A program made the position numbers and the translations under genes. DNA of 63,797 nucleotides, filler included, from Bacteroidales bacterium (lineage in GTDB: Bacteria; Bacteroidota; Bacteroidia; Bacteroidales; CAIWKO01), in assembly GCA_035389045.1 (NCBI GenBank). It is 3 parts of 3 records of this genome, joined end to end, with 100 filler letters (N's around TTAATTAATTAA, not from the genome) between each part and the next. Parts side by side here need not be neighbours in the genome. Positions count along the whole stretch, not along the records: positions 28,940 to 57,145 come from DAOORA010000061.1; 2 more parts are not named here. The stretch is one strand, 5' to 3'. Below are positions 1-63,797 of this stretch, piece by piece. Within the stretch, counting starts at the first letter, position 1, and every line of letters begins with the position of its first letter. The notes beneath the pieces were generated by a model, which saw nothing but the letters and a program-made list of their open reading frames with translations, did not search any database and was not told the origin of the DNA.

Positions 1-246
1 CTTGCTGAATAAGGGTTTCAGAGGGGTATGGGCGGTTCAAGTGTCAAACCCAGGATACCATGTACTATGATAACAATTTTACTCATAATTTATTCGGGCT
101 TTCTGCGTGAGAAATGACCTGAATACAAACTTTTATCCGGTCAGCCGAAAGGCGGGTAGCACCGGATTTTTTATTCCGGAATTGTGAGCCGGGAAGGAAT
201 TCAATTCTTATATGCATTTCTTTTATATTTCTTGCTCAAAATCATT

Positions 247-1164
247 TTATCTGCAATTTACCGAAAAGTATTTTTTTGCCGTTTTATCACCTGATGAGGC
301 AGCTTTCTGAATATCAGAACATCCGCTTTGTTTTTGTCCGGAACTTATTTTAGCCAGCCCACGGTTAAAATAGGCATCAGGGCTGTCGGGTTCCAGTTGA
401 ATTACTTTGGTGTAATCGGCTATTGCTTTATCAAACTCGTTGCGGTCGTTATAAATATATGCGCGGTTAAAATATGCATCTGAGAACTTTTCATCAAATT
501 CTATTGCTTTGGTATAGCCGGCAAGGGCACTATCCGGGTCGCTGATAAGTTCGTAATCATAGGCCCTGTTGAAAAAGGCCCGGGCATTAGCCGAATCAAT
601 GCGGATAATAATGGAATAAAGGTCAATGGCGGTTTTATATTCTTCCAGGTCATTGTATATGCCGGCTAAAGCATCGTATCCTTTGACAGATAAGGGGAAC
701 ATGTGGATGTAGGTATTAAAATCATTTATAGCAGCAGTATCCTGTCCGTTTTTATGGAACAGGAGTCCCCTCTGTAAGTATACTTCACCATTATCAGGAT
801 TAGTTTCAGCGGCTTTGTTATAATCTAACATGGCATACCCGGATTTACCAAGCTGTGCGAACAGTTTTCCCCGGCTCAGATATGCTGTTTCATCATCGGG
901 CTTAAAGGTTAAAACACTTGAGTAATCATTTATGGCCTGTTTGTAATTCCCGGTTTTTTCATAAGCCATAGCACGATACATATAAGCATTGCTGTAGTCC
1001 GGTTTAATTTCTATGGCTTTTGTGAAGTCAGAGATCGCGTCGGGAAGATTATTGGCTTGTACATTGGTGATTCCGCTGGTATACCATTCATCACATGTCT
1101 GAGGGGTAGCAGTGATTCCTTTAAGCAGGAGAAATCCTATTAGTAATGTATACTTATATTTCAT
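247..1164 (-). CDS. Secreted tetratricopeptide-repeat (TPR) protein
   Basis: N-terminal signal peptide (MKYKYTLLIGFLLL), consecutive 34-aa TPR motifs (AYFNRAY..AIADYTKVIQLEPDSPDAYFNRG), C-terminal 'CSDIQKAASSG..A..Y...NC' cap. ATG at 1164 preferred over TTG at 1167. Confidence 0.9.
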   Translation of the reverse strand: MKYKYTLLIGFLLLKGITATPQTCDEWYTSGITNVQANNLPDAISDFTKAIEIKPDYSNAYMYRAMAYEKTGNYKQAINDYSSVLTFKPDDETAYLSRGKLFAQLGKSGYAMLDYNKAAETNPDNGEVYLQRGLLFHKNGQDTAAINDFNTYIHMFPLSVKGYDALAGIYNDLEEYKTAIDLYSIIIRIDSANARAFFNRAYDYELISDPDSALAGYTKAIEFDEKFSDAYFNRAYIYNDRNEFDKAIADYTKVIQLEPDSPDAYFNRGLAKISSGQKQSGCSDIQKAASSGDKTAKKYFSVNCR

Positions 1165-1253
1165 CAAACCGGAATTACTGCAAAAATAGTAATTATTCTA
1201 TCGGGCAAATAAATACTTAATTATTTTCTTTTTTAATATAAAAGCCGGGACTT

Positions 1254-1703
1254 ATGGCTGTAGTGGCGACACGACTGGCAGCAGCATGAGCCTTTCGCGT
1301 AGTCGTACGGCCACTTTCAGCCAGGGTAGAGCAGATTCTGATAGTGCCTGCCTGCATGGATGGGAAGGAAAGAAGGTACATGGCTGTAGTGGCGGCACGA
1401 CTGACAGCAGCATGAGCCTTTCGCGTAGTTGTACGGCCACTTTCAGTCAGGGCAGAGCAGATTCTGATAGTGCCTGCCTGCATGGAAGGGAAGGGAAAGA
1501 AGGTACATGGTTGTAGTGGCGGCACGACTGACAGCAGCATGAGCCTTTCGCATAGTCGTACGGCCACTTTCAGTCAGGGCAGAGCAGATTCTGATAGTGC
1601 CTGCCTGCATGGAAGGGAAGGGAAAGAAAGTACATGGCAGTAGTGGCGGCACGACTGGCAGCAGCATGAGCCTTTCGCGCAGTCGTACTGCCACTTTCAG
1701 CCA
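1254..1703. repeat. Tandem array of 3.5 near-identical 126-127 bp units, each with a ~70-bp imperfect inverted repeat (REP/BIME-like)
   Basis: Units start at 1254, 1380, 1507 and 1634 (partial). Core pairs TGGCTG/CAGCCA, AGTGGC/GCCACT, ACGACT/AGTCGT; constant ~57-bp linker. Confidence 0.95.
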
Positions 1704-1711
1704 AACCTTCC

Positions 1712-4700
1712 TTACTTTTTGACAAGCCCGTAGCTTTGTTCCAGCATCTCAAGTCTTTTCAGGATTTCTGAGTTTTGCGCCTCAAGTTTTCCGATGGTTG
1801 ACTTCTGCGATTCAATGATAGCCTGTTGTTCCTGTATGGCTTTGACAAGTACCGGTGTTAATTTTTCATAGCTCATGCTCCAGAGAGTATTTTCTTCATT
1901 TTCCGGTTTGTTGACTATTTCAGGAATTATTTTATAAATGTCTTGTGCGATAAAGCCGATATTGTAAACACCGGCATTATCTATCACAATTTTACCGTTC
2001 TCCGCCGTTGAGTTATGTTGCAGGTAGCTCACAGGTTTTAGTTTCAGCACAGCATCAATACCGTAGTTGATTTCTTTAACGTCGCTTTTTATTCTATTAT
2101 CTGAATATGTAGTCCAAGCGTAAGCTCTGCCCGATCCTGTTCCAATGATGGCACTGTTGGGCAACTCAACAGCATAGGTCGGATTATTCACCGTTTGTAT
2201 CCCTATACGTCCGTTCTTAATATTGACGTTTCCTGCCTGATAGATATATATGTTTTCTGATGTGTTGTCAAATCCAATGGCGCCTTTGTATATGGCATCC
2301 TGGAAAAAGTTCATTTCGGCCAGGGTACTGTCAGCCGCAGCTATCCTTATTCTGGCTGTTCCACTGGTATTTCTCACATGCAGTATTTCACCGGGAGCAT
2401 CGGTACCAATACCCACTTTGCCGTTTTTCATCACGGTCATGGCATTGCTGAGACTCGAAGAACTTGTACCATTACCGATAACGAAAAGACGGTCGTTGGA
2501 ATTCCAGGTGATGGAACTGCCCGGAGAGTAAGAAGTATTATATCTTCCTACCACCATTTCATAGGCCGAGGGAGTTGTAGTATAACTTCCCATAGCTATA
2601 GAATAATTACCGGTAGTTGCCGTATTGTTACCTATTGCCACAGAGGTGGAGCCTGAAGCAGTACAATAATAACCCAGGGCGGTAGCGTATTGGCCAAAAG
2701 TTGTTGTACCATAACCAATAGCGTTACCTGCTAAATTATTGGCGTATGCCATCCATCCGAGCGCGACGGAATAGTCCCCCAAAGCGGTTGGATTATATCC
2801 TACAGCAAAAGAAAAATCACCAGAAGCATTTGATGCATAGCCCAACGCTGTAGCATTGATGCCTGAAGCCATTGAACTGCTGCCAAAGGCGGTAGAACCC
2901 TCTCCCCGGGCTTTGGCTAAATGTCCCATGGCAACAGAATAGTTTCCCAAAGCCTGACAAAAATAACCCGAGGCTGTTGAATAATTTCCTGAGGCAGTTG
3001 AAACATATCCCATCGCTGTTGAAGCATATCCTTTTGCCCTGGTATTGTAACCCAACCCGACAGATATTTTTCCGATACTATCCGTATCCCAATATGCTCC
3101 ATCAACATACCCAGCTCTGAAAGCCGCTTTGTCAGGATACCACATCATGCGCGTTCCCGCCCCTGTTGCAGGAGCTGCACCCGGGCTTGAAGATTTATAG
3201 GATCCTGCAAAAAGCACATTGCCTCCGCCTGTAGCTGTGCCCGATGCATGGAGCAAGGCAGTCGGCGTTGATGTGCCAAATCCTGTATTTCCATTTTTTA
3301 GTACCACCATGGCATCGCTTTTTGCTGTTGAACCGGTACCATTACCAATCACAAACAGACGGTCTGCAGCATTCCATCCAGTTGTATTAAGAGGAGCATA
3401 ATCTGTATTAAGCAGTCCAATTACGGTTTCATAACATGAGGGTGCAGTTGTTTCATATCCCATTGCTGTTGAATAATTTCCTGAGGCAGTTGAACCATAT
3501 CCTATTGCTGTTGAAACAGTTCCTGAAGCAGTTGAATAATATCCCAATGCTGTTGAATAATATCCTGAAGCGGTTGAATAATAACCCATTGCTGTTGAAC
3601 TATATCCTGAAGCACTTGTATTCAATCCCATTGCTGTTGAATTATTTCCTGAAGCGGTTGTGTTAGATCCCATTGCTGTTGAATAATGTCCTGAAGCAGC
3701 TGTATTATCTCCCATTGCTGTTGAATTATTTCCTGAAGCAGCTGTATTATCTCCCATTGCTGTTGAACCCGGTTTTGAAGCATTTGTCATAAATCCCATT
3801 GCTGTTGAATAATTTCCTGAAGCAGTTGTATAATATCCCATTGCTGTTGAACTATATCCTTTTGCCTTGGTATTGCAACCCAACCCGACAGATATTTTTC
3901 CGATACTATCCGTATCCCAATATGCCCAATCAACATTTCCGGCTCTGAAAGCTGCTTTATCCGGGTACCACATCATGCGGGTACCCGGCCCTGTTGCCGG
4001 CGCAGGCCCCGGGTTGGAAGATTTATATTCCCCGGTAAACAAGACATTACCGTTGCCTGTAGCAGTATGGTGTATATGCAGAAGAGCCGCAGGGCTTGCT
4101 GTACCTATACCCACATTGCCGGAATTGGTATTAAAGATATTGTTTCCGCTCTTATTCCATAACGTATCCCTGTATGAGGCAATATTAACATAACCGCCGT
4201 TACTAAGATAGATGGTATCATGAGCTATACTTAATACCTGCAGCTCATTGGTCACCGAACCATCAACTTCAAGGTCAAGTTTATCATTCCAGTTCGCCGT
4301 GTCTGCTGCCGTGATGCTGCCTGCCACCGAAACACCAAAAACAGGGTCGGTTTCCGGATAAGTTCCGGAAACACTGTCTGCCGTTTTGGAATGTAAGGCA
4401 TAAGGTACGCTGATAAGTTGTGTCACACCCATGGTGGTATAAGCAGTTCCACCGCTTTGATCAAGTTCCACTTTAATAAAATAAGAACCATTTGTCCAGT
4501 TTATTCCTGTCATGCTTCCATATTGCGGATTGCCGGCACCGATCTTAAGCACAGAAATTCCATAAGAATTTGTTGTGTCTTTTTGTGTTTCAACATATAC
4601 AGATGCGCCATACATTGAGCCCTGAAGGATACTGAGCCGGAATGATACCGCCTGATTTGACAGAATATTACCTGCATTATCCCTTACCACTGCCTGATAG

Positions 4701-4801
4701 TTGAACATTTCCGGCGCCTGTGCGAAAGACGATGTGATGATGGACTGACTAACTAATGTTACAATCAAAATTGCTGCAAATTTCAGAATGTGTGTTTTCA
4801 T
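1712..4801 (-). CDS. Fibre gene A: secreted trimeric fibre/adhesin-like protein, YadA-head (Hep_Hag) repeats plus C-terminal Peptidase_S74 chaperone
   Basis: Signal peptide ending SFA-Q; N-domain NYQAVVRD...SVPYAL; 14-aa repeats ASGxxSTAMGxxTx; two RMMWYPDKAAFRAG connector modules; SDNRIK motif, GFIAQD, terminal coiled coil. Confidence 0.9.
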   Translation of the reverse strand: MKTHILKFAAILIVTLVSQSIITSSFAQAPEMFNYQAVVRDNAGNILSNQAVSFRLSILQGSMYGASVYVETQKDTTNSYGISVLKIGAGNPQYGSMTGINWTNGSYFIKVELDQSGGTAYTTMGVTQLISVPYALHSKTADSVSGTYPETDPVFGVSVAGSITAADTANWNDKLDLEVDGSVTNELQVLSIAHDTIYLSNGGYVNIASYRDTLWNKSGNNIFNTNSGNVGIGTASPAALLHIHHTATGNGNVLFTGEYKSSNPGPAPATGPGTRMMWYPDKAAFRAGNVDWAYWDTDSIGKISVGLGCNTKAKGYSSTAMGYYTTASGNYSTAMGFMTNASKPGSTAMGDNTAASGNNSTAMGDNTAASGHYSTAMGSNTTASGNNSTAMGLNTSASGYSSTAMGYYSTASGYYSTALGYYSTASGTVSTAIGYGSTASGNYSTAMGYETTAPSCYETVIGLLNTDYAPLNTTGWNAADRLFVIGNGTGSTAKSDAMVVLKNGNTGFGTSTPTALLHASGTATGGGNVLFAGSYKSSSPGAAPATGAGTRMMWYPDKAAFRAGYVDGAYWDTDSIGKISVGLGYNTRAKGYASTAMGYVSTASGNYSTASGYFCQALGNYSVAMGHLAKARGEGSTAFGSSSMASGINATALGYASNASGDFSFAVGYNPTALGDYSVALGWMAYANNLAGNAIGYGTTTFGQYATALGYYCTASGSTSVAIGNNTATTGNYSIAMGSYTTTPSAYEMVVGRYNTSYSPGSSITWNSNDRLFVIGNGTSSSSLSNAMTVMKNGKVGIGTDAPGEILHVRNTSGTARIRIAAADSTLAEMNFFQDAIYKGAIGFDNTSENIYIYQAGNVNIKNGRIGIQTVNNPTYAVELPNSAIIGTGSGRAYAWTTYSDNRIKSDVKEINYGIDAVLKLKPVSYLQHNSTAENGKIVIDNAGVYNIGFIAQDIYKIIPEIVNKPENEENTLWSMSYEKLTPVLVKAIQEQQAIIESQKSTIGKLEAQNSEILKRLEMLEQSYGLVKK
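3459..3860. repeat. Ten in-frame 42-bp tandem repeats encoding 14-aa head repeats of fibre gene A
   Basis: CCCATTGCTGTTGAA-like motif recurs every 42 bp from 3459 to 3837. Confidence 0.9.
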
Positions 4802-4862
4802 TTTTTTATTATTTGGATTATAATTTTGATTTGATGATTAAAGGATTTGAATAATTTAAGAC

Positions 4863-5212
4863 TTTTCATAAAATCAAAAAAGTATTACCGGACATTTTTG
4901 ATTCAAAATCTGTCTTGAGAAAATTTTTTCATTACTCCCTGTCAGGTTCCAAAAATATGGTATAAGACATATCAGGTGTACATTTATTAGAACAGAAAAA
5001 TAACCTTTTCAGAAGTTGAAAAAATTTTTATAAATATATATATAAATTTACCGGTGTGCAATAAAAAATATTGCTCACCTTTTATTATACCTGTAATTAT
5101 TAGAAATTCAGAATATTATTTTTTAACAATCAAACAAATATATGTATTACAATATTTTATACTTACAGAATGATGCGACAGGCTTGCGCTTATCCAAATT
5201 GACCTTCCGATT
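4863..5212 (-). promoter_or_regulatory. Upstream non-coding region of fibre gene A, homologous to 9181-9526
   Basis: Colinear shared blocks, e.g. TTACCGGA, GATTCAAAA, TTGAGAAAA, TATAAGACAYATCAGGTGT, TATAAATATATA, AGAAATTCAG, CAGGCT, CTTCCG. Confidence 0.7.
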
Positions 5213-5237
5213 CTAAAAGACTATTTTTACGAGAGCA

Positions 5238-8200
5238 TCATTTATTTATGAGCTGTTTTAAATCATTGATCTGTTTTTGCAAGGCTTCGATTTTCTGGTC
5301 CTGTCCTGCAATGGTTTTCTGTTGTGATTCTAACATTATTTGCTGTTCCTGTATGGCTTTGGTGAGCACAGGCACTAATTTTTCGTACGACATGCTCCAG
5401 AGTGTGTTTTCTTCGTTTTGGGGTTTGCTTACAGCTTCGGGTATCACATGAAAGACATCCTGCGCAATAAATCCAATATTCGCCGTGCCGGTATTTTCGA
5501 TTAGGAGTTTACCGTCTTTGACAGAAGAATTATGTTGTAAATAATTTACCGGTTTTAATTTCATCACATCCCTGATCCCGTAGCTGATCGGATTTATATC
5601 AGATTTTATCCTTTTATCCGAGTAAGTGGCCCAGGCGTAAGCCCTGCCCGATCCTGTGCCAATGGTAGCGCTGTTGGGCAGTTCAACGGCATAGGTCGGG
5701 TTGGTCACAGACTGTATCCCGATGCGTCCGTTCTTGAAAATGACGTTTCCTGCCTGATAGATATAGATGTTTTCTGATGTGTTATCAAATCCAATGGCGC
5801 CTTTGTATGTTGCATCCTGGAAAAAGTTTACTTCGGCCAGGTTACTGTCAGCCGCGGCTATCCTTATTTTTGCTGCCCCGCCGGCATTTCTCACATGCAG
5901 CATTTCCCCGGGGGTATCTGAACCAATTCCAACTTTGCCGTTTTTCATCACGGTCAAGGCGTTGCTGAGAGCCGAGGAACTTGTACCATTACCGATAACG
6001 AAAAGACGGTCGTTGGTATACCAGGTGGCAGAACTACCCGGAGTGTAATAAGTATTATATCTTCCTACCACCATTTCGTATGCCGAGGGGGTTGTCGTGT
6101 AACTTCCCATAGCAATAGAGTAATTACCGGTGGTTGCCGTATTGTTACCTATTGCCATAGCTGCAGAGCCTGATGCCGTACATTGATAACCCAGGGCTGT
6201 GGCATACTGGCCATAAGTCGTTGTTTCATAGCCAATAGCGTTGCCTGCAAAATTATTGGCATATGCCATCCATCCGAGAGCGATGGAATTGCTTCCCAAA
6301 GCTGTCGGATTATATCCGGCAGCAAAGGAGTAAGGTCCATGAGCATTTGCTGCGTAGCCCAAAGCAGTAGCATTGGTTCCTGAAGCCAACGAACTGCTGC
6401 CAAATGCGGTAGCACCTTCACCCAGGGCTTTTGCTAAATCACCCATGGCGACAGATTTGTTTCCTGAAGCTAAACAGTTATAACCCGATGCTGTTGAATA
6501 ATTTCCTTTTGCCCTGGTATTAAAACCAAAACCAGCCGAAAAATATCCTGTGCTATCCGTATCCCAATATGCCCCATTAACAGATCCGGCTCTGAAAGCC
6601 GCTTTATCCGGGTACCACATCATGCGTGTTCCTGCCCCTGATGCAGGCGCTGCACCCGGACTTGATGATTTATAGGAACCGGCAAAAAGCACATTGCCTC
6701 CGCCGGTAGCAGTGCCCGATGTATGTAGCAAGGCAGCAGGCACATCTGTACCAATGCCGGTGTTCCCGTTTTTTAATATAGTCACCGCATTGCTTCTTAC
6801 TGATGTAGATGTTCCGTTCCCGATGACAAAAAGACGGTCGGTGGTCCCCCAGCCATTTGGATTTCCGGGTGTATATATGGTATTAAAAGATCCAACGGCA
6901 GTCTCTGTATAAGAATAGGCACCTGTTCCGATTCCCATTGCTGTTGAACAATATTCTGAAGCAGTTGTATAATATCCCATCGCCGTGGAAACAGGCCCTG
7001 AAGCAGTTGACAAGTATCCCATAGCTGTTGAATAATTTGCTGAAGCAGTTGACGCGTTTCCCATCGCTGTTGAATAATCTCCTGAAGCAGTTGTGTTATT
7101 ACCCATTGCTGTGGAAGAAGAACCAACAGCATTTGTGCCGTAACCCATCGCAGTGGAATAACTCCCTGATGCCGAAGTTTTGTCACCCATTGCAGTAGCA
7201 ACAATGCCTTTTGCTTTTGTATTGAATCCGAAAGCTACTGAAAAATTTCCTATGCTGTCTGTGTCCCAGCAATTGGGATCGGAAGCGGCAATATGTCCCG
7301 CCCTGAATGCTCCTTTATCGGGATACCACATCATGCGCGTACCTATACCTGATGCCGGCGCTGTACCCGGGCCGGAGGACTTATAAGATCCGACAAATAA
7401 AACATTCCCTGCTCCGGTGCCGGTACCGTATGTTTGTAACAATGCTGTGGGTGTGGACGTTCCTATCCCGACATTTCCAGTGTTTTTGTTGTATATATTT
7501 TGCCCGGCAGTATCCCAAAGCGAAGAAGTTATTAATTGACCCTTAGTAATAAATTCATTATTACTGATTGCATCAGAACCGGAGACAGTACCTGAAAATG
7601 ATCCATTACCCGCCACCTGAAGCTTGGAAGTTGGGGTGGATGTGCCGATGCCTGTGTTTCCATTTTTTAATATGGTTAGCGCATTGCTTCTGATTGTGGA
7701 ACCGGTACCATTTCCCACAACGAAAAGCCGGTCGCTCGATATCCATGCCGTTGTACTTGCAGGTGTATAGGTGGTATTACAACTTCCGACAACAAATTCG
7801 CAAAAAGACGGAGCAATGGAAAAAGTTCCCATGGCTGTAGAATTATTGCCGGAAGCTTCTGAACTATAACCTGTAGCAGTGGAAGCATACGCTGAAGCAT
7901 TGGAATAAAAACCATATGCAGTAGAATTGACTCCCGAGGCATTGCTAAAGGAACCTAACGCTATTGAATTGGGCCCTGAAGCCGTTACCAAATAACCCAT
8001 GGCAACAGAATGAGCGCCTGAAGCATTTGATTCGTTGCCTGTTGCTGTGGATGCACTTCCTGTAGCATTTGTTTTGTATCCGGCAGCAATAGAATAGTCG
8101 CCGGCGGCAATTGTCTGATAACCTAAAGCTGTGGATGCTCCTCCTGATGCCGTATCGTATAACCCGAGAGCCACGGCAGCGCTTCCGGAAGCATAAGGAC

Positions 8201-9053
8201 CGACGCCCATGGCAACAGAATAATTATGAGAAGCTATTGAATTATATCCTGCCGCAAATGACCCCATCCCTTTGGCTTTCGTATCATAACCACTGGCAAA
8301 AGAGAAAGCTCCGATACTGTCGGTATTCCAGTGTGCCCCTGTTACATATCCTTCGCGGAAAGCTGCTTTATCAGGATACCACATCATACGCGTACCGGTA
8401 CCTTCAACGGGTGCAGGTCCGGGAGTTAACATCTTATAATCACCTTCAAATAATACATTGCCTCCACCTGCACCCATGCCATATGTGTGAAGCATTGCAG
8501 CCGGGCTGGCTGTACCAACCCCCATACGGGTACCGTTATTATATAAAAAACTATTGGCTGTCCATGCCGTTCCATCATGCCTGAGAGTCTGGCCGGACGA
8601 TCCTGCCATGCCAAAGGTATTGGCTTTCTCAGCGTTAAGTGCATAAGGAACGCTCACTAGCTGGGTGACGCCAAAGGTGCTCCAGGTGTAACCTCCGGTT
8701 GGCCCGTTGGCATCGAGTTGTATTTCCAGGTATTTTTCGCCTGAAGCCCAGTTGATGGAGGAGAAACTGGTGCTCGGGTTGCTTCCGCCGCCGATCTTCA
8801 GGCTGACAAGCCCGTACTGGTTGGTTACCGCGTCATGTGTTTCATGGTACACGTCAGTGCCGGTGGATGATCCGTCACGTATGATCATCATAAGACTTAC
8901 GCTCTGGCTGGCTAAAATATTTCCTGATGAGTCACGCACCACTGCCTGATAATTTATTTTTTGAGGAGCCTGTGCGAAAGACGATGTGATAATTAGCTGA
9001 TTAGCTAATGTGATCATTAAAATTGCAACAAATTTTTGAATGTGTGTTTTCAT
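5238..9053 (-). CDS. Fibre gene B: secreted YadA-head repeat protein with Peptidase_S74 chaperone (three connector/head modules)
   Basis: Same architecture as gene A; three RMMWYPDKxAFRxG modules; SDKRIK motif; GFIAQD; coiled-coil end. Confidence 0.9.
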   Translation of the reverse strand: MKTHIQKFVAILMITLANQLIITSSFAQAPQKINYQAVVRDSSGNILASQSVSLMMIIRDGSSTGTDVYHETHDAVTNQYGLVSLKIGGGSNPSTSFSSINWASGEKYLEIQLDANGPTGGYTWSTFGVTQLVSVPYALNAEKANTFGMAGSSGQTLRHDGTAWTANSFLYNNGTRMGVGTASPAAMLHTYGMGAGGGNVLFEGDYKMLTPGPAPVEGTGTRMMWYPDKAAFREGYVTGAHWNTDSIGAFSFASGYDTKAKGMGSFAAGYNSIASHNYSVAMGVGPYASGSAAVALGLYDTASGGASTALGYQTIAAGDYSIAAGYKTNATGSASTATGNESNASGAHSVAMGYLVTASGPNSIALGSFSNASGVNSTAYGFYSNASAYASTATGYSSEASGNNSTAMGTFSIAPSFCEFVVGSCNTTYTPASTTAWISSDRLFVVGNGTGSTIRSNALTILKNGNTGIGTSTPTSKLQVAGNGSFSGTVSGSDAISNNEFITKGQLITSSLWDTAGQNIYNKNTGNVGIGTSTPTALLQTYGTGTGAGNVLFVGSYKSSGPGTAPASGIGTRMMWYPDKGAFRAGHIAASDPNCWDTDSIGNFSVAFGFNTKAKGIVATAMGDKTSASGSYSTAMGYGTNAVGSSSTAMGNNTTASGDYSTAMGNASTASANYSTAMGYLSTASGPVSTAMGYYTTASEYCSTAMGIGTGAYSYTETAVGSFNTIYTPGNPNGWGTTDRLFVIGNGTSTSVRSNAVTILKNGNTGIGTDVPAALLHTSGTATGGGNVLFAGSYKSSSPGAAPASGAGTRMMWYPDKAAFRAGSVNGAYWDTDSTGYFSAGFGFNTRAKGNYSTASGYNCLASGNKSVAMGDLAKALGEGATAFGSSSLASGTNATALGYAANAHGPYSFAAGYNPTALGSNSIALGWMAYANNFAGNAIGYETTTYGQYATALGYQCTASGSAAMAIGNNTATTGNYSIAMGSYTTTPSAYEMVVGRYNTYYTPGSSATWYTNDRLFVIGNGTSSSALSNALTVMKNGKVGIGSDTPGEMLHVRNAGGAAKIRIAAADSNLAEVNFFQDATYKGAIGFDNTSENIYIYQAGNVIFKNGRIGIQSVTNPTYAVELPNSATIGTGSGRAYAWATYSDKRIKSDINPISYGIRDVMKLKPVNYLQHNSSVKDGKLLIENTGTANIGFIAQDVFHVIPEAVSKPQNEENTLWSMSYEKLVPVLTKAIQEQQIMLESQQKTIAGQDQKIEALQKQINDLKQLINK

Positions 9054-9180
9054 TTTCTTATCATTTGGTTTGTAATTTTGCTTTTAAATGAGTTCCTCAT
9101 TTTGTTTCAATTCATTCGGAATATTTGCTGATTCGCTGATGTGATCAAGTGACAAATAAAGGATGAAAGTAATTGATGTT

Positions 9181-9526
9181 TTTTCATAAATTTACAAAAA
9201 ACTTACCGGATATCATGATTCAAAACTATATTGAGAAAAATTTTTCTATACTGCCTGCCGGGTTACAATAATATAGTATAAGACACATCAGGTGTGCAAT
9301 TATTAATACAGGAAAATACCTTTTCCAGACAGTGAAAAAATTGTATAAATATATATAAAAAGTTTCTGGTTTACAAAAAAAAAGAATCCTGACTTTTTAT
9401 AATACTCGTAATTTTAAGAAATTCAGTATATTATATTGAATGAATATAATAAATATAAATAATATGATATTTTGCTCTTGCAAAATGGTGGGGCAGGCTC
9501 GTGTTTACCCAAACCTATCTTCCGTT
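9181..9526 (-). promoter_or_regulatory. Upstream non-coding region of fibre gene B, homologous to 4863-5212
   Basis: Colinear alignment by eye with the gene A upstream region over ~350 bp. Confidence 0.7.
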
Positions 9527-9565
9527 TACTTCATGTTGAATTACCTGACTTCTTTAACGAATTCA

Positions 9566-12500
9566 TCATTTATTAATAAGTTCTTTTAAATCATTGATCT
9601 GTTTTTGTAATGCTTCAATTTTATGGTCCTGGCCAGCAATGATTTTCTGTTGTTCCTGTATGGCTTTGACAAGTACCGGTGTTAATTTTTCGTAGCTCAT
9701 GCTCCAGAGTGTGTTTTCATCATTTTCCGGTTTGATGACTATTTCAGGAATTATTTTATAAATGTCTTGTGCGATAAAGCCGATATTGCTGACACCGGCA
9801 TTATCTATTACAATTTTACCGTTCTCCACCGTTGAGTTGTGTTGCAGGTAGCTTACAGGTTTTAGTTTCAGTACCGCATCAATACCGTAATTAATTTCTT
9901 TAACATCGCTTTTTAACCTTTTATCTGAATAGGTGGCCCAGGCGTAAGCCCTGGCCGATCCTGTGCCAATGGATCCGCTGTTGGGAAGTTCAATGGCATA
10001 AGTTGGGTTTGTTACTGATTGTATCCCGATGCGTCCGTTCTTGAAAATGATATTACCGTTTTGATAAATATAGATATAATCATCGTTGTTATTAGATCCA
10101 ATAGCTCCCTTATAATTGATACCGCCATAAAAACTTACCTCTGACAGATATGATGCATTTGCTGATACCCTAATTCGTGATGCCCCGTTTGTATTGTTTA
10201 CATGCAGGAGTTCTAATGGCGCTGAGGTATTAATACCCACATTGCCGTTTTTCATTACCGTCATTGCATTGTTTTCGTTCCCGACTCCGATTCCATTGCC
10301 GATCACAAAAAGGCGGTCGTTGATATTCCAGCTGGTTGCACTTGAAGGATTATAAAGTGTGTTACAGGCCCCGATAACAGTTTCACAGTAAGACGATGCT
10401 CCTGTATAATATCCCATAGCAGTAGATGCTTTTCCATAGGCAACCGTATTATCACCCATGGCCATGGATGCATCTCCGGAGGCGGATGTATTACTTCCCA
10501 TGGCTATGGAAGAATTTCCTGAAGCGGTTGAATAATATCCCATTGCTGTAGAATGAGTTCCTGAGGCGGTTGAATAATATCCCATTGCAGTAGAATAAGT
10601 TCCTGAAGCGGTTGAAATGTATCCAAAGGCGCTAGAACCACTGCCCAGGGCTTTTGTTAAATAACCCATGGCAACAGAGTGGCTTCCTGAAGCCGTACAC
10701 CATTGGCCCGAGGCAGTTGAATAATTTCCTTTAGCCCTGTTATTGGAACCAAAACCAACCGAAAAATATCCTGTACTATCAGTATCCCAATATGCCTCAG
10801 CAACATATCCTGCTCTGAAAGCGGCTTTATCAGGATACCACATCATGCGTGTACCTGCCCCTGATGCCGGTGCTGCACCCGGATTTGAAGATTTATAAGA
10901 ACCAACAAATAATACATTGCCACCGCCGGTTCCTATACCGAATGTTTGCAACAACGCTGTGGGTATAGAGGTTCCTATCCCAATACTAGTTCCATTATTA
11001 TAAAGCAAACTGCTGGCGAGCCAGGTACTGCCATCATGTCTGAGGGTCTGTCCTGTAATACCTGAAGGCATATAAGTGCCTGGGTTTTGCCAGGTGGCAT
11101 ATCCAATACCATCAGAGGTGAGAATCTTACCGGAGCCGGGTGTTCCGGCACCCTGAAAACGAACAGTACCCGTGGTATGCAATTGTGCAGAGGGTGTTGA
11201 TGTGCCAACGCCAGTGTTTCCGTTTTTAAGTACAGTTATGGCATCGCTTCTGGAATTCGTATCAGCGCCGTTTCCGATTACAAAAAGACGGTCTCCTGCG
11301 TACCAGGAACTTATGCCTGAAGGCGTGTAAACAGTATTACAACTTCCCAACCTGGACAAGCCAGAACCCAACAGGTTTTTGAATTTGAACAAAAATATTT
11401 CATTCTGTAATACCTGTTAACAATGAGATACAGAAAATCGTCAAAAATATTTTGCCAAAAAATACACAATTATTAAAGATAAGATACTAAAGCGATTTCG
11501 TTGTATGAAGCAGCATTGACATACTTTCCTATCGCTGCCGAATACGCACTTGTTGCTTTAGAATAGTATCCTAAGGCAATAGAAGACAATCCGGATGCAG
11601 TTGTGCCATTACCTAAAGATATGGAATGATCCCCTGAAGCAGTGGGTTGATAACCTAATGCAACTGATGCCTGTCCTGAAGCTTGTGAAAAATAACCTCC
11701 TGCAAAGGACCGCATACCCGAAGCAATTGTTGCATATCCATAAGCAAAGGATATATCTCCCGCAGCAGCTGCCCCATATCCGATGGCGGAGGAATACATT
11801 CCTGACGCATTCGTACTGTAGCCTAAAGCGGCGGAATACGTTCCTGATGCTCTTGTATTATAACCAAAAGCTACAGAATAACCGCCAACACTTGAGGTAT
11901 TCCAAACGTTATTATCCACAGTACCTGCCCTGAAAGCCGCTTTATCGGGATACCACATCATGCGGGTACCAGCGCCTTCCACTGGTGCAGCGCCTGGCGA
12001 TGATGCTTTATATTGACCGGTAAACACTACATTGCCTTCACCCGTACCGGCGCCGCTCGTATGGAGTAATGCAGCCGGAGTGGTGGTGCCTATGCCGATA
12101 CTGCTTCCATTATTATACAAAAAACTATTGGCTGTCCATGCCGTTCCATCATTCCTAAGGGTTTGCCCGGATAATCCTGCCATACCAATGACATTAGCTT
12201 TCTCGGCGTTCAGCGCATAGGGAACGCTCACCAGCTGGGTGACGCCAAAGATACTCCAGGTATATCCTCCCGATGGCCCGTCGGCATCGAGTTGTATTTC
12301 CAGGTATTTTTCGCCTGAAGTCCAGTTGATGGATGAGAAACTAGTGCTCGGGTTGTTTCCGCCACCGATTTTCAGACTCACAAGCCCGTACTGGTTGGTT
12401 AGCGCGTCATGGGTTTCATGGTACACGTCAGGGCCGGCAGATGATCCGTCACGTATGATCATCATAAGACTTACGCTCTGGCTGGCTAAAATATTTCCTG

Positions 12501-12603
12501 ATGAGTCACGCACCACTGCCTGATAACTGATTTTTTGAGGAGCTTGTGCAAGTACAATTGCTGAAAGCAAAGTATACAATGTGAAAAGTAAGTGTTTTTT
12601 CAT
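9566..12603 (-). pseudogene. Fibre gene C, interrupted by a 140-bp insertion (965 aa if restored)
   Basis: ORF 11473-12603 (signal peptide, N-domain, head repeats) and ORF 9566-11392 (head repeats, SDKRLK S74 domain) join as ...SYNEIAL-GSCNTVYTP..., matching FCEFVVGSCNTTYTP in gene B. 3038-140=2898 nt=966 codons. Confidence 0.9.
11347..11486 (-). mobile_element. 140-bp non-autonomous insertion element with a subterminal hairpin
   Basis: Minus strand: GCT TTA G|TATCTTATC...GGTTCTGGCTTGTCCAGGTTGG|GA AGT TGT. AT-rich, no terminal inverted repeats, imperfect TTAG/TTGG 4-bp repeat at the junctions, CTGG-CTTGT-CCAG hairpin near the end. Confidence 0.8.
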
Positions 12604-12994
12604 AAAAAAAATTTTAAATTGAGATCATTCCAAAAATCAAAATTGAGAATATCAGCTTTGCTTATTCAAAAAAACGAGCTGATTTAGTGCGAATACATCT
12701 TGGATTCAGCGCAAAAAAAACAGTTGCAATTCAATTAATAAAATCGGCTTTTTGGAGTGGACTCAGCATTTTTTATAAAAATATAAAAAAAACAGTAGGC
12801 CATAAAGATTTCCGCAAAAAAATTATCAACGCTTTAGAAATTTATCCAAATATTAAAACACAATTCTTTTCAGTGAAATCTTGTATGCGTGTTTACGGAT
12901 TTATTAAATTAGTATAAATATAAAATATATGATTTACATAAAATCATTTACCAGCCTGTTATAAGAGTTATCAGTAATATCAGGTGTTTTAAGG

Positions 12995-15490
12995 TTATTT
13001 ACTGGTTACCTCGTTTTTCGGGTTTGCATCACCGGTTTCTTTAGAGGCATTTATGGTTTTAAGTTTTTCAAGTTCAGATTTAAGACTAATAATTTCAGTT
13101 ATCAGTGATTCAATAATTTCCTGTTGTTTTATATTATCGCGTGCGAGTTGCTGGACACCTGCCAGTGCTATGCCATCAGGATCAAGGGAATTGATGTGTT
13201 TATTATCCTCTCCTAATCCGAAAGCCGCAAAGAAATCCTGTGCCATGGGGCCGACATGCTCTATACCCGGGTCCTGTGCCTTATAACTCCATCGACTTAT
13301 AGGCACCTGCATAAGTTTAGCAAGGATGTCGCTTCCATCAACAGGGCGGATATTATGTTTAAGCGTGCTGTCGGATACTGCCGACCAGGAACTGCCTCCG
13401 GCAGCAAGCAAAACGCCGGCTGTCAGGCCTCCATTGGTAAATACTCTCATGCCTCCGGTAGCTCGTATTGTGAACTGATTATTGGCTGATGATGCTATAT
13501 TGGCATTGTATGAATCACCGAACACTGTGGAACCCATATGCCGGGCTTTGGCTCTGTAACCTGCTGCAAAGCTGTAGCTGCCCGCTGCAACATTCAGATA
13601 TCCGCCGGGGATGGTTGAATATGCTCCGCCTGTGGAATCTGTGTCTCCACCTCCGATAACGGATTCATACCCGTGAGCTATGTTGCCGTAACCACCCCCA
13701 ATCACAGCATAACTGGCAGTTGTGGTAATCGTGTTGTAATAACCACCGCCAATAAATCCGCGGGAACCCATAGAGTTGTTTTTACGGCCACCGCCTACGA
13801 AAGCAGCAGAGCCACTTGCCGTATTTTCATCACCCCCGCCCACGACAGACATATCGCCGCTTGCATTGCTGTGATAACCGCCGCTGGCAGTTGCATAGCT
13901 ATTGGTTGCCTTGTTATAATAACCGCCACCGACAGTGGCTCCCAAACCGCTTGCGCTGTTATAATAACCCCCGCTTAGAGTTGAATAGGTGTTGCTTGAT
14001 CTGTTATAAGCGCCACCACCAATAACTGAATATTGTCCGGAAGCCACATGAATAGCAGAATCTCTTATTGTTTGCAGATCAATGGCTCCTTTCCCCCTTA
14101 CATTACCGGCCACGATGCCATTTCCGAAACCTGTTGTCTGGATTTCCCCTTTTGATTTGATCATCAAGCCACTGTCTCCAACCTGCAAAAGAGCGCCTGG
14201 TGTTGTGGTTCTGATACCGACCTTGCGTGAATAGATGATACATGAATTAGACTGCGTTATATTCAAAGGATTTTTTGAGATTCCCAGAGCAAAAGAACTA
14301 TCTGCTGCGTCAGTGAGTCGCATATTACTTCCTCCTGCCCAGGAAAAATCTCCTGCTGCAGTATTTTGAGTTCCACCGGTAACCGTTGCATAAATACCGC
14401 TGGCGTTATTAGCGTAGCCTCCGCTGATAGTTGCCCATGAAGTATCAGCAGTATTATTATCACCACCGCCAATAGCAGATTCATAACCGCTTGCTTGGTT
14501 AAAATATCCGCCTGCAACGGTTGAATAGCTATTGGATGCATGGTTGGAATAACCTCCTCCTACAGTTCCGCGAAAACCGCTTGCCACATTATAGCGTCCG
14601 CCACTGACAGTAGCCGCCGCTCCGCTTGCAGTATTATTATCACCTCCTCCGATGCATGCAATGGTGCCACTTGCCTGATTATAATATCCTCCGCTTATGG
14701 TGGCATAACTGTTATTTGCTGTGTTGTTCATGCCTCCGCTGATGGTTGCATAGAGACTGCTGGCTTTGTTTGAATAACCTCCTCCGAGAACAGCGTACTG
14801 ACCCGAAGCTATCATTGTTGCCGAATCCCTTCTTGTTTGAAGATCAATAGCACCAATGCCTCTGGCGTTGCCAGCCACGGTACCGTTACCTACGCCAATG
14901 GTCTGTATTTCACCTTTTGATCTGATAACCAGGCCGCTGTCACCCACATGTAAAAGAGCAGAAGGGGTGGATGTTCCTATCCCGACGTTTTTGCCATTAT
15001 TAAGCAGATTGCTATTGGCAATCCATGATGTTCCGTCATGACGGATGGTCTGCCCTGAAGTGCCTGTCAAACCCAGACCATTTGTTTTTTCGGCATAGAG
15101 TGCATACGGTACGCTTAGTAACTGTGTAGTGCCAAAATAGGTCCAGGTATAGCCTCCTGTAGGTCCGTTGGCATCAAACAGTATCTCGAGATATTTATCT
15201 CCTGAACTCCAATTGATAGAAGAGAAACTTGTACTTGGGTTAACCCCGTTGCCTATCTGCAAAATGACCAGTCCATATTGATTTGTTGTAGCATCATGGG
15301 TTTCGTGATAAAGATCAGTGCCTCCCGGTAACCCCTCCCTGATAGTTAAAAAGAAACTCACTGAATGGTTTATTATTATATTCCCGGACGAATCGCGTAC
15401 CACGGACTGATAGTTGATCTTTTGAGGGCTTTGTGCAAGTACAATTGCCGAAAGCAAAGTATACAATGTGAAAAGTAAGTGTTTTTTCAT
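12995..15490 (-). CDS. Fibre gene D: secreted fibre-like protein with 15-aa GGG-type repeats and a divergent Peptidase_S74 domain
   Basis: Signal peptide identical to gene C; N-domain ...SVPYALYA; repeats ASGxxATVGGGYYNx; SDSTLKHNI...HVGPMAQDF; coiled coil. Confidence 0.88.
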   Translation of the reverse strand: MKKHLLFTLYTLLSAIVLAQSPQKINYQSVVRDSSGNIIINHSVSFFLTIREGLPGGTDLYHETHDATTNQYGLVILQIGNGVNPSTSFSSINWSSGDKYLEILFDANGPTGGYTWTYFGTTQLLSVPYALYAEKTNGLGLTGTSGQTIRHDGTSWIANSNLLNNGKNVGIGTSTPSALLHVGDSGLVIRSKGEIQTIGVGNGTVAGNARGIGAIDLQTRRDSATMIASGQYAVLGGGYSNKASSLYATISGGMNNTANNSYATISGGYYNQASGTIACIGGGDNNTASGAAATVSGGRYNVASGFRGTVGGGYSNHASNSYSTVAGGYFNQASGYESAIGGGDNNTADTSWATISGGYANNASGIYATVTGGTQNTAAGDFSWAGGSNMRLTDAADSSFALGISKNPLNITQSNSCIIYSRKVGIRTTTPGALLQVGDSGLMIKSKGEIQTTGFGNGIVAGNVRGKGAIDLQTIRDSAIHVASGQYSVIGGGAYNRSSNTYSTLSGGYYNSASGLGATVGGGYYNKATNSYATASGGYHSNASGDMSVVGGGDENTASGSAAFVGGGRKNNSMGSRGFIGGGYYNTITTTASYAVIGGGYGNIAHGYESVIGGGDTDSTGGAYSTIPGGYLNVAAGSYSFAAGYRAKARHMGSTVFGDSYNANIASSANNQFTIRATGGMRVFTNGGLTAGVLLAAGGSSWSAVSDSTLKHNIRPVDGSDILAKLMQVPISRWSYKAQDPGIEHVGPMAQDFFAAFGLGEDNKHINSLDPDGIALAGVQQLARDNIKQQEIIESLITEIISLKSELEKLKTINASKETGDANPKNEVTSK

Positions 15491-15784
15491 AATGATTATA
15501 TTATTTTTTTATAAAAATAAGATAAAATATGGAATAATCGTGAAAATTAACAAAAAATTACAAAATATTATTAAACACCAGGTAAATTAGACTTTTTTAT
15601 GTAGTGTATAAATGGGGGGTGAAAAGTCAGGTAAATAAGCTAGATTTATAAACCTATTTCCAGTCATTATTAATCCCTTTACAAAAAGGTGACTTAGGGT
15701 GTTATGCTAATTCCCTGTAACTTCCATTGGAAGCAATCAAATCATTTTTTTTGTGGATCTGAACCAAATATTATCAAAAATAAA

Positions 15785-15816
15785 TTTGCATTATGAACGC
15801 AGGTTCATTACCTTTG
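15785..15816 (+). promoter_or_regulatory. Bacteroidota primary-sigma promoter with a palindromic operator in the spacer
   Basis: TTTG (15785-15788), 20-nt spacer, TACCTTTG (15809-15816) fit the -33/-7 consensus; ATGAAC-N4-GTTCAT at 15793-15808. Confidence 0.7.
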
Positions 15817-15835
15817 TCGAAATTTATTTATAAAA

Positions 15836-15963
15836 ATGAATGATTTTGATCTGAAAGCACAGGAATGGGATAAAAATCCTATTCACATGGAACGCTCGAT
15901 AGCCATTGCAAACGGCATACTAATTCTATACCATTAGAGCAAAACATGAGTGCAATGGAATAC
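15836..15963 (+). pseudogene. Truncated, frameshifted remnant of a class I SAM-dependent methyltransferase N-terminus
   Basis: MNDFDLKAQEWDKNPIHMERSIAIANGIL, then in a shifted frame SIPLEQNMSAMEY, ending where a GxGTG SAM motif would follow. Family assignment is from recall. Confidence 0.6.
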
Positions 15964-16001
15964 CCTGTTTTTATATTAACCTCTAAACGCCTTTAAACCT
16001 T

Positions 16002-16418
16002 ATGCCACGACCACAAAGAAGCAGAATAGTTTGTACTCCGCCCCAAATGATCGGGTACAAGCCTTACGGACTGAAAAAATGCAAGAAGGAACGCGTTGTC
16101 CTTAATTATGATGAATTTGAGGGTTTTAAATATATGAACTATGACAACCTTCCGCAAGATGAAGCTGCTTTAAGAATGGGGATTTCAAGGCCGACGTTTA
16201 CACGTTTGTATAATAACGCTTTGAAAAAAATCGCCACTGCATTTGTCGAGGGAAAATCAATAGAAATTGAAGGAGGAAATGTGAAATTTGAAAGTGACTG
16301 GCTCCGGTGCATGAAATGCTATAAATTAATAAACGGGAGACAAAATCATGTGCAATGTGCGAACTGCGAACTTTTTGATAAAGAAGAATTAGTTGATCTG
16401 AATAGGACAAAACAATGA
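16002..16418 (+). CDS. DUF134 (UPF0251) predicted DNA-binding protein with C-terminal CxxC...CxxC
   Basis: MPRPQRSR..., YKP, HTH QDEAALRMGISRPTF, EGKSIEIEGG, CMKC/CANC. Confidence 0.9.
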   Translation: MPRPQRSRIVCTPPQMIGYKPYGLKKCKKERVVLNYDEFEGFKYMNYDNLPQDEAALRMGISRPTFTRLYNNALKKIATAFVEGKSIEIEGGNVKFESDWLRCMKCYKLINGRQNHVQCANCELFDKEELVDLNRTKQ

Positions 16419-16726
16419 AAATAGCCGTCGCAACTTCAGGAAATACTATGGAATCAAAACTTGATTATTGCTTTAGCAAATGCAGTTATTTCATGATCTG
16501 TGATACTGAAAGTTCAAAGATAGATTTTATTAGAAATCCGGTGGGATACTTTTCTATTAGTGCCGGAAAAGCGATTATTAAATTATTGTCAAAACATCAG
16601 ATAGAAAAGATAGTATCCGTGAAGTTTGGAATAAAGTCCATGAAGGCAGCAGAAAAAATCAAAATTAAAGTACAAATCATAAATGATGAAACAATAAATA
16701 TGAACCAATTAATAAAACTAATTTAA
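16415..16726 (+). CDS. NifB/NifX family FeMo-cofactor-binding domain protein (divergent)
   Basis: MKIAVAT...FSKCSYFMICD...NP...AG...FG; ATGA overlap with DUF134 gene. Confidence 0.8.
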   Translation: MKIAVATSGNTMESKLDYCFSKCSYFMICDTESSKIDFIRNPVGYFSISAGKAIIKLLSKHQIEKIVSVKFGIKSMKAAEKIKIKVQIINDETINMNQLIKLI

Positions 16727-16747
16727 AAAAACGAGGAGAATATTTTT

Positions 16748-17104
16748 ATGAAAGTAGCCGTACCGACAAGACAGGGACAAGTAGATGACCATTTTGGCCA
16801 TTGCGAATATTACACAATTTTCACCATCGAGAACGGGAAAGTTGAAAAACAAGAAATGATGGAATCACCCATAGGATGCGGGTGCAAATCAAATATAGCG
16901 CCGATGTTAGCACAGATGGGAGTTAAAGTGATGCTCGCAGGGAATATGGGCGAGGGTGCATTATGCATTTTATCTGATAGCGGAATACAGGTTTACAGGG
17001 GCTGTTTTGGAGATGTGGAAAATGTGATCAGCAATTACCTGGAAAATAACATCAAGGACAGCGGTATTGGCTGCACCAACCATGAGGGATGTGATAAACA
17101 CTGA
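16748..17104 (+). CDS. NifB/NifX family protein
   Basis: MKVAVPT...VDDHFGHCEYY...GCGCKS...LAGNMGEGA; C-terminal CTNHEGCDKH. Confidence 0.9.
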   Translation: MKVAVPTRQGQVDDHFGHCEYYTIFTIENGKVEKQEMMESPIGCGCKSNIAPMLAQMGVKVMLAGNMGEGALCILSDSGIQVYRGCFGDVENVISNYLENNIKDSGIGCTNHEGCDKH

Positions 17105-17514
17105 GAAGATATTCACACATTTATCCGAAATAAGGGTTGGCTATGCGGAAACAGACCAAATGGGATTTGTTCATCATTCAAATTATGTGAAATATTATGA
17201 AACCGCACGGTGGGAGGCAATGCGTGAACTGGGATTATGCTACAAAGACATAGAGAAAAAAAGGTATATATATGCCGGTCATCTCCATGAAATTTGATTT
17301 TATCAAGCCTGCCTTCTATGACGATTTGCTGACTGTAAAAACAATGATCAATGAATTACCAAGAGCCAGGATCAAATTTAAATATGAGCTGACCAATCAT
17401 TCAGGAGTTCTGATAAATACTGCAGAAATCACCCTGGCATTTATCATGAAGGAAACGCTCAGGCCATGCCTACCACCGGAATATTTTACAAATACCTTAA
17501 AAGATTTTTTTTAA
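17091..17514 (+). pseudogene. YbgC/FadM-type acyl-CoA thioesterase, frameshifted at an A7 run (start uncertain)
   Basis: RVGYAETDQMGFVHHSNYVKYYE in one frame, MPV...FIKPAFYDD in the next; A6 in place of A7 at 17256-17262 gives IEKKGIYMPV. Confidence 0.8.
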
Positions 17515-17539
17515 TACACAATTTAAACGAATAAAATAT

Positions 17540-18721
17540 ATGGACACAAAGAAATCAGGTTTTAATACCAAATTAATTCATGCCGGAGGATTTGATGACG
17601 AATTTGGCAGTGCAACAGTACCTATTTATCAAACATCAACATTTCGGTTTAAAAATGCACAACACGGGGCCGACTGTTTTTCAGGAAAAAGCAATGGATA
17701 TATTTACACCCGTATCGCCAATCCTACCATTCGCGCACTTGAACAAAATATTGCAGCACTTGAAAATGGTTACGATGGAATAGCAACCAGTTCCGGAATG
17801 GGAGCTATCAGCAGCGTATATATGTCGCTGTTAGGCGCAGGAAGCCATATCGTCAGTTCTGATGCCGTGTATGGGCCTGCCCGAGGTGTGCTTGAACAGG
17901 ATTTTTCAAGATTCGGGGTTGAGTCAAGTTTTGTAAACACTTCCAATATTGAAAATATCAAAGCAGCCATCAAGCCCAATACCAAAGTCCTGTATATTGA
18001 AACACCCGCGAATCCTACCATGGATATTACCGACATTGCCGCGTGTGCAGAAATTGCCGGAGAGCACAAGCTGATTCTGGTCGTGGACAATACCTTTTCA
18101 TCACCCTGTTTACAAAAGCCCCTTGATTTTGGCGCTGATGTCGTATTGCATTCTGTTACCAAATTCATCAACGGTCATGCGGATATCGTTGGTGGCATTA
18201 TCGTTACGAAAGACCCTGAAATTTATAAAAAAATCCGTCATTCAATGGTGTATATGGGTTGTAATATGGACCCGACACAAGCATTTATGGTTTTACGCGG
18301 AGTTAAAACACTGGCATTACGCATAGAACGTTCCCAGGAAAGCGCCATGAAAATTGCAAAATACCTGCAATCTCACCCTAAAATTGCATGGATAAAATAT
18401 CCCGGATTAGTATCACACCCGCAATATGAACTGGCAAAAAAACAAATGAGTGGATTTGGCGGCATGATGAGTTTCGGGGTAAAAGGCGGATATGAAGCCG
18501 GAAGTAAACTGATGGACAATGTTCACCTGGCATTATTAGCCGTTTCATTAGGCGGTGTTGAAACACTGATTCAGCATCCGGCCTCCATGACACATGCAGC
18601 GGTGAGCAAAGAAAACAAACTGGCCGCCGGCATAACTGATGATCTGGTAAGATTTTCTGTAGGAATCGAAGACGTGGAAGATATTATTGCTGACCTGCAA
18701 AATGCATTAGAAAAAGTTTAA
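17540..18721 (+). CDS. megL: PLP-dependent Cys/Met metabolism enzyme, most like methionine gamma-lyase
   Basis: [49 protein letters not shown] (PLP Lys), [19 protein letters not shown]. Confidence 0.8.
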
Positions 18722-18795
18722 CCTGTCATCATGAATATCATCATAATTTTTGATAGCAGTGAACGATTTTATCAAAAGATAAGGAGAAACAAACC

Positions 18796-19119
18796 ATGAA
18801 AATAGCAATTCCAACAAACGGCAACATTTTAGACGAGTATTTTGATTTTTGTGAGGTCTTTACAATTTTCACGATTGATAATGAAAACAACATCATCGAA
18901 ACAGAAATACTATACACACCTCAGGGATGTGATTGTAAAAACAATGTGCCTTACTTGTTGCAGGAAAAGGGGGTAACTATTGTTCTTGCCGGCAAATTAC
19001 CTGAACATGCAGACGGAGTGTGTGAAAAATTTGGCATTAAGCCATTTTTAGGATATTCTGGAGTTGTAGTTGAAGTTGTAAAAACATATTTAGAGTCTGA
19101 ACGGAAACGAAGTGTTTGA
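18796..19119 (+). CDS. NifB/NifX family protein
   Basis: Paralogue of 16748-17104 (MKIAIPT...CEVFTIFTI...QGCDCKNN...VLAG); last codons lie within the downstream MITE-like element. Confidence 0.85.
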   Translation: MKIAIPTNGNILDEYFDFCEVFTIFTIDNENNIIETEILYTPQGCDCKNNVPYLLQEKGVTIVLAGKLPEHADGVCEKFGIKPFLGYSGVVVEVVKTYLESERKRSV

Positions 19120-19320
19120 TGTGAAAAATCTATTTCCTATGTATACCCGACTAAATTATTCAGGCGGGCTTGCCCGTCTGCCAGCTGGCGGTCAGACGGG
19201 CAGGGTTATTCTTGTTTTGAAAACAGTCATCCGCCACCTGGCGGACTTCTTGATTTTCAAAACTTCGAAAGCTTCGAATTCAAACATTCTGGTTCAAACT
19301 CTGACTTTACGGGCAGACTC
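19093..19320. mobile_element. Candidate 228-bp MITE with imperfect terminal inverted repeats and nested palindromes
   Basis: TA|GAGTCTGAACGGAAAC ... CTTTACGGGCAGACTC|TA (12/16 match); internal IRs TGCCCGTCTG/CAGACGGGCA, GTTTTGAAAA/TTTTCAAAAC, TCCGCCA/TGGCGGA. Confidence 0.6.
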
Positions 19321-19757
19321 TAACTAAAGGTCACTTCGTCAGCAAGCTGATTGATATCACCGGGTTTTCTGGGGAAAAACTTCTTGAGTTGTGCGCCGGT
19401 CTGCTGAATTACTTCGATAATACCTTCCACATAATTTCCACTGCTGATCCGGGTAAGGAATTTCTGATTGATAACTACCCAGAAGTCCGGAGGAATAATT
19501 TTTCGTATGCCCTCATCGTAATGAATGCAAAACCTTCTGTTTGTCAATGCCAGATATATCAACAGACCATTTTTTTCTTTTGTCCGGTTCATCGTATAAT
19601 TCAGAAAACATTCCGCTGCATTGGTTTCACAATTTCCATTCGGTTCTGTTTCGATGTGTACACGTATTTCGGCCGACGTATCAAGCTCAGCCAGCATTAT
19701 GGCCTGCTTAATATCCTCGATATCGTCCATTGTAAAGAGTTCAGGAACTTTTGTCAT
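19320..19757 (-). CDS. TPM domain (DUF477) protein
   Basis: AIMLAELDTSAEIRVHIE, NGLLIYLA, FW, DINQLADEVTF. Confidence 0.85.
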   Translation of the reverse strand: MTKVPELFTMDDIEDIKQAIMLAELDTSAEIRVHIETEPNGNCETNAAECFLNYTMNRTKEKNGLLIYLALTNRRFCIHYDEGIRKIIPPDFWVVINQKFLTRISSGNYVEGIIEVIQQTGAQLKKFFPRKPGDINQLADEVTFS

Positions 19758-21661
19758 TATGGTATGAGTGACATGCTCCTTTTTATGAACCCCGTCAGAT
19801 CTTCTCCTTTCAAGAGATTTTGTGCGAGTTTTGCCAGGTCGAAAAACTGTTTTACAAGTTCGTTTTGTTTGTTTTCATCAGCTTCGTTAAGCACTTTAAG
19901 CATTAAATCATTGTTCGCATTCACAACCAGATTATATGTTTCCGGGAAGTTTGCCATAAATGGATTTCCGCCTCCTATGGCAGCCATGTCTTTATAACGC
20001 CGCATGAATTCGGGTTGCACGATCACAAAGGGCATTTCATCCGATTGGAGTGATTCGAAATCCACATGGAACTTTTCTTTGGGAATATTACGTTCAATAA
20101 TATCCTTTAGTTTGTTTTTTTCATCTTCGGTAATTTTCGACAGAGCAGGTTCTTCTTTCCGGATCAGTTTGTCCAGCGTGTCTGAATCAACACGTGCGAA
20201 AGACGATTTTTCCAGTTTGTGTTCGATCATGTTGATGAAGTGCATGTCGAGCGGGCTGTCCATCAGCAGCACATCATAGCCGCGTTCCCTCGCATTGCTG
20301 ATAAATCCATGTTGTTCTTCCTTGTCGGAGGCATACAGATAGACCAGTTTTTTGTCTTTATCAGTATGAATCGGTTCAATATGTTTTTTATACTCTTCAA
20401 AAGTGAAATATTTATCTTCAGTATTTTTAAAGAGAAAGAATTTTTCAGCACGTTCATAGAATTTTTCATCGGTCACCATCCCATAAATGATGAATATTTT
20501 CAGGTCGTCCCATTTCTTTTCAAAATCCTCCCGCATGTTTTTGAAAAGTTCTTCGAGTTTATCGGCAACTTTTTTCATGATATGCGACGATATTTTCTTG
20601 ACGTTGGGGTCGCTTTGCAGGTAGGAACGTGAAACATTGAGTGGTATATCGGGCGAATCAATCACCCCGTGCAGAAGCGTGAGAAAATCAGGGACAATGC
20701 CTTCGACGGAATCTGTGACAAAAACCTGATTGCAGTATAATTGTATTTTATCACGCTGTATCTCAAAGTTGCGTTTTACTTTGGGAAAATACAATATGCC
20801 GGTGAGTTTGAAGGGATAATCCACATTCAGATGAATATGAAACATCGGTTCTTCAAAATTCATCGGGTAAAGTTCATGATAAAAGTTATTGTAGTCTTCT
20901 TCGTTAAGGGCGGCTGGTTTTTTTGTCCATGCAGGGCTAATATTATTAATGATACGGGGTTTTTCGACTTCTCTGGTTTTATCATTACCGTCCTTATCCT
21001 TTTCCCCTTCAATTTTTTCCCGGGATTTTTCCATACCAAACTGTATCGGAAAGGGCAGGAATTTGCAATATTTTTTAAGAATGTCCAGTACCCGTGATTC
21101 CTGTGCATATTCTTCTGCATCTTCGGCAAGGTAAAGTATGATCTCCGTACCTCTGTCATGGTCTTTTATCTCGGTCATAGTGTATTCCGGACTGCCGTCG
21201 CAGGTCCATTTCATCGCTTTGGGATCGCCTTCGGTCAGGTAAGTTTTGGTGCGGATTTCAACTTTTTTTGACACCATAAAAGCTGAGTAAAATCCCAGCC
21301 CGAAATGGCCTATCAGCGCCTGCTGATCGGACTCGCTTTTCCCCATATATTTTTTTATGAATTCCTCAGCACTTGAAAAAGCGATCTGGTTGATGTATTT
21401 GTCAAGTTCTTCGGCTGTCATTCCAATACCGCGGTCGGTAACCGTAAGTGTTTTTTTCTTTTCATCGGCTTTCACGGTGATAGTAAGGTCGCCAAGTTCG
21501 CCTTTAATTTTGCCCAGCGATGAAAGCACCTTGAGCTTTTGTGTGGCATCTACCGCATTGGAGATCAGTTCCCTGAGAAAAATATCATGGTCCGAATACA
21601 GGAACTTTTTGATGATCGGGAAAATGTTTTCTGTCTGTACATTTATCTTTCCTTTTTGCAT
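19757..21661 (-). CDS. htpG: Hsp90 chaperone HtpG
   Basis: IFLRELISNAVDA, DRGIGM, IGHFGLGFYSAF, DSPDIPLNVSR. Confidence 0.98.
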   Translation of the reverse strand: MQKGKINVQTENIFPIIKKFLYSDHDIFLRELISNAVDATQKLKVLSSLGKIKGELGDLTITVKADEKKKTLTVTDRGIGMTAEELDKYINQIAFSSAEEFIKKYMGKSESDQQALIGHFGLGFYSAFMVSKKVEIRTKTYLTEGDPKAMKWTCDGSPEYTMTEIKDHDRGTEIILYLAEDAEEYAQESRVLDILKKYCKFLPFPIQFGMEKSREKIEGEKDKDGNDKTREVEKPRIINNISPAWTKKPAALNEEDYNNFYHELYPMNFEEPMFHIHLNVDYPFKLTGILYFPKVKRNFEIQRDKIQLYCNQVFVTDSVEGIVPDFLTLLHGVIDSPDIPLNVSRSYLQSDPNVKKISSHIMKKVADKLEELFKNMREDFEKKWDDLKIFIIYGMVTDEKFYERAEKFFLFKNTEDKYFTFEEYKKHIEPIHTDKDKKLVYLYASDKEEQHGFISNARERGYDVLLMDSPLDMHFINMIEHKLEKSSFARVDSDTLDKLIRKEEPALSKITEDEKNKLKDIIERNIPKEKFHVDFESLQSDEMPFVIVQPEFMRRYKDMAAIGGGNPFMANFPETYNLVVNANNDLMLKVLNEADENKQNELVKQFFDLAKLAQNLLKGEDLTGFIKRSMSLIP

Positions 21662-21692
21662 AATAATGGATTTTTAATTTTGCCGGAAGTAT

Positions 21693-21707
21693 TCAAAGTA
21701 TATGCCA
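21693..21707 (-). promoter_or_regulatory. Sigma54-like -24/-12 motif upstream of htpG
   Basis: Minus strand TGGCATA-TACT-TTGA, preceded by TTTTGTCA and ATGTCA boxes. Confidence 0.55.
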
Positions 21708-21772
21708 ATGACATTTCGCTGACAAAATGACCATTATTATGTATATTCATGGCGGGGTCGATGTTGCCTGTG

Positions 21773-21886
21773 CCTAATCTTCTAATTTTCTTATCTCTTA
21801 ATCTCCTGACCTCTTAATTAAATTATTTAATCTAATTGACTTAATTAACTTAATCTTCCAATCTCCTAATCTCCCAACTTCCCATT
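21773..21886. repeat. Degenerate 8-bp pyrimidine-rich tandem repeats (CCTAATCT-like)
   Basis: cctaatct tctaattt tcttatct cttaatct cctgacct ... between divergent htpG and dacB. Confidence 0.6.
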
Positions 21887-21953
21887 TACTGTCAATAATA
21901 TGATCTGGATTTTCTATTTACCTGGCTTTATTTATCTTTGTAAAAATGTCACT

Positions 21954-23441
21954 ATGGATTGGCTAAAATATTATCTCATAATCTCTTTTTTGTTTTGTTC
22001 TGAACTTTTTGCTCAAAACAATGCTAACCCGGTGAGTGTATTAAAAAATGAAATTGAATTACTGAAAAAAGATCCTTGTTTAAAAAATGCATCATGGGGT
22101 TTGTATGTTGTTGAAAACGAAACAGGTAATCAGGTATGTGCTTATAATTCTGATCTGGTGCTTGAGCCTGCGTCGGTTATGAAAATTGTTACCACCGGAG
22201 CCGCCCTGTCATTATTAGGTCCTTCATTTGTTTTTGAAACCAAACTGGAATATACTGGACATATTGATACATCGGGAAATTTAAAAGGAAATCTTTATAT
22301 TACCGGTAGCGGTGACCCTACCCCCGGCTCAAAACGAATGGGGCCAACCATCGGTATGGACAGTATTTTTTCCGGGTTTTATCTCGCTATGAAACAGAAT
22401 AATATCAGGCATATCAATGGGTTTATAGTGGCCGATGCTTCTGCTTTTGAAGAAAACCCTGCTGCAGGAAGCTGGCTTTGGGAAGACATTGGCAATTATT
22501 ATGCATCAGGCGCTTACGGGCTGAATATTAATGAAAATTATTACCGTTTGTATTTTGATGCCGGTGGTAAAACAGGCAGCCCTGCCACGCTGGTAAAAAT
22601 GGAACCCTACATAGGCGAAATAACATTCATAAATAATGTAAGAACAGGCGCAGCCGGAAGCGGTGACAATGTTATCATATACGGGCAACCATATACTGAT
22701 CTCAGGATGATGGATGGCACCGTTCCTTTTGGGAAAAAAAATTTTGATGTCGACGGCGCGATACCAGATCCTCCTGCCTATTTTGCCGAACAGTTTTCCG
22801 GGTATTTATATAATAAAGGTATAACGGCAGACAGTTCGGTGACTACAACAAGGATTATGAAATGGCTGGATAAACCTGATACTGCAATCAGGCTGCCAAT
22901 AACAAGACACCTGTCACCGAATCTGAATGAAATAATCAGGCATACCAACTTAAAAAGCATAAATCTTTTTGCCGAAGCGATATTGAAAGCTATCGGGAAA
23001 ATAAAGAAAGGAGAAGGCTCCGAAAAGGCTGGCATAGAAGTAGTTAAAAATTTCTGGGCAGCAAAAAAGGTCGACCTGAAAGGATTTGTGATGGAAGATG
23101 CCTGCGGATTATCACGTAAAAATAAAATCAGTGCCGGGCAGTTATGCGAAATGCTGCGTGTAATCCGTTGGGAAAAATCATATGACAGCTTCAGACAGTC
23201 GTTGCCGGTTGCCGGTAAATCAGGAGGCATGGCCGGAATGTTGAACAACACTTTCGCCGAAAATAACCTTACTGCAAAAACCGGCAATATGGACAGAATA
23301 AAGTCCTATGCCGGTTATGTAACCAACAAGGCCGGCAAAGAGCTGTCATTTGCCGTGATATTCAATAATTACACCTGCACAAATGCAGAATTAAAACAAA
23401 AATCAGAGAAGTTGTTGCTTCTGATTTCACTGACGCAATAA
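21954..23441 (+). CDS. dacB: D-alanyl-D-alanine carboxypeptidase/endopeptidase (PBP4, peptidase S13)
   Basis: PASVMK (SxxK), GSGDP, SIN (SxN), KTG; signal peptide from ATG 21954. Confidence 0.93.
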   Translation: MDWLKYYLIISFLFCSELFAQNNANPVSVLKNEIELLKKDPCLKNASWGLYVVENETGNQVCAYNSDLVLEPASVMKIVTTGAALSLLGPSFVFETKLEYTGHIDTSGNLKGNLYITGSGDPTPGSKRMGPTIGMDSIFSGFYLAMKQNNIRHINGFIVADASAFEENPAAGSWLWEDIGNYYASGAYGLNINENYYRLYFDAGGKTGSPATLVKMEPYIGEITFINNVRTGAAGSGDNVIIYGQPYTDLRMMDGTVPFGKKNFDVDGAIPDPPAYFAEQFSGYLYNKGITADSSVTTTRIMKWLDKPDTAIRLPITRHLSPNLNEIIRHTNLKSINLFAEAILKAIGKIKKGEGSEKAGIEVVKNFWAAKKVDLKGFVMEDACGLSRKNKISAGQLCEMLRVIRWEKSYDSFRQSLPVAGKSGGMAGMLNNTFAENNLTAKTGNMDRIKSYAGYVTNKAGKELSFAVIFNNYTCTNAELKQKSEKLLLLISLTQ

Positions 23442-23547
23442 AACACATGGTGTTTTTCTGACGTTTTGTCATTATTCTGTGACATGTTATGTCCGCATTA
23501 AAAATTTTTTTATGCCATATTTACCCGAAAAACACCTGTTATAATAA

Positions 23548-23562
23548 TGGCATAATCATTGA
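23548..23562 (+). promoter_or_regulatory. Sigma54-like -24/-12 motif upstream of dnaK
   Basis: TGGCATA-ATCA-TTGA; upstream TGACGTTTTGTCA palindrome at 23459-23471. Confidence 0.55.
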
Positions 23563-23609
23563 AAGTTGCTGACCAAACCAAAACGAAATAATCAGAAAGG
23601 AAAAATAAT

Positions 23610-25526
23610 ATGGGAAAAATCATTGGAATTGACTTAGGAACAACCAACTCATGTGTGGCCGTAATGGAAGGTAATGAACCTGTTGTAATCCCCAACAGCG
23701 AAGGCAAAAGAACCACTCCTTCGATTGTTGCTTTTACAAGCAACGGGGAACGCAAAATCGGCGATCCGGCTAAGCGGCAGGCGATAACCAACCCCAAAAA
23801 CACCATCTATTCGATCAAACGTTTCATGGGTGAAACTTATGACCGTGTGACCAAAGAAATCAACCGGGTATCTTTTACCGTTGAACGCGGAGAAAACAAC
23901 ACGCCCAGGGTAAAAATCACGGATAGGCTGTACACCCCTCAGGAAATCTCTGCGATGGTACTTCAGAAAATGAAAAAAACTGCTGAAGATTATCTGGGGC
24001 AGGAAGTGACGGATGCCGTTATTACGGTTCCTGCATATTTCAGCGATTCGCAGCGTCAGGCCACCAAAGAAGCGGGAGAAATAGCCGGCTTAAATGTGAA
24101 ACGTATTATCAATGAACCAACAGCCGCTGCACTTGCCTATGGTCTCGATAAAAAAAATCAGGATCTGAAAGTCGCAGTGTATGATCTCGGTGGCGGAACA
24201 TTTGATATCTCCGTCCTGGAACTGGGTGATGGCGTTTTTGAAGTGAAATCAACCAATGGCGATACCCATCTTGGTGGCGATGATTTTGACCACAATGTTA
24301 TTGAGTGGCTGGCACAGGAATTTAAAACTGAGGAAAACATTGATCTGCGTAAAGACCCAATGGCTTTGCAGCGTCTGAAAGAAGCTGCCGAGAAAGCTAA
24401 AATTGAACTTTCAAGTTCAACCGAAACAGATATAAATCTTCCTTACATCACATCAGTTGACGGAGTGCCCAAGCATCTGGTCAGAAAACTTACACGTGCC
24501 AGGTTCGAACAATTATGCGACGAACAATTCCGGGCCACGATTGAGCCTTGCCGCAAAGCGTTGGCGGATGCCAATATGAAAGCCTCCGACATTGATGAGG
24601 TTATCCTTGTGGGTGGCTCTACACGTATTCCAAAGATACAGAAGATGGTTGAGGATTTTTTCGGTAAAGTTCCTTCAAAAGGGGTTAATCCTGATGAGGT
24701 CGTTGCTGTGGGTGCTGCTATACAGGGCGGTGTTCTTACCGGTGAGGTAAAGGATGTGCTGTTGCTCGATGTAACCCCGCTTTCACTCGGCATTGAAACG
24801 CTGGGAGGAGTAATGACCAAACTTATCGAATCAAATACGACCATACCTATAAAAAAATCTGAAGTGTTTTCAACGGCTGCCGACAGCCAGACTTCTGTTG
24901 AGATACACATTTTGCAGGGTGAAAGGCCAATGGCAACAGGGAACAAAAGCATCGGACGTTTCCATCTGGATGGTATTCCTCCGGCACCAAGAGGAATACC
25001 GCAGATTGAAGTGACTTTTGATATTGATGCCAATGGAATCTTAAATGTTTCAGCAAAAGATAAGGCCACCGGAAAATCGCAGCAGATACGTATTGAAGCC
25101 TCATCCGGCCTGAACGATCAGGAAATAAAACGTATGAAGGACGAAGCTGCTGCCAATGCAGAAGCCGACAGGATGGCCAAAGAACAGGTCGATAAGATCA
25201 ATGCGGCAGATTCAATGATATTTACAACTGAAAAACAGTTGAAAGAATACGGTGATAAAATTCCGGCTGATAAAAAAGCGCCCATCGAAAGTGCGTTGAA
25301 AGAACTTAAGGAAGCTCATCAGAGTAAAAATCTACAGGCGATTGATGCGGCTCTTGCTAAAATGAATACGGCATGGCAGGCGGCAAGCCAGGATATGTAC
25401 AACGCCACGCAGCAGGGGCCAGGGGCTCAGCAGGAACAAGGGCAGCAACAGTCACAGCAAAATCAGGGCGGAGGCGGAAACGACAACGTGACGGATGTTG
25501 ACTTTGAAGAAGTAAAAGATAAATAA
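23610..25526 (+). CDS. dnaK: Hsp70 chaperone DnaK
   Basis: [29 protein letters not shown]-terminal DVDFEEV. Confidence 0.99.
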
Positions 25527-25530
25527 AAAA

Positions 25531-25553
25531 AGGGTGAGAAATCACCCTCTTTT
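25531..25553 (+). terminator. Rho-independent terminator after dnaK
   Basis: AGGGTGA-gaaa-TCACCCT followed by a T-rich tail. Confidence 0.75.
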
Positions 25554-25588
25554 ATTTAATATTAATTATATTTGTAAAAAAAACTATT

Positions 25589-26644
25589 ATGAAAAAGATC
25601 TATTATTCCCTTTTATTGAGCTTTTTGGTTCTTACCGCCTATCAGTCATCTTCTCAAATTGTTATATCAGCCATGATGCCCAACCCCACAGGCACCGATT
25701 CGGCCTGTGAGTATATTCAACTGATGGCAACGGAACATATTGATTTTGCTGCCACTCCATATAGCGTTGTTTTACTAAATAATGGTTCTGCAACGGTTAA
25801 AGGCTGGGCTAACGGCTTGAGTATTACCTACAAATACAATCTTACCAGTGGCGTTGTTAACACAGGGGAGGTGTTTTATGTTGGTGGGGACAGAAAGAAA
25901 ATTGACGGCCCGAATTCAACGGATCTGAGTAGTATGACCTGGATACGCGCCATTAATAATGTCACAACAGCGGGTGATGGTTTTGGCAATGCAAGTGTCA
26001 GTGGTGTTTTTGGCAATGCCGGAAATAATGCCGACGGAGCCGGTGTGTTTTCAGGAACAACGATTGATTCGACCAGTGTTCCTATTGATGCTTTATTTTA
26101 CGGCACAGCCATTGGTACCGCTTATATTGTTGGCCCACCGGAAAAAGGGTATCAGGTACCCTCCAATGATCACTACAACCATGCGCAGGGTTTGTTTGGT
26201 GCAGGAGCAAACACTTATTTTGCCTCATGCACTACCCTTCAGGACACACTGCTCTCTTTTACCGGAACTTACGATACTGTCCTGAACAGCTGGACGATCA
26301 GCAGAACGCCAACTAAAATAAAACTAACTGTTACATCAGCGATTTCGGAAATTAATACCAATATTACCCTTACCGGGACCCTGGTTGGTGTTAGTTCAAA
26401 TGATATTGCTAATAATATAAGTATCTATCCCAATCCATCCAACGGTATGTTTAATATCACCAATTTATCCGGCCGGACAACGAATGTTGAGGTTTTTGAT
26501 ATGCTTGGAAACAGTGTTTATAAAACCATTTCATCCGATAATGATTTAACTGTCAATATGACAAAGGCAGCCAAAGGGATTTATTTTATTGAACTTTCAG
26601 GCACCGAAGGTAAAAAAGTTGTAAAGAAAATGATCATTAAATAG
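25589..26644 (+). CDS. T9SS type A cargo protein, lamin-tail-like N-terminal domain
   Basis: Signal peptide; IVISAMMPNPTGTD..EYIQL; CTD IYPNPSNG...GIYFI...KKMIIK. Confidence 0.85.
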   Translation: MKKIYYSLLLSFLVLTAYQSSSQIVISAMMPNPTGTDSACEYIQLMATEHIDFAATPYSVVLLNNGSATVKGWANGLSITYKYNLTSGVVNTGEVFYVGGDRKKIDGPNSTDLSSMTWIRAINNVTTAGDGFGNASVSGVFGNAGNNADGAGVFSGTTIDSTSVPIDALFYGTAIGTAYIVGPPEKGYQVPSNDHYNHAQGLFGAGANTYFASCTTLQDTLLSFTGTYDTVLNSWTISRTPTKIKLTVTSAISEINTNITLTGTLVGVSSNDIANNISIYPNPSNGMFNITNLSGRTTNVEVFDMLGNSVYKTISSDNDLTVNMTKAAKGIYFIELSGTEGKKVVKKMIIK

Positions 26645-26711
26645 CCATTTTTTAGTTTGTTTAAATCCGGACTAAAAATTTATATAATGCCTTCATATAT
26701 TTATGATGGCA

Positions 26712-28157
26712 TTATTTTTTTTCTCCGGGTATATCTTTGTCAGTTTTGATAAGATTCGATAAAAACAATTCAATATTTTCACTGGGTTTTGGCGCGGGAC
26801 ATTGTATGAAATTTCCATTTTTGTCTATAAGGACAAAATCCGGGTAGGCGAATACACCGTAGGATTCAAGCAGGTCATAATCGCTGTTGAAGTGCAGAAA
26901 TAACCAGTTATAATTATGGTCGTGAACAAAGTGATACGTATTCATGAATTCACGGTCAGCTGATATGCTGATAAACACAACATCATTATCAAAATTCTGC
27001 CGGAACTTTCTCATTAGTTCCATTTCATCTCTGCAATTCAGACACCACGATGCATAAAAATTAAGATACACAAATTTACCTCTGAAATCGCTCAGGCTGA
27101 TGGTTGAGTTGTCCACACTTTTTAAAGAGAAATCCGGTGCCGGCATTCCTTTTTCAAACCGTGTCAGAAAAATATACATGCTATTTGCCATTTGCCTGTG
27201 TTTTTCAAATTTGCTGGATACCGAAACCTGTTTTAAAATGCTGATAATGTTCTTTTTACCGAAATAATTTGACGAATTAAGGGTATTCAGTGTGCTGAGC
27301 ATTATTATTTCGCGTAATTTTTCGTTGATGAACAGGCTGTCCTTTCCGAGCACATCAATAAGTTCCGGAAAACTTTGATTTTTATTAACCGGAACATACA
27401 AATCACTTATAAGTACTGGGTTTGTCAAATTCTGAAAATAATTTTCAAAATAACTGTTCAGGAAGCTCATATATTCTATATTTTCATATAATATCGGTTT
27501 CTGATACAGGTAATCTATGAATAGTTTATACGGATCGGAATAATTGGTGAGCAGTTTTAATGAAGCAATACGGTAATTAAGGTAATCATTGAAAAAAACA
27601 TGACGGGTATTGGCAAAAGTGTCTGTTACACACATCAGGAAGGTATCAACCTTTATAAGGATATTCCGGGTGTTCAAGAGGTAGATGTTATCCTTGATAA
27701 AAGTATTGTGCATAACATTAAGCTTTTGGGTAAGATTATTCAGTTCTTCTTTTTCATCACTGATTACCTTGATATAACAATTGAACGGGCTAAGGTTATA
27801 ATTTACCTTATCAAATCTATCATTAAACACCAGGTTTTTTATTTCTATTGAATACGATTTGTTCTGTTCCAGAAACATTTCTCCTGAATAATAATCAATA
27901 TGAATCACAGCAAGGGTAGTTGAGGGAACGGAGCATTTGATTTCGAAAAAACCTGAAGAATCAACAACGCTTTTTGCTGTGAATTGTTCGCTGAGCGTGA
28001 AATAATCGGAGTACGATTTAACAATAATGGTTTTTCCTTCAGCGCCTTTTGCAAGCCCTTTTATAAACACATTCTGCCCATCAGTCATCAATGCATTGAA
28101 CAGAACAAATAAAAGTAACGGAATAGAAAAATGAACACCGGCGCCCCTGTATTTCAT
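26712..28157 (-). CDS. TlpA/ResA-like redoxin (C-terminal thioredoxin domain)
   Basis: APDFSL...LSDFRGKFVYLNFYASWCLNC...YPDFVLIDKNG. Confidence 0.88.
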   Translation of the reverse strand: MKYRGAGVHFSIPLLLFVLFNALMTDGQNVFIKGLAKGAEGKTIIVKSYSDYFTLSEQFTAKSVVDSSGFFEIKCSVPSTTLAVIHIDYYSGEMFLEQNKSYSIEIKNLVFNDRFDKVNYNLSPFNCYIKVISDEKEELNNLTQKLNVMHNTFIKDNIYLLNTRNILIKVDTFLMCVTDTFANTRHVFFNDYLNYRIASLKLLTNYSDPYKLFIDYLYQKPILYENIEYMSFLNSYFENYFQNLTNPVLISDLYVPVNKNQSFPELIDVLGKDSLFINEKLREIIMLSTLNTLNSSNYFGKKNIISILKQVSVSSKFEKHRQMANSMYIFLTRFEKGMPAPDFSLKSVDNSTISLSDFRGKFVYLNFYASWCLNCRDEMELMRKFRQNFDNDVVFISISADREFMNTYHFVHDHNYNWLFLHFNSDYDLLESYGVFAYPDFVLIDKNGNFIQCPAPKPSENIELFLSNLIKTDKDIPGEKK

Positions 28158-28193
28158 ATAAAATTTTATTATCAAACGAAGCAATGGAAAAAA

Positions 28194-28664
28194 TTATTTT
28201 ATCGGAGGCAATTCAATTTTTTCGGGGATGTAAGGTCTTATATCTCCACCGTTGCGATAAATATCCCTGATTATTGAGGAGCTTAATGCATTATATTCGG
28301 GCAGGGCCAGAAGAAAAACCGTTTCAATCGGTGGATAAATCTTTTTATTCATTTGACCTATACTTCTTTCAAATTCAAAATCCGCCGAAGTCCTTAAGCC
28401 CCGTAAAATATATTGTATATGGTTGTTTTTGCAAAAATCAGTGGTCAGACCTTCATAGGTGGTGATACTGATCCGGGGATAAGAGACAAAGACTTCTTTA
28501 AGCCATTGCAGACGCTGTTCAAGTGGGAACAGGAATTTTTTATCTGCATTGACCCCTATGGCCACCGTAATATGGTCGAACAAACTGAGACTGCGCAGCA
28601 CCACAGATTCATGCCCTTTGGTTATCGGATCGAAGGAGCCGGGGAATACAGCAGATGTTTTCAT
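28194..28664 (-). CDS. coaD: Pantetheine-phosphate adenylyltransferase
   Basis: AVFPGSFDPITKGH, ILRGLR..DFEFE, LSSSIIR. Confidence 0.97.
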   Translation of the reverse strand: MKTSAVFPGSFDPITKGHESVVLRSLSLFDHITVAIGVNADKKFLFPLEQRLQWLKEVFVSYPRISITTYEGLTTDFCKNNHIQYILRGLRTSADFEFERSIGQMNKKIYPPIETVFLLALPEYNALSSSIIRDIYRNGGDIRPYIPEKIELPPIK

Positions 28665-28839
28665 TTTTTGAAAGTTTTTAACAAAAGTAGAAAAAGTTTC
28701 CGTTATTCTTGATGTCCTCTATTTTCGGATAGTGTTTTCTGATTTTTATCGTTCCATATTTTGTAACCTGAGAAATTCTGTAAATTTTTTAGAAACTGTT
28801 TTGATTTTATGTTACATAAGATTTATGATGGATTTTTTA

Positions 28840-28939
28840 NNNNNNNNNNNNNNNNNNNNNNNNNNNNNNNNNNNNNNNNNNNNTTAATTAATTAANNNNN
28901 NNNNNNNNNNNNNNNNNNNNNNNNNNNNNNNNNNNNNNN
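28840..28939. other. Artificial contig linker / assembly gap
   Basis: N44-TTAATTAATTAA-N44, stop codons in all six frames. Confidence 0.98.
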
Positions 28940-29110
28940 CATGACACTTTTCAACTGTCGCTATTCCCTGACTAAATTTTGAGGAAACTCCAGTTATTTA
29001 AGCGACTAAAAAAATCGATTTTCAACAGCATGGATTTAAGCTTATTTATTCAAAAATATTGTACATGAATATTTATTTTGGCGTTTGAGTGTATCTCTTT
29101 GTTTGTGTTG

Positions 29111-29151
29111 TACTTTGAGCGACTTTGTGGTTTACTTTGAGCGACTTTGTG
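29111..29151. repeat. Two perfect 19-bp direct repeats (TACTTTGAGCGACTTTGTG), 22-bp period
   Basis: Copies at 29111-29129 and 29133-29151. Confidence 0.85.
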
Positions 29152-29264
29152 TTAAAAAAACAACCACATAGCATCAGAATCTTTTGCACCAAAGGTTCAT
29201 AAACTTCGTGCATTTATCAGGTCAAGTGGGTGAAAGATTGCTGACCAATATTTTTTTCACTTTT

Positions 29265-29293
29265 CAGGCAACCATAAATGGGGTATTAGTGTT
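29265..29293 (+). promoter_or_regulatory. Putative ECF-sigma promoter (autoregulatory)
   Basis: CAGGCAACC-N13-TAGTGTT; the same motif recurs at 31493-31520. Confidence 0.65.
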
Positions 29294-29313
29294 ATAATAT
29301 TACATTTGTTCTG

Positions 29314-29901
29314 ATGGATACCAAAGAGCTGATATGCCGTTGCCAGAAATGGCAGAAAAAAGCCCAGAACGAGCTTTATGATTCCTATGCCCCACGTCTG
29401 TATGCGGTATGCATGCGTTATATGGCAGATCGTGATGACGCAAAAGATGTCCTTCAGGAATCACTGATAAAGATCTTTAAAAATATCGGCTCTTTCACTC
29501 ATACGGAGGAAAAAGCTTTTTATGCCTGGATGATCCGGATAACAGTGAATACGGCATTGAACGCTATCAGAAGCAATACGAAATTCAAAATGAACACAGA
29601 TATCGAAGAAATTGAAAATAACCCGGCAGATAATAAAAACGAAGATTTTTCTGTATACGATGAAATAATAGAATGTATAGGAAGCCCGAAATTGTTCGAC
29701 CTCATCAAAGATCTGCCTGATGGCTACCGCACGGTATTCAATCTTTATGTGGTTGAAAATTTCAGCCATAAAGAAATATCCGAACAGCTTGACATATCTG
29801 TCAACACCTCAAAGACACAACTGTTCAAGGCACGTAAAATGCTGTTATCCAAACTTAATCAGATAATTGATCATAAAATTCTTTTAAAAGAAGTAGTATG
29901 A
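29314..29901 (+). CDS. ECF-type RNA polymerase sigma-70 factor
   Basis: DAKDVLQE, WMIRITVN (region 2); LPDGYRTVFNL...HKEISEQLDISVNTSKTQLFKAR (region 4). Confidence 0.96.
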   Translation: MDTKELICRCQKWQKKAQNELYDSYAPRLYAVCMRYMADRDDAKDVLQESLIKIFKNIGSFTHTEEKAFYAWMIRITVNTALNAIRSNTKFKMNTDIEEIENNPADNKNEDFSVYDEIIECIGSPKLFDLIKDLPDGYRTVFNLYVVENFSHKEISEQLDISVNTSKTQLFKARKMLLSKLNQIIDHKILLKEVV

Positions 29902-31487
29902 AAAACCCTGAAAAAGACTTCGATCAATCGATAAAAAACCGAATGGCCGGTTTTGAGATACCACCGCCAGGAGCGCTGAAAAAGGAAGTTTTCAGCGGTC
30001 TGCGACCATATAATTTCATTAGAAGTATTAAGCGTAACAGCATCTATTTTGCAATAGGCATGGTATTATGTACGCTGGGCTTTTATGCTTACAATCAACT
30101 CCATGAGCATACTGCATTGGTTGCAGAAAAAATAGTTCCCGTCAACAGTTTCAACCATATACAACAGCAGAATGACCTTAACGAGGATCAAAATGATGTG
30201 AATACCAATCATAAAGAAACAAGATCACAAAAAAATGACCAAGGGAACAAAATCACACCCGCGGCGATAACCACCACACATGCTTATACCGGTCAACCAT
30301 CAGATGTTCCTGATCATGCCTCCGGAAAAAGCCAGCATGACGGGACTAAGCTATCGGCATCGCACCCTTCATTCGTCAGTGATATAAACCCCATTGATAA
30401 CACTATCACCTCTGATGTAAAACCATCAACCCTTATCACTCCTGAAAAGGTCAGTAATAATTCTGATCCTGCCAGCGCTGACGATACTAATTTTAAAGAC
30501 ATAACATCTTCTGAAACAACAGACAAAACCTTAATTAACACCAACGAAACCAGCAAGAATGAAAATCTTCCGGTTAACACTAAAAACATCAGTTCTGTAC
30601 CCAAGGTGAAACGTATACAAAATAATTCCGGTATTGAAAATTCCCTTTTGAAAAAACCGGATCACAAGGCTGAAAAAACTTTCAACCCGTTATCCTGGTC
30701 GGTCGGATTAACCATCGGTCATTCCGTATACCAGTCCCCCCTTATCAGACTTCCCGGAATATCGGATGACAATAATTACAGTTATTCGGCTTCCATGGAT
30801 TTTCCTTCGCTGACAGCCGGAATAGATGTCAGAGCCGAAAAAAAACATTTCTTCTTTGAACTGGGATTACAGTATGCTCATTTCTCTGAAAAGATTACAT
30901 CCGATAACATGCTATACAATCCCGGGATTTTTCAATATTATAATTTTTCCGGACAGACCATGAACATAGATACAGGCGGCGGATATTTCCATTATTACTG
31001 GATCTGTGATTCTGTCATAAGAAAATATGATTCGGTATGGACCTGGAAAATTGACACTTCCTACATTGACCATTTCGATACCATAAACACTAAAGTTTAT
31101 GATACTTTATATCATCCGGACTGGAAAAACACATACACATTCATCGAACTCCCCATGTATGCAGGATGGCAATATAATTGGGGGAAGGTCAATCTGGGCA
31201 TAAAGACAGGGCCGTTGATAAGTGTGCTTATAGGCACCAAAGGCTTTTTACCGGCTTATGCTACTGAACAGGCCGGCATACAGACTACAGACGATGAATT
31301 TAAAAGATTCCGGATCGGCCTTTCCTGGCAGCTATCGGCTGTGGTCAGTTATTTTATCAGCGAACGTATGCTCCTTGAATGTCAGCCTTATGGCCGGTTC
31401 AATCTCACAGGTATCAAAGCGCCATCAGGCTATGCCATAAAAAACAACTCAGCAGGTTTGATGCTGGGCATACGATACTTTTTTTAG
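29898..31487 (+). CDS. Putative anti-sigma factor: N-terminal cytoplasmic helix, one TM segment, low-complexity linker, C-terminal outer-membrane beta-barrel
   Basis: ATGA overlap with sigma gene; FDQSIKNRMAGFEIPPP; TM IYFAIGMVLCTLGFYAY; S/T/N/D-rich linker; alternating beta-strands, FIELPM, ends LGIRYFF. Confidence 0.7.
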   Translation: MKNPEKDFDQSIKNRMAGFEIPPPGALKKEVFSGLRPYNFIRSIKRNSIYFAIGMVLCTLGFYAYNQLHEHTALVAEKIVPVNSFNHIQQQNDLNEDQNDVNTNHKETRSQKNDQGNKITPAAITTTHAYTGQPSDVPDHASGKSQHDGTKLSASHPSFVSDINPIDNTITSDVKPSTLITPEKVSNNSDPASADDTNFKDITSSETTDKTLINTNETSKNENLPVNTKNISSVPKVKRIQNNSGIENSLLKKPDHKAEKTFNPLSWSVGLTIGHSVYQSPLIRLPGISDDNNYSYSASMDFPSLTAGIDVRAEKKHFFFELGLQYAHFSEKITSDNMLYNPGIFQYYNFSGQTMNIDTGGGYFHYYWICDSVIRKYDSVWTWKIDTSYIDHFDTINTKVYDTLYHPDWKNTYTFIELPMYAGWQYNWGKVNLGIKTGPLISVLIGTKGFLPAYATEQAGIQTTDDEFKRFRIGLSWQLSAVVSYFISERMLLECQPYGRFNLTGIKAPSGYAIKNNSAGLMLGIRYFF

Positions 31488-31492
31488 GGTCA

Positions 31493-31520
31493 CAGGCAAC
31501 CAAATTTTCCGAGTAGTGTT
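31493..31520 (+). promoter_or_regulatory. Putative ECF-sigma promoter of the downstream T9SS gene
   Basis: CAGGCAACC-N12-TAGTGTT. Confidence 0.65.
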
Positions 31521-31552
31521 TTTATTATACGAATCATAAAAAAACCAAAGCC

Positions 31553-33217
31553 ATGAAAAAATTATTATCCATCCTGTTTTTTGTTGCACTGACAACAAAT
31601 GCATTCTCCCAACAGATTTGCCAGGCATCTTTCACGTATTCGGTTTTCCAGGACTCATCCGGTAATACCATAATACATTTATATGATAATTCTTACAATA
31701 TTGATTCAACAACGATCAATATTACGAATTGGCAGTGGTCGTACCAAATTGGAATTAACACCTACATATATCACACCCAAAACACTGTAATTCAACTCAG
31801 TACTCCTCCGGCATTCATAAATGTATGTTTGCATATAGAAACAGCAAACTGCTCAAGCGATTATTGCGATACTATAAGTTTATACACAAATCCAGCCGAC
31901 ACCTGTATCGCAGACTTTAATTACCAGGTTGACTCCATGACAAATAATATAAATTTCTTCGATGCTTCATACACCACTACTGGAAATGTAAATTCATGGT
32001 ATTGGACAATCAGCGATACTTTAGGGAACACTATGGCAAGCTCCAGCCTTCAAAATCCTGTGATCCCCTATCCCGGCAACGGCATTTATCAGGTATGCCT
32101 TACTATTGCCACAAGCACCGGATGCGCCGCTACTTACTGCAATTATATTTTTCTCCAGGGCGGCGGAAATTGTTACACAACAATTACATACACGCCTTCC
32201 ATCAATGCCAACAACACTTTTGATTTCAACGGTTCAGCCTATTATAACGGCGCTATAGCCAATGTCACTTCATGGATGTGGGATTTTGGCGATGGAGCCT
32301 CATCCATAGCGCCCAATCCCTCACATACTTATTCCGGATCGGGGACATATACCGTTTGCCTCACCACAACGACAGCAATCACCAACTGCAATTCAACGGC
32401 TTGTGTCAGCGTATCGGTGGTGGATTCAACATGCCTCATCAGTGTTGTTCCCTACATTTCACATGTCACTGTCGCAGGGGGCAACGACGGCTTTATAGAA
32501 CTGACTGTTACCGGAGGCACACCGCCTTATAACTTCAACTGGTTTAATCTGAACGACACCACCGGAAATGTTTACAACCTGCACAGCGGAATATACACCG
32601 TAAACATCTCAACCTCAAATCCTGTATGTCCCACATTCACCTTTACATTTCAGATCCTGGAGCCCTATGATTCTGCTAATACCATTATTGATACTCTTTA
32701 TACCAACGTTATTGACACCTGTTTCGGATTTGTTGCAGACAGCTTTTATATAGACAGTATTTTTATCTCTGGTAACAATACCGTTACCGTGGTATGGGTA
32801 TTCGACAGCGGCGGAATAAGCGTCCCTGTGTATGCCACTTACACCTATTCTTATAACGGGGCACAGCTCGTGGTGCTGACCATCAACTGCAACAACGGGC
32901 AGAAACATCTGGCCACTTACATGGGGTATATTTACATCAGCCAGACCTTGAACACGGAAGAAAACGCCCTGCTGCCGGAACTTCACCTCTACCCTAACCC
33001 GGTAAAAGACCTTCTGAATATTGATTTCGGAACTATGTGGCCTGAAAACAGCATAATCCGTATTTATTCCTGTTCGGGGCAGGAAGTATTCAGCAAAACA
33101 TTGACCGGCAAAACGAAAAATACAGCCATCAATGTCAGTCATCTGCCAGACGGGATATACTTCATAAGAACTGTTGATAATGAAAACAATATAATTACCG
33201 GTAAGTTTATAAAATAA
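31553..33217 (+). CDS. T9SS type A cargo with PKD domains and an SprB repeat
   Basis: WMWDFGDG...NPSHTY..GTYTVCL; GGTPPYNFNW; CTD LYPNPVKD...GIYFI...KFIK. Confidence 0.9.
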   Translation: MKKLLSILFFVALTTNAFSQQICQASFTYSVFQDSSGNTIIHLYDNSYNIDSTTINITNWQWSYQIGINTYIYHTQNTVIQLSTPPAFINVCLHIETANCSSDYCDTISLYTNPADTCIADFNYQVDSMTNNINFFDASYTTTGNVNSWYWTISDTLGNTMASSSLQNPVIPYPGNGIYQVCLTIATSTGCAATYCNYIFLQGGGNCYTTITYTPSINANNTFDFNGSAYYNGAIANVTSWMWDFGDGASSIAPNPSHTYSGSGTYTVCLTTTTAITNCNSTACVSVSVVDSTCLISVVPYISHVTVAGGNDGFIELTVTGGTPPYNFNWFNLNDTTGNVYNLHSGIYTVNISTSNPVCPTFTFTFQILEPYDSANTIIDTLYTNVIDTCFGFVADSFYIDSIFISGNNTVTVVWVFDSGGISVPVYATYTYSYNGAQLVVLTINCNNGQKHLATYMGYIYISQTLNTEENALLPELHLYPNPVKDLLNIDFGTMWPENSIIRIYSCSGQEVFSKTLTGKTKNTAINVSHLPDGIYFIRTVDNENNIITGKFIK

Positions 33218-33396
33218 CTTATAATGGTTTTAACTATATAGATACATAAATCCGGTTAAAGTGAAAATTTGAATCATCATTACCATATCCTCCCTTGCAG
33301 TTAAACTTTAGGAAAACTGTTTCAATTGGTTTATAACACCTTACTTCTTAATTATTTACAATGTCAGACACTTTCTTAACCTAAACAATAACCATC

Positions 33397-36300
33397 ATGA
33401 AAAGAACTATTGCCCTGGCTAAAAAAATGCTTCCTCTGGTCATCCTGTTCATTTTCATTTGTTTTACGTGCAATTATGTTTATGCCCAGCCTGTAGGAAC
33501 ATGCACTGTTATACAGCAACCTTGCCATAACGACGGGATACTTTCCGTCAGCGTCACCTCCGGAATGACACCGCCACTGACTTTTACTTATAATACGTAC
33601 TATTCTGCCATTACGCACAGCAATATTAACGCAATGACGGATACGCTTGACAATATAATAATGTGCGATTTTGTTAATATTACTGACAATTTGGGAAATG
33701 TTCTGTTTCTATGGTCAGGGATGCATCCCCCTTTTCATGTTGATTACCCGCAGGTAACCCATGCCATCTGTCCGGATACGATGGGAAGCATATTGGTTAC
33801 CATAAACCAGGGCGCTATGCCTGATTCCGTGCACTGGTATGCCAGTGCGATGCCCGCTTTTGGTCCTTATATCGGAACAGGCAATCCCATGAGTTTAGCT
33901 GTTGGAAGTTATATGATCGTTGTTACGGATTCGAATGGCTGCACAACATCTCCGTTCGATACATTAGGCTTAAACAATTGGGAAGTCGAAAGTCTTTCCA
34001 ATCTGAATTATTCTGTTCAGATTACCCCGGCAGGCTGCACGAATGGTACTGCAACGGTAACTAATATCACTGGTGGTCTCCCGCCATTTACGTATCAATG
34101 GTCGAATGGAGCTATCACGTCATCAATAAATAATCTTTTAAAAGGATATTATTATGTTACCGTTACCGACTCACAGGCTTGCAGCACGGTTAAAATGGCC
34201 AATGTGAATCAAATACCTGTCATAACTGTCCACATAAGTCCTACCAATGCCACCTGCCTTCAAAACGACGGAAGTGTCATCGCATTCGGATCGGGAGGCA
34301 CACCGCCCTATAGCTATGCCTGGAGTAATGGAATGACCGGTCAAACCATCAGCGGGCTTTATGGAGGAACCCACCTTACAGTTATTGCAACAGATGCCAA
34401 CGGTTGTTTCGGAAACAGTTATGCTTATATTGGCAGTACAACACCTATAACGGTTACCTGCACTACCACTCCAAGTTCGTGCATCACTCCAACCGGCAGT
34501 GCAACCTTAAACATCACAGGAGGCACTAATCCTTATACCATAACATGGAATACATATCCGCAACAAAATGGTATCAGCATCAGCAATATGCCCTCCGGCA
34601 ATTATCCATTCAAGGTAACAGATGGCGTAGGTTGTGTACGCACGGGAACTGCCCACATTAATCCGCAAAGCACCATAACGGCGAACGCCTCAGCAGTTAA
34701 TCCGGTATGTCCGGGAACAACAGGTATCGTCAGCGTTAATGCCAGCGGAAGCAATCCTCCCTTTTCCTACCTTTGGAACAATGGTGATACTGCTCAAACA
34801 ATAACATTGGCGCCCATCGGAAGTTATTGCTGTACAATCACTGATAACATCGGTTGCCAGGTGATAAAATGCACCACAGTTCATCCATTAAGTCCGATTA
34901 CCATCGGTTTTTCAGCTACTCCTGCAAGCTGTATATATGCCAGTGACGGAAGTTTATATGCTATGGCCGGCGGAGGTACAGCGCCCTACACCTATCATTG
35001 GCCGGACGGTCAAACGGGAAATACAGCCACAGGGCTTACAGCAGGAGGTTATTCGGTGCATGTTCAGGACGCACAAGGATGCAGTTTGGTAAAATATGGT
35101 TCGGTAGGTTATGATCCGAATAACGATGATTGCTATTGCACTATTTCCGGGAAGGTATATACCGACCTGAATACTAATTGCACATTTGATGTAAATGAGC
35201 AGGGTATATCACATGTCATGGTACATTGTTCAGGCTTTGGATATACCTGGACCGATGCCAATGGTAATTATACATTCATGGTTCCGACAGGCAGTTACGT
35301 AATATCTGAAAATATACTCGCCTTATACCCTTTGGCGCCATGTCAGAACAATTCAATCCCTGCAGTTGTTACGGCGGATTCAGGATGCATATACACGGTG
35401 AATTTTGCAAACGTTATAAACCCTTTGCATGATATACATATCATCACCGGCAGTTTGAACCAGGCTGTTCCGGGTTACTCTTATACGCAAAGGATCATTG
35501 TACAAAATGAAGGAACGATAAATGAAACGGATATACAATTTGGTTACCGGCACGACGGACAGTTGAATTACCTTTACTCCATGCCGGCTCTCAACCAATT
35601 AAATCCGATAATAAATCCGGATTGGTACAGCATCACTTCAGGATTTCCGGCTCTTGCGCCAGGCAATGCGGCCATGATACAAAACAACTTCCAGGTTCCT
35701 GTAAATATCCCGATAAATACACAGGTCTTTTTTTACGATACTACTGCTTTTTCAGCGCCAATGAATAACTGGTTAATCGAATATTCCCCCTGGAATAACA
35801 TACAAAGTTATCATATTAGTACCGTTTCTTCTTATGACCCGAACTTCAAAGAAGTGAGTCCAACAGGTTCAGGGTCTCAGGGATACATCAGCCGCAACGA
35901 TTCGGTGCTGGATTATATACTGCATTTTCAGAATACGGGCAATTACTATGCACAAAATATTGTGTTGGTGGACACGCTGGATGAAGATCTTGAGTGGACT
36001 TCTTTACGACCCGGCTACTCCGATCATAATTACACAGCAAACATGAGCGAAAATGGTGTGCTGACTTTTACTTTCAAAAATATCAACTTACCCTACCAGT
36101 CGATAAACGAATTCGGCAGCAGAGGCATGGTCACATACTCTATCAAACAAAAGCCGCAGTTAAGCATTGGTACAGAAATAAAAAATTCTGCTGATATATA
36201 TTTTGATTATAATGCGCCGGTATCTACAAACACCACCTTAAATACGATTGATTCCGAAGAAAGTCAAGATGAATTATTTACAGACCATTCGCTCCGGATT

Positions 36301-36528
36301 TATCCCATTCCGGCTACAGATTTTCTGAATATTGATTTTGAAAATCCACTTTCAGGTAAAAATTCATTACAGATATATTCAACAACAGGGCAGATGGTAT
36401 ATAACCGATCATTTCCCGGCGGATCAAAAACTGAAAGGATAGATGTCAGTCAACTTCAAAGCGGGATGTACTTCATAAGAACTGTTGATAATGAATACAA
36501 TATGAAAACCGGAAAATTTATAAAATAA
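33397..36528 (+). CDS. T9SS type A cargo with multiple SprB repeats and a C-terminal SYDPN-type domain
   Basis: Repeated GGTxPYxYxWSNG/VTDxxGC; SSYDPNFKEV, HFQNTG, ADIYFDYNAPV; CTD IYPIPA...KFIK. Confidence 0.9.
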   Translation: MKRTIALAKKMLPLVILFIFICFTCNYVYAQPVGTCTVIQQPCHNDGILSVSVTSGMTPPLTFTYNTYYSAITHSNINAMTDTLDNIIMCDFVNITDNLGNVLFLWSGMHPPFHVDYPQVTHAICPDTMGSILVTINQGAMPDSVHWYASAMPAFGPYIGTGNPMSLAVGSYMIVVTDSNGCTTSPFDTLGLNNWEVESLSNLNYSVQITPAGCTNGTATVTNITGGLPPFTYQWSNGAITSSINNLLKGYYYVTVTDSQACSTVKMANVNQIPVITVHISPTNATCLQNDGSVIAFGSGGTPPYSYAWSNGMTGQTISGLYGGTHLTVIATDANGCFGNSYAYIGSTTPITVTCTTTPSSCITPTGSATLNITGGTNPYTITWNTYPQQNGISISNMPSGNYPFKVTDGVGCVRTGTAHINPQSTITANASAVNPVCPGTTGIVSVNASGSNPPFSYLWNNGDTAQTITLAPIGSYCCTITDNIGCQVIKCTTVHPLSPITIGFSATPASCIYASDGSLYAMAGGGTAPYTYHWPDGQTGNTATGLTAGGYSVHVQDAQGCSLVKYGSVGYDPNNDDCYCTISGKVYTDLNTNCTFDVNEQGISHVMVHCSGFGYTWTDANGNYTFMVPTGSYVISENILALYPLAPCQNNSIPAVVTADSGCIYTVNFANVINPLHDIHIITGSLNQAVPGYSYTQRIIVQNEGTINETDIQFGYRHDGQLNYLYSMPALNQLNPIINPDWYSITSGFPALAPGNAAMIQNNFQVPVNIPINTQVFFYDTTAFSAPMNNWLIEYSPWNNIQSYHISTVSSYDPNFKEVSPTGSGSQGYISRNDSVLDYILHFQNTGNYYAQNIVLVDTLDEDLEWTSLRPGYSDHNYTANMSENGVLTFTFKNINLPYQSINEFGSRGMVTYSIKQKPQLSIGTEIKNSADIYFDYNAPVSTNTTLNTIDSEESQDELFTDHSLRIYPIPATDFLNIDFENPLSGKNSLQIYSTTGQMVYNRSFPGGSKTERIDVSQLQSGMYFIRTVDNEYNMKTGKFIK

Positions 36529-36551
36529 TACCGCTGAAATTTAAATACATT

Positions 36552-36588
36552 AAGAGAGGCTGTTTCAAAAAAACAGCCTCTCTTTTTT
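36552..36588 (+). terminator. Rho-independent terminator
   Basis: AAGAGAGGCTGTTT / AAACAGCCTCTCTT stem plus T run. Confidence 0.85.
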
Positions 36589-36672
36589 GGAAAAAAATTT
36601 TCTATACTTTTATTGCTTTTTGCATAATTTTGTGGTAAATTTATTAACGTTAATCACAATTATATTAAAAAA

Positions 36673-37266
36673 ATGCTAATATATAAGTTCAAGGTTATCA
36701 GTGATGAGATAGATAATTTTTACAGGGAGATTGAAATAAAACCCGGCCATACGTTCAAGGACTTTCATGATATGCTTAATGATTGTATAAAATTCAATCC
36801 GGGTGAAATGGCATCGTTTTATATATGCGATAACAAATGGAACAAACTGCAGGAAATATCGCTTGTCAATCTGGAAGAACAAGACGAAAGCAGCCGGGAT
36901 GCAGATGATAATCCGGAAAACAATGTCAGACCAGTTAAAATGATGTCGGAGGTTAAGCTTAAAGAAAGCATCAATGATCCTAATCAGCGGCTGATATATG
37001 TGTACGATTTTATGAAAATGTACACGTTTTATATCGAATTGTCAAAAATTACAGAAGGTGATGAGAAAATTACGTATCCCCGCTGTCTCAAGTCGGCAGG
37101 CGATATCCAGAAACCCAAAAAAATAATCCCTAAAAATGAAGATATGCCGGAATCTGCCGAAGAATTTGACGAATTAGAAGAGGATTTGTTCAGCGATGAC
37201 GACACAAACTTTAATGAGGATGAATTGAACCCCGGAGATGGATTTGAAGAAAATAAATACATCTGA
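36673..37266 (+). CDS. pRiA4b ORF-3-like (IS1096 passenger TnpR-like) conserved protein with acidic tail
   Basis: FYREIEI...TFKDFH...MASFY...W...YVYDFM..YTFYIEL...YP; D/E-rich C-terminus. Confidence 0.75.
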   Translation: MLIYKFKVISDEIDNFYREIEIKPGHTFKDFHDMLNDCIKFNPGEMASFYICDNKWNKLQEISLVNLEEQDESSRDADDNPENNVRPVKMMSEVKLKESINDPNQRLIYVYDFMKMYTFYIELSKITEGDEKITYPRCLKSAGDIQKPKKIIPKNEDMPESAEEFDELEEDLFSDDDTNFNEDELNPGDGFEENKYI

Positions 37267-37274
37267 CCTTATTG

Positions 37275-38210
37275 ATGAGTGACCTTAACTCTTACCCGGC
37301 CGGTAAGCACATGGTCATTATTGCCGGACCGACAGCCGTTGGAAAAACAACACTAGCCATTCAGCTTGCGCAACATTTTAACACGGAAATCATTTCTGCC
37401 GATTCGAGGCAGTTTTACAAAGAATTGAATATCGGAACGGCGGCTCCCCTGCCCGAAGAGCTCAGCATGGTAAAACATCATCTTATCGGAATGCTCCCGC
37501 TCAGCGCTCCTTATGACGTATACCGTTTCGAAAACGATGTGATGCATCTTTCAAAAACACTCTTTCAGCAAAATAATACAGTGATGCTTGTTGGCGGCTC
37601 AGGGCTATATATCAATGCGGTATGCCATGGTATAGACGAAATACCCGACCCCGACCCCGAACTGCGCAATGAGTTGAACACAATTTTTAACACACAGGGA
37701 ATTAAGCCTTTGCGTGAACAACTGATGTTACTTGACTCTGAATATTATAAAAAAACCGATATATCCAATCACAAACGCATCATCAGGGCGCTCGAAGTGA
37801 GCATTACAACAGGAAAGCCCTACTCTTCTTTTTTAAATAAAAAAACGGTCATACGGCCTTTCAACATTATAAAGATCGGTTTGAAACGTGACCGGAACGA
37901 ATTAAATGAAATCATCAACAAGCGGGTCGACCTGATGATAAAACGGGGACTGGAAACTGAGGCGCGGAGCCTTTATCCGTTCAGGAAGTACAACAGCCTT
38001 CAAACCGTTGGATACAAGGAGTTTTTCGATTATTTTGACGGCACCTGTTCCCGTGAAAAAGCTATTGAAAAAATAAAAACCAACACACGCAGGTATGCAA
38101 AAAAACAAATGACCTGGTTTGCCCGCGATAAAGATTTTTATTGGTTTCATCCCCGTGAAACGGAAATAATTATTGATTTCATAAGAAAACACACACAACA
38201 GACGTTTTGA
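37275..38210 (+). CDS. miaA: tRNA dimethylallyltransferase
   Basis: GPTAVGKT, IISADSRQ, VGGSGLY, TVGYKE, TRRYAKKQMTW. Confidence 0.97.
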   Translation: MSDLNSYPAGKHMVIIAGPTAVGKTTLAIQLAQHFNTEIISADSRQFYKELNIGTAAPLPEELSMVKHHLIGMLPLSAPYDVYRFENDVMHLSKTLFQQNNTVMLVGGSGLYINAVCHGIDEIPDPDPELRNELNTIFNTQGIKPLREQLMLLDSEYYKKTDISNHKRIIRALEVSITTGKPYSSFLNKKTVIRPFNIIKIGLKRDRNELNEIINKRVDLMIKRGLETEARSLYPFRKYNSLQTVGYKEFFDYFDGTCSREKAIEKIKTNTRRYAKKQMTWFARDKDFYWFHPRETEIIIDFIRKHTQQTF

Positions 38211-38294
38211 CTGAAACGTCTAAAAAGATTTCTTAATTTTGCAGCCTATTATTAATGATTATTATTGATTTCCCCCAATCAGTTAAACTTCCAT

Positions 38295-39107
38295 ATGAAT
38301 ACTATTAACATAAAAGCCATAATCCGATACTGTATAATTATTTTATTATTTGTCATATGGATTTCACCTGTTGCGGCACAGCAATGCCCGCGGCATTTAT
38401 ACGACTGTAAGGGCGCCTGCGGCTGGTTTACCGATTCAGACCATGACGGATACTGCGACCTCACGGCGTTCAGCGATGCCCTGATAAAAAAGAGCATGCA
38501 CAAAAAAGATTCTGCTGCTGAAGCAAAAAGCCTAAGGGACAAACATATTGCCGACAGCATTCAAAATGCTAAAAACCTTGTAAGAAATACCGATACAGTC
38601 AAACAAAGTACCACAGGTAAGGAAATAAAATCAGACGGAAACCCGCACCAGAATTGCCCCTTTGCAAACACGCCCGAATGTGATCAAAATAAGATCTCAG
38701 AAAGCAACCTTACAAATGCCGGAACCACACAGAAACTTCAGGAAAAGGTCGAAAAAAAGGAATACAAAATAAAAAAATATGACCTTGTTTTAATTTTCGG
38801 ACTTTGTGTTTTGGTTTATTTGATCTCGTCGATTTTATCCAAAAGAAAAGTTTTCAAAAAAAGCACCCATAAAAAGATATGGAACACTTTATTGTTAATA
38901 TCATTTTTAAATACAGGTCTGACAGGTTTGTTTCTGGTAATTCAAATTAATTATCTGGTTTTTTTCGATTGGTTCTCAGACATGCTTTTCTGGCATGTGG
39001 AATTCGGGATCAGCATGGCGGCAATATCCATTTTGCATATTCTCTGGCATTGGAAATATTTCTGGCGGCTTTTAGTAAAACGCAAAGAAGATAACGGTAC
39101 TATCTGA
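38295..39107 (+). CDS. Membrane protein with Cys-rich N-terminal motif and DUF4405-like C-terminal helices
   Basis: CPRHLYDCKGACGWFTDSDHDGYCD; three TM helices with WHVEFG...LHILWHW. Confidence 0.65.
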   Translation: MNTINIKAIIRYCIIILLFVIWISPVAAQQCPRHLYDCKGACGWFTDSDHDGYCDLTAFSDALIKKSMHKKDSAAEAKSLRDKHIADSIQNAKNLVRNTDTVKQSTTGKEIKSDGNPHQNCPFANTPECDQNKISESNLTNAGTTQKLQEKVEKKEYKIKKYDLVLIFGLCVLVYLISSILSKRKVFKKSTHKKIWNTLLLISFLNTGLTGLFLVIQINYLVFFDWFSDMLFWHVEFGISMAAISILHILWHWKYFWRLLVKRKEDNGTI

Positions 39108-39131
39108 TAGTATCATCCGGAAGACACCGGA

Positions 39132-39827
39132 TTATAAGATCCCGGTCAGTTCATTCAATTGTGAGATTTCATAGGTAAATATTTCCTCATGATTAATATT
39201 TTCATAATTGAAAAACACCTGATCAATCCCGGCATTCATGGATCCCATTAGATCAACCTCAATGTCATCCCCTATCATCAGACATTCATGGGCTGCCGCA
39301 TGAATTTCACGTAATGTGAAATCAAAGAAGTTCCGGTCCGGTTTTTTATAACCTGCTTTTTCAGAGGTGATCACCTGGTCAAAATATTTTTCCAGCCCTG
39401 CCTGTTGTATCTTTCTGAACTGTACTTCTTCAAATCCGTTGGTTACGATGTGCATTGCATATTTGTCACACAGGTATTGCAGCGTTTCATAAGTTCCGGG
39501 AAAAACCTTTGTCTTTGAAGGTAACAGTTGTAAATATTTATCAGAAAATTCTTTAGCCAGAGCCAGGTCATCGATACCGTATTTCAGCAACACCAGGTTA
39601 AACCTTTGGTACATCAGTTCCTCCTTACTGATCGTATTCTGACGGTACTGACCCCACAATTCAAGATTTACCTTCTCATAATCAAGGAAAAAGACATTAA
39701 AATCTCCGATGCCTTTTCGTTGTAGTCCAAAATCATTGTAAAGCTCAAAAATCGTTTCACGGGAATTGTTATCAAAATCCCAGATGGTTTTATCAAGGTC
39801 AAAGAGTAAATGTTTGTATTTTTTCAT
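39132..39827 (-). CDS. yjjG: YjjG-family HAD pyrimidine nucleotidase
   Basis: FDLDKTIWDF, VTNGF, KKP, MIGDDIEVD. Confidence 0.88.
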   Translation of the reverse strand: MKKYKHLLFDLDKTIWDFDNNSRETIFELYNDFGLQRKGIGDFNVFFLDYEKVNLELWGQYRQNTISKEELMYQRFNLVLLKYGIDDLALAKEFSDKYLQLLPSKTKVFPGTYETLQYLCDKYAMHIVTNGFEEVQFRKIQQAGLEKYFDQVITSEKAGYKKPDRNFFDFTLREIHAAAHECLMIGDDIEVDLMGSMNAGIDQVFFNYENINHEEIFTYEISQLNELTGIL

Positions 39828-39947
39828 AAGCGGGCAACAAAAATAATTATTGTTTGTTAAAAAGAATGTGAGAAAAATAATCTGCTGAAAATTTACGTAC
39901 TCTCATTTTCACTATGTTTGCAAAATAATCTTATTAATTTTTTTGTT

Positions 39948-40829
39948 ATGATGATCAAAGGTGCATATACATTATTAATTACTCCGTTCAGACCGGATCT
40001 GACCCTCGACGAAGAAGGACTGAGAATCCTGGTGCAGCGGCAATTAGATTCAGGTATCCAGGGCATTGCGCCACTGGGGGTCACGGGAGAGAACACCCTG
40101 ATGACCGATCAGGAAGTATACCGGGTAATAGAAATTGTTGCAGAAGTGGCCAAAGGGAAAGCCATGATCGCCCCGGACATCTGCAGCACCAGTTTATGGG
40201 AAGCCAAGGAACGGGTACAGCGTTTTATTGACCTGGGCAGTGATTACATATGTGTTTTTACGCCATATTTTGTTTTGCCCAAACAGGAGGGGCTGATAGC
40301 GTTCTATGAGCAACTGGCTGATTTTTCGCGCGTTCCTATATTACTTCACAATGCTCCGGAAAGAACCGGTGTGGATCTTTTACCCGAAACAACAGGGTAT
40401 CTGGCAAAGCACCCGAATATTATCGGTATCAAGGACGGCAACAAAAAACTTGACCATTTGGCCAAAATTCTGCACCTGACCAGAAATGAAGATTTCTGTG
40501 TGTTTACGGGAAAAGATACTACTGCCTATCCCCTGATTTCTTTTGGCGGGGCAGGAACTTTTACCGTGGCCGGAAATGTTATTCCTGAAGTAATGAAAAA
40601 ACTGACAGGGCATGCCTTAGCCGGCGAAATGAACGAAGCAGCAGAGCTGCACTACAGCTATTATGACCTTTTTGAAGCATTCCGTTTCGAGTCCAATCCC
40701 ATGGCCGCCAAAATGGCCCTGAACCTTATGGGGCTGCCTGCAGGAGGTCACCGTTGCCCGCTTACACCGCTCAGCGAAGAAAAAACCAATAAACTGAAAC
40801 TATTAATGCAAAAAAAAGGCTTGCTATGA
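39948..40829 (+). CDS. DapA/NAL-family class I aldolase-like protein with a non-canonical active site
   Basis: Colinear with DHDPS (ITPF, GxTGE, TPY, RTG, IIGIKD, ESNP) but V44/F107/H133. TATGTTTG promoter at 39913-39920 argues against the TTG start at 39918. Confidence 0.85.
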   Translation: MMIKGAYTLLITPFRPDLTLDEEGLRILVQRQLDSGIQGIAPLGVTGENTLMTDQEVYRVIEIVAEVAKGKAMIAPDICSTSLWEAKERVQRFIDLGSDYICVFTPYFVLPKQEGLIAFYEQLADFSRVPILLHNAPERTGVDLLPETTGYLAKHPNIIGIKDGNKKLDHLAKILHLTRNEDFCVFTGKDTTAYPLISFGGAGTFTVAGNVIPEVMKKLTGHALAGEMNEAAELHYSYYDLFEAFRFESNPMAAKMALNLMGLPAGGHRCPLTPLSEEKTNKLKLLMQKKGLL

Positions 40830-41746
40830 ACACAATAAGATTAAGAGGGCCTGCCACCAGCGCCAACGTCGGACCGGGATATGACATTTTTGCAATGGCG
40901 TTGAAAGAGCCTCATGATGAAATAATGCTTGAACTTACCGATGATAATAAGATTACCATTGAAGTGGCCGGTAACCACCAAACCATTGTACCACTGAAAG
41001 TTGAAGATAATACAGCAGGATTGGCTGTGATGGAATTTAAAAAAAGATATCGCCTTGATACCGGTGTCAAAATCACGATCACCAAATGCATGACATCGGG
41101 ATGCGGTTTAGGCACTACAGGAGCTTCGGCGGCTTCGGCCGTTTTCGGGCTGAACAGTTTGCTTGGGATGAATTTATCTTCAAACGAACTAATTGATATT
41201 GCACGCATGGGCGAAGTTGCTTCCGGTGGTTCCCCTCACGCAGACAATGTGGCTGCTGCTATGCTGGGAGGTTTTGTACTGGTTCAGAATTATCACCCCA
41301 TTGATGTCTTAAAACTTGAAATGCCTGAATTTCCTGTTGTGCTGGCCGTCATTCAGAAGAGCCAGCGGACCACTAGGGGTTTCATCACCTATGAAATCGG
41401 GCAGGAAAAATTAAAAGACCAGATGGCACGCTGCGCCAGCGTCATCCATGGTATACTCACCAAAGACCTGGAAGAATTCGGGCGCGCGGTTTCGGTGGAC
41501 CATATTGCAGAACCAGTCCGTTCTGCCGCAATACTGAATTACCATGAAACAAAAAAAGAGATACTGAACGCCGGAGCTTACGGCACCAACGTAAGCGGGG
41601 GCGGTTCGTCGGTTTTTGCTGTTTGTGAAGCATCGTTACAGGATGAGATCGCGGAAATCATGGAAAGAGGATTAAGCCCAAACCCCAATTTCGTAAAAGT
41701 GATAAAAACTACAACCAGTAACACCGGCGTAAGGATTATCGAATGA
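40826..41746 (+). CDS. Homoserine-kinase-like GHMP kinase (divergent)
   Basis: PATSANVGPGYD, GCGLGTTGASA, HADNVAAAMLGG, EPVR, SGGGSS. Confidence 0.85.
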   Translation: MNTIRLRGPATSANVGPGYDIFAMALKEPHDEIMLELTDDNKITIEVAGNHQTIVPLKVEDNTAGLAVMEFKKRYRLDTGVKITITKCMTSGCGLGTTGASAASAVFGLNSLLGMNLSSNELIDIARMGEVASGGSPHADNVAAAMLGGFVLVQNYHPIDVLKLEMPEFPVVLAVIQKSQRTTRGFITYEIGQEKLKDQMARCASVIHGILTKDLEEFGRAVSVDHIAEPVRSAAILNYHETKKEILNAGAYGTNVSGGGSSVFAVCEASLQDEIAEIMERGLSPNPNFVKVIKTTTSNTGVRIIE

Positions 41747-42507
41747 AAATCGACTTCAGCGGCAAGACGGTTCTGATTACAGGCGCCTCACGCGGTATAG
41801 GCAGGGCCACAGCGGTTAAATTTGCCGAATGTGGTGCCAATGTGGTCGTTCATTACAAAGAATATAGCGGCGGCGCACTGAAAACATTATCCTTATTAGC
41901 TGAGGGAAAACATTTGCTGATGAAAGCCGACCTGACAGACCCTGTACAAATAGAAAACCTGGTAACTAAATCCATCAGAAAAACCGGAAGAATAGATGTG
42001 CTGGTCAACAATGCCGGCATATACAAGCAATGCGATATGCGCGGATGTTCCTTTGCCGAATGGCAGAAAAATTTTGATGAAACCTTAAAAACAAATATCT
42101 ACGGCCCTGCCCATCTCTCCTTTCTTATTGGCAAACATATGGCCGGCAAAGGCGGAGGCAAAATAATCAATGTTTCATCCAGAGGGGCATTCAGAGGCGA
42201 GCCCCTGGCGCCAGCTTACGGTGCCAGCAAAGCCGCACTGAATCAGTTCAGCCAGTCGATGGCCTGCCTGATGGCGCCGGAAAATGTGTTTGTTTATGTG
42301 GTAGCACCCGGTTTTGTTGAAACTGACATGTCGAAACATATATTAAAAAGTGAGGCGGGAGTTGATATAAGAAGACAAAGCCCCCTGAACCGTGTGGCCA
42401 GACCAGAAGAGATCGCCAATACCATTCTCCTCCTTGCATCCGACCATACGGAATTCCTGACCGGTGGGATCATAGATATCAATGGTGCATCATATCTGAG
42501 GAGCTGA
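41743..42507 (+). CDS. Short-chain dehydrogenase/reductase
   Basis: TGASRGIG, NNAG, YGASK, APGFVET. Confidence 0.93.
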   Translation: MKIDFSGKTVLITGASRGIGRATAVKFAECGANVVVHYKEYSGGALKTLSLLAEGKHLLMKADLTDPVQIENLVTKSIRKTGRIDVLVNNAGIYKQCDMRGCSFAEWQKNFDETLKTNIYGPAHLSFLIGKHMAGKGGGKIINVSSRGAFRGEPLAPAYGASKAALNQFSQSMACLMAPENVFVYVVAPGFVETDMSKHILKSEAGVDIRRQSPLNRVARPEEIANTILLLASDHTEFLTGGIIDINGASYLRS

Positions 42508-42533
42508 TGCTATGTTAGCGTGATCAAAAACGA

Positions 42534-44291
42534 TCAGAAATTATTGATATAACCAAAATGAATTTTTGACTGTCTGAACGTTATGGGCTGGCTGAACTGG
42601 CTTCCCAAAGCATAGTATATCGAGAACATCCCGATCTTTGTATCGAACGAAAGTCCAGCGCCAAAGCCATACGGAATGTCATGCACAAATTCATTATGGG
42701 TACGTTTTTCGTAATAGGCGCCATTGGCAAAAACAGCAAAAAATGAATTCCGCTCAAACAAATACCGGAACTCTAAAGAAAACATATTGTAATATGAAAC
42801 AAGAATAGATTCCTCATCGAACCCCCGGAGTGAGTTAAGCCCGCCCAAACGGAACAACTCATTAGCAAAAATACGGTTATTAACAATATATCCGTTACGG
42901 CTAACGAACAGAAACGTCATTTTCCTGAACACCGGAATAAACAAACTGCCATTGATCAAAAACCTGTACTGGGAAGATCTGAGGCGTATGCTGTCGTATA
43001 CTATGCTGTTGACCGACGAGTTCTTTCTGATTTTCTTTATCCCTCCGGCAAACGAAAAATGTATCTGATGCCCTTTACGGGGATTGAGCCGGTAATCATA
43101 AACCTCCCGGAAAAACTCAATTCCGAACAGATCGGAAGAAATATCAGCATAATCAGGCAACACGGTTATCGTCTCCAATCCATTGACACTCAGCAGGTCA
43201 GACCGGTAGATATCCGCAAAGACCTTCAGAAAGTTATTTCCGGTAAAAAAATACTGGACTCCGGCATTATGATTTAAAGTTAAATAGCTGGTATCCTGTT
43301 TGTACAGGGTAAACTTATAATTTATACCAAATGGTGTAGAAAACAGATAAGGATATGCCAGGGTAAGTTTCAAATCCTGTGTGCCTTTAGTGATGCTTCG
43401 CCAGTTAAGGTCGATGAGTTCGCCCCTTCCGAAAGCATTAAGCAGCGATAGTTTGAGTTCCCCGTTAATTAATAACTTGCCGGTAGTCTTGTTGTCGGGC
43501 AAAACTCCTAAAATACCATAAAAGCTACTTGCTTTCTTTTTATCTGCATATATAAATATTTTTGCTTTGTTTTCAGTAAATAATATTTCCACCGGCTTGA
43601 TTACCGTGACAAAAGGAAGGTCTCTGAGTTTCCGGTCAGCTTTACTGATAATGGATTCGTTGTAAAGGCTCCCTGTTTTTACAGATAAATAGCTTTTCAA
43701 ATATCCCGGAGCAATTTTTGAATTTCCCTTGAGTATAATGCTGTCAACAAGCACTTTATTGTTACGTTGAAAATTGATGACGGCATCAATCCTGTTATCA
43801 TTTATCTGAACACTGTCCAATCGGAACTCCGCAAAAGGATATCCGTTATTTTCAGAGTATTCAAGTAATTTTTCCGACAATTTTATGATCTCATCATAAT
43901 TGAATGGTTTTCCTGAAAATTGCTGTGCGCGAAAATTTATTTCGTTGGACAAGTACTTGTCTAAGTTTCCTTTACGTAAACTTTTGAACGTATATTTCTT
44001 TCCTATTGTTAAAAAAGCATCTACCCTGGCTGAATCGGTTTTCAGACTATCTATCCGTGCGGCCAGAAAACCCTGTTTGTAAAGGTATGCCAGCAGGTCA
44101 TTCGCACCGTTCAGGGCATCGTTTCTTGTAACATATTGTTTTTCAACATGTGAGCGCTGGATTATTTTTTCAGAGCTATCGTTTGAAATAATGTTCAATG
44201 TGACATTTTTCTGGGCATACACAGGCCCTGCCAGTATAATTCCTATTAAAAGAAAACTGTATCGGACATAAAAGAGAAAAATATTCGGCAT
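42534..44291 (-). CDS. BamA/TamA (Omp85)-family POTRA plus beta-barrel protein
   Basis: ENNGYPFA, FRLGGLNSLRGFDE, C-terminal KIHFGYINNF. Confidence 0.85.
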   Translation of the reverse strand: MPNIFLFYVRYSFLLIGIILAGPVYAQKNVTLNIISNDSSEKIIQRSHVEKQYVTRNDALNGANDLLAYLYKQGFLAARIDSLKTDSARVDAFLTIGKKYTFKSLRKGNLDKYLSNEINFRAQQFSGKPFNYDEIIKLSEKLLEYSENNGYPFAEFRLDSVQINDNRIDAVINFQRNNKVLVDSIILKGNSKIAPGYLKSYLSVKTGSLYNESIISKADRKLRDLPFVTVIKPVEILFTENKAKIFIYADKKKASSFYGILGVLPDNKTTGKLLINGELKLSLLNAFGRGELIDLNWRSITKGTQDLKLTLAYPYLFSTPFGINYKFTLYKQDTSYLTLNHNAGVQYFFTGNNFLKVFADIYRSDLLSVNGLETITVLPDYADISSDLFGIEFFREVYDYRLNPRKGHQIHFSFAGGIKKIRKNSSVNSIVYDSIRLRSSQYRFLINGSLFIPVFRKMTFLFVSRNGYIVNNRIFANELFRLGGLNSLRGFDEESILVSYYNMFSLEFRYLFERNSFFAVFANGAYYEKRTHNEFVHDIPYGFGAGLSFDTKIGMFSIYYALGSQFSQPITFRQSKIHFGYINNF

Positions 44292-44324
44292 AGGTTTCCC
44301 TGAAAAAATCAAATTTAGCAAATT

Positions 44325-45005
44325 TTATCCGATTGACCAGTCAATTTCTGCTTTACCTGTATTACGGAGAATCTCATTAGCCTTTGAAAAATGCCGGCAT
44401 CCGAAAAAACCGCTGTACGCTGAATAAGGCGAAGGATGAGCCGCTTTCAGAATATAATGTTTACCGGTATCTATCAATGATTCTTTGCTTTGAGCAAATT
44501 TGCCCCAGAGCAGAAAAACCAGCCCCTGTTTGTTATCGGACAATTTTTTTATCACGGCATCGGTAAAAATATGCCATCCGTAGTTCTGATGTGAATTAGG
44601 GGTATTGGCCCTCACCGATAGCGAAGCATTTAGTAATAACACGCCCTGATCTGCCCATTTTTCGAGGTTCCCTGACACAGGCACAGGAATTCCCATGTCG
44701 GTATTCAATTCCTTAAAGATATTCTCCAGCGACGGAGGTTTACGAATACCATCCGACACAGAAAAACACAGTCCGTTAGCCTGACCCTGTCCATGATAAG
44801 GATCCTGCCCGATGATGACAACCTTGACCGCATCAAAAGGGGTACGGTTGAAGGCCGAAAACATCAGCATCCCGGGCGGATAAACCACATAATTTTTTTT
44901 CTCTTCAACAAGACGCTCTCTGAGCTGCAAAAAATAACCGGCATTGAATTCATCCATAAGGATTTGCCTCCAACTTTCTTCAATATGGGGTTTAATTTCT
45001 GTCAT
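44325..45005 (-). CDS. ung: Uracil-DNA glycosylase
   Basis: GQDPYH, GVLLLN, HPSP. Confidence 0.98.
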   Translation of the reverse strand: MTEIKPHIEESWRQILMDEFNAGYFLQLRERLVEEKKNYVVYPPGMLMFSAFNRTPFDAVKVVIIGQDPYHGQGQANGLCFSVSDGIRKPPSLENIFKELNTDMGIPVPVSGNLEKWADQGVLLLNASLSVRANTPNSHQNYGWHIFTDAVIKKLSDNKQGLVFLLWGKFAQSKESLIDTGKHYILKAAHPSPYSAYSGFFGCRHFSKANEILRNTGKAEIDWSIG

Positions 45006-45152
45006 AGAATAATTTTTAGCGTAAAAATAACGTTATTAATCTGCAAAATTATATTGTTCAACATAAAATTGTTAATAAGTTTCATCCGGAAGGCTATATA
45101 TTATATTGGATTTTTTCATTAATTTTGTCAAAATTAAATTTGTTAACCAACG

Positions 45153-45272
45153 ATGAAAAAAATTATTGCATTGCTTGTACTGATTATTATGGTTATCATT
45201 GCCTTTGCAGCTTGCAAAACTCCGGTACACTGCGACGCATACAAATCACACCGAACCCACTCAAAATACTAA
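45153..45272 (+). CDS. 39-aa micro-lipoprotein (not in the ORF track)
   Basis: MKKIIALLVLIIMVIIAFAA-CKTPVHCDAYKSHRTHSKY; lipoprotein-type Cys21. Confidence 0.75.
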   Translation: MKKIIALLVLIIMVIIAFAACKTPVHCDAYKSHRTHSKY

Positions 45273-45277
45273 TCATA

Positions 45278-45409
45278 ATGAAAAAAACAATTTCAGTAAT
45301 CCTTTTATTAGTTGCCATGGCGATGATCATCTCATCGTGTGCCACAAGAGAACTTTGCCCTGCATACAGCAAAGCAGAGAAAAAAGCTGCCACTGAAAAA
45401 AGAGTGTAG
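45278..45409 (+). CDS. 43-aa micro-lipoprotein
   Basis: MKKTISVILLLVAMAMIISS-CATRELCPAYSKAEKKAATEKRV; lipoprotein-type Cys21. Confidence 0.8.
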   Translation: MKKTISVILLLVAMAMIISSCATRELCPAYSKAEKKAATEKRV

Positions 45410-45491
45410 TTTATTTATCTTCAGGTTGCAGAACAAGAATTATCTTTATAATTCTGCTTCTTTTTCGATATCTTTGTATAAACCTTTTCTC

Positions 45492-46241
45492 ATGGATTTT
45501 TCCCGGAAAATATTGATTCTTACTATATTTATCTTGTCCGGTTCCATGGTTTTTTCCCAATCCGAATCCAATTTAGATAATAAAATTCTGTACCGTAAAG
45601 AACGTTCCGGTTTTCTGATGGTTCATTCCGGCGGTTTTGGACTTGGATACCGTTCCGGCAAACATAAAACCTATTTCCGGAAGTTTATGTGGGAAGTCGA
45701 GGGATTAAACCTGAAGCATCCCAAAGAATATAAAGTATCTTCATATTATCAGAATTCAAAAAATTTTTCCTACGGGAAACTGAATAACTTTTTTGCAGTC
45801 CGCGGAGGCGTGGGACAACAGCATATATTAAACGGCAAACCTTACTGGGGAGGTGTTGAATTACGACTGTTTTATTTCGGCGGACTTTCCCTTGGTATAG
45901 CCAAGCCTATTTATTTATACATTGTAAAATTTGACGAAACTACAGGCCAGTCTTACCTCGAACTGGAACGGTTTGATCCTGACCTGCATTATGTTACCGA
46001 CATTTTTGGCAAAGGGCCCTTTTTCAAGGGTTTTAACAAAATGGGATTCTATCCCGGTATTTATGCAAAAATAGGTCTGAGTTTTGAATACGGGGCCGAG
46101 GATACGTTCCTGAAATCGCTGGAGTGCGGAGTTTTTGCAGATTGTTTTTACCGTAATGTTCCGATCATGGCTTACCAGAAAAACCAGTTTTTATTCACTA
46201 ATGTATACCTGAGCCTGCATTTCGGAAAAAGAATGAATTGA
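45492..46241 (+). CDS. Conserved hypothetical outer-membrane beta-barrel-like protein
   Basis: Signal peptide from ATG 45492, KHPKE and YGKLN motifs, ends LSLHFGKRMN; TATCTTTG promoter at 45469-45476. Confidence 0.7.
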   Translation: MDFSRKILILTIFILSGSMVFSQSESNLDNKILYRKERSGFLMVHSGGFGLGYRSGKHKTYFRKFMWEVEGLNLKHPKEYKVSSYYQNSKNFSYGKLNNFFAVRGGVGQQHILNGKPYWGGVELRLFYFGGLSLGIAKPIYLYIVKFDETTGQSYLELERFDPDLHYVTDIFGKGPFFKGFNKMGFYPGIYAKIGLSFEYGAEDTFLKSLECGVFADCFYRNVPIMAYQKNQFLFTNVYLSLHFGKRMN

Positions 46242-46243
46242 GA

Positions 46244-47143
46244 ATGATGAACCCTTCACCTGTAAAACCTCAGCGTAAACCGGAATGGCTAAGAATTAAA
46301 CTACCTGCCGTCAATGATTATTCCTACATAAAAGAATATCTGTCAGCTTTTGGGCTACATACCATCTGCGAAAGCGGCAAGTGTCCGAATATTGCCGAAT
46401 GTTGGGAATCGAAAACGGCAACTTTTATGATATTGGGCGACCGTTGTACCAGAAATTGCAGTTTCTGTGCCGTAAGCAAAGCTCATCCTCTGCCGGTTGA
46501 CCTTCAGGAGCCCCAAAAACTCGCCACCGTCATTAAAAATATTGGTTTAAAACACTGTGTACTCACTTCGGTAACACGCGACGACCTGGATGACGGAGGG
46601 GCCGGACTGTGGCATGATACCATTGTGGCCATCAAAGAGCAAAATCCGGGAATTTCTATCGAAGCGCTGGTTCCCGATTTCAATGGCAACAGACAAAGCA
46701 TTGATACCGTGATACGGTCAAAACCGGATATACTATCACACAATCTGGAAACGGTGAGCAGGCTGACCCCGGCCATCCGGATCAAAGCGAGGTACCACCT
46801 CAGCCTTGAGTTGCTGAAGTATGTTGCCGCTTCGGGCATAACTGCAAAATCAGGTATTATGCTTGGGCTGGGCGAAACCCCCGAAGAGATCTATGAAACC
46901 ATGGACGACCTGTTGAACGCCGACTGCAGTATCATAACTATAGGGCAATACCTGCAGCCGTCAAAGAAAAACCATCCGGTTGAAAAGTATTATTCTCCGG
47001 CTGAATTTGAACAACTTAAATCCGTGGCGCTTGAAAAAGGATTTGTCGCAGCGGAATCCGGCCCCCTGGTCCGTTCATCGTATCATGCCATAAGGCATTT
47101 AGATGCCCGGAAAAATGTTCAACCGATAACTGGAAAAAAATGA
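46244..47143 (+). CDS. lipA: Lipoyl synthase
   Basis: CESGKCPNIAEC, CTRNCSFC, HNLETV, GQYLQP, PLVRSSY. Confidence 0.98.
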   Translation: MMNPSPVKPQRKPEWLRIKLPAVNDYSYIKEYLSAFGLHTICESGKCPNIAECWESKTATFMILGDRCTRNCSFCAVSKAHPLPVDLQEPQKLATVIKNIGLKHCVLTSVTRDDLDDGGAGLWHDTIVAIKEQNPGISIEALVPDFNGNRQSIDTVIRSKPDILSHNLETVSRLTPAIRIKARYHLSLELLKYVAASGITAKSGIMLGLGETPEEIYETMDDLLNADCSIITIGQYLQPSKKNHPVEKYYSPAEFEQLKSVALEKGFVAAESGPLVRSSYHAIRHLDARKNVQPITGKK

Positions 47144-47337
47144 CCTTATTCTGATTTGATGCATGGGTAATTCATATTTTTCTTTAATTTTGATAGAAAG
47201 TAAAAAATAATGATGAAAAATGATTTTTTTTTGGAAAAAAAATGAAACTGATACGATAAAAAGCCGTATCTTGCGCCGTTTTTTACATATTAATAAATCT
47301 TAATACATAATTAATTAATAATAAATAATATAGACTC

Positions 47338-50187
47338 ATGAAAAGGAAAAAATTACTATTTGGAGCCGGATTTTTAGGTATAGTGATTGCATTTGTTTTT
47401 GTTTCGGTGTACATTGGAAATGCTGAAAGAAGGTATAATCCTAAGAATTCAGTTTATTACAAAGAGATTAAAGGTGCCATGGATTGGCTGGCTTCCATAA
47501 GGAACAACCAGGTTTCCGGCGAATTAAATTTTGCCGATGTGTTAAAAGCCCGTAAGCAGATTGCCCAATTAAGCCATGAAAAATCCATTGGAATACAATG
47601 GGAAGAAGCAGGCCCCAACAATGTCGGAGGACGTACCCGAGCCATTCTGATTGATAAAAACAACAGCAATCTGATTTATGCCGGCGGTGTTTCCGGTGGC
47701 TTGTTCAAAACCACCACCGGAGGAACTTCATGGGAACCGTTACCGGGTATGACTGAAGTAAATATTTCGTGCATAGCTCAAAGCCCGATCACAGGATATC
47801 TGTATGTCGGAACCGGCGAATGGTTCGCCAATCCTGACGGGATAAGCGGCACACCCGGTTTCCTCGGCAGCGGATTATATGAATCAACGGACGGAGGAGC
47901 CACCTGGCATATTTTTCATAATGCCCAGCCGGCAGCTACCAACACCACATCAGACACCTGGGCATTCGTTAACCGTATTGCTTTCGATCCCGTCACAGGC
48001 CGGCTCTATGCTGCCACCCACAAAGGCCTGAGATATTGGGATGACGCCCACAACAAATGGGTTAACCCTATTAATCTCACAGCATCTATTCCCAACGTTA
48101 ACCGTTGCGACTGCGTGGTGGTCGGCAGCGACAGAACGGTGGCGGCTGTAGTAGGCAATGTCGTGAAAGTTTCTGTTGGCGGAGCAGGAAACGGTGACTC
48201 TGCGACGTATGCAGACAAGAACCCTTTTTCTGGTAACAGGACAGAACTTGCTATTGCTCCTTCCAACCCGGATATTTTTTACGCTATTGTTTCTGTAGCC
48301 TCCGGTCAGGGCGCCAACGGAAAACTCAAGAATGTGTACCGTTCAACCAACAAAGGTGATACCTGGACCGTTATCGGCCCCGGTGGTTCTCAGGCATTTA
48401 ATTTATTCGGTTCTAACGACCAGGGCACCTATGACAATGTCATTGCTGTTAATCCCGTCAACCCCAACCAGATTTTTGTGGGTGGAATAGTTGTATGGGA
48501 ATGGCATCTGGGTTCCAGTTTTACACAGATAACTTCGGGCGATGATGCCATTGATGTTCATGTGGATATGCATGCCATTGTCTTTGATCCCAAGAATCCG
48601 AATGTTTTTTATGTAGGATCTGATGGCGGCATAGGCAAAACAACCAATTTAGGACAATCGTTTATCACCATCAACAAGAATTATAACGTTACTCAGTTCT
48701 ATGCGGTGGCCATGAACGGCACCACAGGTATCATGGCGGGCACACAGGATAACAGTTGCCCTTACGTGAGCGGCACCGGTGTAGATCCTAAAAAAGGAAA
48801 GGTATTGTACCAGGGTGACGGCGGCTGGGCCGCTTTTTCTCTCCTTAATCCTGACGCTTTCTATGGTACCATGCAATGTGCAGATATCTGGCGTTCGGCT
48901 GATCGTGGTGTTACTTACCAGGCTGCTTCTGATGGACAGTTTATGAGCCCCACCATGATGGGAAGCAGCACTCCCGGTGAAGACAGCGGACCGTTTATCA
49001 CCCCCCTGGTCATGTGGGAAAGCTATAACAACACCTATAGTCCTGATTTTACCTGGTTTGTTGCCGATTCCAGCTATTCTGTCGGAGATCCTATCGTTGT
49101 GAAAAGTAAAAATAATGCGGTTCCTTTTTATTATGTATTAACTCCTGCCGACGGCAACCTCTCCGAAGGCGACTCACTGGCGGTGCAGGACATCGTGTCG
49201 TGCCACTATTTTGTTGGCACTTCATCAGGAGTATGGTTCACACGGGGCGCTTTACAATTCGGCATCATGCCGCAGTGGATGAATATTGCCAACATTGCTG
49301 ACCCGCACACTATGACCATTTCAAAGGATGGTAACTATCTGTTTGTTGGTACCATCGGGGGAGCCTTATACCGTATTTCAAATATTTTAGCCATTACAGA
49401 TACAGCCAGTGGTTGGTACAACAATCCTTTCTGTGTTGTCGAACGGGCGTTGATCAAAAGTTTCGGACAGGCCGTGACAAGTATTGCCATAGACCCGAAC
49501 AACCCGCAGCGATTAGTTGTTACCCTGGGTAATTATAGCAATTCAAGTTACGTATACTATTGTGAGAATGCCTTGGATCTTGCTCCGACCTTTGTTTCAA
49601 AACAGGGTTCTACCCCCAATAAAAAATTACCTGAAATGCCGGTATACAGCGCCATATTTGAAATGAACCATCCCAATATGGTTATCATCGGCACAGAATA
49701 TGGCATTTTTGCGACACAGGATATAACCAAAACAGCAGCCCTGATGGAATGGACGGAAGAAAACAACGGCATGGCCAGAGTACCGGTATTCATGATCAGG
49801 CAGCAGATATATAACTATCCGGGTGTTACTAATTATGGAGGCATTTACATAGGTACTCACGGGAAAGGTTTTTATAAAACAACTGATTATTTAGGTATTA
49901 ACGACAACCTCAGTTCAGCAGATTATACAACAGGAAATCTTTCGGTATACCCCAATCCTGCCACAGATTATGTCAATGTTTCCTATTCGCTGGTTACCAA
50001 GACAGCCGTCACCATTAAGGTGTTTGATATCAACGGACGCCTTGTCAAATTGGTTAATCTGTCGGAAAAACAAAGCGGCAATCAAATTGAAAAGATTGAA
50101 TGCGGTAATTTCTCAAGAGGAACTTACATTGTTCAGGTTCTGGCAGGCAACAGCAGCAAAACGTCAAAATTTGTTGTCACAAAATAA
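47338..50187 (+). CDS. T9SS type A cargo with BNR/Asp-box beta-propeller (VPS10/GH74-like)
   Basis: GPNNVGGRTRA, STDGGATW, HVDMH, GTQDN, GTHGKG; CTD VYPNPA...GTYIV...KFVVTK. Confidence 0.9.
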   Translation: MKRKKLLFGAGFLGIVIAFVFVSVYIGNAERRYNPKNSVYYKEIKGAMDWLASIRNNQVSGELNFADVLKARKQIAQLSHEKSIGIQWEEAGPNNVGGRTRAILIDKNNSNLIYAGGVSGGLFKTTTGGTSWEPLPGMTEVNISCIAQSPITGYLYVGTGEWFANPDGISGTPGFLGSGLYESTDGGATWHIFHNAQPAATNTTSDTWAFVNRIAFDPVTGRLYAATHKGLRYWDDAHNKWVNPINLTASIPNVNRCDCVVVGSDRTVAAVVGNVVKVSVGGAGNGDSATYADKNPFSGNRTELAIAPSNPDIFYAIVSVASGQGANGKLKNVYRSTNKGDTWTVIGPGGSQAFNLFGSNDQGTYDNVIAVNPVNPNQIFVGGIVVWEWHLGSSFTQITSGDDAIDVHVDMHAIVFDPKNPNVFYVGSDGGIGKTTNLGQSFITINKNYNVTQFYAVAMNGTTGIMAGTQDNSCPYVSGTGVDPKKGKVLYQGDGGWAAFSLLNPDAFYGTMQCADIWRSADRGVTYQAASDGQFMSPTMMGSSTPGEDSGPFITPLVMWESYNNTYSPDFTWFVADSSYSVGDPIVVKSKNNAVPFYYVLTPADGNLSEGDSLAVQDIVSCHYFVGTSSGVWFTRGALQFGIMPQWMNIANIADPHTMTISKDGNYLFVGTIGGALYRISNILAITDTASGWYNNPFCVVERALIKSFGQAVTSIAIDPNNPQRLVVTLGNYSNSSYVYYCENALDLAPTFVSKQGSTPNKKLPEMPVYSAIFEMNHPNMVIIGTEYGIFATQDITKTAALMEWTEENNGMARVPVFMIRQQIYNYPGVTNYGGIYIGTHGKGFYKTTDYLGINDNLSSADYTTGNLSVYPNPATDYVNVSYSLVTKTAVTIKVFDINGRLVKLVNLSEKQSGNQIEKIECGNFSRGTYIVQVLAGNSSKTSKFVVTK

Positions 50188-50192
50188 ATGTC

Positions 50193-50227
50193 AATGGCCT
50201 TGTATCAAATGATACAAGGCCATTTTT
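50193..50227 (+). terminator. Rho-independent terminator
   Basis: AATGGCCTTGTATCA / TGATACAAGGCCATT stem plus T run. Confidence 0.85.
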
Positions 50228-50267
50228 ATAACAAATACCCTATCATTAATTAATAAAAATATCGAAT

Positions 50268-52994
50268 ATGAAAAAAGTATTATCCATTTGTGTGATGATT
50301 TTATGTGTAACCGGCTTTTTTTCAGCTTATTCCAACAATAATTCTCATGCTGCCAGAGATTATCACCATAGTAATAAGAGTATAAACCCGGTTTTTCTCC
50401 ATCCCCTTTCTGAAATTGCGCCAAAAGCAACTGATGATAATTTTGTTACCAGTGAAGATGTCGTATTAAATAATACGGTGGCTACCAACGATACGATCAG
50501 CCCTGATGGCATCAATGAGTGGACCATCGTGTCTTTACCCACACATGGTGTGCTGGTCTTCAATAATAACGGAACTTTTCAGTATACACCCGGCCTTAAT
50601 TTTTATGGGACAGATACATTTACCTACCAACTATGCGATATTGACGGCGATTGTGATACTGCTCTCGTTACCATCACCATTAGCCCGGTGAATGAGTTCC
50701 CTGTTGCATTGAGCGATAGTGCAAGTCTCTATGAAGACGGTATGCTTTCCGACAGTGTCACCGCAAATGACATATTAAGCGCTGATGGCGGTAACATGTG
50801 GGGAACAGTCACCGGACCGTTTCATGGAGCTGTTATCTTTAATACAGATGGATCATATACGTATACCCCCGGAGCTGATTTTTATGGCATGGATTCTATA
50901 ATTTATAAGATTTATGATGTAGACAATGACAGTGCGGTTGCATGTATTTACCTTACAGTTTTGCCTATCAATGACAAACCCGGAGCAATTGATGACAATG
51001 CAGTTACAGCTGAGGATACTCCTGTAACCATAGATGCCACAGCTAATGATAATGATGTGGATGGCAATTTATACTTTTCTGCCATGACTGTTTTAACGCT
51101 TCCCGGACACGGAACTGCAACGATCAATGCACTTACCGGTGATATTAACTATACTCCAAATCCGAATTACAACGGAAATGACACTCTTGAATATTGCATA
51201 TGCGACGACGGTACCCCTCTCCCATCGTTATGCGATACTGCATTTATTTATATTGTCATTACGCCCGTTAACGACCTGCCCGTGGCTAACACGGATAATG
51301 CTTCCACTAATTCGTACACCCCGGTGACCATAAATGTTTTATATAATGATACTTTCGGCGGCGACGGCACCTGTGCCTGTGCCATTACAGCTACAAACGG
51401 AGCTCATGGAACGACCTCTGTCAATAATAATGGTACCGCTACGAACCCTGCTGATGATAGAATTGTATATACACCCAATGCTTCATATCACGGTACCGAT
51501 AGTTTCACTTATACGATCAGCGATATTGACGGAGAACAATCCACTGCCACCGTATATATGGATGTAACTTCGATGTTTGCACCTACTTTAACGGCTCCAG
51601 TCAATGGCGCAGCAGGACAGATGCCCAATGCGCTCATTTCATGGAACGCTGTGCCCGGTGCATTTCACTACAAAGCCCAGGTAAGCACCGACAGCCTTTT
51701 CACCACGAATAAAGTTTATACCACCAATCTCTCGGCTGTTTACACCGACAACCTGTTATTTAATACAATCTATTACTGGAGAGTTAAAGCATATGGTGTC
51801 AATGATTCAACAAGCTGGTCAGGATTTTTTAAATTTAAAGTGCTGAAAACTGTTACCATCACCCAGCCCGCGAATGGATCAATGAACAATAATCTTAAAA
51901 TTCGCTTAAGATGGAATGCTATATCTGGTTTGACAAAATATGAATATCAGATTGACTCATCCACATCATTTTCAAGTCCGCTGCTCATCAGCAACGCTGT
52001 AGCTTATGATAAAACGACTGCGTTCACCAATGTGCTTGTTTCCGGGACTAACTATCATTTAAGAATGAGGGCGCTGCACAACGCGGATACTTCAGAATGG
52101 AGTGAACTACGTGATTTTACTACACTGAATACCTTTGATCTGATCGGCCCGCAAAATAGCGCTGTCGGTCTGTCGCCGGTGACGGAGATGAGTTGGGACT
52201 GGACAGGTGCATCAAAATATGAACTGGCCTTATCCACAGATTCCCTGTTCAGCAGCGCTGTATATTCGGTAATAGATTCCAACGACTATACGGTGTATAA
52301 TGACACCGTCAGTATCAAAATCAATTCGGATACGCTGCGTTTTGGTCAGAAGTATTTCTGGAAAGTACGGAATGTAAGCGCTTTGGGCAATTCTGCATGG
52401 ACGGCAACATGGAAATTCACTACCGTGAGCGAAGTCACCCTGGTTTCTCCTGCCGATGGTGCTGTTGACATAAGCAGGTTTCCTATTTTTAAATGGACTA
52501 AAATCAATAATATTGGTGCCTACCATATGGAAATTGATGATTCACCATCCTTTTCAAGCCCAATCTATTTAATCATCAACAAGCAGGCAATCACCGACAC
52601 CCTGAACACTCAATTACAACCTCTTACTGTTTACCACTGGCGTATGCGTGCCGTTACACATGTTGACTCCACGGAATGGTGTGCGCCTTTCCAGTTCAGA
52701 ACGGCCGCTCCTATAGGAATAGAAAACAATCTCAGTAATGATAATATCAGCATTTATCCCAATCCTTCGAGTAACGGTAAAATTAACATTCAGATACCTG
52801 CCGGCCACAGCCAGGATATACATCTCAGTGTTGTTAATATGATTGGACAGGAAATTTATGGCAATACACTTCAGTTAAAACCGGGAAACAATCTTTTCAC
52901 CGTGAACCTGCAGGATAAGGAAAATGGTATTTACTTCATCAGACTTCAAAGTGAAGATAATACGCTTACACGAAAAATAATTATGAACAAGTAA
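50268..52994 (+). CDS. T9SS type A cargo with cadherin-like (Ig, ~95-aa) repeats and Fn3-like repeats
   Basis: PVNxxPxAxDD...YTPxxNxxGxD repeats; YYWRVKA-type repeats; CTD IYPNPS...GIYFI. Confidence 0.9.
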   Translation: MKKVLSICVMILCVTGFFSAYSNNNSHAARDYHHSNKSINPVFLHPLSEIAPKATDDNFVTSEDVVLNNTVATNDTISPDGINEWTIVSLPTHGVLVFNNNGTFQYTPGLNFYGTDTFTYQLCDIDGDCDTALVTITISPVNEFPVALSDSASLYEDGMLSDSVTANDILSADGGNMWGTVTGPFHGAVIFNTDGSYTYTPGADFYGMDSIIYKIYDVDNDSAVACIYLTVLPINDKPGAIDDNAVTAEDTPVTIDATANDNDVDGNLYFSAMTVLTLPGHGTATINALTGDINYTPNPNYNGNDTLEYCICDDGTPLPSLCDTAFIYIVITPVNDLPVANTDNASTNSYTPVTINVLYNDTFGGDGTCACAITATNGAHGTTSVNNNGTATNPADDRIVYTPNASYHGTDSFTYTISDIDGEQSTATVYMDVTSMFAPTLTAPVNGAAGQMPNALISWNAVPGAFHYKAQVSTDSLFTTNKVYTTNLSAVYTDNLLFNTIYYWRVKAYGVNDSTSWSGFFKFKVLKTVTITQPANGSMNNNLKIRLRWNAISGLTKYEYQIDSSTSFSSPLLISNAVAYDKTTAFTNVLVSGTNYHLRMRALHNADTSEWSELRDFTTLNTFDLIGPQNSAVGLSPVTEMSWDWTGASKYELALSTDSLFSSAVYSVIDSNDYTVYNDTVSIKINSDTLRFGQKYFWKVRNVSALGNSAWTATWKFTTVSEVTLVSPADGAVDISRFPIFKWTKINNIGAYHMEIDDSPSFSSPIYLIINKQAITDTLNTQLQPLTVYHWRMRAVTHVDSTEWCAPFQFRTAAPIGIENNLSNDNISIYPNPSSNGKINIQIPAGHSQDIHLSVVNMIGQEIYGNTLQLKPGNNLFTVNLQDKENGIYFIRLQSEDNTLTRKIIMNK

Positions 52995-53012
52995 ATAAAT
53001 TTATTATCTTTG

Positions 53013-53047
53013 AAAAGCAGTTACATTAATGTAGCTGCTTTTTTTTT
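53013..53047 (+). terminator. Rho-independent terminator
   Basis: AAAAGCAGTTACAT / ATGTAGCTGCTTTT plus T run. Confidence 0.75.
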
Positions 53048-54286
53048 ATGAATCTGTTGATCCGGATAGTTGTCATCAGCCTGGTTATCATTGTATCAGA
53101 TATATACTTTTACAGGCTCATAAAAAACCTTTTTATCAAAAATGGAAAGGGCCGAAGACTTTTAAAAGCAATTATCTTTATTCAAGCTATTGCATTTATT
53201 ATCTTCGAAGCCTGCTGTATATTAGTTATTGGTTATCCGCTCGACGATTACGTTAAATACAGGCAACTGTTCATTCTGCTCAATGCTTTTATCCTGATGT
53301 ATCTGCCCAAGTCCGTAACAGCAGTCTTTCTTATTTTCCATGACATTTTTCGTATTATCCCAATTATTTTCCGTCACAAAAACGGTAAAGAAAAGAAACG
53401 TTCAAAGATCTGTTACGTCGCAGCGCTATTCGTTTTTCTGGCCGTGCTTGCCATCTGCATACAAGGTTTTACCTGTGGAAAAACCAATGTAACGATCCGG
53501 AAGATCGACCTTTCTTTCAGCCGGCTGCCAGGATCTTTTGAAAACTTCCGCATAGTTCAGATTTCAGACCTTCACCTGGGGAGTTTTAAAGATCTGAAGC
53601 CTTTTATACAATATATGAAACTGATCGGACAACTTTCTCCTGATATTCTGGTATCAACGGGCGACATGATCAACGTGAGCGACAGGGAACTTGATCCCTT
53701 TGATTCCCTGTTTAGAAAAATCAAACCTCCATATGGAAAGTATTCCATTCTGGGTAATCATGACATCGGAGATTATTTCCAAATGAAAAGACCTGAAAAC
53801 ACTGAAGAAATTACCCAAAAACTCATACAACGACAAACAGATATGGGTTTTCTGGTTTTGATAGATTCGGCCTGTTACATAAAAAAAGACAATGATTCTC
53901 TTGCCCTGATCGGTGTTAACAATTGGGGAACCTTTCCGTTCAAAAAAAACGGGAACCTGAACAAAGCCACGGCCGGCACTGCTGACAATGATTTTAAAAT
54001 ATTATTATCGCATGACTCCAACCACTGGCTGTATGAAGTTTCCGGTAAAACCAATATTGAGTTAACTTTATCCGGGCATACGCACGGAATGCAACTGGGT
54101 TTTATTACTAACTTCATAAAATTCAGCCCCAGTCGGTTGATCTATAAATTCTGGCAGGGACTGTATGGTTCAGGCGAACAAAAATTGTATGTAAATCCGG
54201 GACTTGGATATAGCGGATTTTCGGCACGAATCGGTATCAGGCCCGAAATCACGCTTATTATCCTGCACCGTAAATCCTCACCATAA
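53048..54286 (+). CDS. Membrane-anchored metallophosphoesterase (YkuE/YaeI-like)
   Basis: SDLHLG, TGDM, GNHD, LSHD, GHTHG; N-terminal TM helices. Confidence 0.92.
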   Translation: MNLLIRIVVISLVIIVSDIYFYRLIKNLFIKNGKGRRLLKAIIFIQAIAFIIFEACCILVIGYPLDDYVKYRQLFILLNAFILMYLPKSVTAVFLIFHDIFRIIPIIFRHKNGKEKKRSKICYVAALFVFLAVLAICIQGFTCGKTNVTIRKIDLSFSRLPGSFENFRIVQISDLHLGSFKDLKPFIQYMKLIGQLSPDILVSTGDMINVSDRELDPFDSLFRKIKPPYGKYSILGNHDIGDYFQMKRPENTEEITQKLIQRQTDMGFLVLIDSACYIKKDNDSLALIGVNNWGTFPFKKNGNLNKATAGTADNDFKILLSHDSNHWLYEVSGKTNIELTLSGHTHGMQLGFITNFIKFSPSRLIYKFWQGLYGSGEQKLYVNPGLGYSGFSARIGIRPEITLIILHRKSSP

Positions 54287-54354
54287 TAAAATAGTGTTAT
54301 CCATCCCTGTAATGAAAAGATTTATCCATAAATTTACACATTGAATTTTATACA

Positions 54355-55728
54355 ATGGTAGTCATTTATATACTATGTGTTGCACTTTCGTTAATTACGG
54401 GATTTATCGTTGCCTGGTTGATTGTAAAGAGTAAATTATCGAATGCCGGTCAGGAGATCGCACTAAACGAAAAATTACTAATAAGGAAAGACGCTGAGAT
54501 CGAAAATCTGAACCAAAGGTTATCGGATCATACCACACAGCTTAATAATCTTCTTGACTCTGTCAGACAACAGCTTACAGAAGAAAGACAGTCAAAACTT
54601 GAACTGACTTCAAAACTTTCGAGAACCGAGGAGCAAAATAAAGGGCTTTTAGAAAGGCTTGATTCTCAAAAAGCTGAAATAGCCGATATTCAGAAAAAAT
54701 TCACCATAGAGTTTCAAAATCTTGCCAATAGCATCCTGAAACAAAACACGCTGGAGTTTACTGCAACCAACCAGAAAAACATATCGGACATACTGAATCC
54801 ACTGAAAGAAAAACTTACCAATTTTGAAAAACAGATACAGGACACTTATAAAAGCAGCCTGAGAGACCAGTCGGATCTAAAGGCGGAACTGAAAAAGCTC
54901 CAGGATCTGAACATCAATATTTCTGAGGAAGCACGTAATCTGACCAAAGCACTGAAAGGCGACACAAAAAAACAAGGCAACTGGGGCGAAATCGTCCTGG
55001 AAAGGATACTGGAACGATCGGGACTCATCAAAGGCGAAGAATATGAAACACAGTTCACCGCACGAAATGATCACGGGGAATTGATTCGTCCCGATGTTGT
55101 AGTAAAACTGCCTGAGAACAAGCATATTATCATCGACTCCAAAGTGTCGCTGCTTGCCTATGAACAGTATGTCAATGCTGAGGTTCAGGAAGAAAAGGAA
55201 CGTTTTGCGCGGCTTCATATCGAATCCATAAAAAACCATATCAGGGGGTTGAGCGAAAAAAGCTATGCCCACAGCAGCGATATGAATTCACCTGATTTTG
55301 TCCTGATGTTTTTGCCTATCGAATCATCCTTCAGCCTGGCAATCCAGCAGGATGTTGAACTGTTCAATTTCGGCTGGGACAAAAGGGTAGTCATGGTCTG
55401 CCCCTCTACCCTGCTTGCCACCCTGAAAACCATAGAATCCATCTGGAAACATGAAAAACAGACTCAAAATGCCATCGAAATTGCCAGCGAAGGTGGCAAA
55501 CTCTACGACAAATTTGCCGGCCTGGTGGAAGACCTGAAAAAACTGGGCAGTCAGCTCGACACGGTTCAGAAAACATTCCTCGAAGCAAACAAAAAACTTT
55601 ATGCCGGCAGCGGAAACCTTATTGGAAAAGTTGAAAAATTAAGGCGACTGGGAGCAAAAAACTCCAAAAATCTACCGGTCTCATTCCATACCGAAGACGA
55701 ACAAACTGAAAATACCCAACCAAGATGA
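54355..55728 (+). CDS. rmuC: DNA recombination protein RmuC
   Basis: TM plus coiled coil; QGNWGEIVLE, RPDVVV, IIDSKVSL, DFVLMFLP. Confidence 0.95.
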   Translation: MVVIYILCVALSLITGFIVAWLIVKSKLSNAGQEIALNEKLLIRKDAEIENLNQRLSDHTTQLNNLLDSVRQQLTEERQSKLELTSKLSRTEEQNKGLLERLDSQKAEIADIQKKFTIEFQNLANSILKQNTLEFTATNQKNISDILNPLKEKLTNFEKQIQDTYKSSLRDQSDLKAELKKLQDLNINISEEARNLTKALKGDTKKQGNWGEIVLERILERSGLIKGEEYETQFTARNDHGELIRPDVVVKLPENKHIIIDSKVSLLAYEQYVNAEVQEEKERFARLHIESIKNHIRGLSEKSYAHSSDMNSPDFVLMFLPIESSFSLAIQQDVELFNFGWDKRVVMVCPSTLLATLKTIESIWKHEKQTQNAIEIASEGGKLYDKFAGLVEDLKKLGSQLDTVQKTFLEANKKLYAGSGNLIGKVEKLRRLGAKNSKNLPVSFHTEDEQTENTQPR

Positions 55729-56978
55729 AAAAGATATGTTTATTCGTATTCATTTTTTTTATTGCAATGCTTTTTACCGCCTGCTACAATCCTTCAAAAA
55801 TGAATACGACCAATATTACCTCAAACTACCAGGACCAGTCGAGAAGCCTGAACATAAGCATCTGCGCCTATAACCTTAGTAGTGACAGTACGAGGATATA
55901 TTATAAATTCAACACCGGCGGCTTGTTCTTCCAGAAAGATATGAAAAAGAATTATTTTTATGCACAATATATCATCAGGTACGACCTTTACAATGCCGCC
56001 GACATGAAAAAAGTCATTGATTCGGCATCATTTCTCATCATTGATTCTGTAAATTACGGTACAAACAGCAACCTGACCGACAGCATAGATATGTTACTCA
56101 AAGAGCCTGACAATTATGTGGTATCATTTACTATTATTGACCTGAATAAAACCTTTTCATCCACTAATTACCTGAACATATACAAAAATAATCTTTTAAA
56201 CAGGAATAACTATATAATCCGCGACAGTAAGAACAATCCGATCATTCAAAACTACCTCAGCCGGAGCAACGGCTTCCGCATATTCATGCGTGAAAAGCAG
56301 GTTTACAAACTTTTTGTAAGGTATTACAAAAGCAGTACCGACATCGCCGAACCGCCTTTTGCCGTGGTAAACCTAAAGCCCAGATCATTCAAGGCCGACA
56401 GTATTTTCACCATCGACATTACCGACAGACATTCCGGAACGCTGAGTTTTTCTGAACCCGGTATTTATCATTTCCAGAGCGATACCAGCCAGAAAGATGG
56501 TTTCACCATTTTCAGGTTTTCGGACGATTTTCCACTGATCACCAGTGCGCAGGAGATGATTGGCCCCTTACGGTATATCACAACCAAAAGCGAATATAAC
56601 GACCTGGCTCTGATGAAAAACATCAAGGCAGCCATAGATAATTTCTGGCTTGACAAAGCAGGAAATCCCGACAGGGCAAAGGAAATGATAAAAGCCTATT
56701 ACAACCGGGTACAGGATGCAAACCGTTTTTTTTCGTCGTATACCGAAGGATGGAAGACAGACCGCGGCATGATCTACATTGTATATGGCCCGCCTTACAG
56801 CGTATACCGTTCCCCATTTAATGAAACCTGGTACTATGGCGAGGACCGCAACATTTTATCCATGACACTGGATTTCAATAAAACACTGGACCCTTTTACC
56901 GAAAATGACTATACCCTTGACCGGAGCGCCGAATATAAAGATGTGTGGTACAGCGCTGTGGAGACGTGGAGGAAATGA
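55725..56978 (+). CDS. GWxTD domain lipoprotein
   Basis: LFTA-C lipobox; EGWKTDRGMIYIVYGPP. Confidence 0.9.
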   Translation: MKKICLFVFIFFIAMLFTACYNPSKMNTTNITSNYQDQSRSLNISICAYNLSSDSTRIYYKFNTGGLFFQKDMKKNYFYAQYIIRYDLYNAADMKKVIDSASFLIIDSVNYGTNSNLTDSIDMLLKEPDNYVVSFTIIDLNKTFSSTNYLNIYKNNLLNRNNYIIRDSKNNPIIQNYLSRSNGFRIFMREKQVYKLFVRYYKSSTDIAEPPFAVVNLKPRSFKADSIFTIDITDRHSGTLSFSEPGIYHFQSDTSQKDGFTIFRFSDDFPLITSAQEMIGPLRYITTKSEYNDLALMKNIKAAIDNFWLDKAGNPDRAKEMIKAYYNRVQDANRFFSSYTEGWKTDRGMIYIVYGPPYSVYRSPFNETWYYGEDRNILSMTLDFNKTLDPFTENDYTLDRSAEYKDVWYSAVETWRK

Positions 56979-56990
56979 GAGAGGAGGAGG

Positions 56991-57145
56991 TCGGAAGTCA
57001 GGAGTCGTGAGTCGGGAGTCAGGAGTTAGGAGTTGGGAGTCGGGAGTCGGGAGTCAGGAGTCAGGAGTTAGGAGTTGGGAGTCGGGAGTCGGGAGTCAGG
57101 AGTCAGGAGTCGGGAGTCGGGAGTTGGGAGTCAGGAGTCAGGAGT
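56991..57145. repeat. Heptamer tandem repeat (RGGAGTY), about 22 copies, running into the assembly gap
   Basis: aggagtc/gggagtc/aggagtt/gggagtt units. Confidence 0.95.
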
Positions 57146-57245
57146 NNNNNNNNNNNNNNNNNNNNNNNNNNNNNNNNNNNNNNNNNNNNTTAATTAATTA
57201 ANNNNNNNNNNNNNNNNNNNNNNNNNNNNNNNNNNNNNNNNNNNN
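57146..57245. other. Artificial contig linker / assembly gap
   Basis: N44-TTAATTAATTAA-N44. Confidence 0.98.
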
Positions 57246-57268
57246 GTATAACTTAAATCTATATTTTT

Positions 57269-57466
57269 ATGAAAAAATTAGCTTTAATTTCTGCTGGCTT
57301 GTTCATCGTGGCCATCGCATTATCATCATGTAAAAAGGATTACACCTGTGAATGCACAGTGGGTGGTGTTTCCGTAAAGTATACCATTGAAAAAACCACT
57401 AAGGCAGATGCAGAGACCAAATGCAATACCTATATCACCGGTACCACTGTTTGCGAACTTCAATAA
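57269..57466 (+). CDS. Small Cys-rich lipoprotein
   Basis: LSS-CKKDYTCEC...AETKC...CELQ. Confidence 0.85.
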   Translation: MKKLALISAGLFIVAIALSSCKKDYTCECTVGGVSVKYTIEKTTKADAETKCNTYITGTTVCELQ

Positions 57467-57489
57467 TCAGAAATTTTTACTCTTTTTGA

Positions 57490-57519
57490 AAAGCATCCGG
57501 AAAACCGGATGTTTTTTTT
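57490..57519 (+). terminator. Rho-independent terminator
   Basis: GCATCCGG-aaaa-CCGGATGT plus T run. Confidence 0.8.
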
Positions 57520-57609
57520 GATTATATGTCTGCAAAAATCCACTGAATTATTATTTCATTATTGAAATGGTTTTATTGAAATTATTCGTAATTTTGTAAA
57601 AAAAATTTT

Positions 57610-57840
57610 ATGAAAAGAACATTATTAGTACTTGCAGTTGTGACTGCTATAGCGTTTTTATCAACTTCGTGTGTAAAAACCTGGGTTTGCTCATGCACTT
57701 CACTTTCCGATCCAAGTAAAAACTATAACTACACTTATGAACTGACGGGCAAAACCGAAGCCAAAGCTGATTGCGAAAATCAACAAACACAAGGCAGGGC
57801 AGATTATAATCTCCTCGATTATACCTGCGAATTAGAATAA
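57610..57840 (+). CDS. Small Cys-rich lipoprotein, paralogue of 57269-57466
   Basis: STS-CVKTWVCSC...AKADC...CELE. Confidence 0.85.
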   Translation: MKRTLLVLAVVTAIAFLSTSCVKTWVCSCTSLSDPSKNYNYTYELTGKTEAKADCENQQTQGRADYNLLDYTCELE

Positions 57841-57854
57841 ATCTGCCGGTTTTT

Positions 57855-58136
57855 TTATTTGTACAGACAGCGATAAGCTGTATCGCTGTCTGTTTTCATT
57901 TTAAACTTTGTATCCTTAGGGACCATAAAGGTTTCAAATTCTTTATAGGTTTGCCATTGGGTTTCTCCTGGCAATAATGCTTCAATGTTTCCGCATATAA
58001 CAGTCATATATTCCACCGTACTGGTGCCGAATTCGTATTCCCCCGGAGCTATCACGCCTATGGTAGCTTTGCCTTCAGGGGTTTCAAAACCCAGGGATGT
58101 CACTTTCCCGTCAAAATATTCATTTACTTTAAACAT
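57855..58136 (-). CDS. ppnP: Pyrimidine/purine nucleoside phosphorylase (DUF1255)
   Basis: MFKVNEYFDGKVTS...GEYEFGT...EYM...YRCLY. Confidence 0.92.
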   Translation of the reverse strand: MFKVNEYFDGKVTSLGFETPEGKATIGVIAPGEYEFGTSTVEYMTVICGNIEALLPGETQWQTYKEFETFMVPKDTKFKMKTDSDTAYRCLYK

Positions 58137-58169
58137 GTTGATATTTTTTTTAAAACAATAGTATTATTC

Positions 58170-60407
58170 TCAGATATGGCTTTTCAGTTTGAACAAGAGA
58201 TGATCGAGCATTAAAGGTATTTCTTCCGGCTGTATGCCATATTTCATAAGAAGGCTTACATCTTCGTTAAAACCTCTGTTGAAATTATCAAAATCATTAT
58301 CCGGCTGAGTGATGCTTTGGTAATACAGGTCGCTTGCAGTCAGGCGGTCGCCGGTCACCCATTTCACATGGCCGTAATTCATATAATCGTACTTGTTTGA
58401 CATTCCTTTGTCAATAAGTTTTCTGAAATATTCTTCGGACTTGAGGAAATCTCCCGATACAAAAAGGCACCAGGCGATAGGCCGGTAAATCTTCGCATTT
58501 TCAGTAAAATTAAACTCAATCTTATAGTAATAATGCAGCGCTTTCCGGTAATCCTTCAGATTCAGGTAACAGTTCGCCGTATTCATCACAATATTCATAT
58601 TGTCCTGTTCCAGTTTTTCCAGTTCCAGATAATATTCAAGTGATTTCTGATAATCCTTGATGTTGCTGTAACACAAAGCGATCTTTTTTAACAGCCACAC
58701 ATTGGAGGAGTCGTAAAGTTCTGCCTTCAGATAATATTCAAGAGCTTTACCATGATCACCCATACGCTGATAACAATAACCTGTTTTTTGCAGTATGTCC
58801 ATTTCTTGTTTAGCCTGTTTCAAGATATTCAGAAAAACATCGAGGGCTTCGGCATAATGATCGGTAGTAAAATAATAATCGGCAATCTTCTTTTTGAAAC
58901 TGACATCGCGAAATATGGTATTGATGAAACTTTTATTATAAAAATCCAGCTTGAGATCAAAAATGTCATCAAAGTGGTTACGAGTTCGGTGAAGTTTGAA
59001 AAACCGGTAAAGATCCTGTATGTACTGTGTAAAAACCGTATTATTTTTAATCGCTGAGTTCAGCATCTGGTCTTCATCAGCTAGTTCGTTCATGTTTTCC
59101 AGCTCGGAATTAAAGAGATTCAGCAGCATGGTTTTTTGCTGCACAGGCATCATTTTCAGGTTAAGGATAAATGAAAACTTATCGGAATTGCACATATATG
59201 CCGATCGTTCGAGCAGCCCCAGAAAACCTTTTGCATCATAGGTTTCTTCTTCGTTAATGATTTTTTGGACATCATGATGTTCCTGGTAAAAAGGAAGAAA
59301 CCAGTTCGACATATTATTAAAAAAATCGAAATGTTTTAACAGGGCAAACGTGCTCATAAAAACATCATTACCTTCAAGTTGCATTTTCGACAATTCCTCA
59401 ATCTTACTGAAAAGTTCAGGAGAATCCTCAAGGATAGACTGCCAGTCTGGATTTTTTTCGATGGAAGGGTCATCGGATAGAATATTTTTCAGATCCAGCT
59501 TGTCTTCTAAGCGTGGTGCAAGTTTCTGAATGTCGGGAATGATCTCTTCATGCATCTTCCTGGTTATTCTTTCGGTATCCTTGGCCTTCACAAATTGCTT
59601 AATAATGAACATTACATCCGATTCGGATATCTCGTTCTCCGCATAAATCTTGTTGATACGGTCGTTCAGCGCTTTATAAAACCTTATCCGGTCATCAAAA
59701 ACATAAAAACACAAGAGTATGCCCACCAAAGCTCTTTGTCTGACCTCGTGCCTGCCGCTGTAATAAAAATCGAACAACAACTCCATTTTTGATGTATCAA
59801 AAAACCTGATCATGCTTAAGGTAACGGCTGTTACCGGCAGGCAGTTATCATACCATTTAAAATAGCCCGAATCAAAAATTGTTTTTACAAATAACATATC
59901 CGAATCACTGAATTTATCCGTATACAAAATGTAATCGAACAAATCGTTGCGGAAGTCCTGCTGTTTTTTTTCTGCTTCATCATCATCAAAAGCTATCCGG
60001 GTTTCATTCAGCAGATCTGATATTTTCTCCATATACTTCCGGCTTTCAAGGGCTTCATTCTGTTTCGCCTGTATAAGGCTGAGTTTATTGTATGAATTTC
60101 TCTTGTTCTGCAACAAAAGAAGATTGTTCTTTTCAAGAAAATGTTCTTTGATCCTGTCGGCCAGTTCCACCACAGATATTATCAGAGAACTCAACACCTG
60201 TGGACGTTGCGGGTCGGTTACCCCTCTGATGGTATACGACAAAAGGTTCTGATAATTAGAAACAATGTTTTCAGATTCTGCCTGAAAAGCATCAACATTT
60301 ATTTCCTTTAAAAGCGTTTCAATGCCCGAAAGTGCATCATAAAGCCTTGAAGACGTAGCATTATCACAAATTTCCCTGTGCGATTTTATTATTTCCCGTG
60401 TTGTCAT
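58170..60407 (-). CDS. Large C-terminal TPR protein, conserved in Bacteroidales
   Basis: QRALVG, EGNDVFMSTF, NWFLPF, MCNSDKFS, QDLYRFFKL, TPR repeats. Confidence 0.85.
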   Translation of the reverse strand: MTTREIIKSHREICDNATSSRLYDALSGIETLLKEINVDAFQAESENIVSNYQNLLSYTIRGVTDPQRPQVLSSLIISVVELADRIKEHFLEKNNLLLLQNKRNSYNKLSLIQAKQNEALESRKYMEKISDLLNETRIAFDDDEAEKKQQDFRNDLFDYILYTDKFSDSDMLFVKTIFDSGYFKWYDNCLPVTAVTLSMIRFFDTSKMELLFDFYYSGRHEVRQRALVGILLCFYVFDDRIRFYKALNDRINKIYAENEISESDVMFIIKQFVKAKDTERITRKMHEEIIPDIQKLAPRLEDKLDLKNILSDDPSIEKNPDWQSILEDSPELFSKIEELSKMQLEGNDVFMSTFALLKHFDFFNNMSNWFLPFYQEHHDVQKIINEEETYDAKGFLGLLERSAYMCNSDKFSFILNLKMMPVQQKTMLLNLFNSELENMNELADEDQMLNSAIKNNTVFTQYIQDLYRFFKLHRTRNHFDDIFDLKLDFYNKSFINTIFRDVSFKKKIADYYFTTDHYAEALDVFLNILKQAKQEMDILQKTGYCYQRMGDHGKALEYYLKAELYDSSNVWLLKKIALCYSNIKDYQKSLEYYLELEKLEQDNMNIVMNTANCYLNLKDYRKALHYYYKIEFNFTENAKIYRPIAWCLFVSGDFLKSEEYFRKLIDKGMSNKYDYMNYGHVKWVTGDRLTASDLYYQSITQPDNDFDNFNRGFNEDVSLLMKYGIQPEEIPLMLDHLLFKLKSHI

Positions 60408-60604
60408 AAACAAATAATTGCGTGATTATCATGCAAAAACTATACTTTTATCAAAAGTCTGCTATTATGTCAGTATAAATTTAAAAAATAATGCTACAGG
60501 CATACTTATAAAATAATTATATTGTAAACTTTACTAATATAAAATCGTATAAGCCTGTTGTTTGATGACTTGAGATATTGGATCAGCAGCTAATATTAAT
60601 AAAA

Positions 60605-61051
60605 ATGAAAAATATCATCTTTCTGTTAATTTTAGTTTTTCCGGCCTGCCTTATTTGCGGCTCATGCAAGAAAATGGCCAGGGAGCCTAATATGCCTGCA
60701 ACCTACGATGGCAGAGCAGTGAAAGATCAGGGGACCATTTATGTATCAGACAGGGATGTTATGCTGCAAATCTGGGATAACGGCAGCGCCGATGGCGACA
60801 TGATCACCTTAATCGTGAACGACATGGTTGTACTTTCAAATTACACCCTTGAAGGGATAGCCAACAAGAAGGAAATAGACCTGAAACTGGATAATGAAGG
60901 ATACAACTATTTATTGGTGTTCATCAATGATGACGGAAGTCTGTCGCCAGACGAAACGGTTATCGCCATTGATGACGGCACCGGTGAACAACAATCGGTT
61001 CTCACCGGTTCTGCTGCCTTCTGCGGGGCTTTGAATATTTATGTTCAGTAA
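60605..61051 (+). CDS. Hypothetical lipoprotein
   Basis: Hydrophobic leader then GS-CKK; WDNGSADGDMITLIVN motif. Confidence 0.75.
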   Translation: MKNIIFLLILVFPACLICGSCKKMAREPNMPATYDGRAVKDQGTIYVSDRDVMLQIWDNGSADGDMITLIVNDMVVLSNYTLEGIANKKEIDLKLDNEGYNYLLVFINDDGSLSPDETVIAIDDGTGEQQSVLTGSAAFCGALNIYVQ

Positions 61052-61120
61052 ACCCGCCGTCGGATACTGAAACATTGGGATCCCGGCTATGCCTGCTCCC
61101 ACCCGTCCCGCTCCAGAGGA

Positions 61121-63797: not shown

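Follow-up and report, generated by a model that had tools for sequence, protein, structure and literature searches.

A conserved DapA-like subfamily with a replaced catalytic triad and a partner GHMP kinase may mark an undescribed route to diaminopimelate

DapA (DHDPS; EC 4.3.3.7) and DapB are regarded as universal bacterial steps of diaminopimelate and lysine synthesis and are antibiotic and herbicide targets. DHDPS triad mutants are reportedly severely impaired, as Dobson et al. are said to have described in 2004. Within the NAL/DHDPS superfamily, some enzymes bind substrates that carry phosphate or expel a leaving group from C4, and the NAL, KdgD, HpaI-type and KD(P)G aldolase families, as far as is known, retain the active-site tyrosine. 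Here we describe a DHDPS-fold enzyme in which the Thr44/Tyr107/Tyr133 relay of DapA is replaced by Val, Phe (Leu or Met in some relatives) and His, and which we call VFH after Val44, Phe107 and His133.

The gene lies in a 63,797-nucleotide window (the whole stretch of DNA analysed, filler included) from a Bacteroidales bacterium (GCA_035389045.1). The ORF spans 39918..40829 on the plus strand and contains ATG codons at 39948 and 39951; the latter is favoured because homologues are mostly 292 residues long and have the N-terminus MxKGAYT, giving a 292-residue enzyme encoded by 39951..40829 (+), with 39948 as the alternative start. Comparison with solved DHDPS structures by phmmer was colinear, with residues 3–293 of the query (numbered from the 39948 start) matching 1dhp 2–292, which bears out the DHDPS-like numbering from 39951 used in the initial annotation. 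A scripted readout of the translation gave V44, T45, F107, H133, R138 and K161 together with the motifs GVTGE, TPYF, LLHNAPERT, IAPDICS and TGKD, and on alignment and translation alike the first reading of a V44/F107/H133 substitution beside retained K161, T45 and R138 was right. Overall, Lys161, Thr45, Arg138 and Asn249 are kept, and Val44, Phe107, His133, Asp76, Cys78, Lys165, Lys188, Phe204 and Arg245 are changed. The protein matches PF00701 in Pfam (210.6 bits) and marginally passes the NCBIfam dapA model TIGR00674 (225.9 bits, cut-off 206.15), and its homologues are named 4-hydroxy-tetrahydrodipicolinate synthase in public sources, so that automated annotation does call it dapA, as had been anticipated. 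Upstream, an intergenic region of ~120 bp (39828..39950), presumed to hold the promoter, separates the VFH cluster from a divergent HAD/YjjG-type nucleotidase gene (39132..39827, minus strand). No Rfam element, riboswitches included, reached the gathering score in the window and six loci (146 kb).

The replacements are strikingly constant. V44, F107, H133, K161, R138, T45, C78 and K188 are each present in 121 of 121 sequences, comprising the query and its 120 best homologues (65–91% identity); homologues with E ≤ 0.001 number 794, and 176 relatives were found among species-representative genomes. Among the best 150 representatives of clusters built at 50% identity, 145 have Tyr133 and only 3 have His133 (P0121, 54% identity; P0123, 42%; and P0122, a fragment), and canonical sequences (n = 143) carry Tyr133 in 142 cases, Tyr107 in 139 and Thr/Ser44 in 135. 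A 13-position signature (V44, T45, D/E76, C/V78, [FLM]107, H133, R138, K161, K165, K188, F204, R245 and N249) is kept in all 79 full-length loci, whose hosts are MAGs of Bacteroidota, Cloacimonadota and Armatimonadota; the suggested co-conservation of V, F and H is thus found both in the 121 homologues and in signature loci across three phyla. In a quick tree the clade forms one branch (SH-aLRT 98) with short branch lengths inside it. These alignments indicate that the pattern is a conserved, remodelled subfamily and not chance or decay. The VFH operon may have spread by transfer among anaerobic members of the three phyla.

The AF2 model of VFH (pLDDT 90.9) superposes closely on DHDPS structures (TM 0.94–0.97), and its best Foldseek match is DHDPS 6p90_A (TM 0.97, rmsd 1.4 Å). 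Fifteen positions are clade-specific relative to canonical DHDPS, and the active-site change therefore reaches well beyond the triad to which attention was first drawn. Eleven of them (8, 40, 44, 76, 78, 107, 133, 163, 165, 188 and 204) are positioned in the model at or just past the C-terminal ends of the barrel strands, and R245 is in the same loop as N249. On balance, three hydroxyls and one acid (Asp188, now Lys) have gone, and His133, Lys165, Lys188 and Arg245 have been added. K161, T45, G43-x-T-G-E, R138 and N249 are conserved throughout the clade; in the relevant passages of PMC11201819 their E. coli equivalents are assigned to binding of pyruvate and of the second-substrate carboxylate, Arg138 and E. 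coli Asn248 (Asn249 in VFH) contacting the amino-acid carboxylate of the second substrate, and Ile203 and Gly186 of DHDPS are placed at the C4 oxygen. The counterparts of the latter two, F204 and G187, flank the new Lys188. Judged from the strand ends and these neighbouring residues, the new cationic residues are predicted to surround the C4 position, where His133 may serve as an acid/base or as a phosphate ligand. Co-conservation of the substitutions and remodelling of the catalytic face together make it likely that the reaction or the second substrate has changed. This much of the initial annotation, which proposed a new reaction or substrate outside lysine biosynthesis, stands; the exclusion of lysine biosynthesis is unsupported.

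VFH is the sole PF00701 match in its source genome (96% complete), and a search for a canonical dapA elsewhere in that genome found none. An order-level sample of 301 genomes contained 31 with VFH and 270 without. Eighteen of the 31 have no other DHDPS-family match (VFH-only) and 13 have a second DHDPS-family gene; among the 270, only 10 have no DHDPS-family match at all. A dapB gene scored above cut-off in none of the 18 VFH-only genomes, in 6 of the 13 that also carry another DHDPS-family gene and in all 13 controls, counts that overstate independence because the sampled genomes are related and the controls were hand-picked by us. A divergent dapB was looked for and not found: TIGR00036 (dapB) had no match in 5 genomes or in the 18 VFH-only genomes, and the DapB_C family PF05173 was found in 0 of 4 VFH-only genomes and in the 1 control searched. 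Among genomes of other phyla, G317, G319 and G320 possess VFH and lack both canonical DapA and dapB, G318 has all three, and G321, of which only 1.0 Mb is assembled, has VFH and dapB without canonical DapA.

Of the genes for later steps of the branch, dapF was found in 16 of the 18 VFH-only genomes (missing in 2), where its neighbours are MltG and GlmM genes in a cell-wall gene cluster, and the source genome carries a LysA-like decarboxylase gene; lysA is weak or missing in some relatives, for example G017 and G018. Ddh was above cut-off in none of 5 genomes, and DapL is missing from all 31 VFH genomes, which is not diagnostic because it is also missing from 8 of 13 controls. The earlier view that VFH does not serve lysine biosynthesis runs against this content: canonical dapA is absent while dapF and a LysA-like gene are present, Arg138 and Asn249 are kept, dapB is absent, and the gene context is wholly that of aspartate-family metabolism. 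Together these suggest that the reaction has changed yet continues to supply the diaminopimelate/lysine branch.

Directly downstream, a GHMP kinase of 306 residues that we read as a homoserine kinase is encoded at 40826..41746 (+), its ATG overlapping the VFH TGA (ATGA). The kinase follows VFH directly in 29 of 33 loci and in 68 of 80 loci, sets that overlap in genomes, and the pairing is strict at the genome level, with orthologues in all 31 VFH genomes and in 2 of the 270 others. It contains the GHMP N and C domains (PF00288 and PF08544), exceeds the cut-off of NF002288 (270.1, cut-off 194) and is ~45% identical to the Methanocaldococcus jannaschii homoserine kinase 1FWK (188 bits). By sequence it looks like a true homoserine kinase, sharing with ThrB its domains, this identity and the NF002288 assignment. 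It differs from ThrB in falling 3 bits short of TIGR00191 (165.5, cut-off 168.25), in occurring without threonine synthase in 20 of its 31 host genomes (thrC absent at E ≤ 1e-30), and in a distribution that tracks VFH and not thrC; no thrC above cut-off was found in the source genome. A Bacteroides-type HomK, considered as a second homoserine kinase, was present in 0 of 4 VFH-only genomes. G280 carries the order Hom, ORF, kinase, Cys/Met PLP enzyme and has no VFH gene; the 359-residue ORF at the VFH position matched no Pfam or NCBIfam family and resembled none of the other unknown neighbours.

A short-chain dehydrogenase/reductase (SDR) of 254 residues follows at 41743..42507 (+), its start codon sharing an ATGA with the stop of the kinase. 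Its membership of the cluster is facultative: it comes next after the kinase in 32 of the 80 loci and has an orthologue in 12 of the 18 VFH-only genomes; with orthologues in only 15 of the 31 VFH genomes, it was ruled out as an obligate substitute for DapB. A homoserine dehydrogenase (Hom) of ~340 residues is found in 28 of the 31, the exceptions being G217, G143 and G163 (91–95% complete), and Hom and an aldehyde:ferredoxin oxidoreductase (AOR) commonly join the VFH-kinase pair, the AOR adjoining hom in 17 of 31 genomes and the two always being adjacent. Cloacimonadota, Armatimonadota and some Bacteroidota have an operon of a KAT-II/LysN-like aminotransferase (AT), Hom, AOR, VFH and kinase, from which the SDR is absent. 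Cys/Met PLP genes often flank the VFH cluster. VFH hosts often lack threonine synthase, aspartate kinase and Asd, and the source genome has neither LysC nor Asd; asd and lysC lie near VFH in G289, and G163 has a VFH-kinase-asd-lysC operon. That AOR and LysC/Asd are distributed in complementary fashion offers a further lead, which can be tested separately.

As a best reading, which we hold tentatively and at somewhat less than an even chance, VFH couples pyruvate with O-phosphohomoserine to yield tetrahydrodipicolinate (THDP) without DapA or DapB. Aspartate semialdehyde would be supplied by LysC and Asd or, in genomes that lack both, such as the source genome, possibly by the hom-adjacent AOR; homoserine dehydrogenase would reduce it to homoserine, and the downstream kinase would form O-phosphohomoserine. 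The usual Lys161-pyruvate enamine would then attack C-gamma of O-phosphohomoserine in place of an aldehyde, with the departing phosphate held by His133, Lys165, Lys188 and Arg245. This is predicted to give L-2-amino-6-oxopimelate, which is THDP in its open form and stands at the same oxidation level as the product of DapB, and an aminotransferase, DapF and LysA would carry THDP on to diaminopimelate and lysine. The Thr/Tyr/Tyr relay would be dispensable because no carbonyl oxygen needs protonation. By this reasoning one NAD(P)H spent at Hom replaces that of DapB, at the cost of one additional ATP. The AT-Hom-AOR-VFH-kinase operon contains exactly the steps that the scheme requires and no reductase. 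What the data show is the conserved remodelling, the strict pairing with the kinase and the lack of canonical dapA and dapB; the substrates, the C-alkylation and the part played by AOR are proposals.

We infer with a little more reserve the fuller version of this route, in which displacement of the phosphate by the enamine is a C-alkylation new to the aldolase fold that makes DapA and DapB dispensable, the hom-adjacent AOR may stand in for aspartate kinase and Asd (17 of 31 genomes), and the operon has been transferred between lineages. We know of no class I aldolase fold in which an enamine attacks a primary alkyl phosphate that is not activated. Several observations also weigh against the O-phosphohomoserine scheme: it gives no role to the SDR, which comes after the kinase in 32 of the 80 loci; Hom is missing in 3 of 31 genomes, dapF in 2 of 18, and lysA is weak or missing in some; neither DapL nor Ddh was found; and G321 combines VFH with dapB in the absence of canonical DapA. 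The G163 operon, in a genome where no Hom was found, suits aspartate semialdehyde as the direct substrate and so also argues against the scheme. Full-text literature searches found no description of the VFH subfamily, of a reaction between pyruvate and O-phosphohomoserine or of AOR-dependent aspartate reduction, and the relevant passages of PMC9026213, PMC7311316 and a GapMind 2026 preprint mention neither the subfamily nor either reaction.

The main rival is an ordinary condensation of pyruvate with aspartate semialdehyde, with His133 as acid/base, a separate, non-homologous reductase, be it the SDR or some other enzyme, replacing DapB, and Hom, the Cys/Met PLP enzymes and the kinase forming the methionine branch within one aspartate-family operon. 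Its chemistry is well precedented, and K161, T45, R138 and N249 are kept, TIGR00674 is exceeded, VFH is the only DHDPS homologue in genomes where dapF exists, asd and lysC sit in the G163 operon and near VFH in G289, 32 of the 80 loci have an SDR next in line, and the flanking PLP enzymes could consume O-phosphohomoserine. We nevertheless consider it somewhat unlikely, since the whole triad is replaced in a family where Tyr133 is otherwise found in 142 of 143 canonical sequences, four new cationic residues and the Asp188 to Lys change are left unaccounted for, the SDR orthologue occurs in only 12 of 18 VFH-only genomes and not in the AT-Hom-AOR-VFH-kinase operons, and the invariable presence of the kinase (31 of 31) would be unexpected for separate branches. 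The strict co-occurrence, the overlapping stop and start, the VFH-then-kinase order and the absence of dapB would fit a scheme in which VFH makes the normal aldol adduct, the kinase phosphorylates its 4-hydroxyl, and elimination of phosphate precedes reduction to THDP; the adduct is a gamma-hydroxy-alpha-amino acid, like homoserine, and some GHMP members, such as mevalonate diphosphate decarboxylase, couple phosphorylation with elimination. This is quite improbable given a kinase ~45% identical to a characterised homoserine kinase that passes an equivalog model, sits in G280 with Hom and a PLP enzyme in the absence of VFH, and co-occurs with Hom in 28 of 31 genomes; moreover, the new cationic residues lie in VFH itself, suggesting that VFH binds the phosphorylated species, and a reductase would still be needed, of which none is universal.

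VFH might instead act outside diaminopimelate synthesis in hosts that are DAP/lysine auxotrophs. It could, for example, join pyruvate and formaldehyde to 4-hydroxy-2-oxobutanoate for transamination to homoserine, could work as an aldolase or lyase on some other aldehyde or on a phosphorylated 2-oxo acid, or could belong to a catabolic module that takes homoserine through aspartate semialdehyde to aspartate by way of Hom and AOR. The absence of thrC, lysC and asd as well from many hosts suits fermenters that are auxotrophic; some relatives have a weak lysA or none, a KAT-II/LysN-like aminotransferase lies within some operons, and the always-adjacent Hom and AOR could run oxidatively. Such a role is nonetheless unlikely, because the two residues that bind an amino-acid carboxylate, Arg138 and Asn249, do not vary, dapF is kept in 16 of 18 VFH-only genomes inside a cell-wall gene cluster, and loss of canonical DapA is tied to VFH (18 of 31 compared with 10 of 270), as is loss of DapB; we also infer no obvious source of formaldehyde. 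Finally, loss of the triad could be taken as a mark of an inactive, decaying DapA, a candidate that we rejected and regard as highly improbable, given an intact ORF, replacements seen without exception in the sets of 121 and 79 sequences, across three phyla, short branches within the clade, a retained Schiff-base lysine and a translationally coupled operon.

VFH and its kinase may therefore mark an undescribed route to diaminopimelate, the cell-wall and lysine precursor. If the O-phosphohomoserine reading is true, a natural bypass of DapA and DapB would alter how pathways are reconstructed and auxotrophies predicted in many uncultured anaerobes, hundreds of dapA annotations would be wrong in detail, and a very well studied fold would gain a new C–C bond-forming reaction; with O-phosphohomoserine already made by E. 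coli, the genetic test would be simple. Should the ordinary condensation hold instead, a DHDPS that works without the textbook triad or DapB would still be informative for enzyme mechanism.

Compared with DapA/DHDPS, as represented by M. jannaschii 2YXG and E. coli 1DHP, VFH has the same TIM-barrel and a colinear sequence (TM 0.97, rmsd 1.4 Å, ~35% identity) and shares the Schiff-base Lys161, the pyruvate-binding Thr45, GxTGE, Arg138 and Asn249. Beyond the relay, it differs in the changes of Asp188 and Gly165 to Lys, Phe245 to Arg and Ile204 to Phe, in the conversion of the Gly76/Gly78 loop to Asp/Cys, and in having no DapB partner while being obligately paired with a homoserine kinase. With N-acetylneuraminate lyase, KdgD, HpaI-type and archaeal KD(P)G aldolases it has in common the fold and lysine Schiff-base chemistry on a 2-oxo acid; assignment to any of these was rejected, all NCBIfam scores being far below cut-off (for example TIGR02313, 186, cut-off 396.7; NanA, 97.5, cut-off 382; Arch_KDGaldase, 92.9, cut-off 390). 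Fungal PLP gamma-substitution enzymes of the CndF/Fub7 type form C–C bonds from activated homoserine, joining its C-gamma through a PLP-bound vinylglycine intermediate to a carbon nucleophile; the resulting 2-amino-6-oxo acid closes to form a piperideine. The reaction proposed for VFH would be alike in outcome, and would differ in fold and cofactor, proceeding through a lysine-pyruvate enamine in a protein that has no homology to the fungal enzymes.

The variant gene (VFH, after its Val44, Phe107 and His133) occupies an ORF at 39918..40829(+) with ATG codons at 39948 and 39951, and the start at 39951 is favoured because its homologues are mostly 292 aa long with the N-terminus MxKGAYT. The gene lies on contig C61 of this genome (G000); N runs at 28840-28939 and 57146-57245 split the window into C60, C61 and a third contig, so that flanking genes are not necessarily genomic neighbours. 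VFH is colinear with solved DHDPS chains (query residues 3-293, counted from 39948, match 1dhp 2-292), and the best structural match of its AlphaFold model (pLDDT 90.9) is DHDPS (TM 0.97, rmsd 1.4 Å). It scores 210.6 bits against Pfam PF00701 and passes the NCBIfam dapA equivalog model TIGR00674 marginally (225.9, cut-off 206.15). The translation contains V44, T45, F107, H133, R138 and K161 and the motifs GVTGE, TPYF, LLHNAPERT, IAPDICS and TGKD, and so bears out every detail of the initial annotation, which described a DapA-like enzyme with the triad changes T44V, Y107F and Y133H. VFH belongs to the DHDPS family by fold and marginal model score; judged by the triad that defines the family and by pathway partner, it is not a DapA.

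The conservation of this pattern was assessed in the query and the 120 best homologues (65-91% identity) of 794 proteins with E <= 0.001, where V44, F107, H133, K161, R138, T45, C78 and K188 are each found in 121/121. Among the best 150 matches in a library of 50%-identity representatives, the pattern occurs at full length only in P0121 (54% identity) and P0123 (42%), both with V/L/H, and in two fragments; the remaining matches are at most 38% identical, and 133 of the 150 carry [TS]-T-Y-Y-R-K. In a quick maximum-likelihood tree with 72 rows, the 24 variant rows all fall to the same side of a branch whose SH-aLRT is 98, and the variant clade has a long stem and short internal branches. At 80 variant loci from species-representative genomes, V44, T45, D/E76, C/V78, [FLM]107, H133, R138, K161, K165, K188, F204, R245 and N249 are present in 79/79 full-length copies. 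These loci are all from MAGs, of Bacteroidales, other Bacteroidota, Cloacimonadota, Armatimonadota and one labelled Eubacteriales, and all VFH homologues found are from uncultured organisms. The substitutions are co-conserved and not unique to this sequence, and decay of the gene, the outcome weighed against the initial annotation, is excluded by the conserved pattern across homologues.

Comparison of 120 variant with 143 canonical sequences gave 15 clade-specific positions (A8L, V40A, T44V, G76D, G78C, A92F, Y107F, H118F, Y133H, A163G, G165K, D188K, I204F, F245R and P252A); G43, T45, G46, E47, N134, R138, K161, G187, D189, K254 and R268 are kept in both groups, and N249 is invariant within the variant clade. 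In the AlphaFold model, positions 8, 40, 44, 76, 78, 107, 133, 163, 165, 188 and 204 coincide with or closely follow the C-terminal ends of barrel strands 1-8, on the catalytic face, and R245 and N249 share one loop. Gly186 and Ile203, in what we take to be E. coli DHDPS numbering, would correspond to G187 and F204 of VFH, the one-residue offset being suggested by the conserved G-x-D motif. [quoted passage not shown] By these roles, the VFH site keeps both its pyruvate and its amino-acid end, and VFH has lost three hydroxyls and an acid and gained His133, Lys165, Lys188 and Arg245 in what would be the region around the reacting carbon.

The variant stop codon overlaps the start (ATGA) of a GHMP kinase gene at 40826-41746, whose stop is in turn overlapped by an SDR gene at 41743-42507. 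The kinase passes the NCBIfam homoserine kinase model NF002288 (270.1, cut-off 194), falls 3 bits below the cut-off of TIGR00191, and matches M. jannaschii homoserine kinase 1FWK with 188 bits and ~45% identity, keeping the HADNVA and EPVR stretches, which are presumably substrate-binding. An orthologue lies directly downstream of the variant in 29 of 33 loci from 31 variant genomes; of the four exceptions, two are truncated at contig ends, and the other two are second copies from genomes in which the kinase accompanies the first copy. In the 80-locus set, which shares genomes with the 33-locus set, the kinase follows the variant at 68 loci and the SDR follows the kinase at 32, and the 12 loci without the kinase comprise two at contig ends, five second copies, and five that neither reason covers (L109, L140, L144, L154 and L174). 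Across a 301-genome same-order sample, 31/31 variant genomes and 2/270 others (G280, and G273, where it lies at a contig edge) have an orthologue of the kinase (59-100% identity), next best matches being at most 40% identical; the SDR orthologue occurs in 15/31 variant genomes. The order in G280 is homoserine dehydrogenase (Hom), a 359-aa ORF, the kinase and a Cys/Met PLP enzyme. This lysine- and isoleucine-rich ORF (L098, G280:C58:3035-4111), in the variant's slot between hom and kinase, has no Pfam or NCBIfam match.

The variant was found at 34 places in the 31 genomes of this sample (51-100% identity; next best place 36%). Eighteen of these genomes, two of them with two variant copies, have no other DHDPS-family match, and 13 have a further one at up to 36% identity; 260 of the 270 genomes without the variant have a DHDPS-family match and 10 have none. 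The sole PF00701 match in G000 (96.3% complete) is the variant gene, and the canonical dapA whose presence elsewhere the initial annotation had raised was not found there. Pathway genes were searched for in the 31 variant genomes and 13 non-variant controls, hand-picked for high completeness and not random. In these 44 related genomes, many of them incomplete MAGs where a gene not found need not be absent, dapB (TIGR00036, above cut-off) was found in 13/13 controls, 0/18 variant-only genomes (the variant being the sole DHDPS-family gene) and 6/13 with a second DHDPS gene. Of the variant-only genomes, G230 carries a dapB-like fragment of 33 aa at the edge of a contig and G135 a dapB match of 33.9 bits, below cut-off; the DapB_C Pfam model matched 0/4 variant-only genomes and 1/1 control. 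Corresponding counts for controls and variant genomes are 13/13 and 27/31 for dapF (16/18 variant-only), 13/13 and 13/31 for asd, 13/13 and 12/31 for lysC, 11/13 and 11/31 for thrC (E <= 1e-30), and 5/13 and 0/31 for DapL (above cut-off); asd and lysC nearly always co-occur, adjacent to each other, and dapF in both G000 and G018 adjoins genes for GNAT, MltG and GlmM. HomK matched 0/4 variant-only genomes, and Ddh was above cut-off in 0/5 genomes. Family searches of G000 found no asd, lysC, thrC, HomK, dapB, DapL or Ddh; dapF and a LysA-like gene are kept (a 382-aa decarboxylase has lysA as its best model, 161.7 against a cut-off of 297.9), and lysA matches in G017 and G018 reach only ~75 bits. 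The organism is either multiply auxotrophic or using unrecognised enzymes.

In other phyla, no dapB was found in G319 and G320, which have the variant only, or in G317, which has the variant and a paralogue lacking Lys161; G318 has the variant, canonical DapA and dapB, and G321, with only 1.0 Mb assembled, has the variant and dapB. In the Cloacimonadota paralogue of G317 (L180, G317:C1:78244-79095; PF00701 232 bits), Asn replaces the Schiff-base lysine and both tyrosine positions are Phe; this relative may lack catalytic activity or act differently.

A monofunctional Hom of ~340 aa is present in 28/31 variant genomes (a representative scores 432 on NF004912, cut-off 373). The orthologue of an aldehyde:ferredoxin oxidoreductase (AOR)-family gene of G000 (C26:9372-11135) is present in 23/31, with a fragment in G163, and in 0/13 controls, and adjoins hom in nearly every case. 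Among the variant genomes, 17 have AOR only, six Asd only, seven both and one (G230) neither; this complementary distribution of AOR versus LysC/Asd, with AOR beside hom, is a hint that AOR connects aspartate with its semialdehyde. In five of the 23 AOR orthologues (G289, G249, G135, G255 and G201) the match contains one in-frame TAA, which may be close to the C-terminus, a sequencing error or something else. Longer operons have the order CGS/MetY-like (487 aa)-Hom-AOR-VFH-kinase-SDR-CGS (399 aa), for example L158, L161, L165 and L172, or AT-Hom-AOR-VFH-kinase in Cloacimonadota, Armatimonadota and some Bacteroidota, where the aminotransferase (AT) is of KAT-II/LysN type (1X0M, 320 bits; LysN 2EGY, 263 bits). 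The CGS-like, Hom and AOR genes of G000 are on contig C26, outside the window, where 6247-11138 (L094) brings together a 487-503-aa Cys/Met PLP enzyme, Hom, a 23S rRNA-intervening-sequence-family ORF and AOR, followed by two aldehyde dehydrogenase genes on the opposite strand; the L094 set lies directly upstream of the variant in other genomes.

Elsewhere in the window, a methionine-gamma-lyase-like PLP enzyme (17540-18718(+)) adjoins DUF134 and Nitro_FeMo-Co genes (16002-16415, 16748-17101) and is 81% identical to the enzyme that accompanies second copies of the variant in other genomes. Those copies (L052, L071) sit among MrpORP and damage-control-phosphatase genes, a neighbourhood that G000 has without a second variant copy. 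Five consecutive large genes with YadA-head or UspA1 repeats (1715-15490(-)), four with Peptidase_S74 intramolecular-chaperone domains, look like an array encoding proteins that resemble adhesins or tail fibres. The gene just upstream of miaA, at 36673-37263(+), encodes a PRiA4_ORF3-like protein (plasmid pRiA4b ORF-3 family) whose C-terminal tail is acidic.

A joint explanation has to cover a DHDPS fold that keeps the machinery for a pyruvate enamine and a clamp for the carboxylate of a four-carbon amino acid, the loss of the machinery for protonating a carbonyl oxygen and gain of a cationic side-chain cluster, a variant never seen without a homoserine kinase (31/31 genomes), the kinase often lacking a threonine synthase, and no DapB found where the variant is the sole DHDPS homologue (0/18 same-order), with DapF persisting. 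The simplest single scheme, which we put forward tentatively and at somewhat less than even chance, predicts that VFH couples O-phosphohomoserine with pyruvate. Aspartate semialdehyde would be converted to homoserine by Hom and homoserine to O-phosphohomoserine by the kinase, and the Lys161-pyruvate enamine would attack C-gamma of O-phosphohomoserine with loss of phosphate to give L-2-amino-6-oxopimelate, equivalent to tetrahydrodipicolinate (THDP). The AT-Hom-AOR-VFH-kinase operon would then form a complete aspartate-to-LL-diaminopimelate (DAP) module. Against this scheme, no Hom was found in 3/31 variant genomes, and aspartate semialdehyde is the better-fitting substrate for both the operon of G163 (VFH-kinase-asd-lysC) and the frequent presence of the SDR.

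Ordinary condensation with aspartate semialdehyde, in which His133 would act as acid/base and a substitute reductase would replace DapB, has precedent in its chemistry and gives the SDR a use. It does not explain the cationic cluster, why the variant depends so strictly on the kinase, or why no reductase is universal, and we consider it doubtful. The conservation of Arg138 and Asn249, the retention of dapF and the link of the variant to DapA and DapB loss all weaken the proposal that VFH acts outside DAP synthesis in auxotrophic hosts, which seems improbable. That the kinase phosphorylates the aldol adduct is very unlikely, given its closeness to true homoserine kinases and its presence in G280, where Hom accompanies it and the variant does not.

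For the O-phosphohomoserine scheme, we know of no precedent for the enamine attack chemistry, and neither the variant subfamily nor the proposed reaction is described in the literature searched, amino-acid-pathway surveys included. The scheme would shift the reducing step from DapB to Hom at a cost of one ATP, with no reductase after coupling, and, if true, would amount to a reaction of a categorically new type and add a new branch to the pathway.
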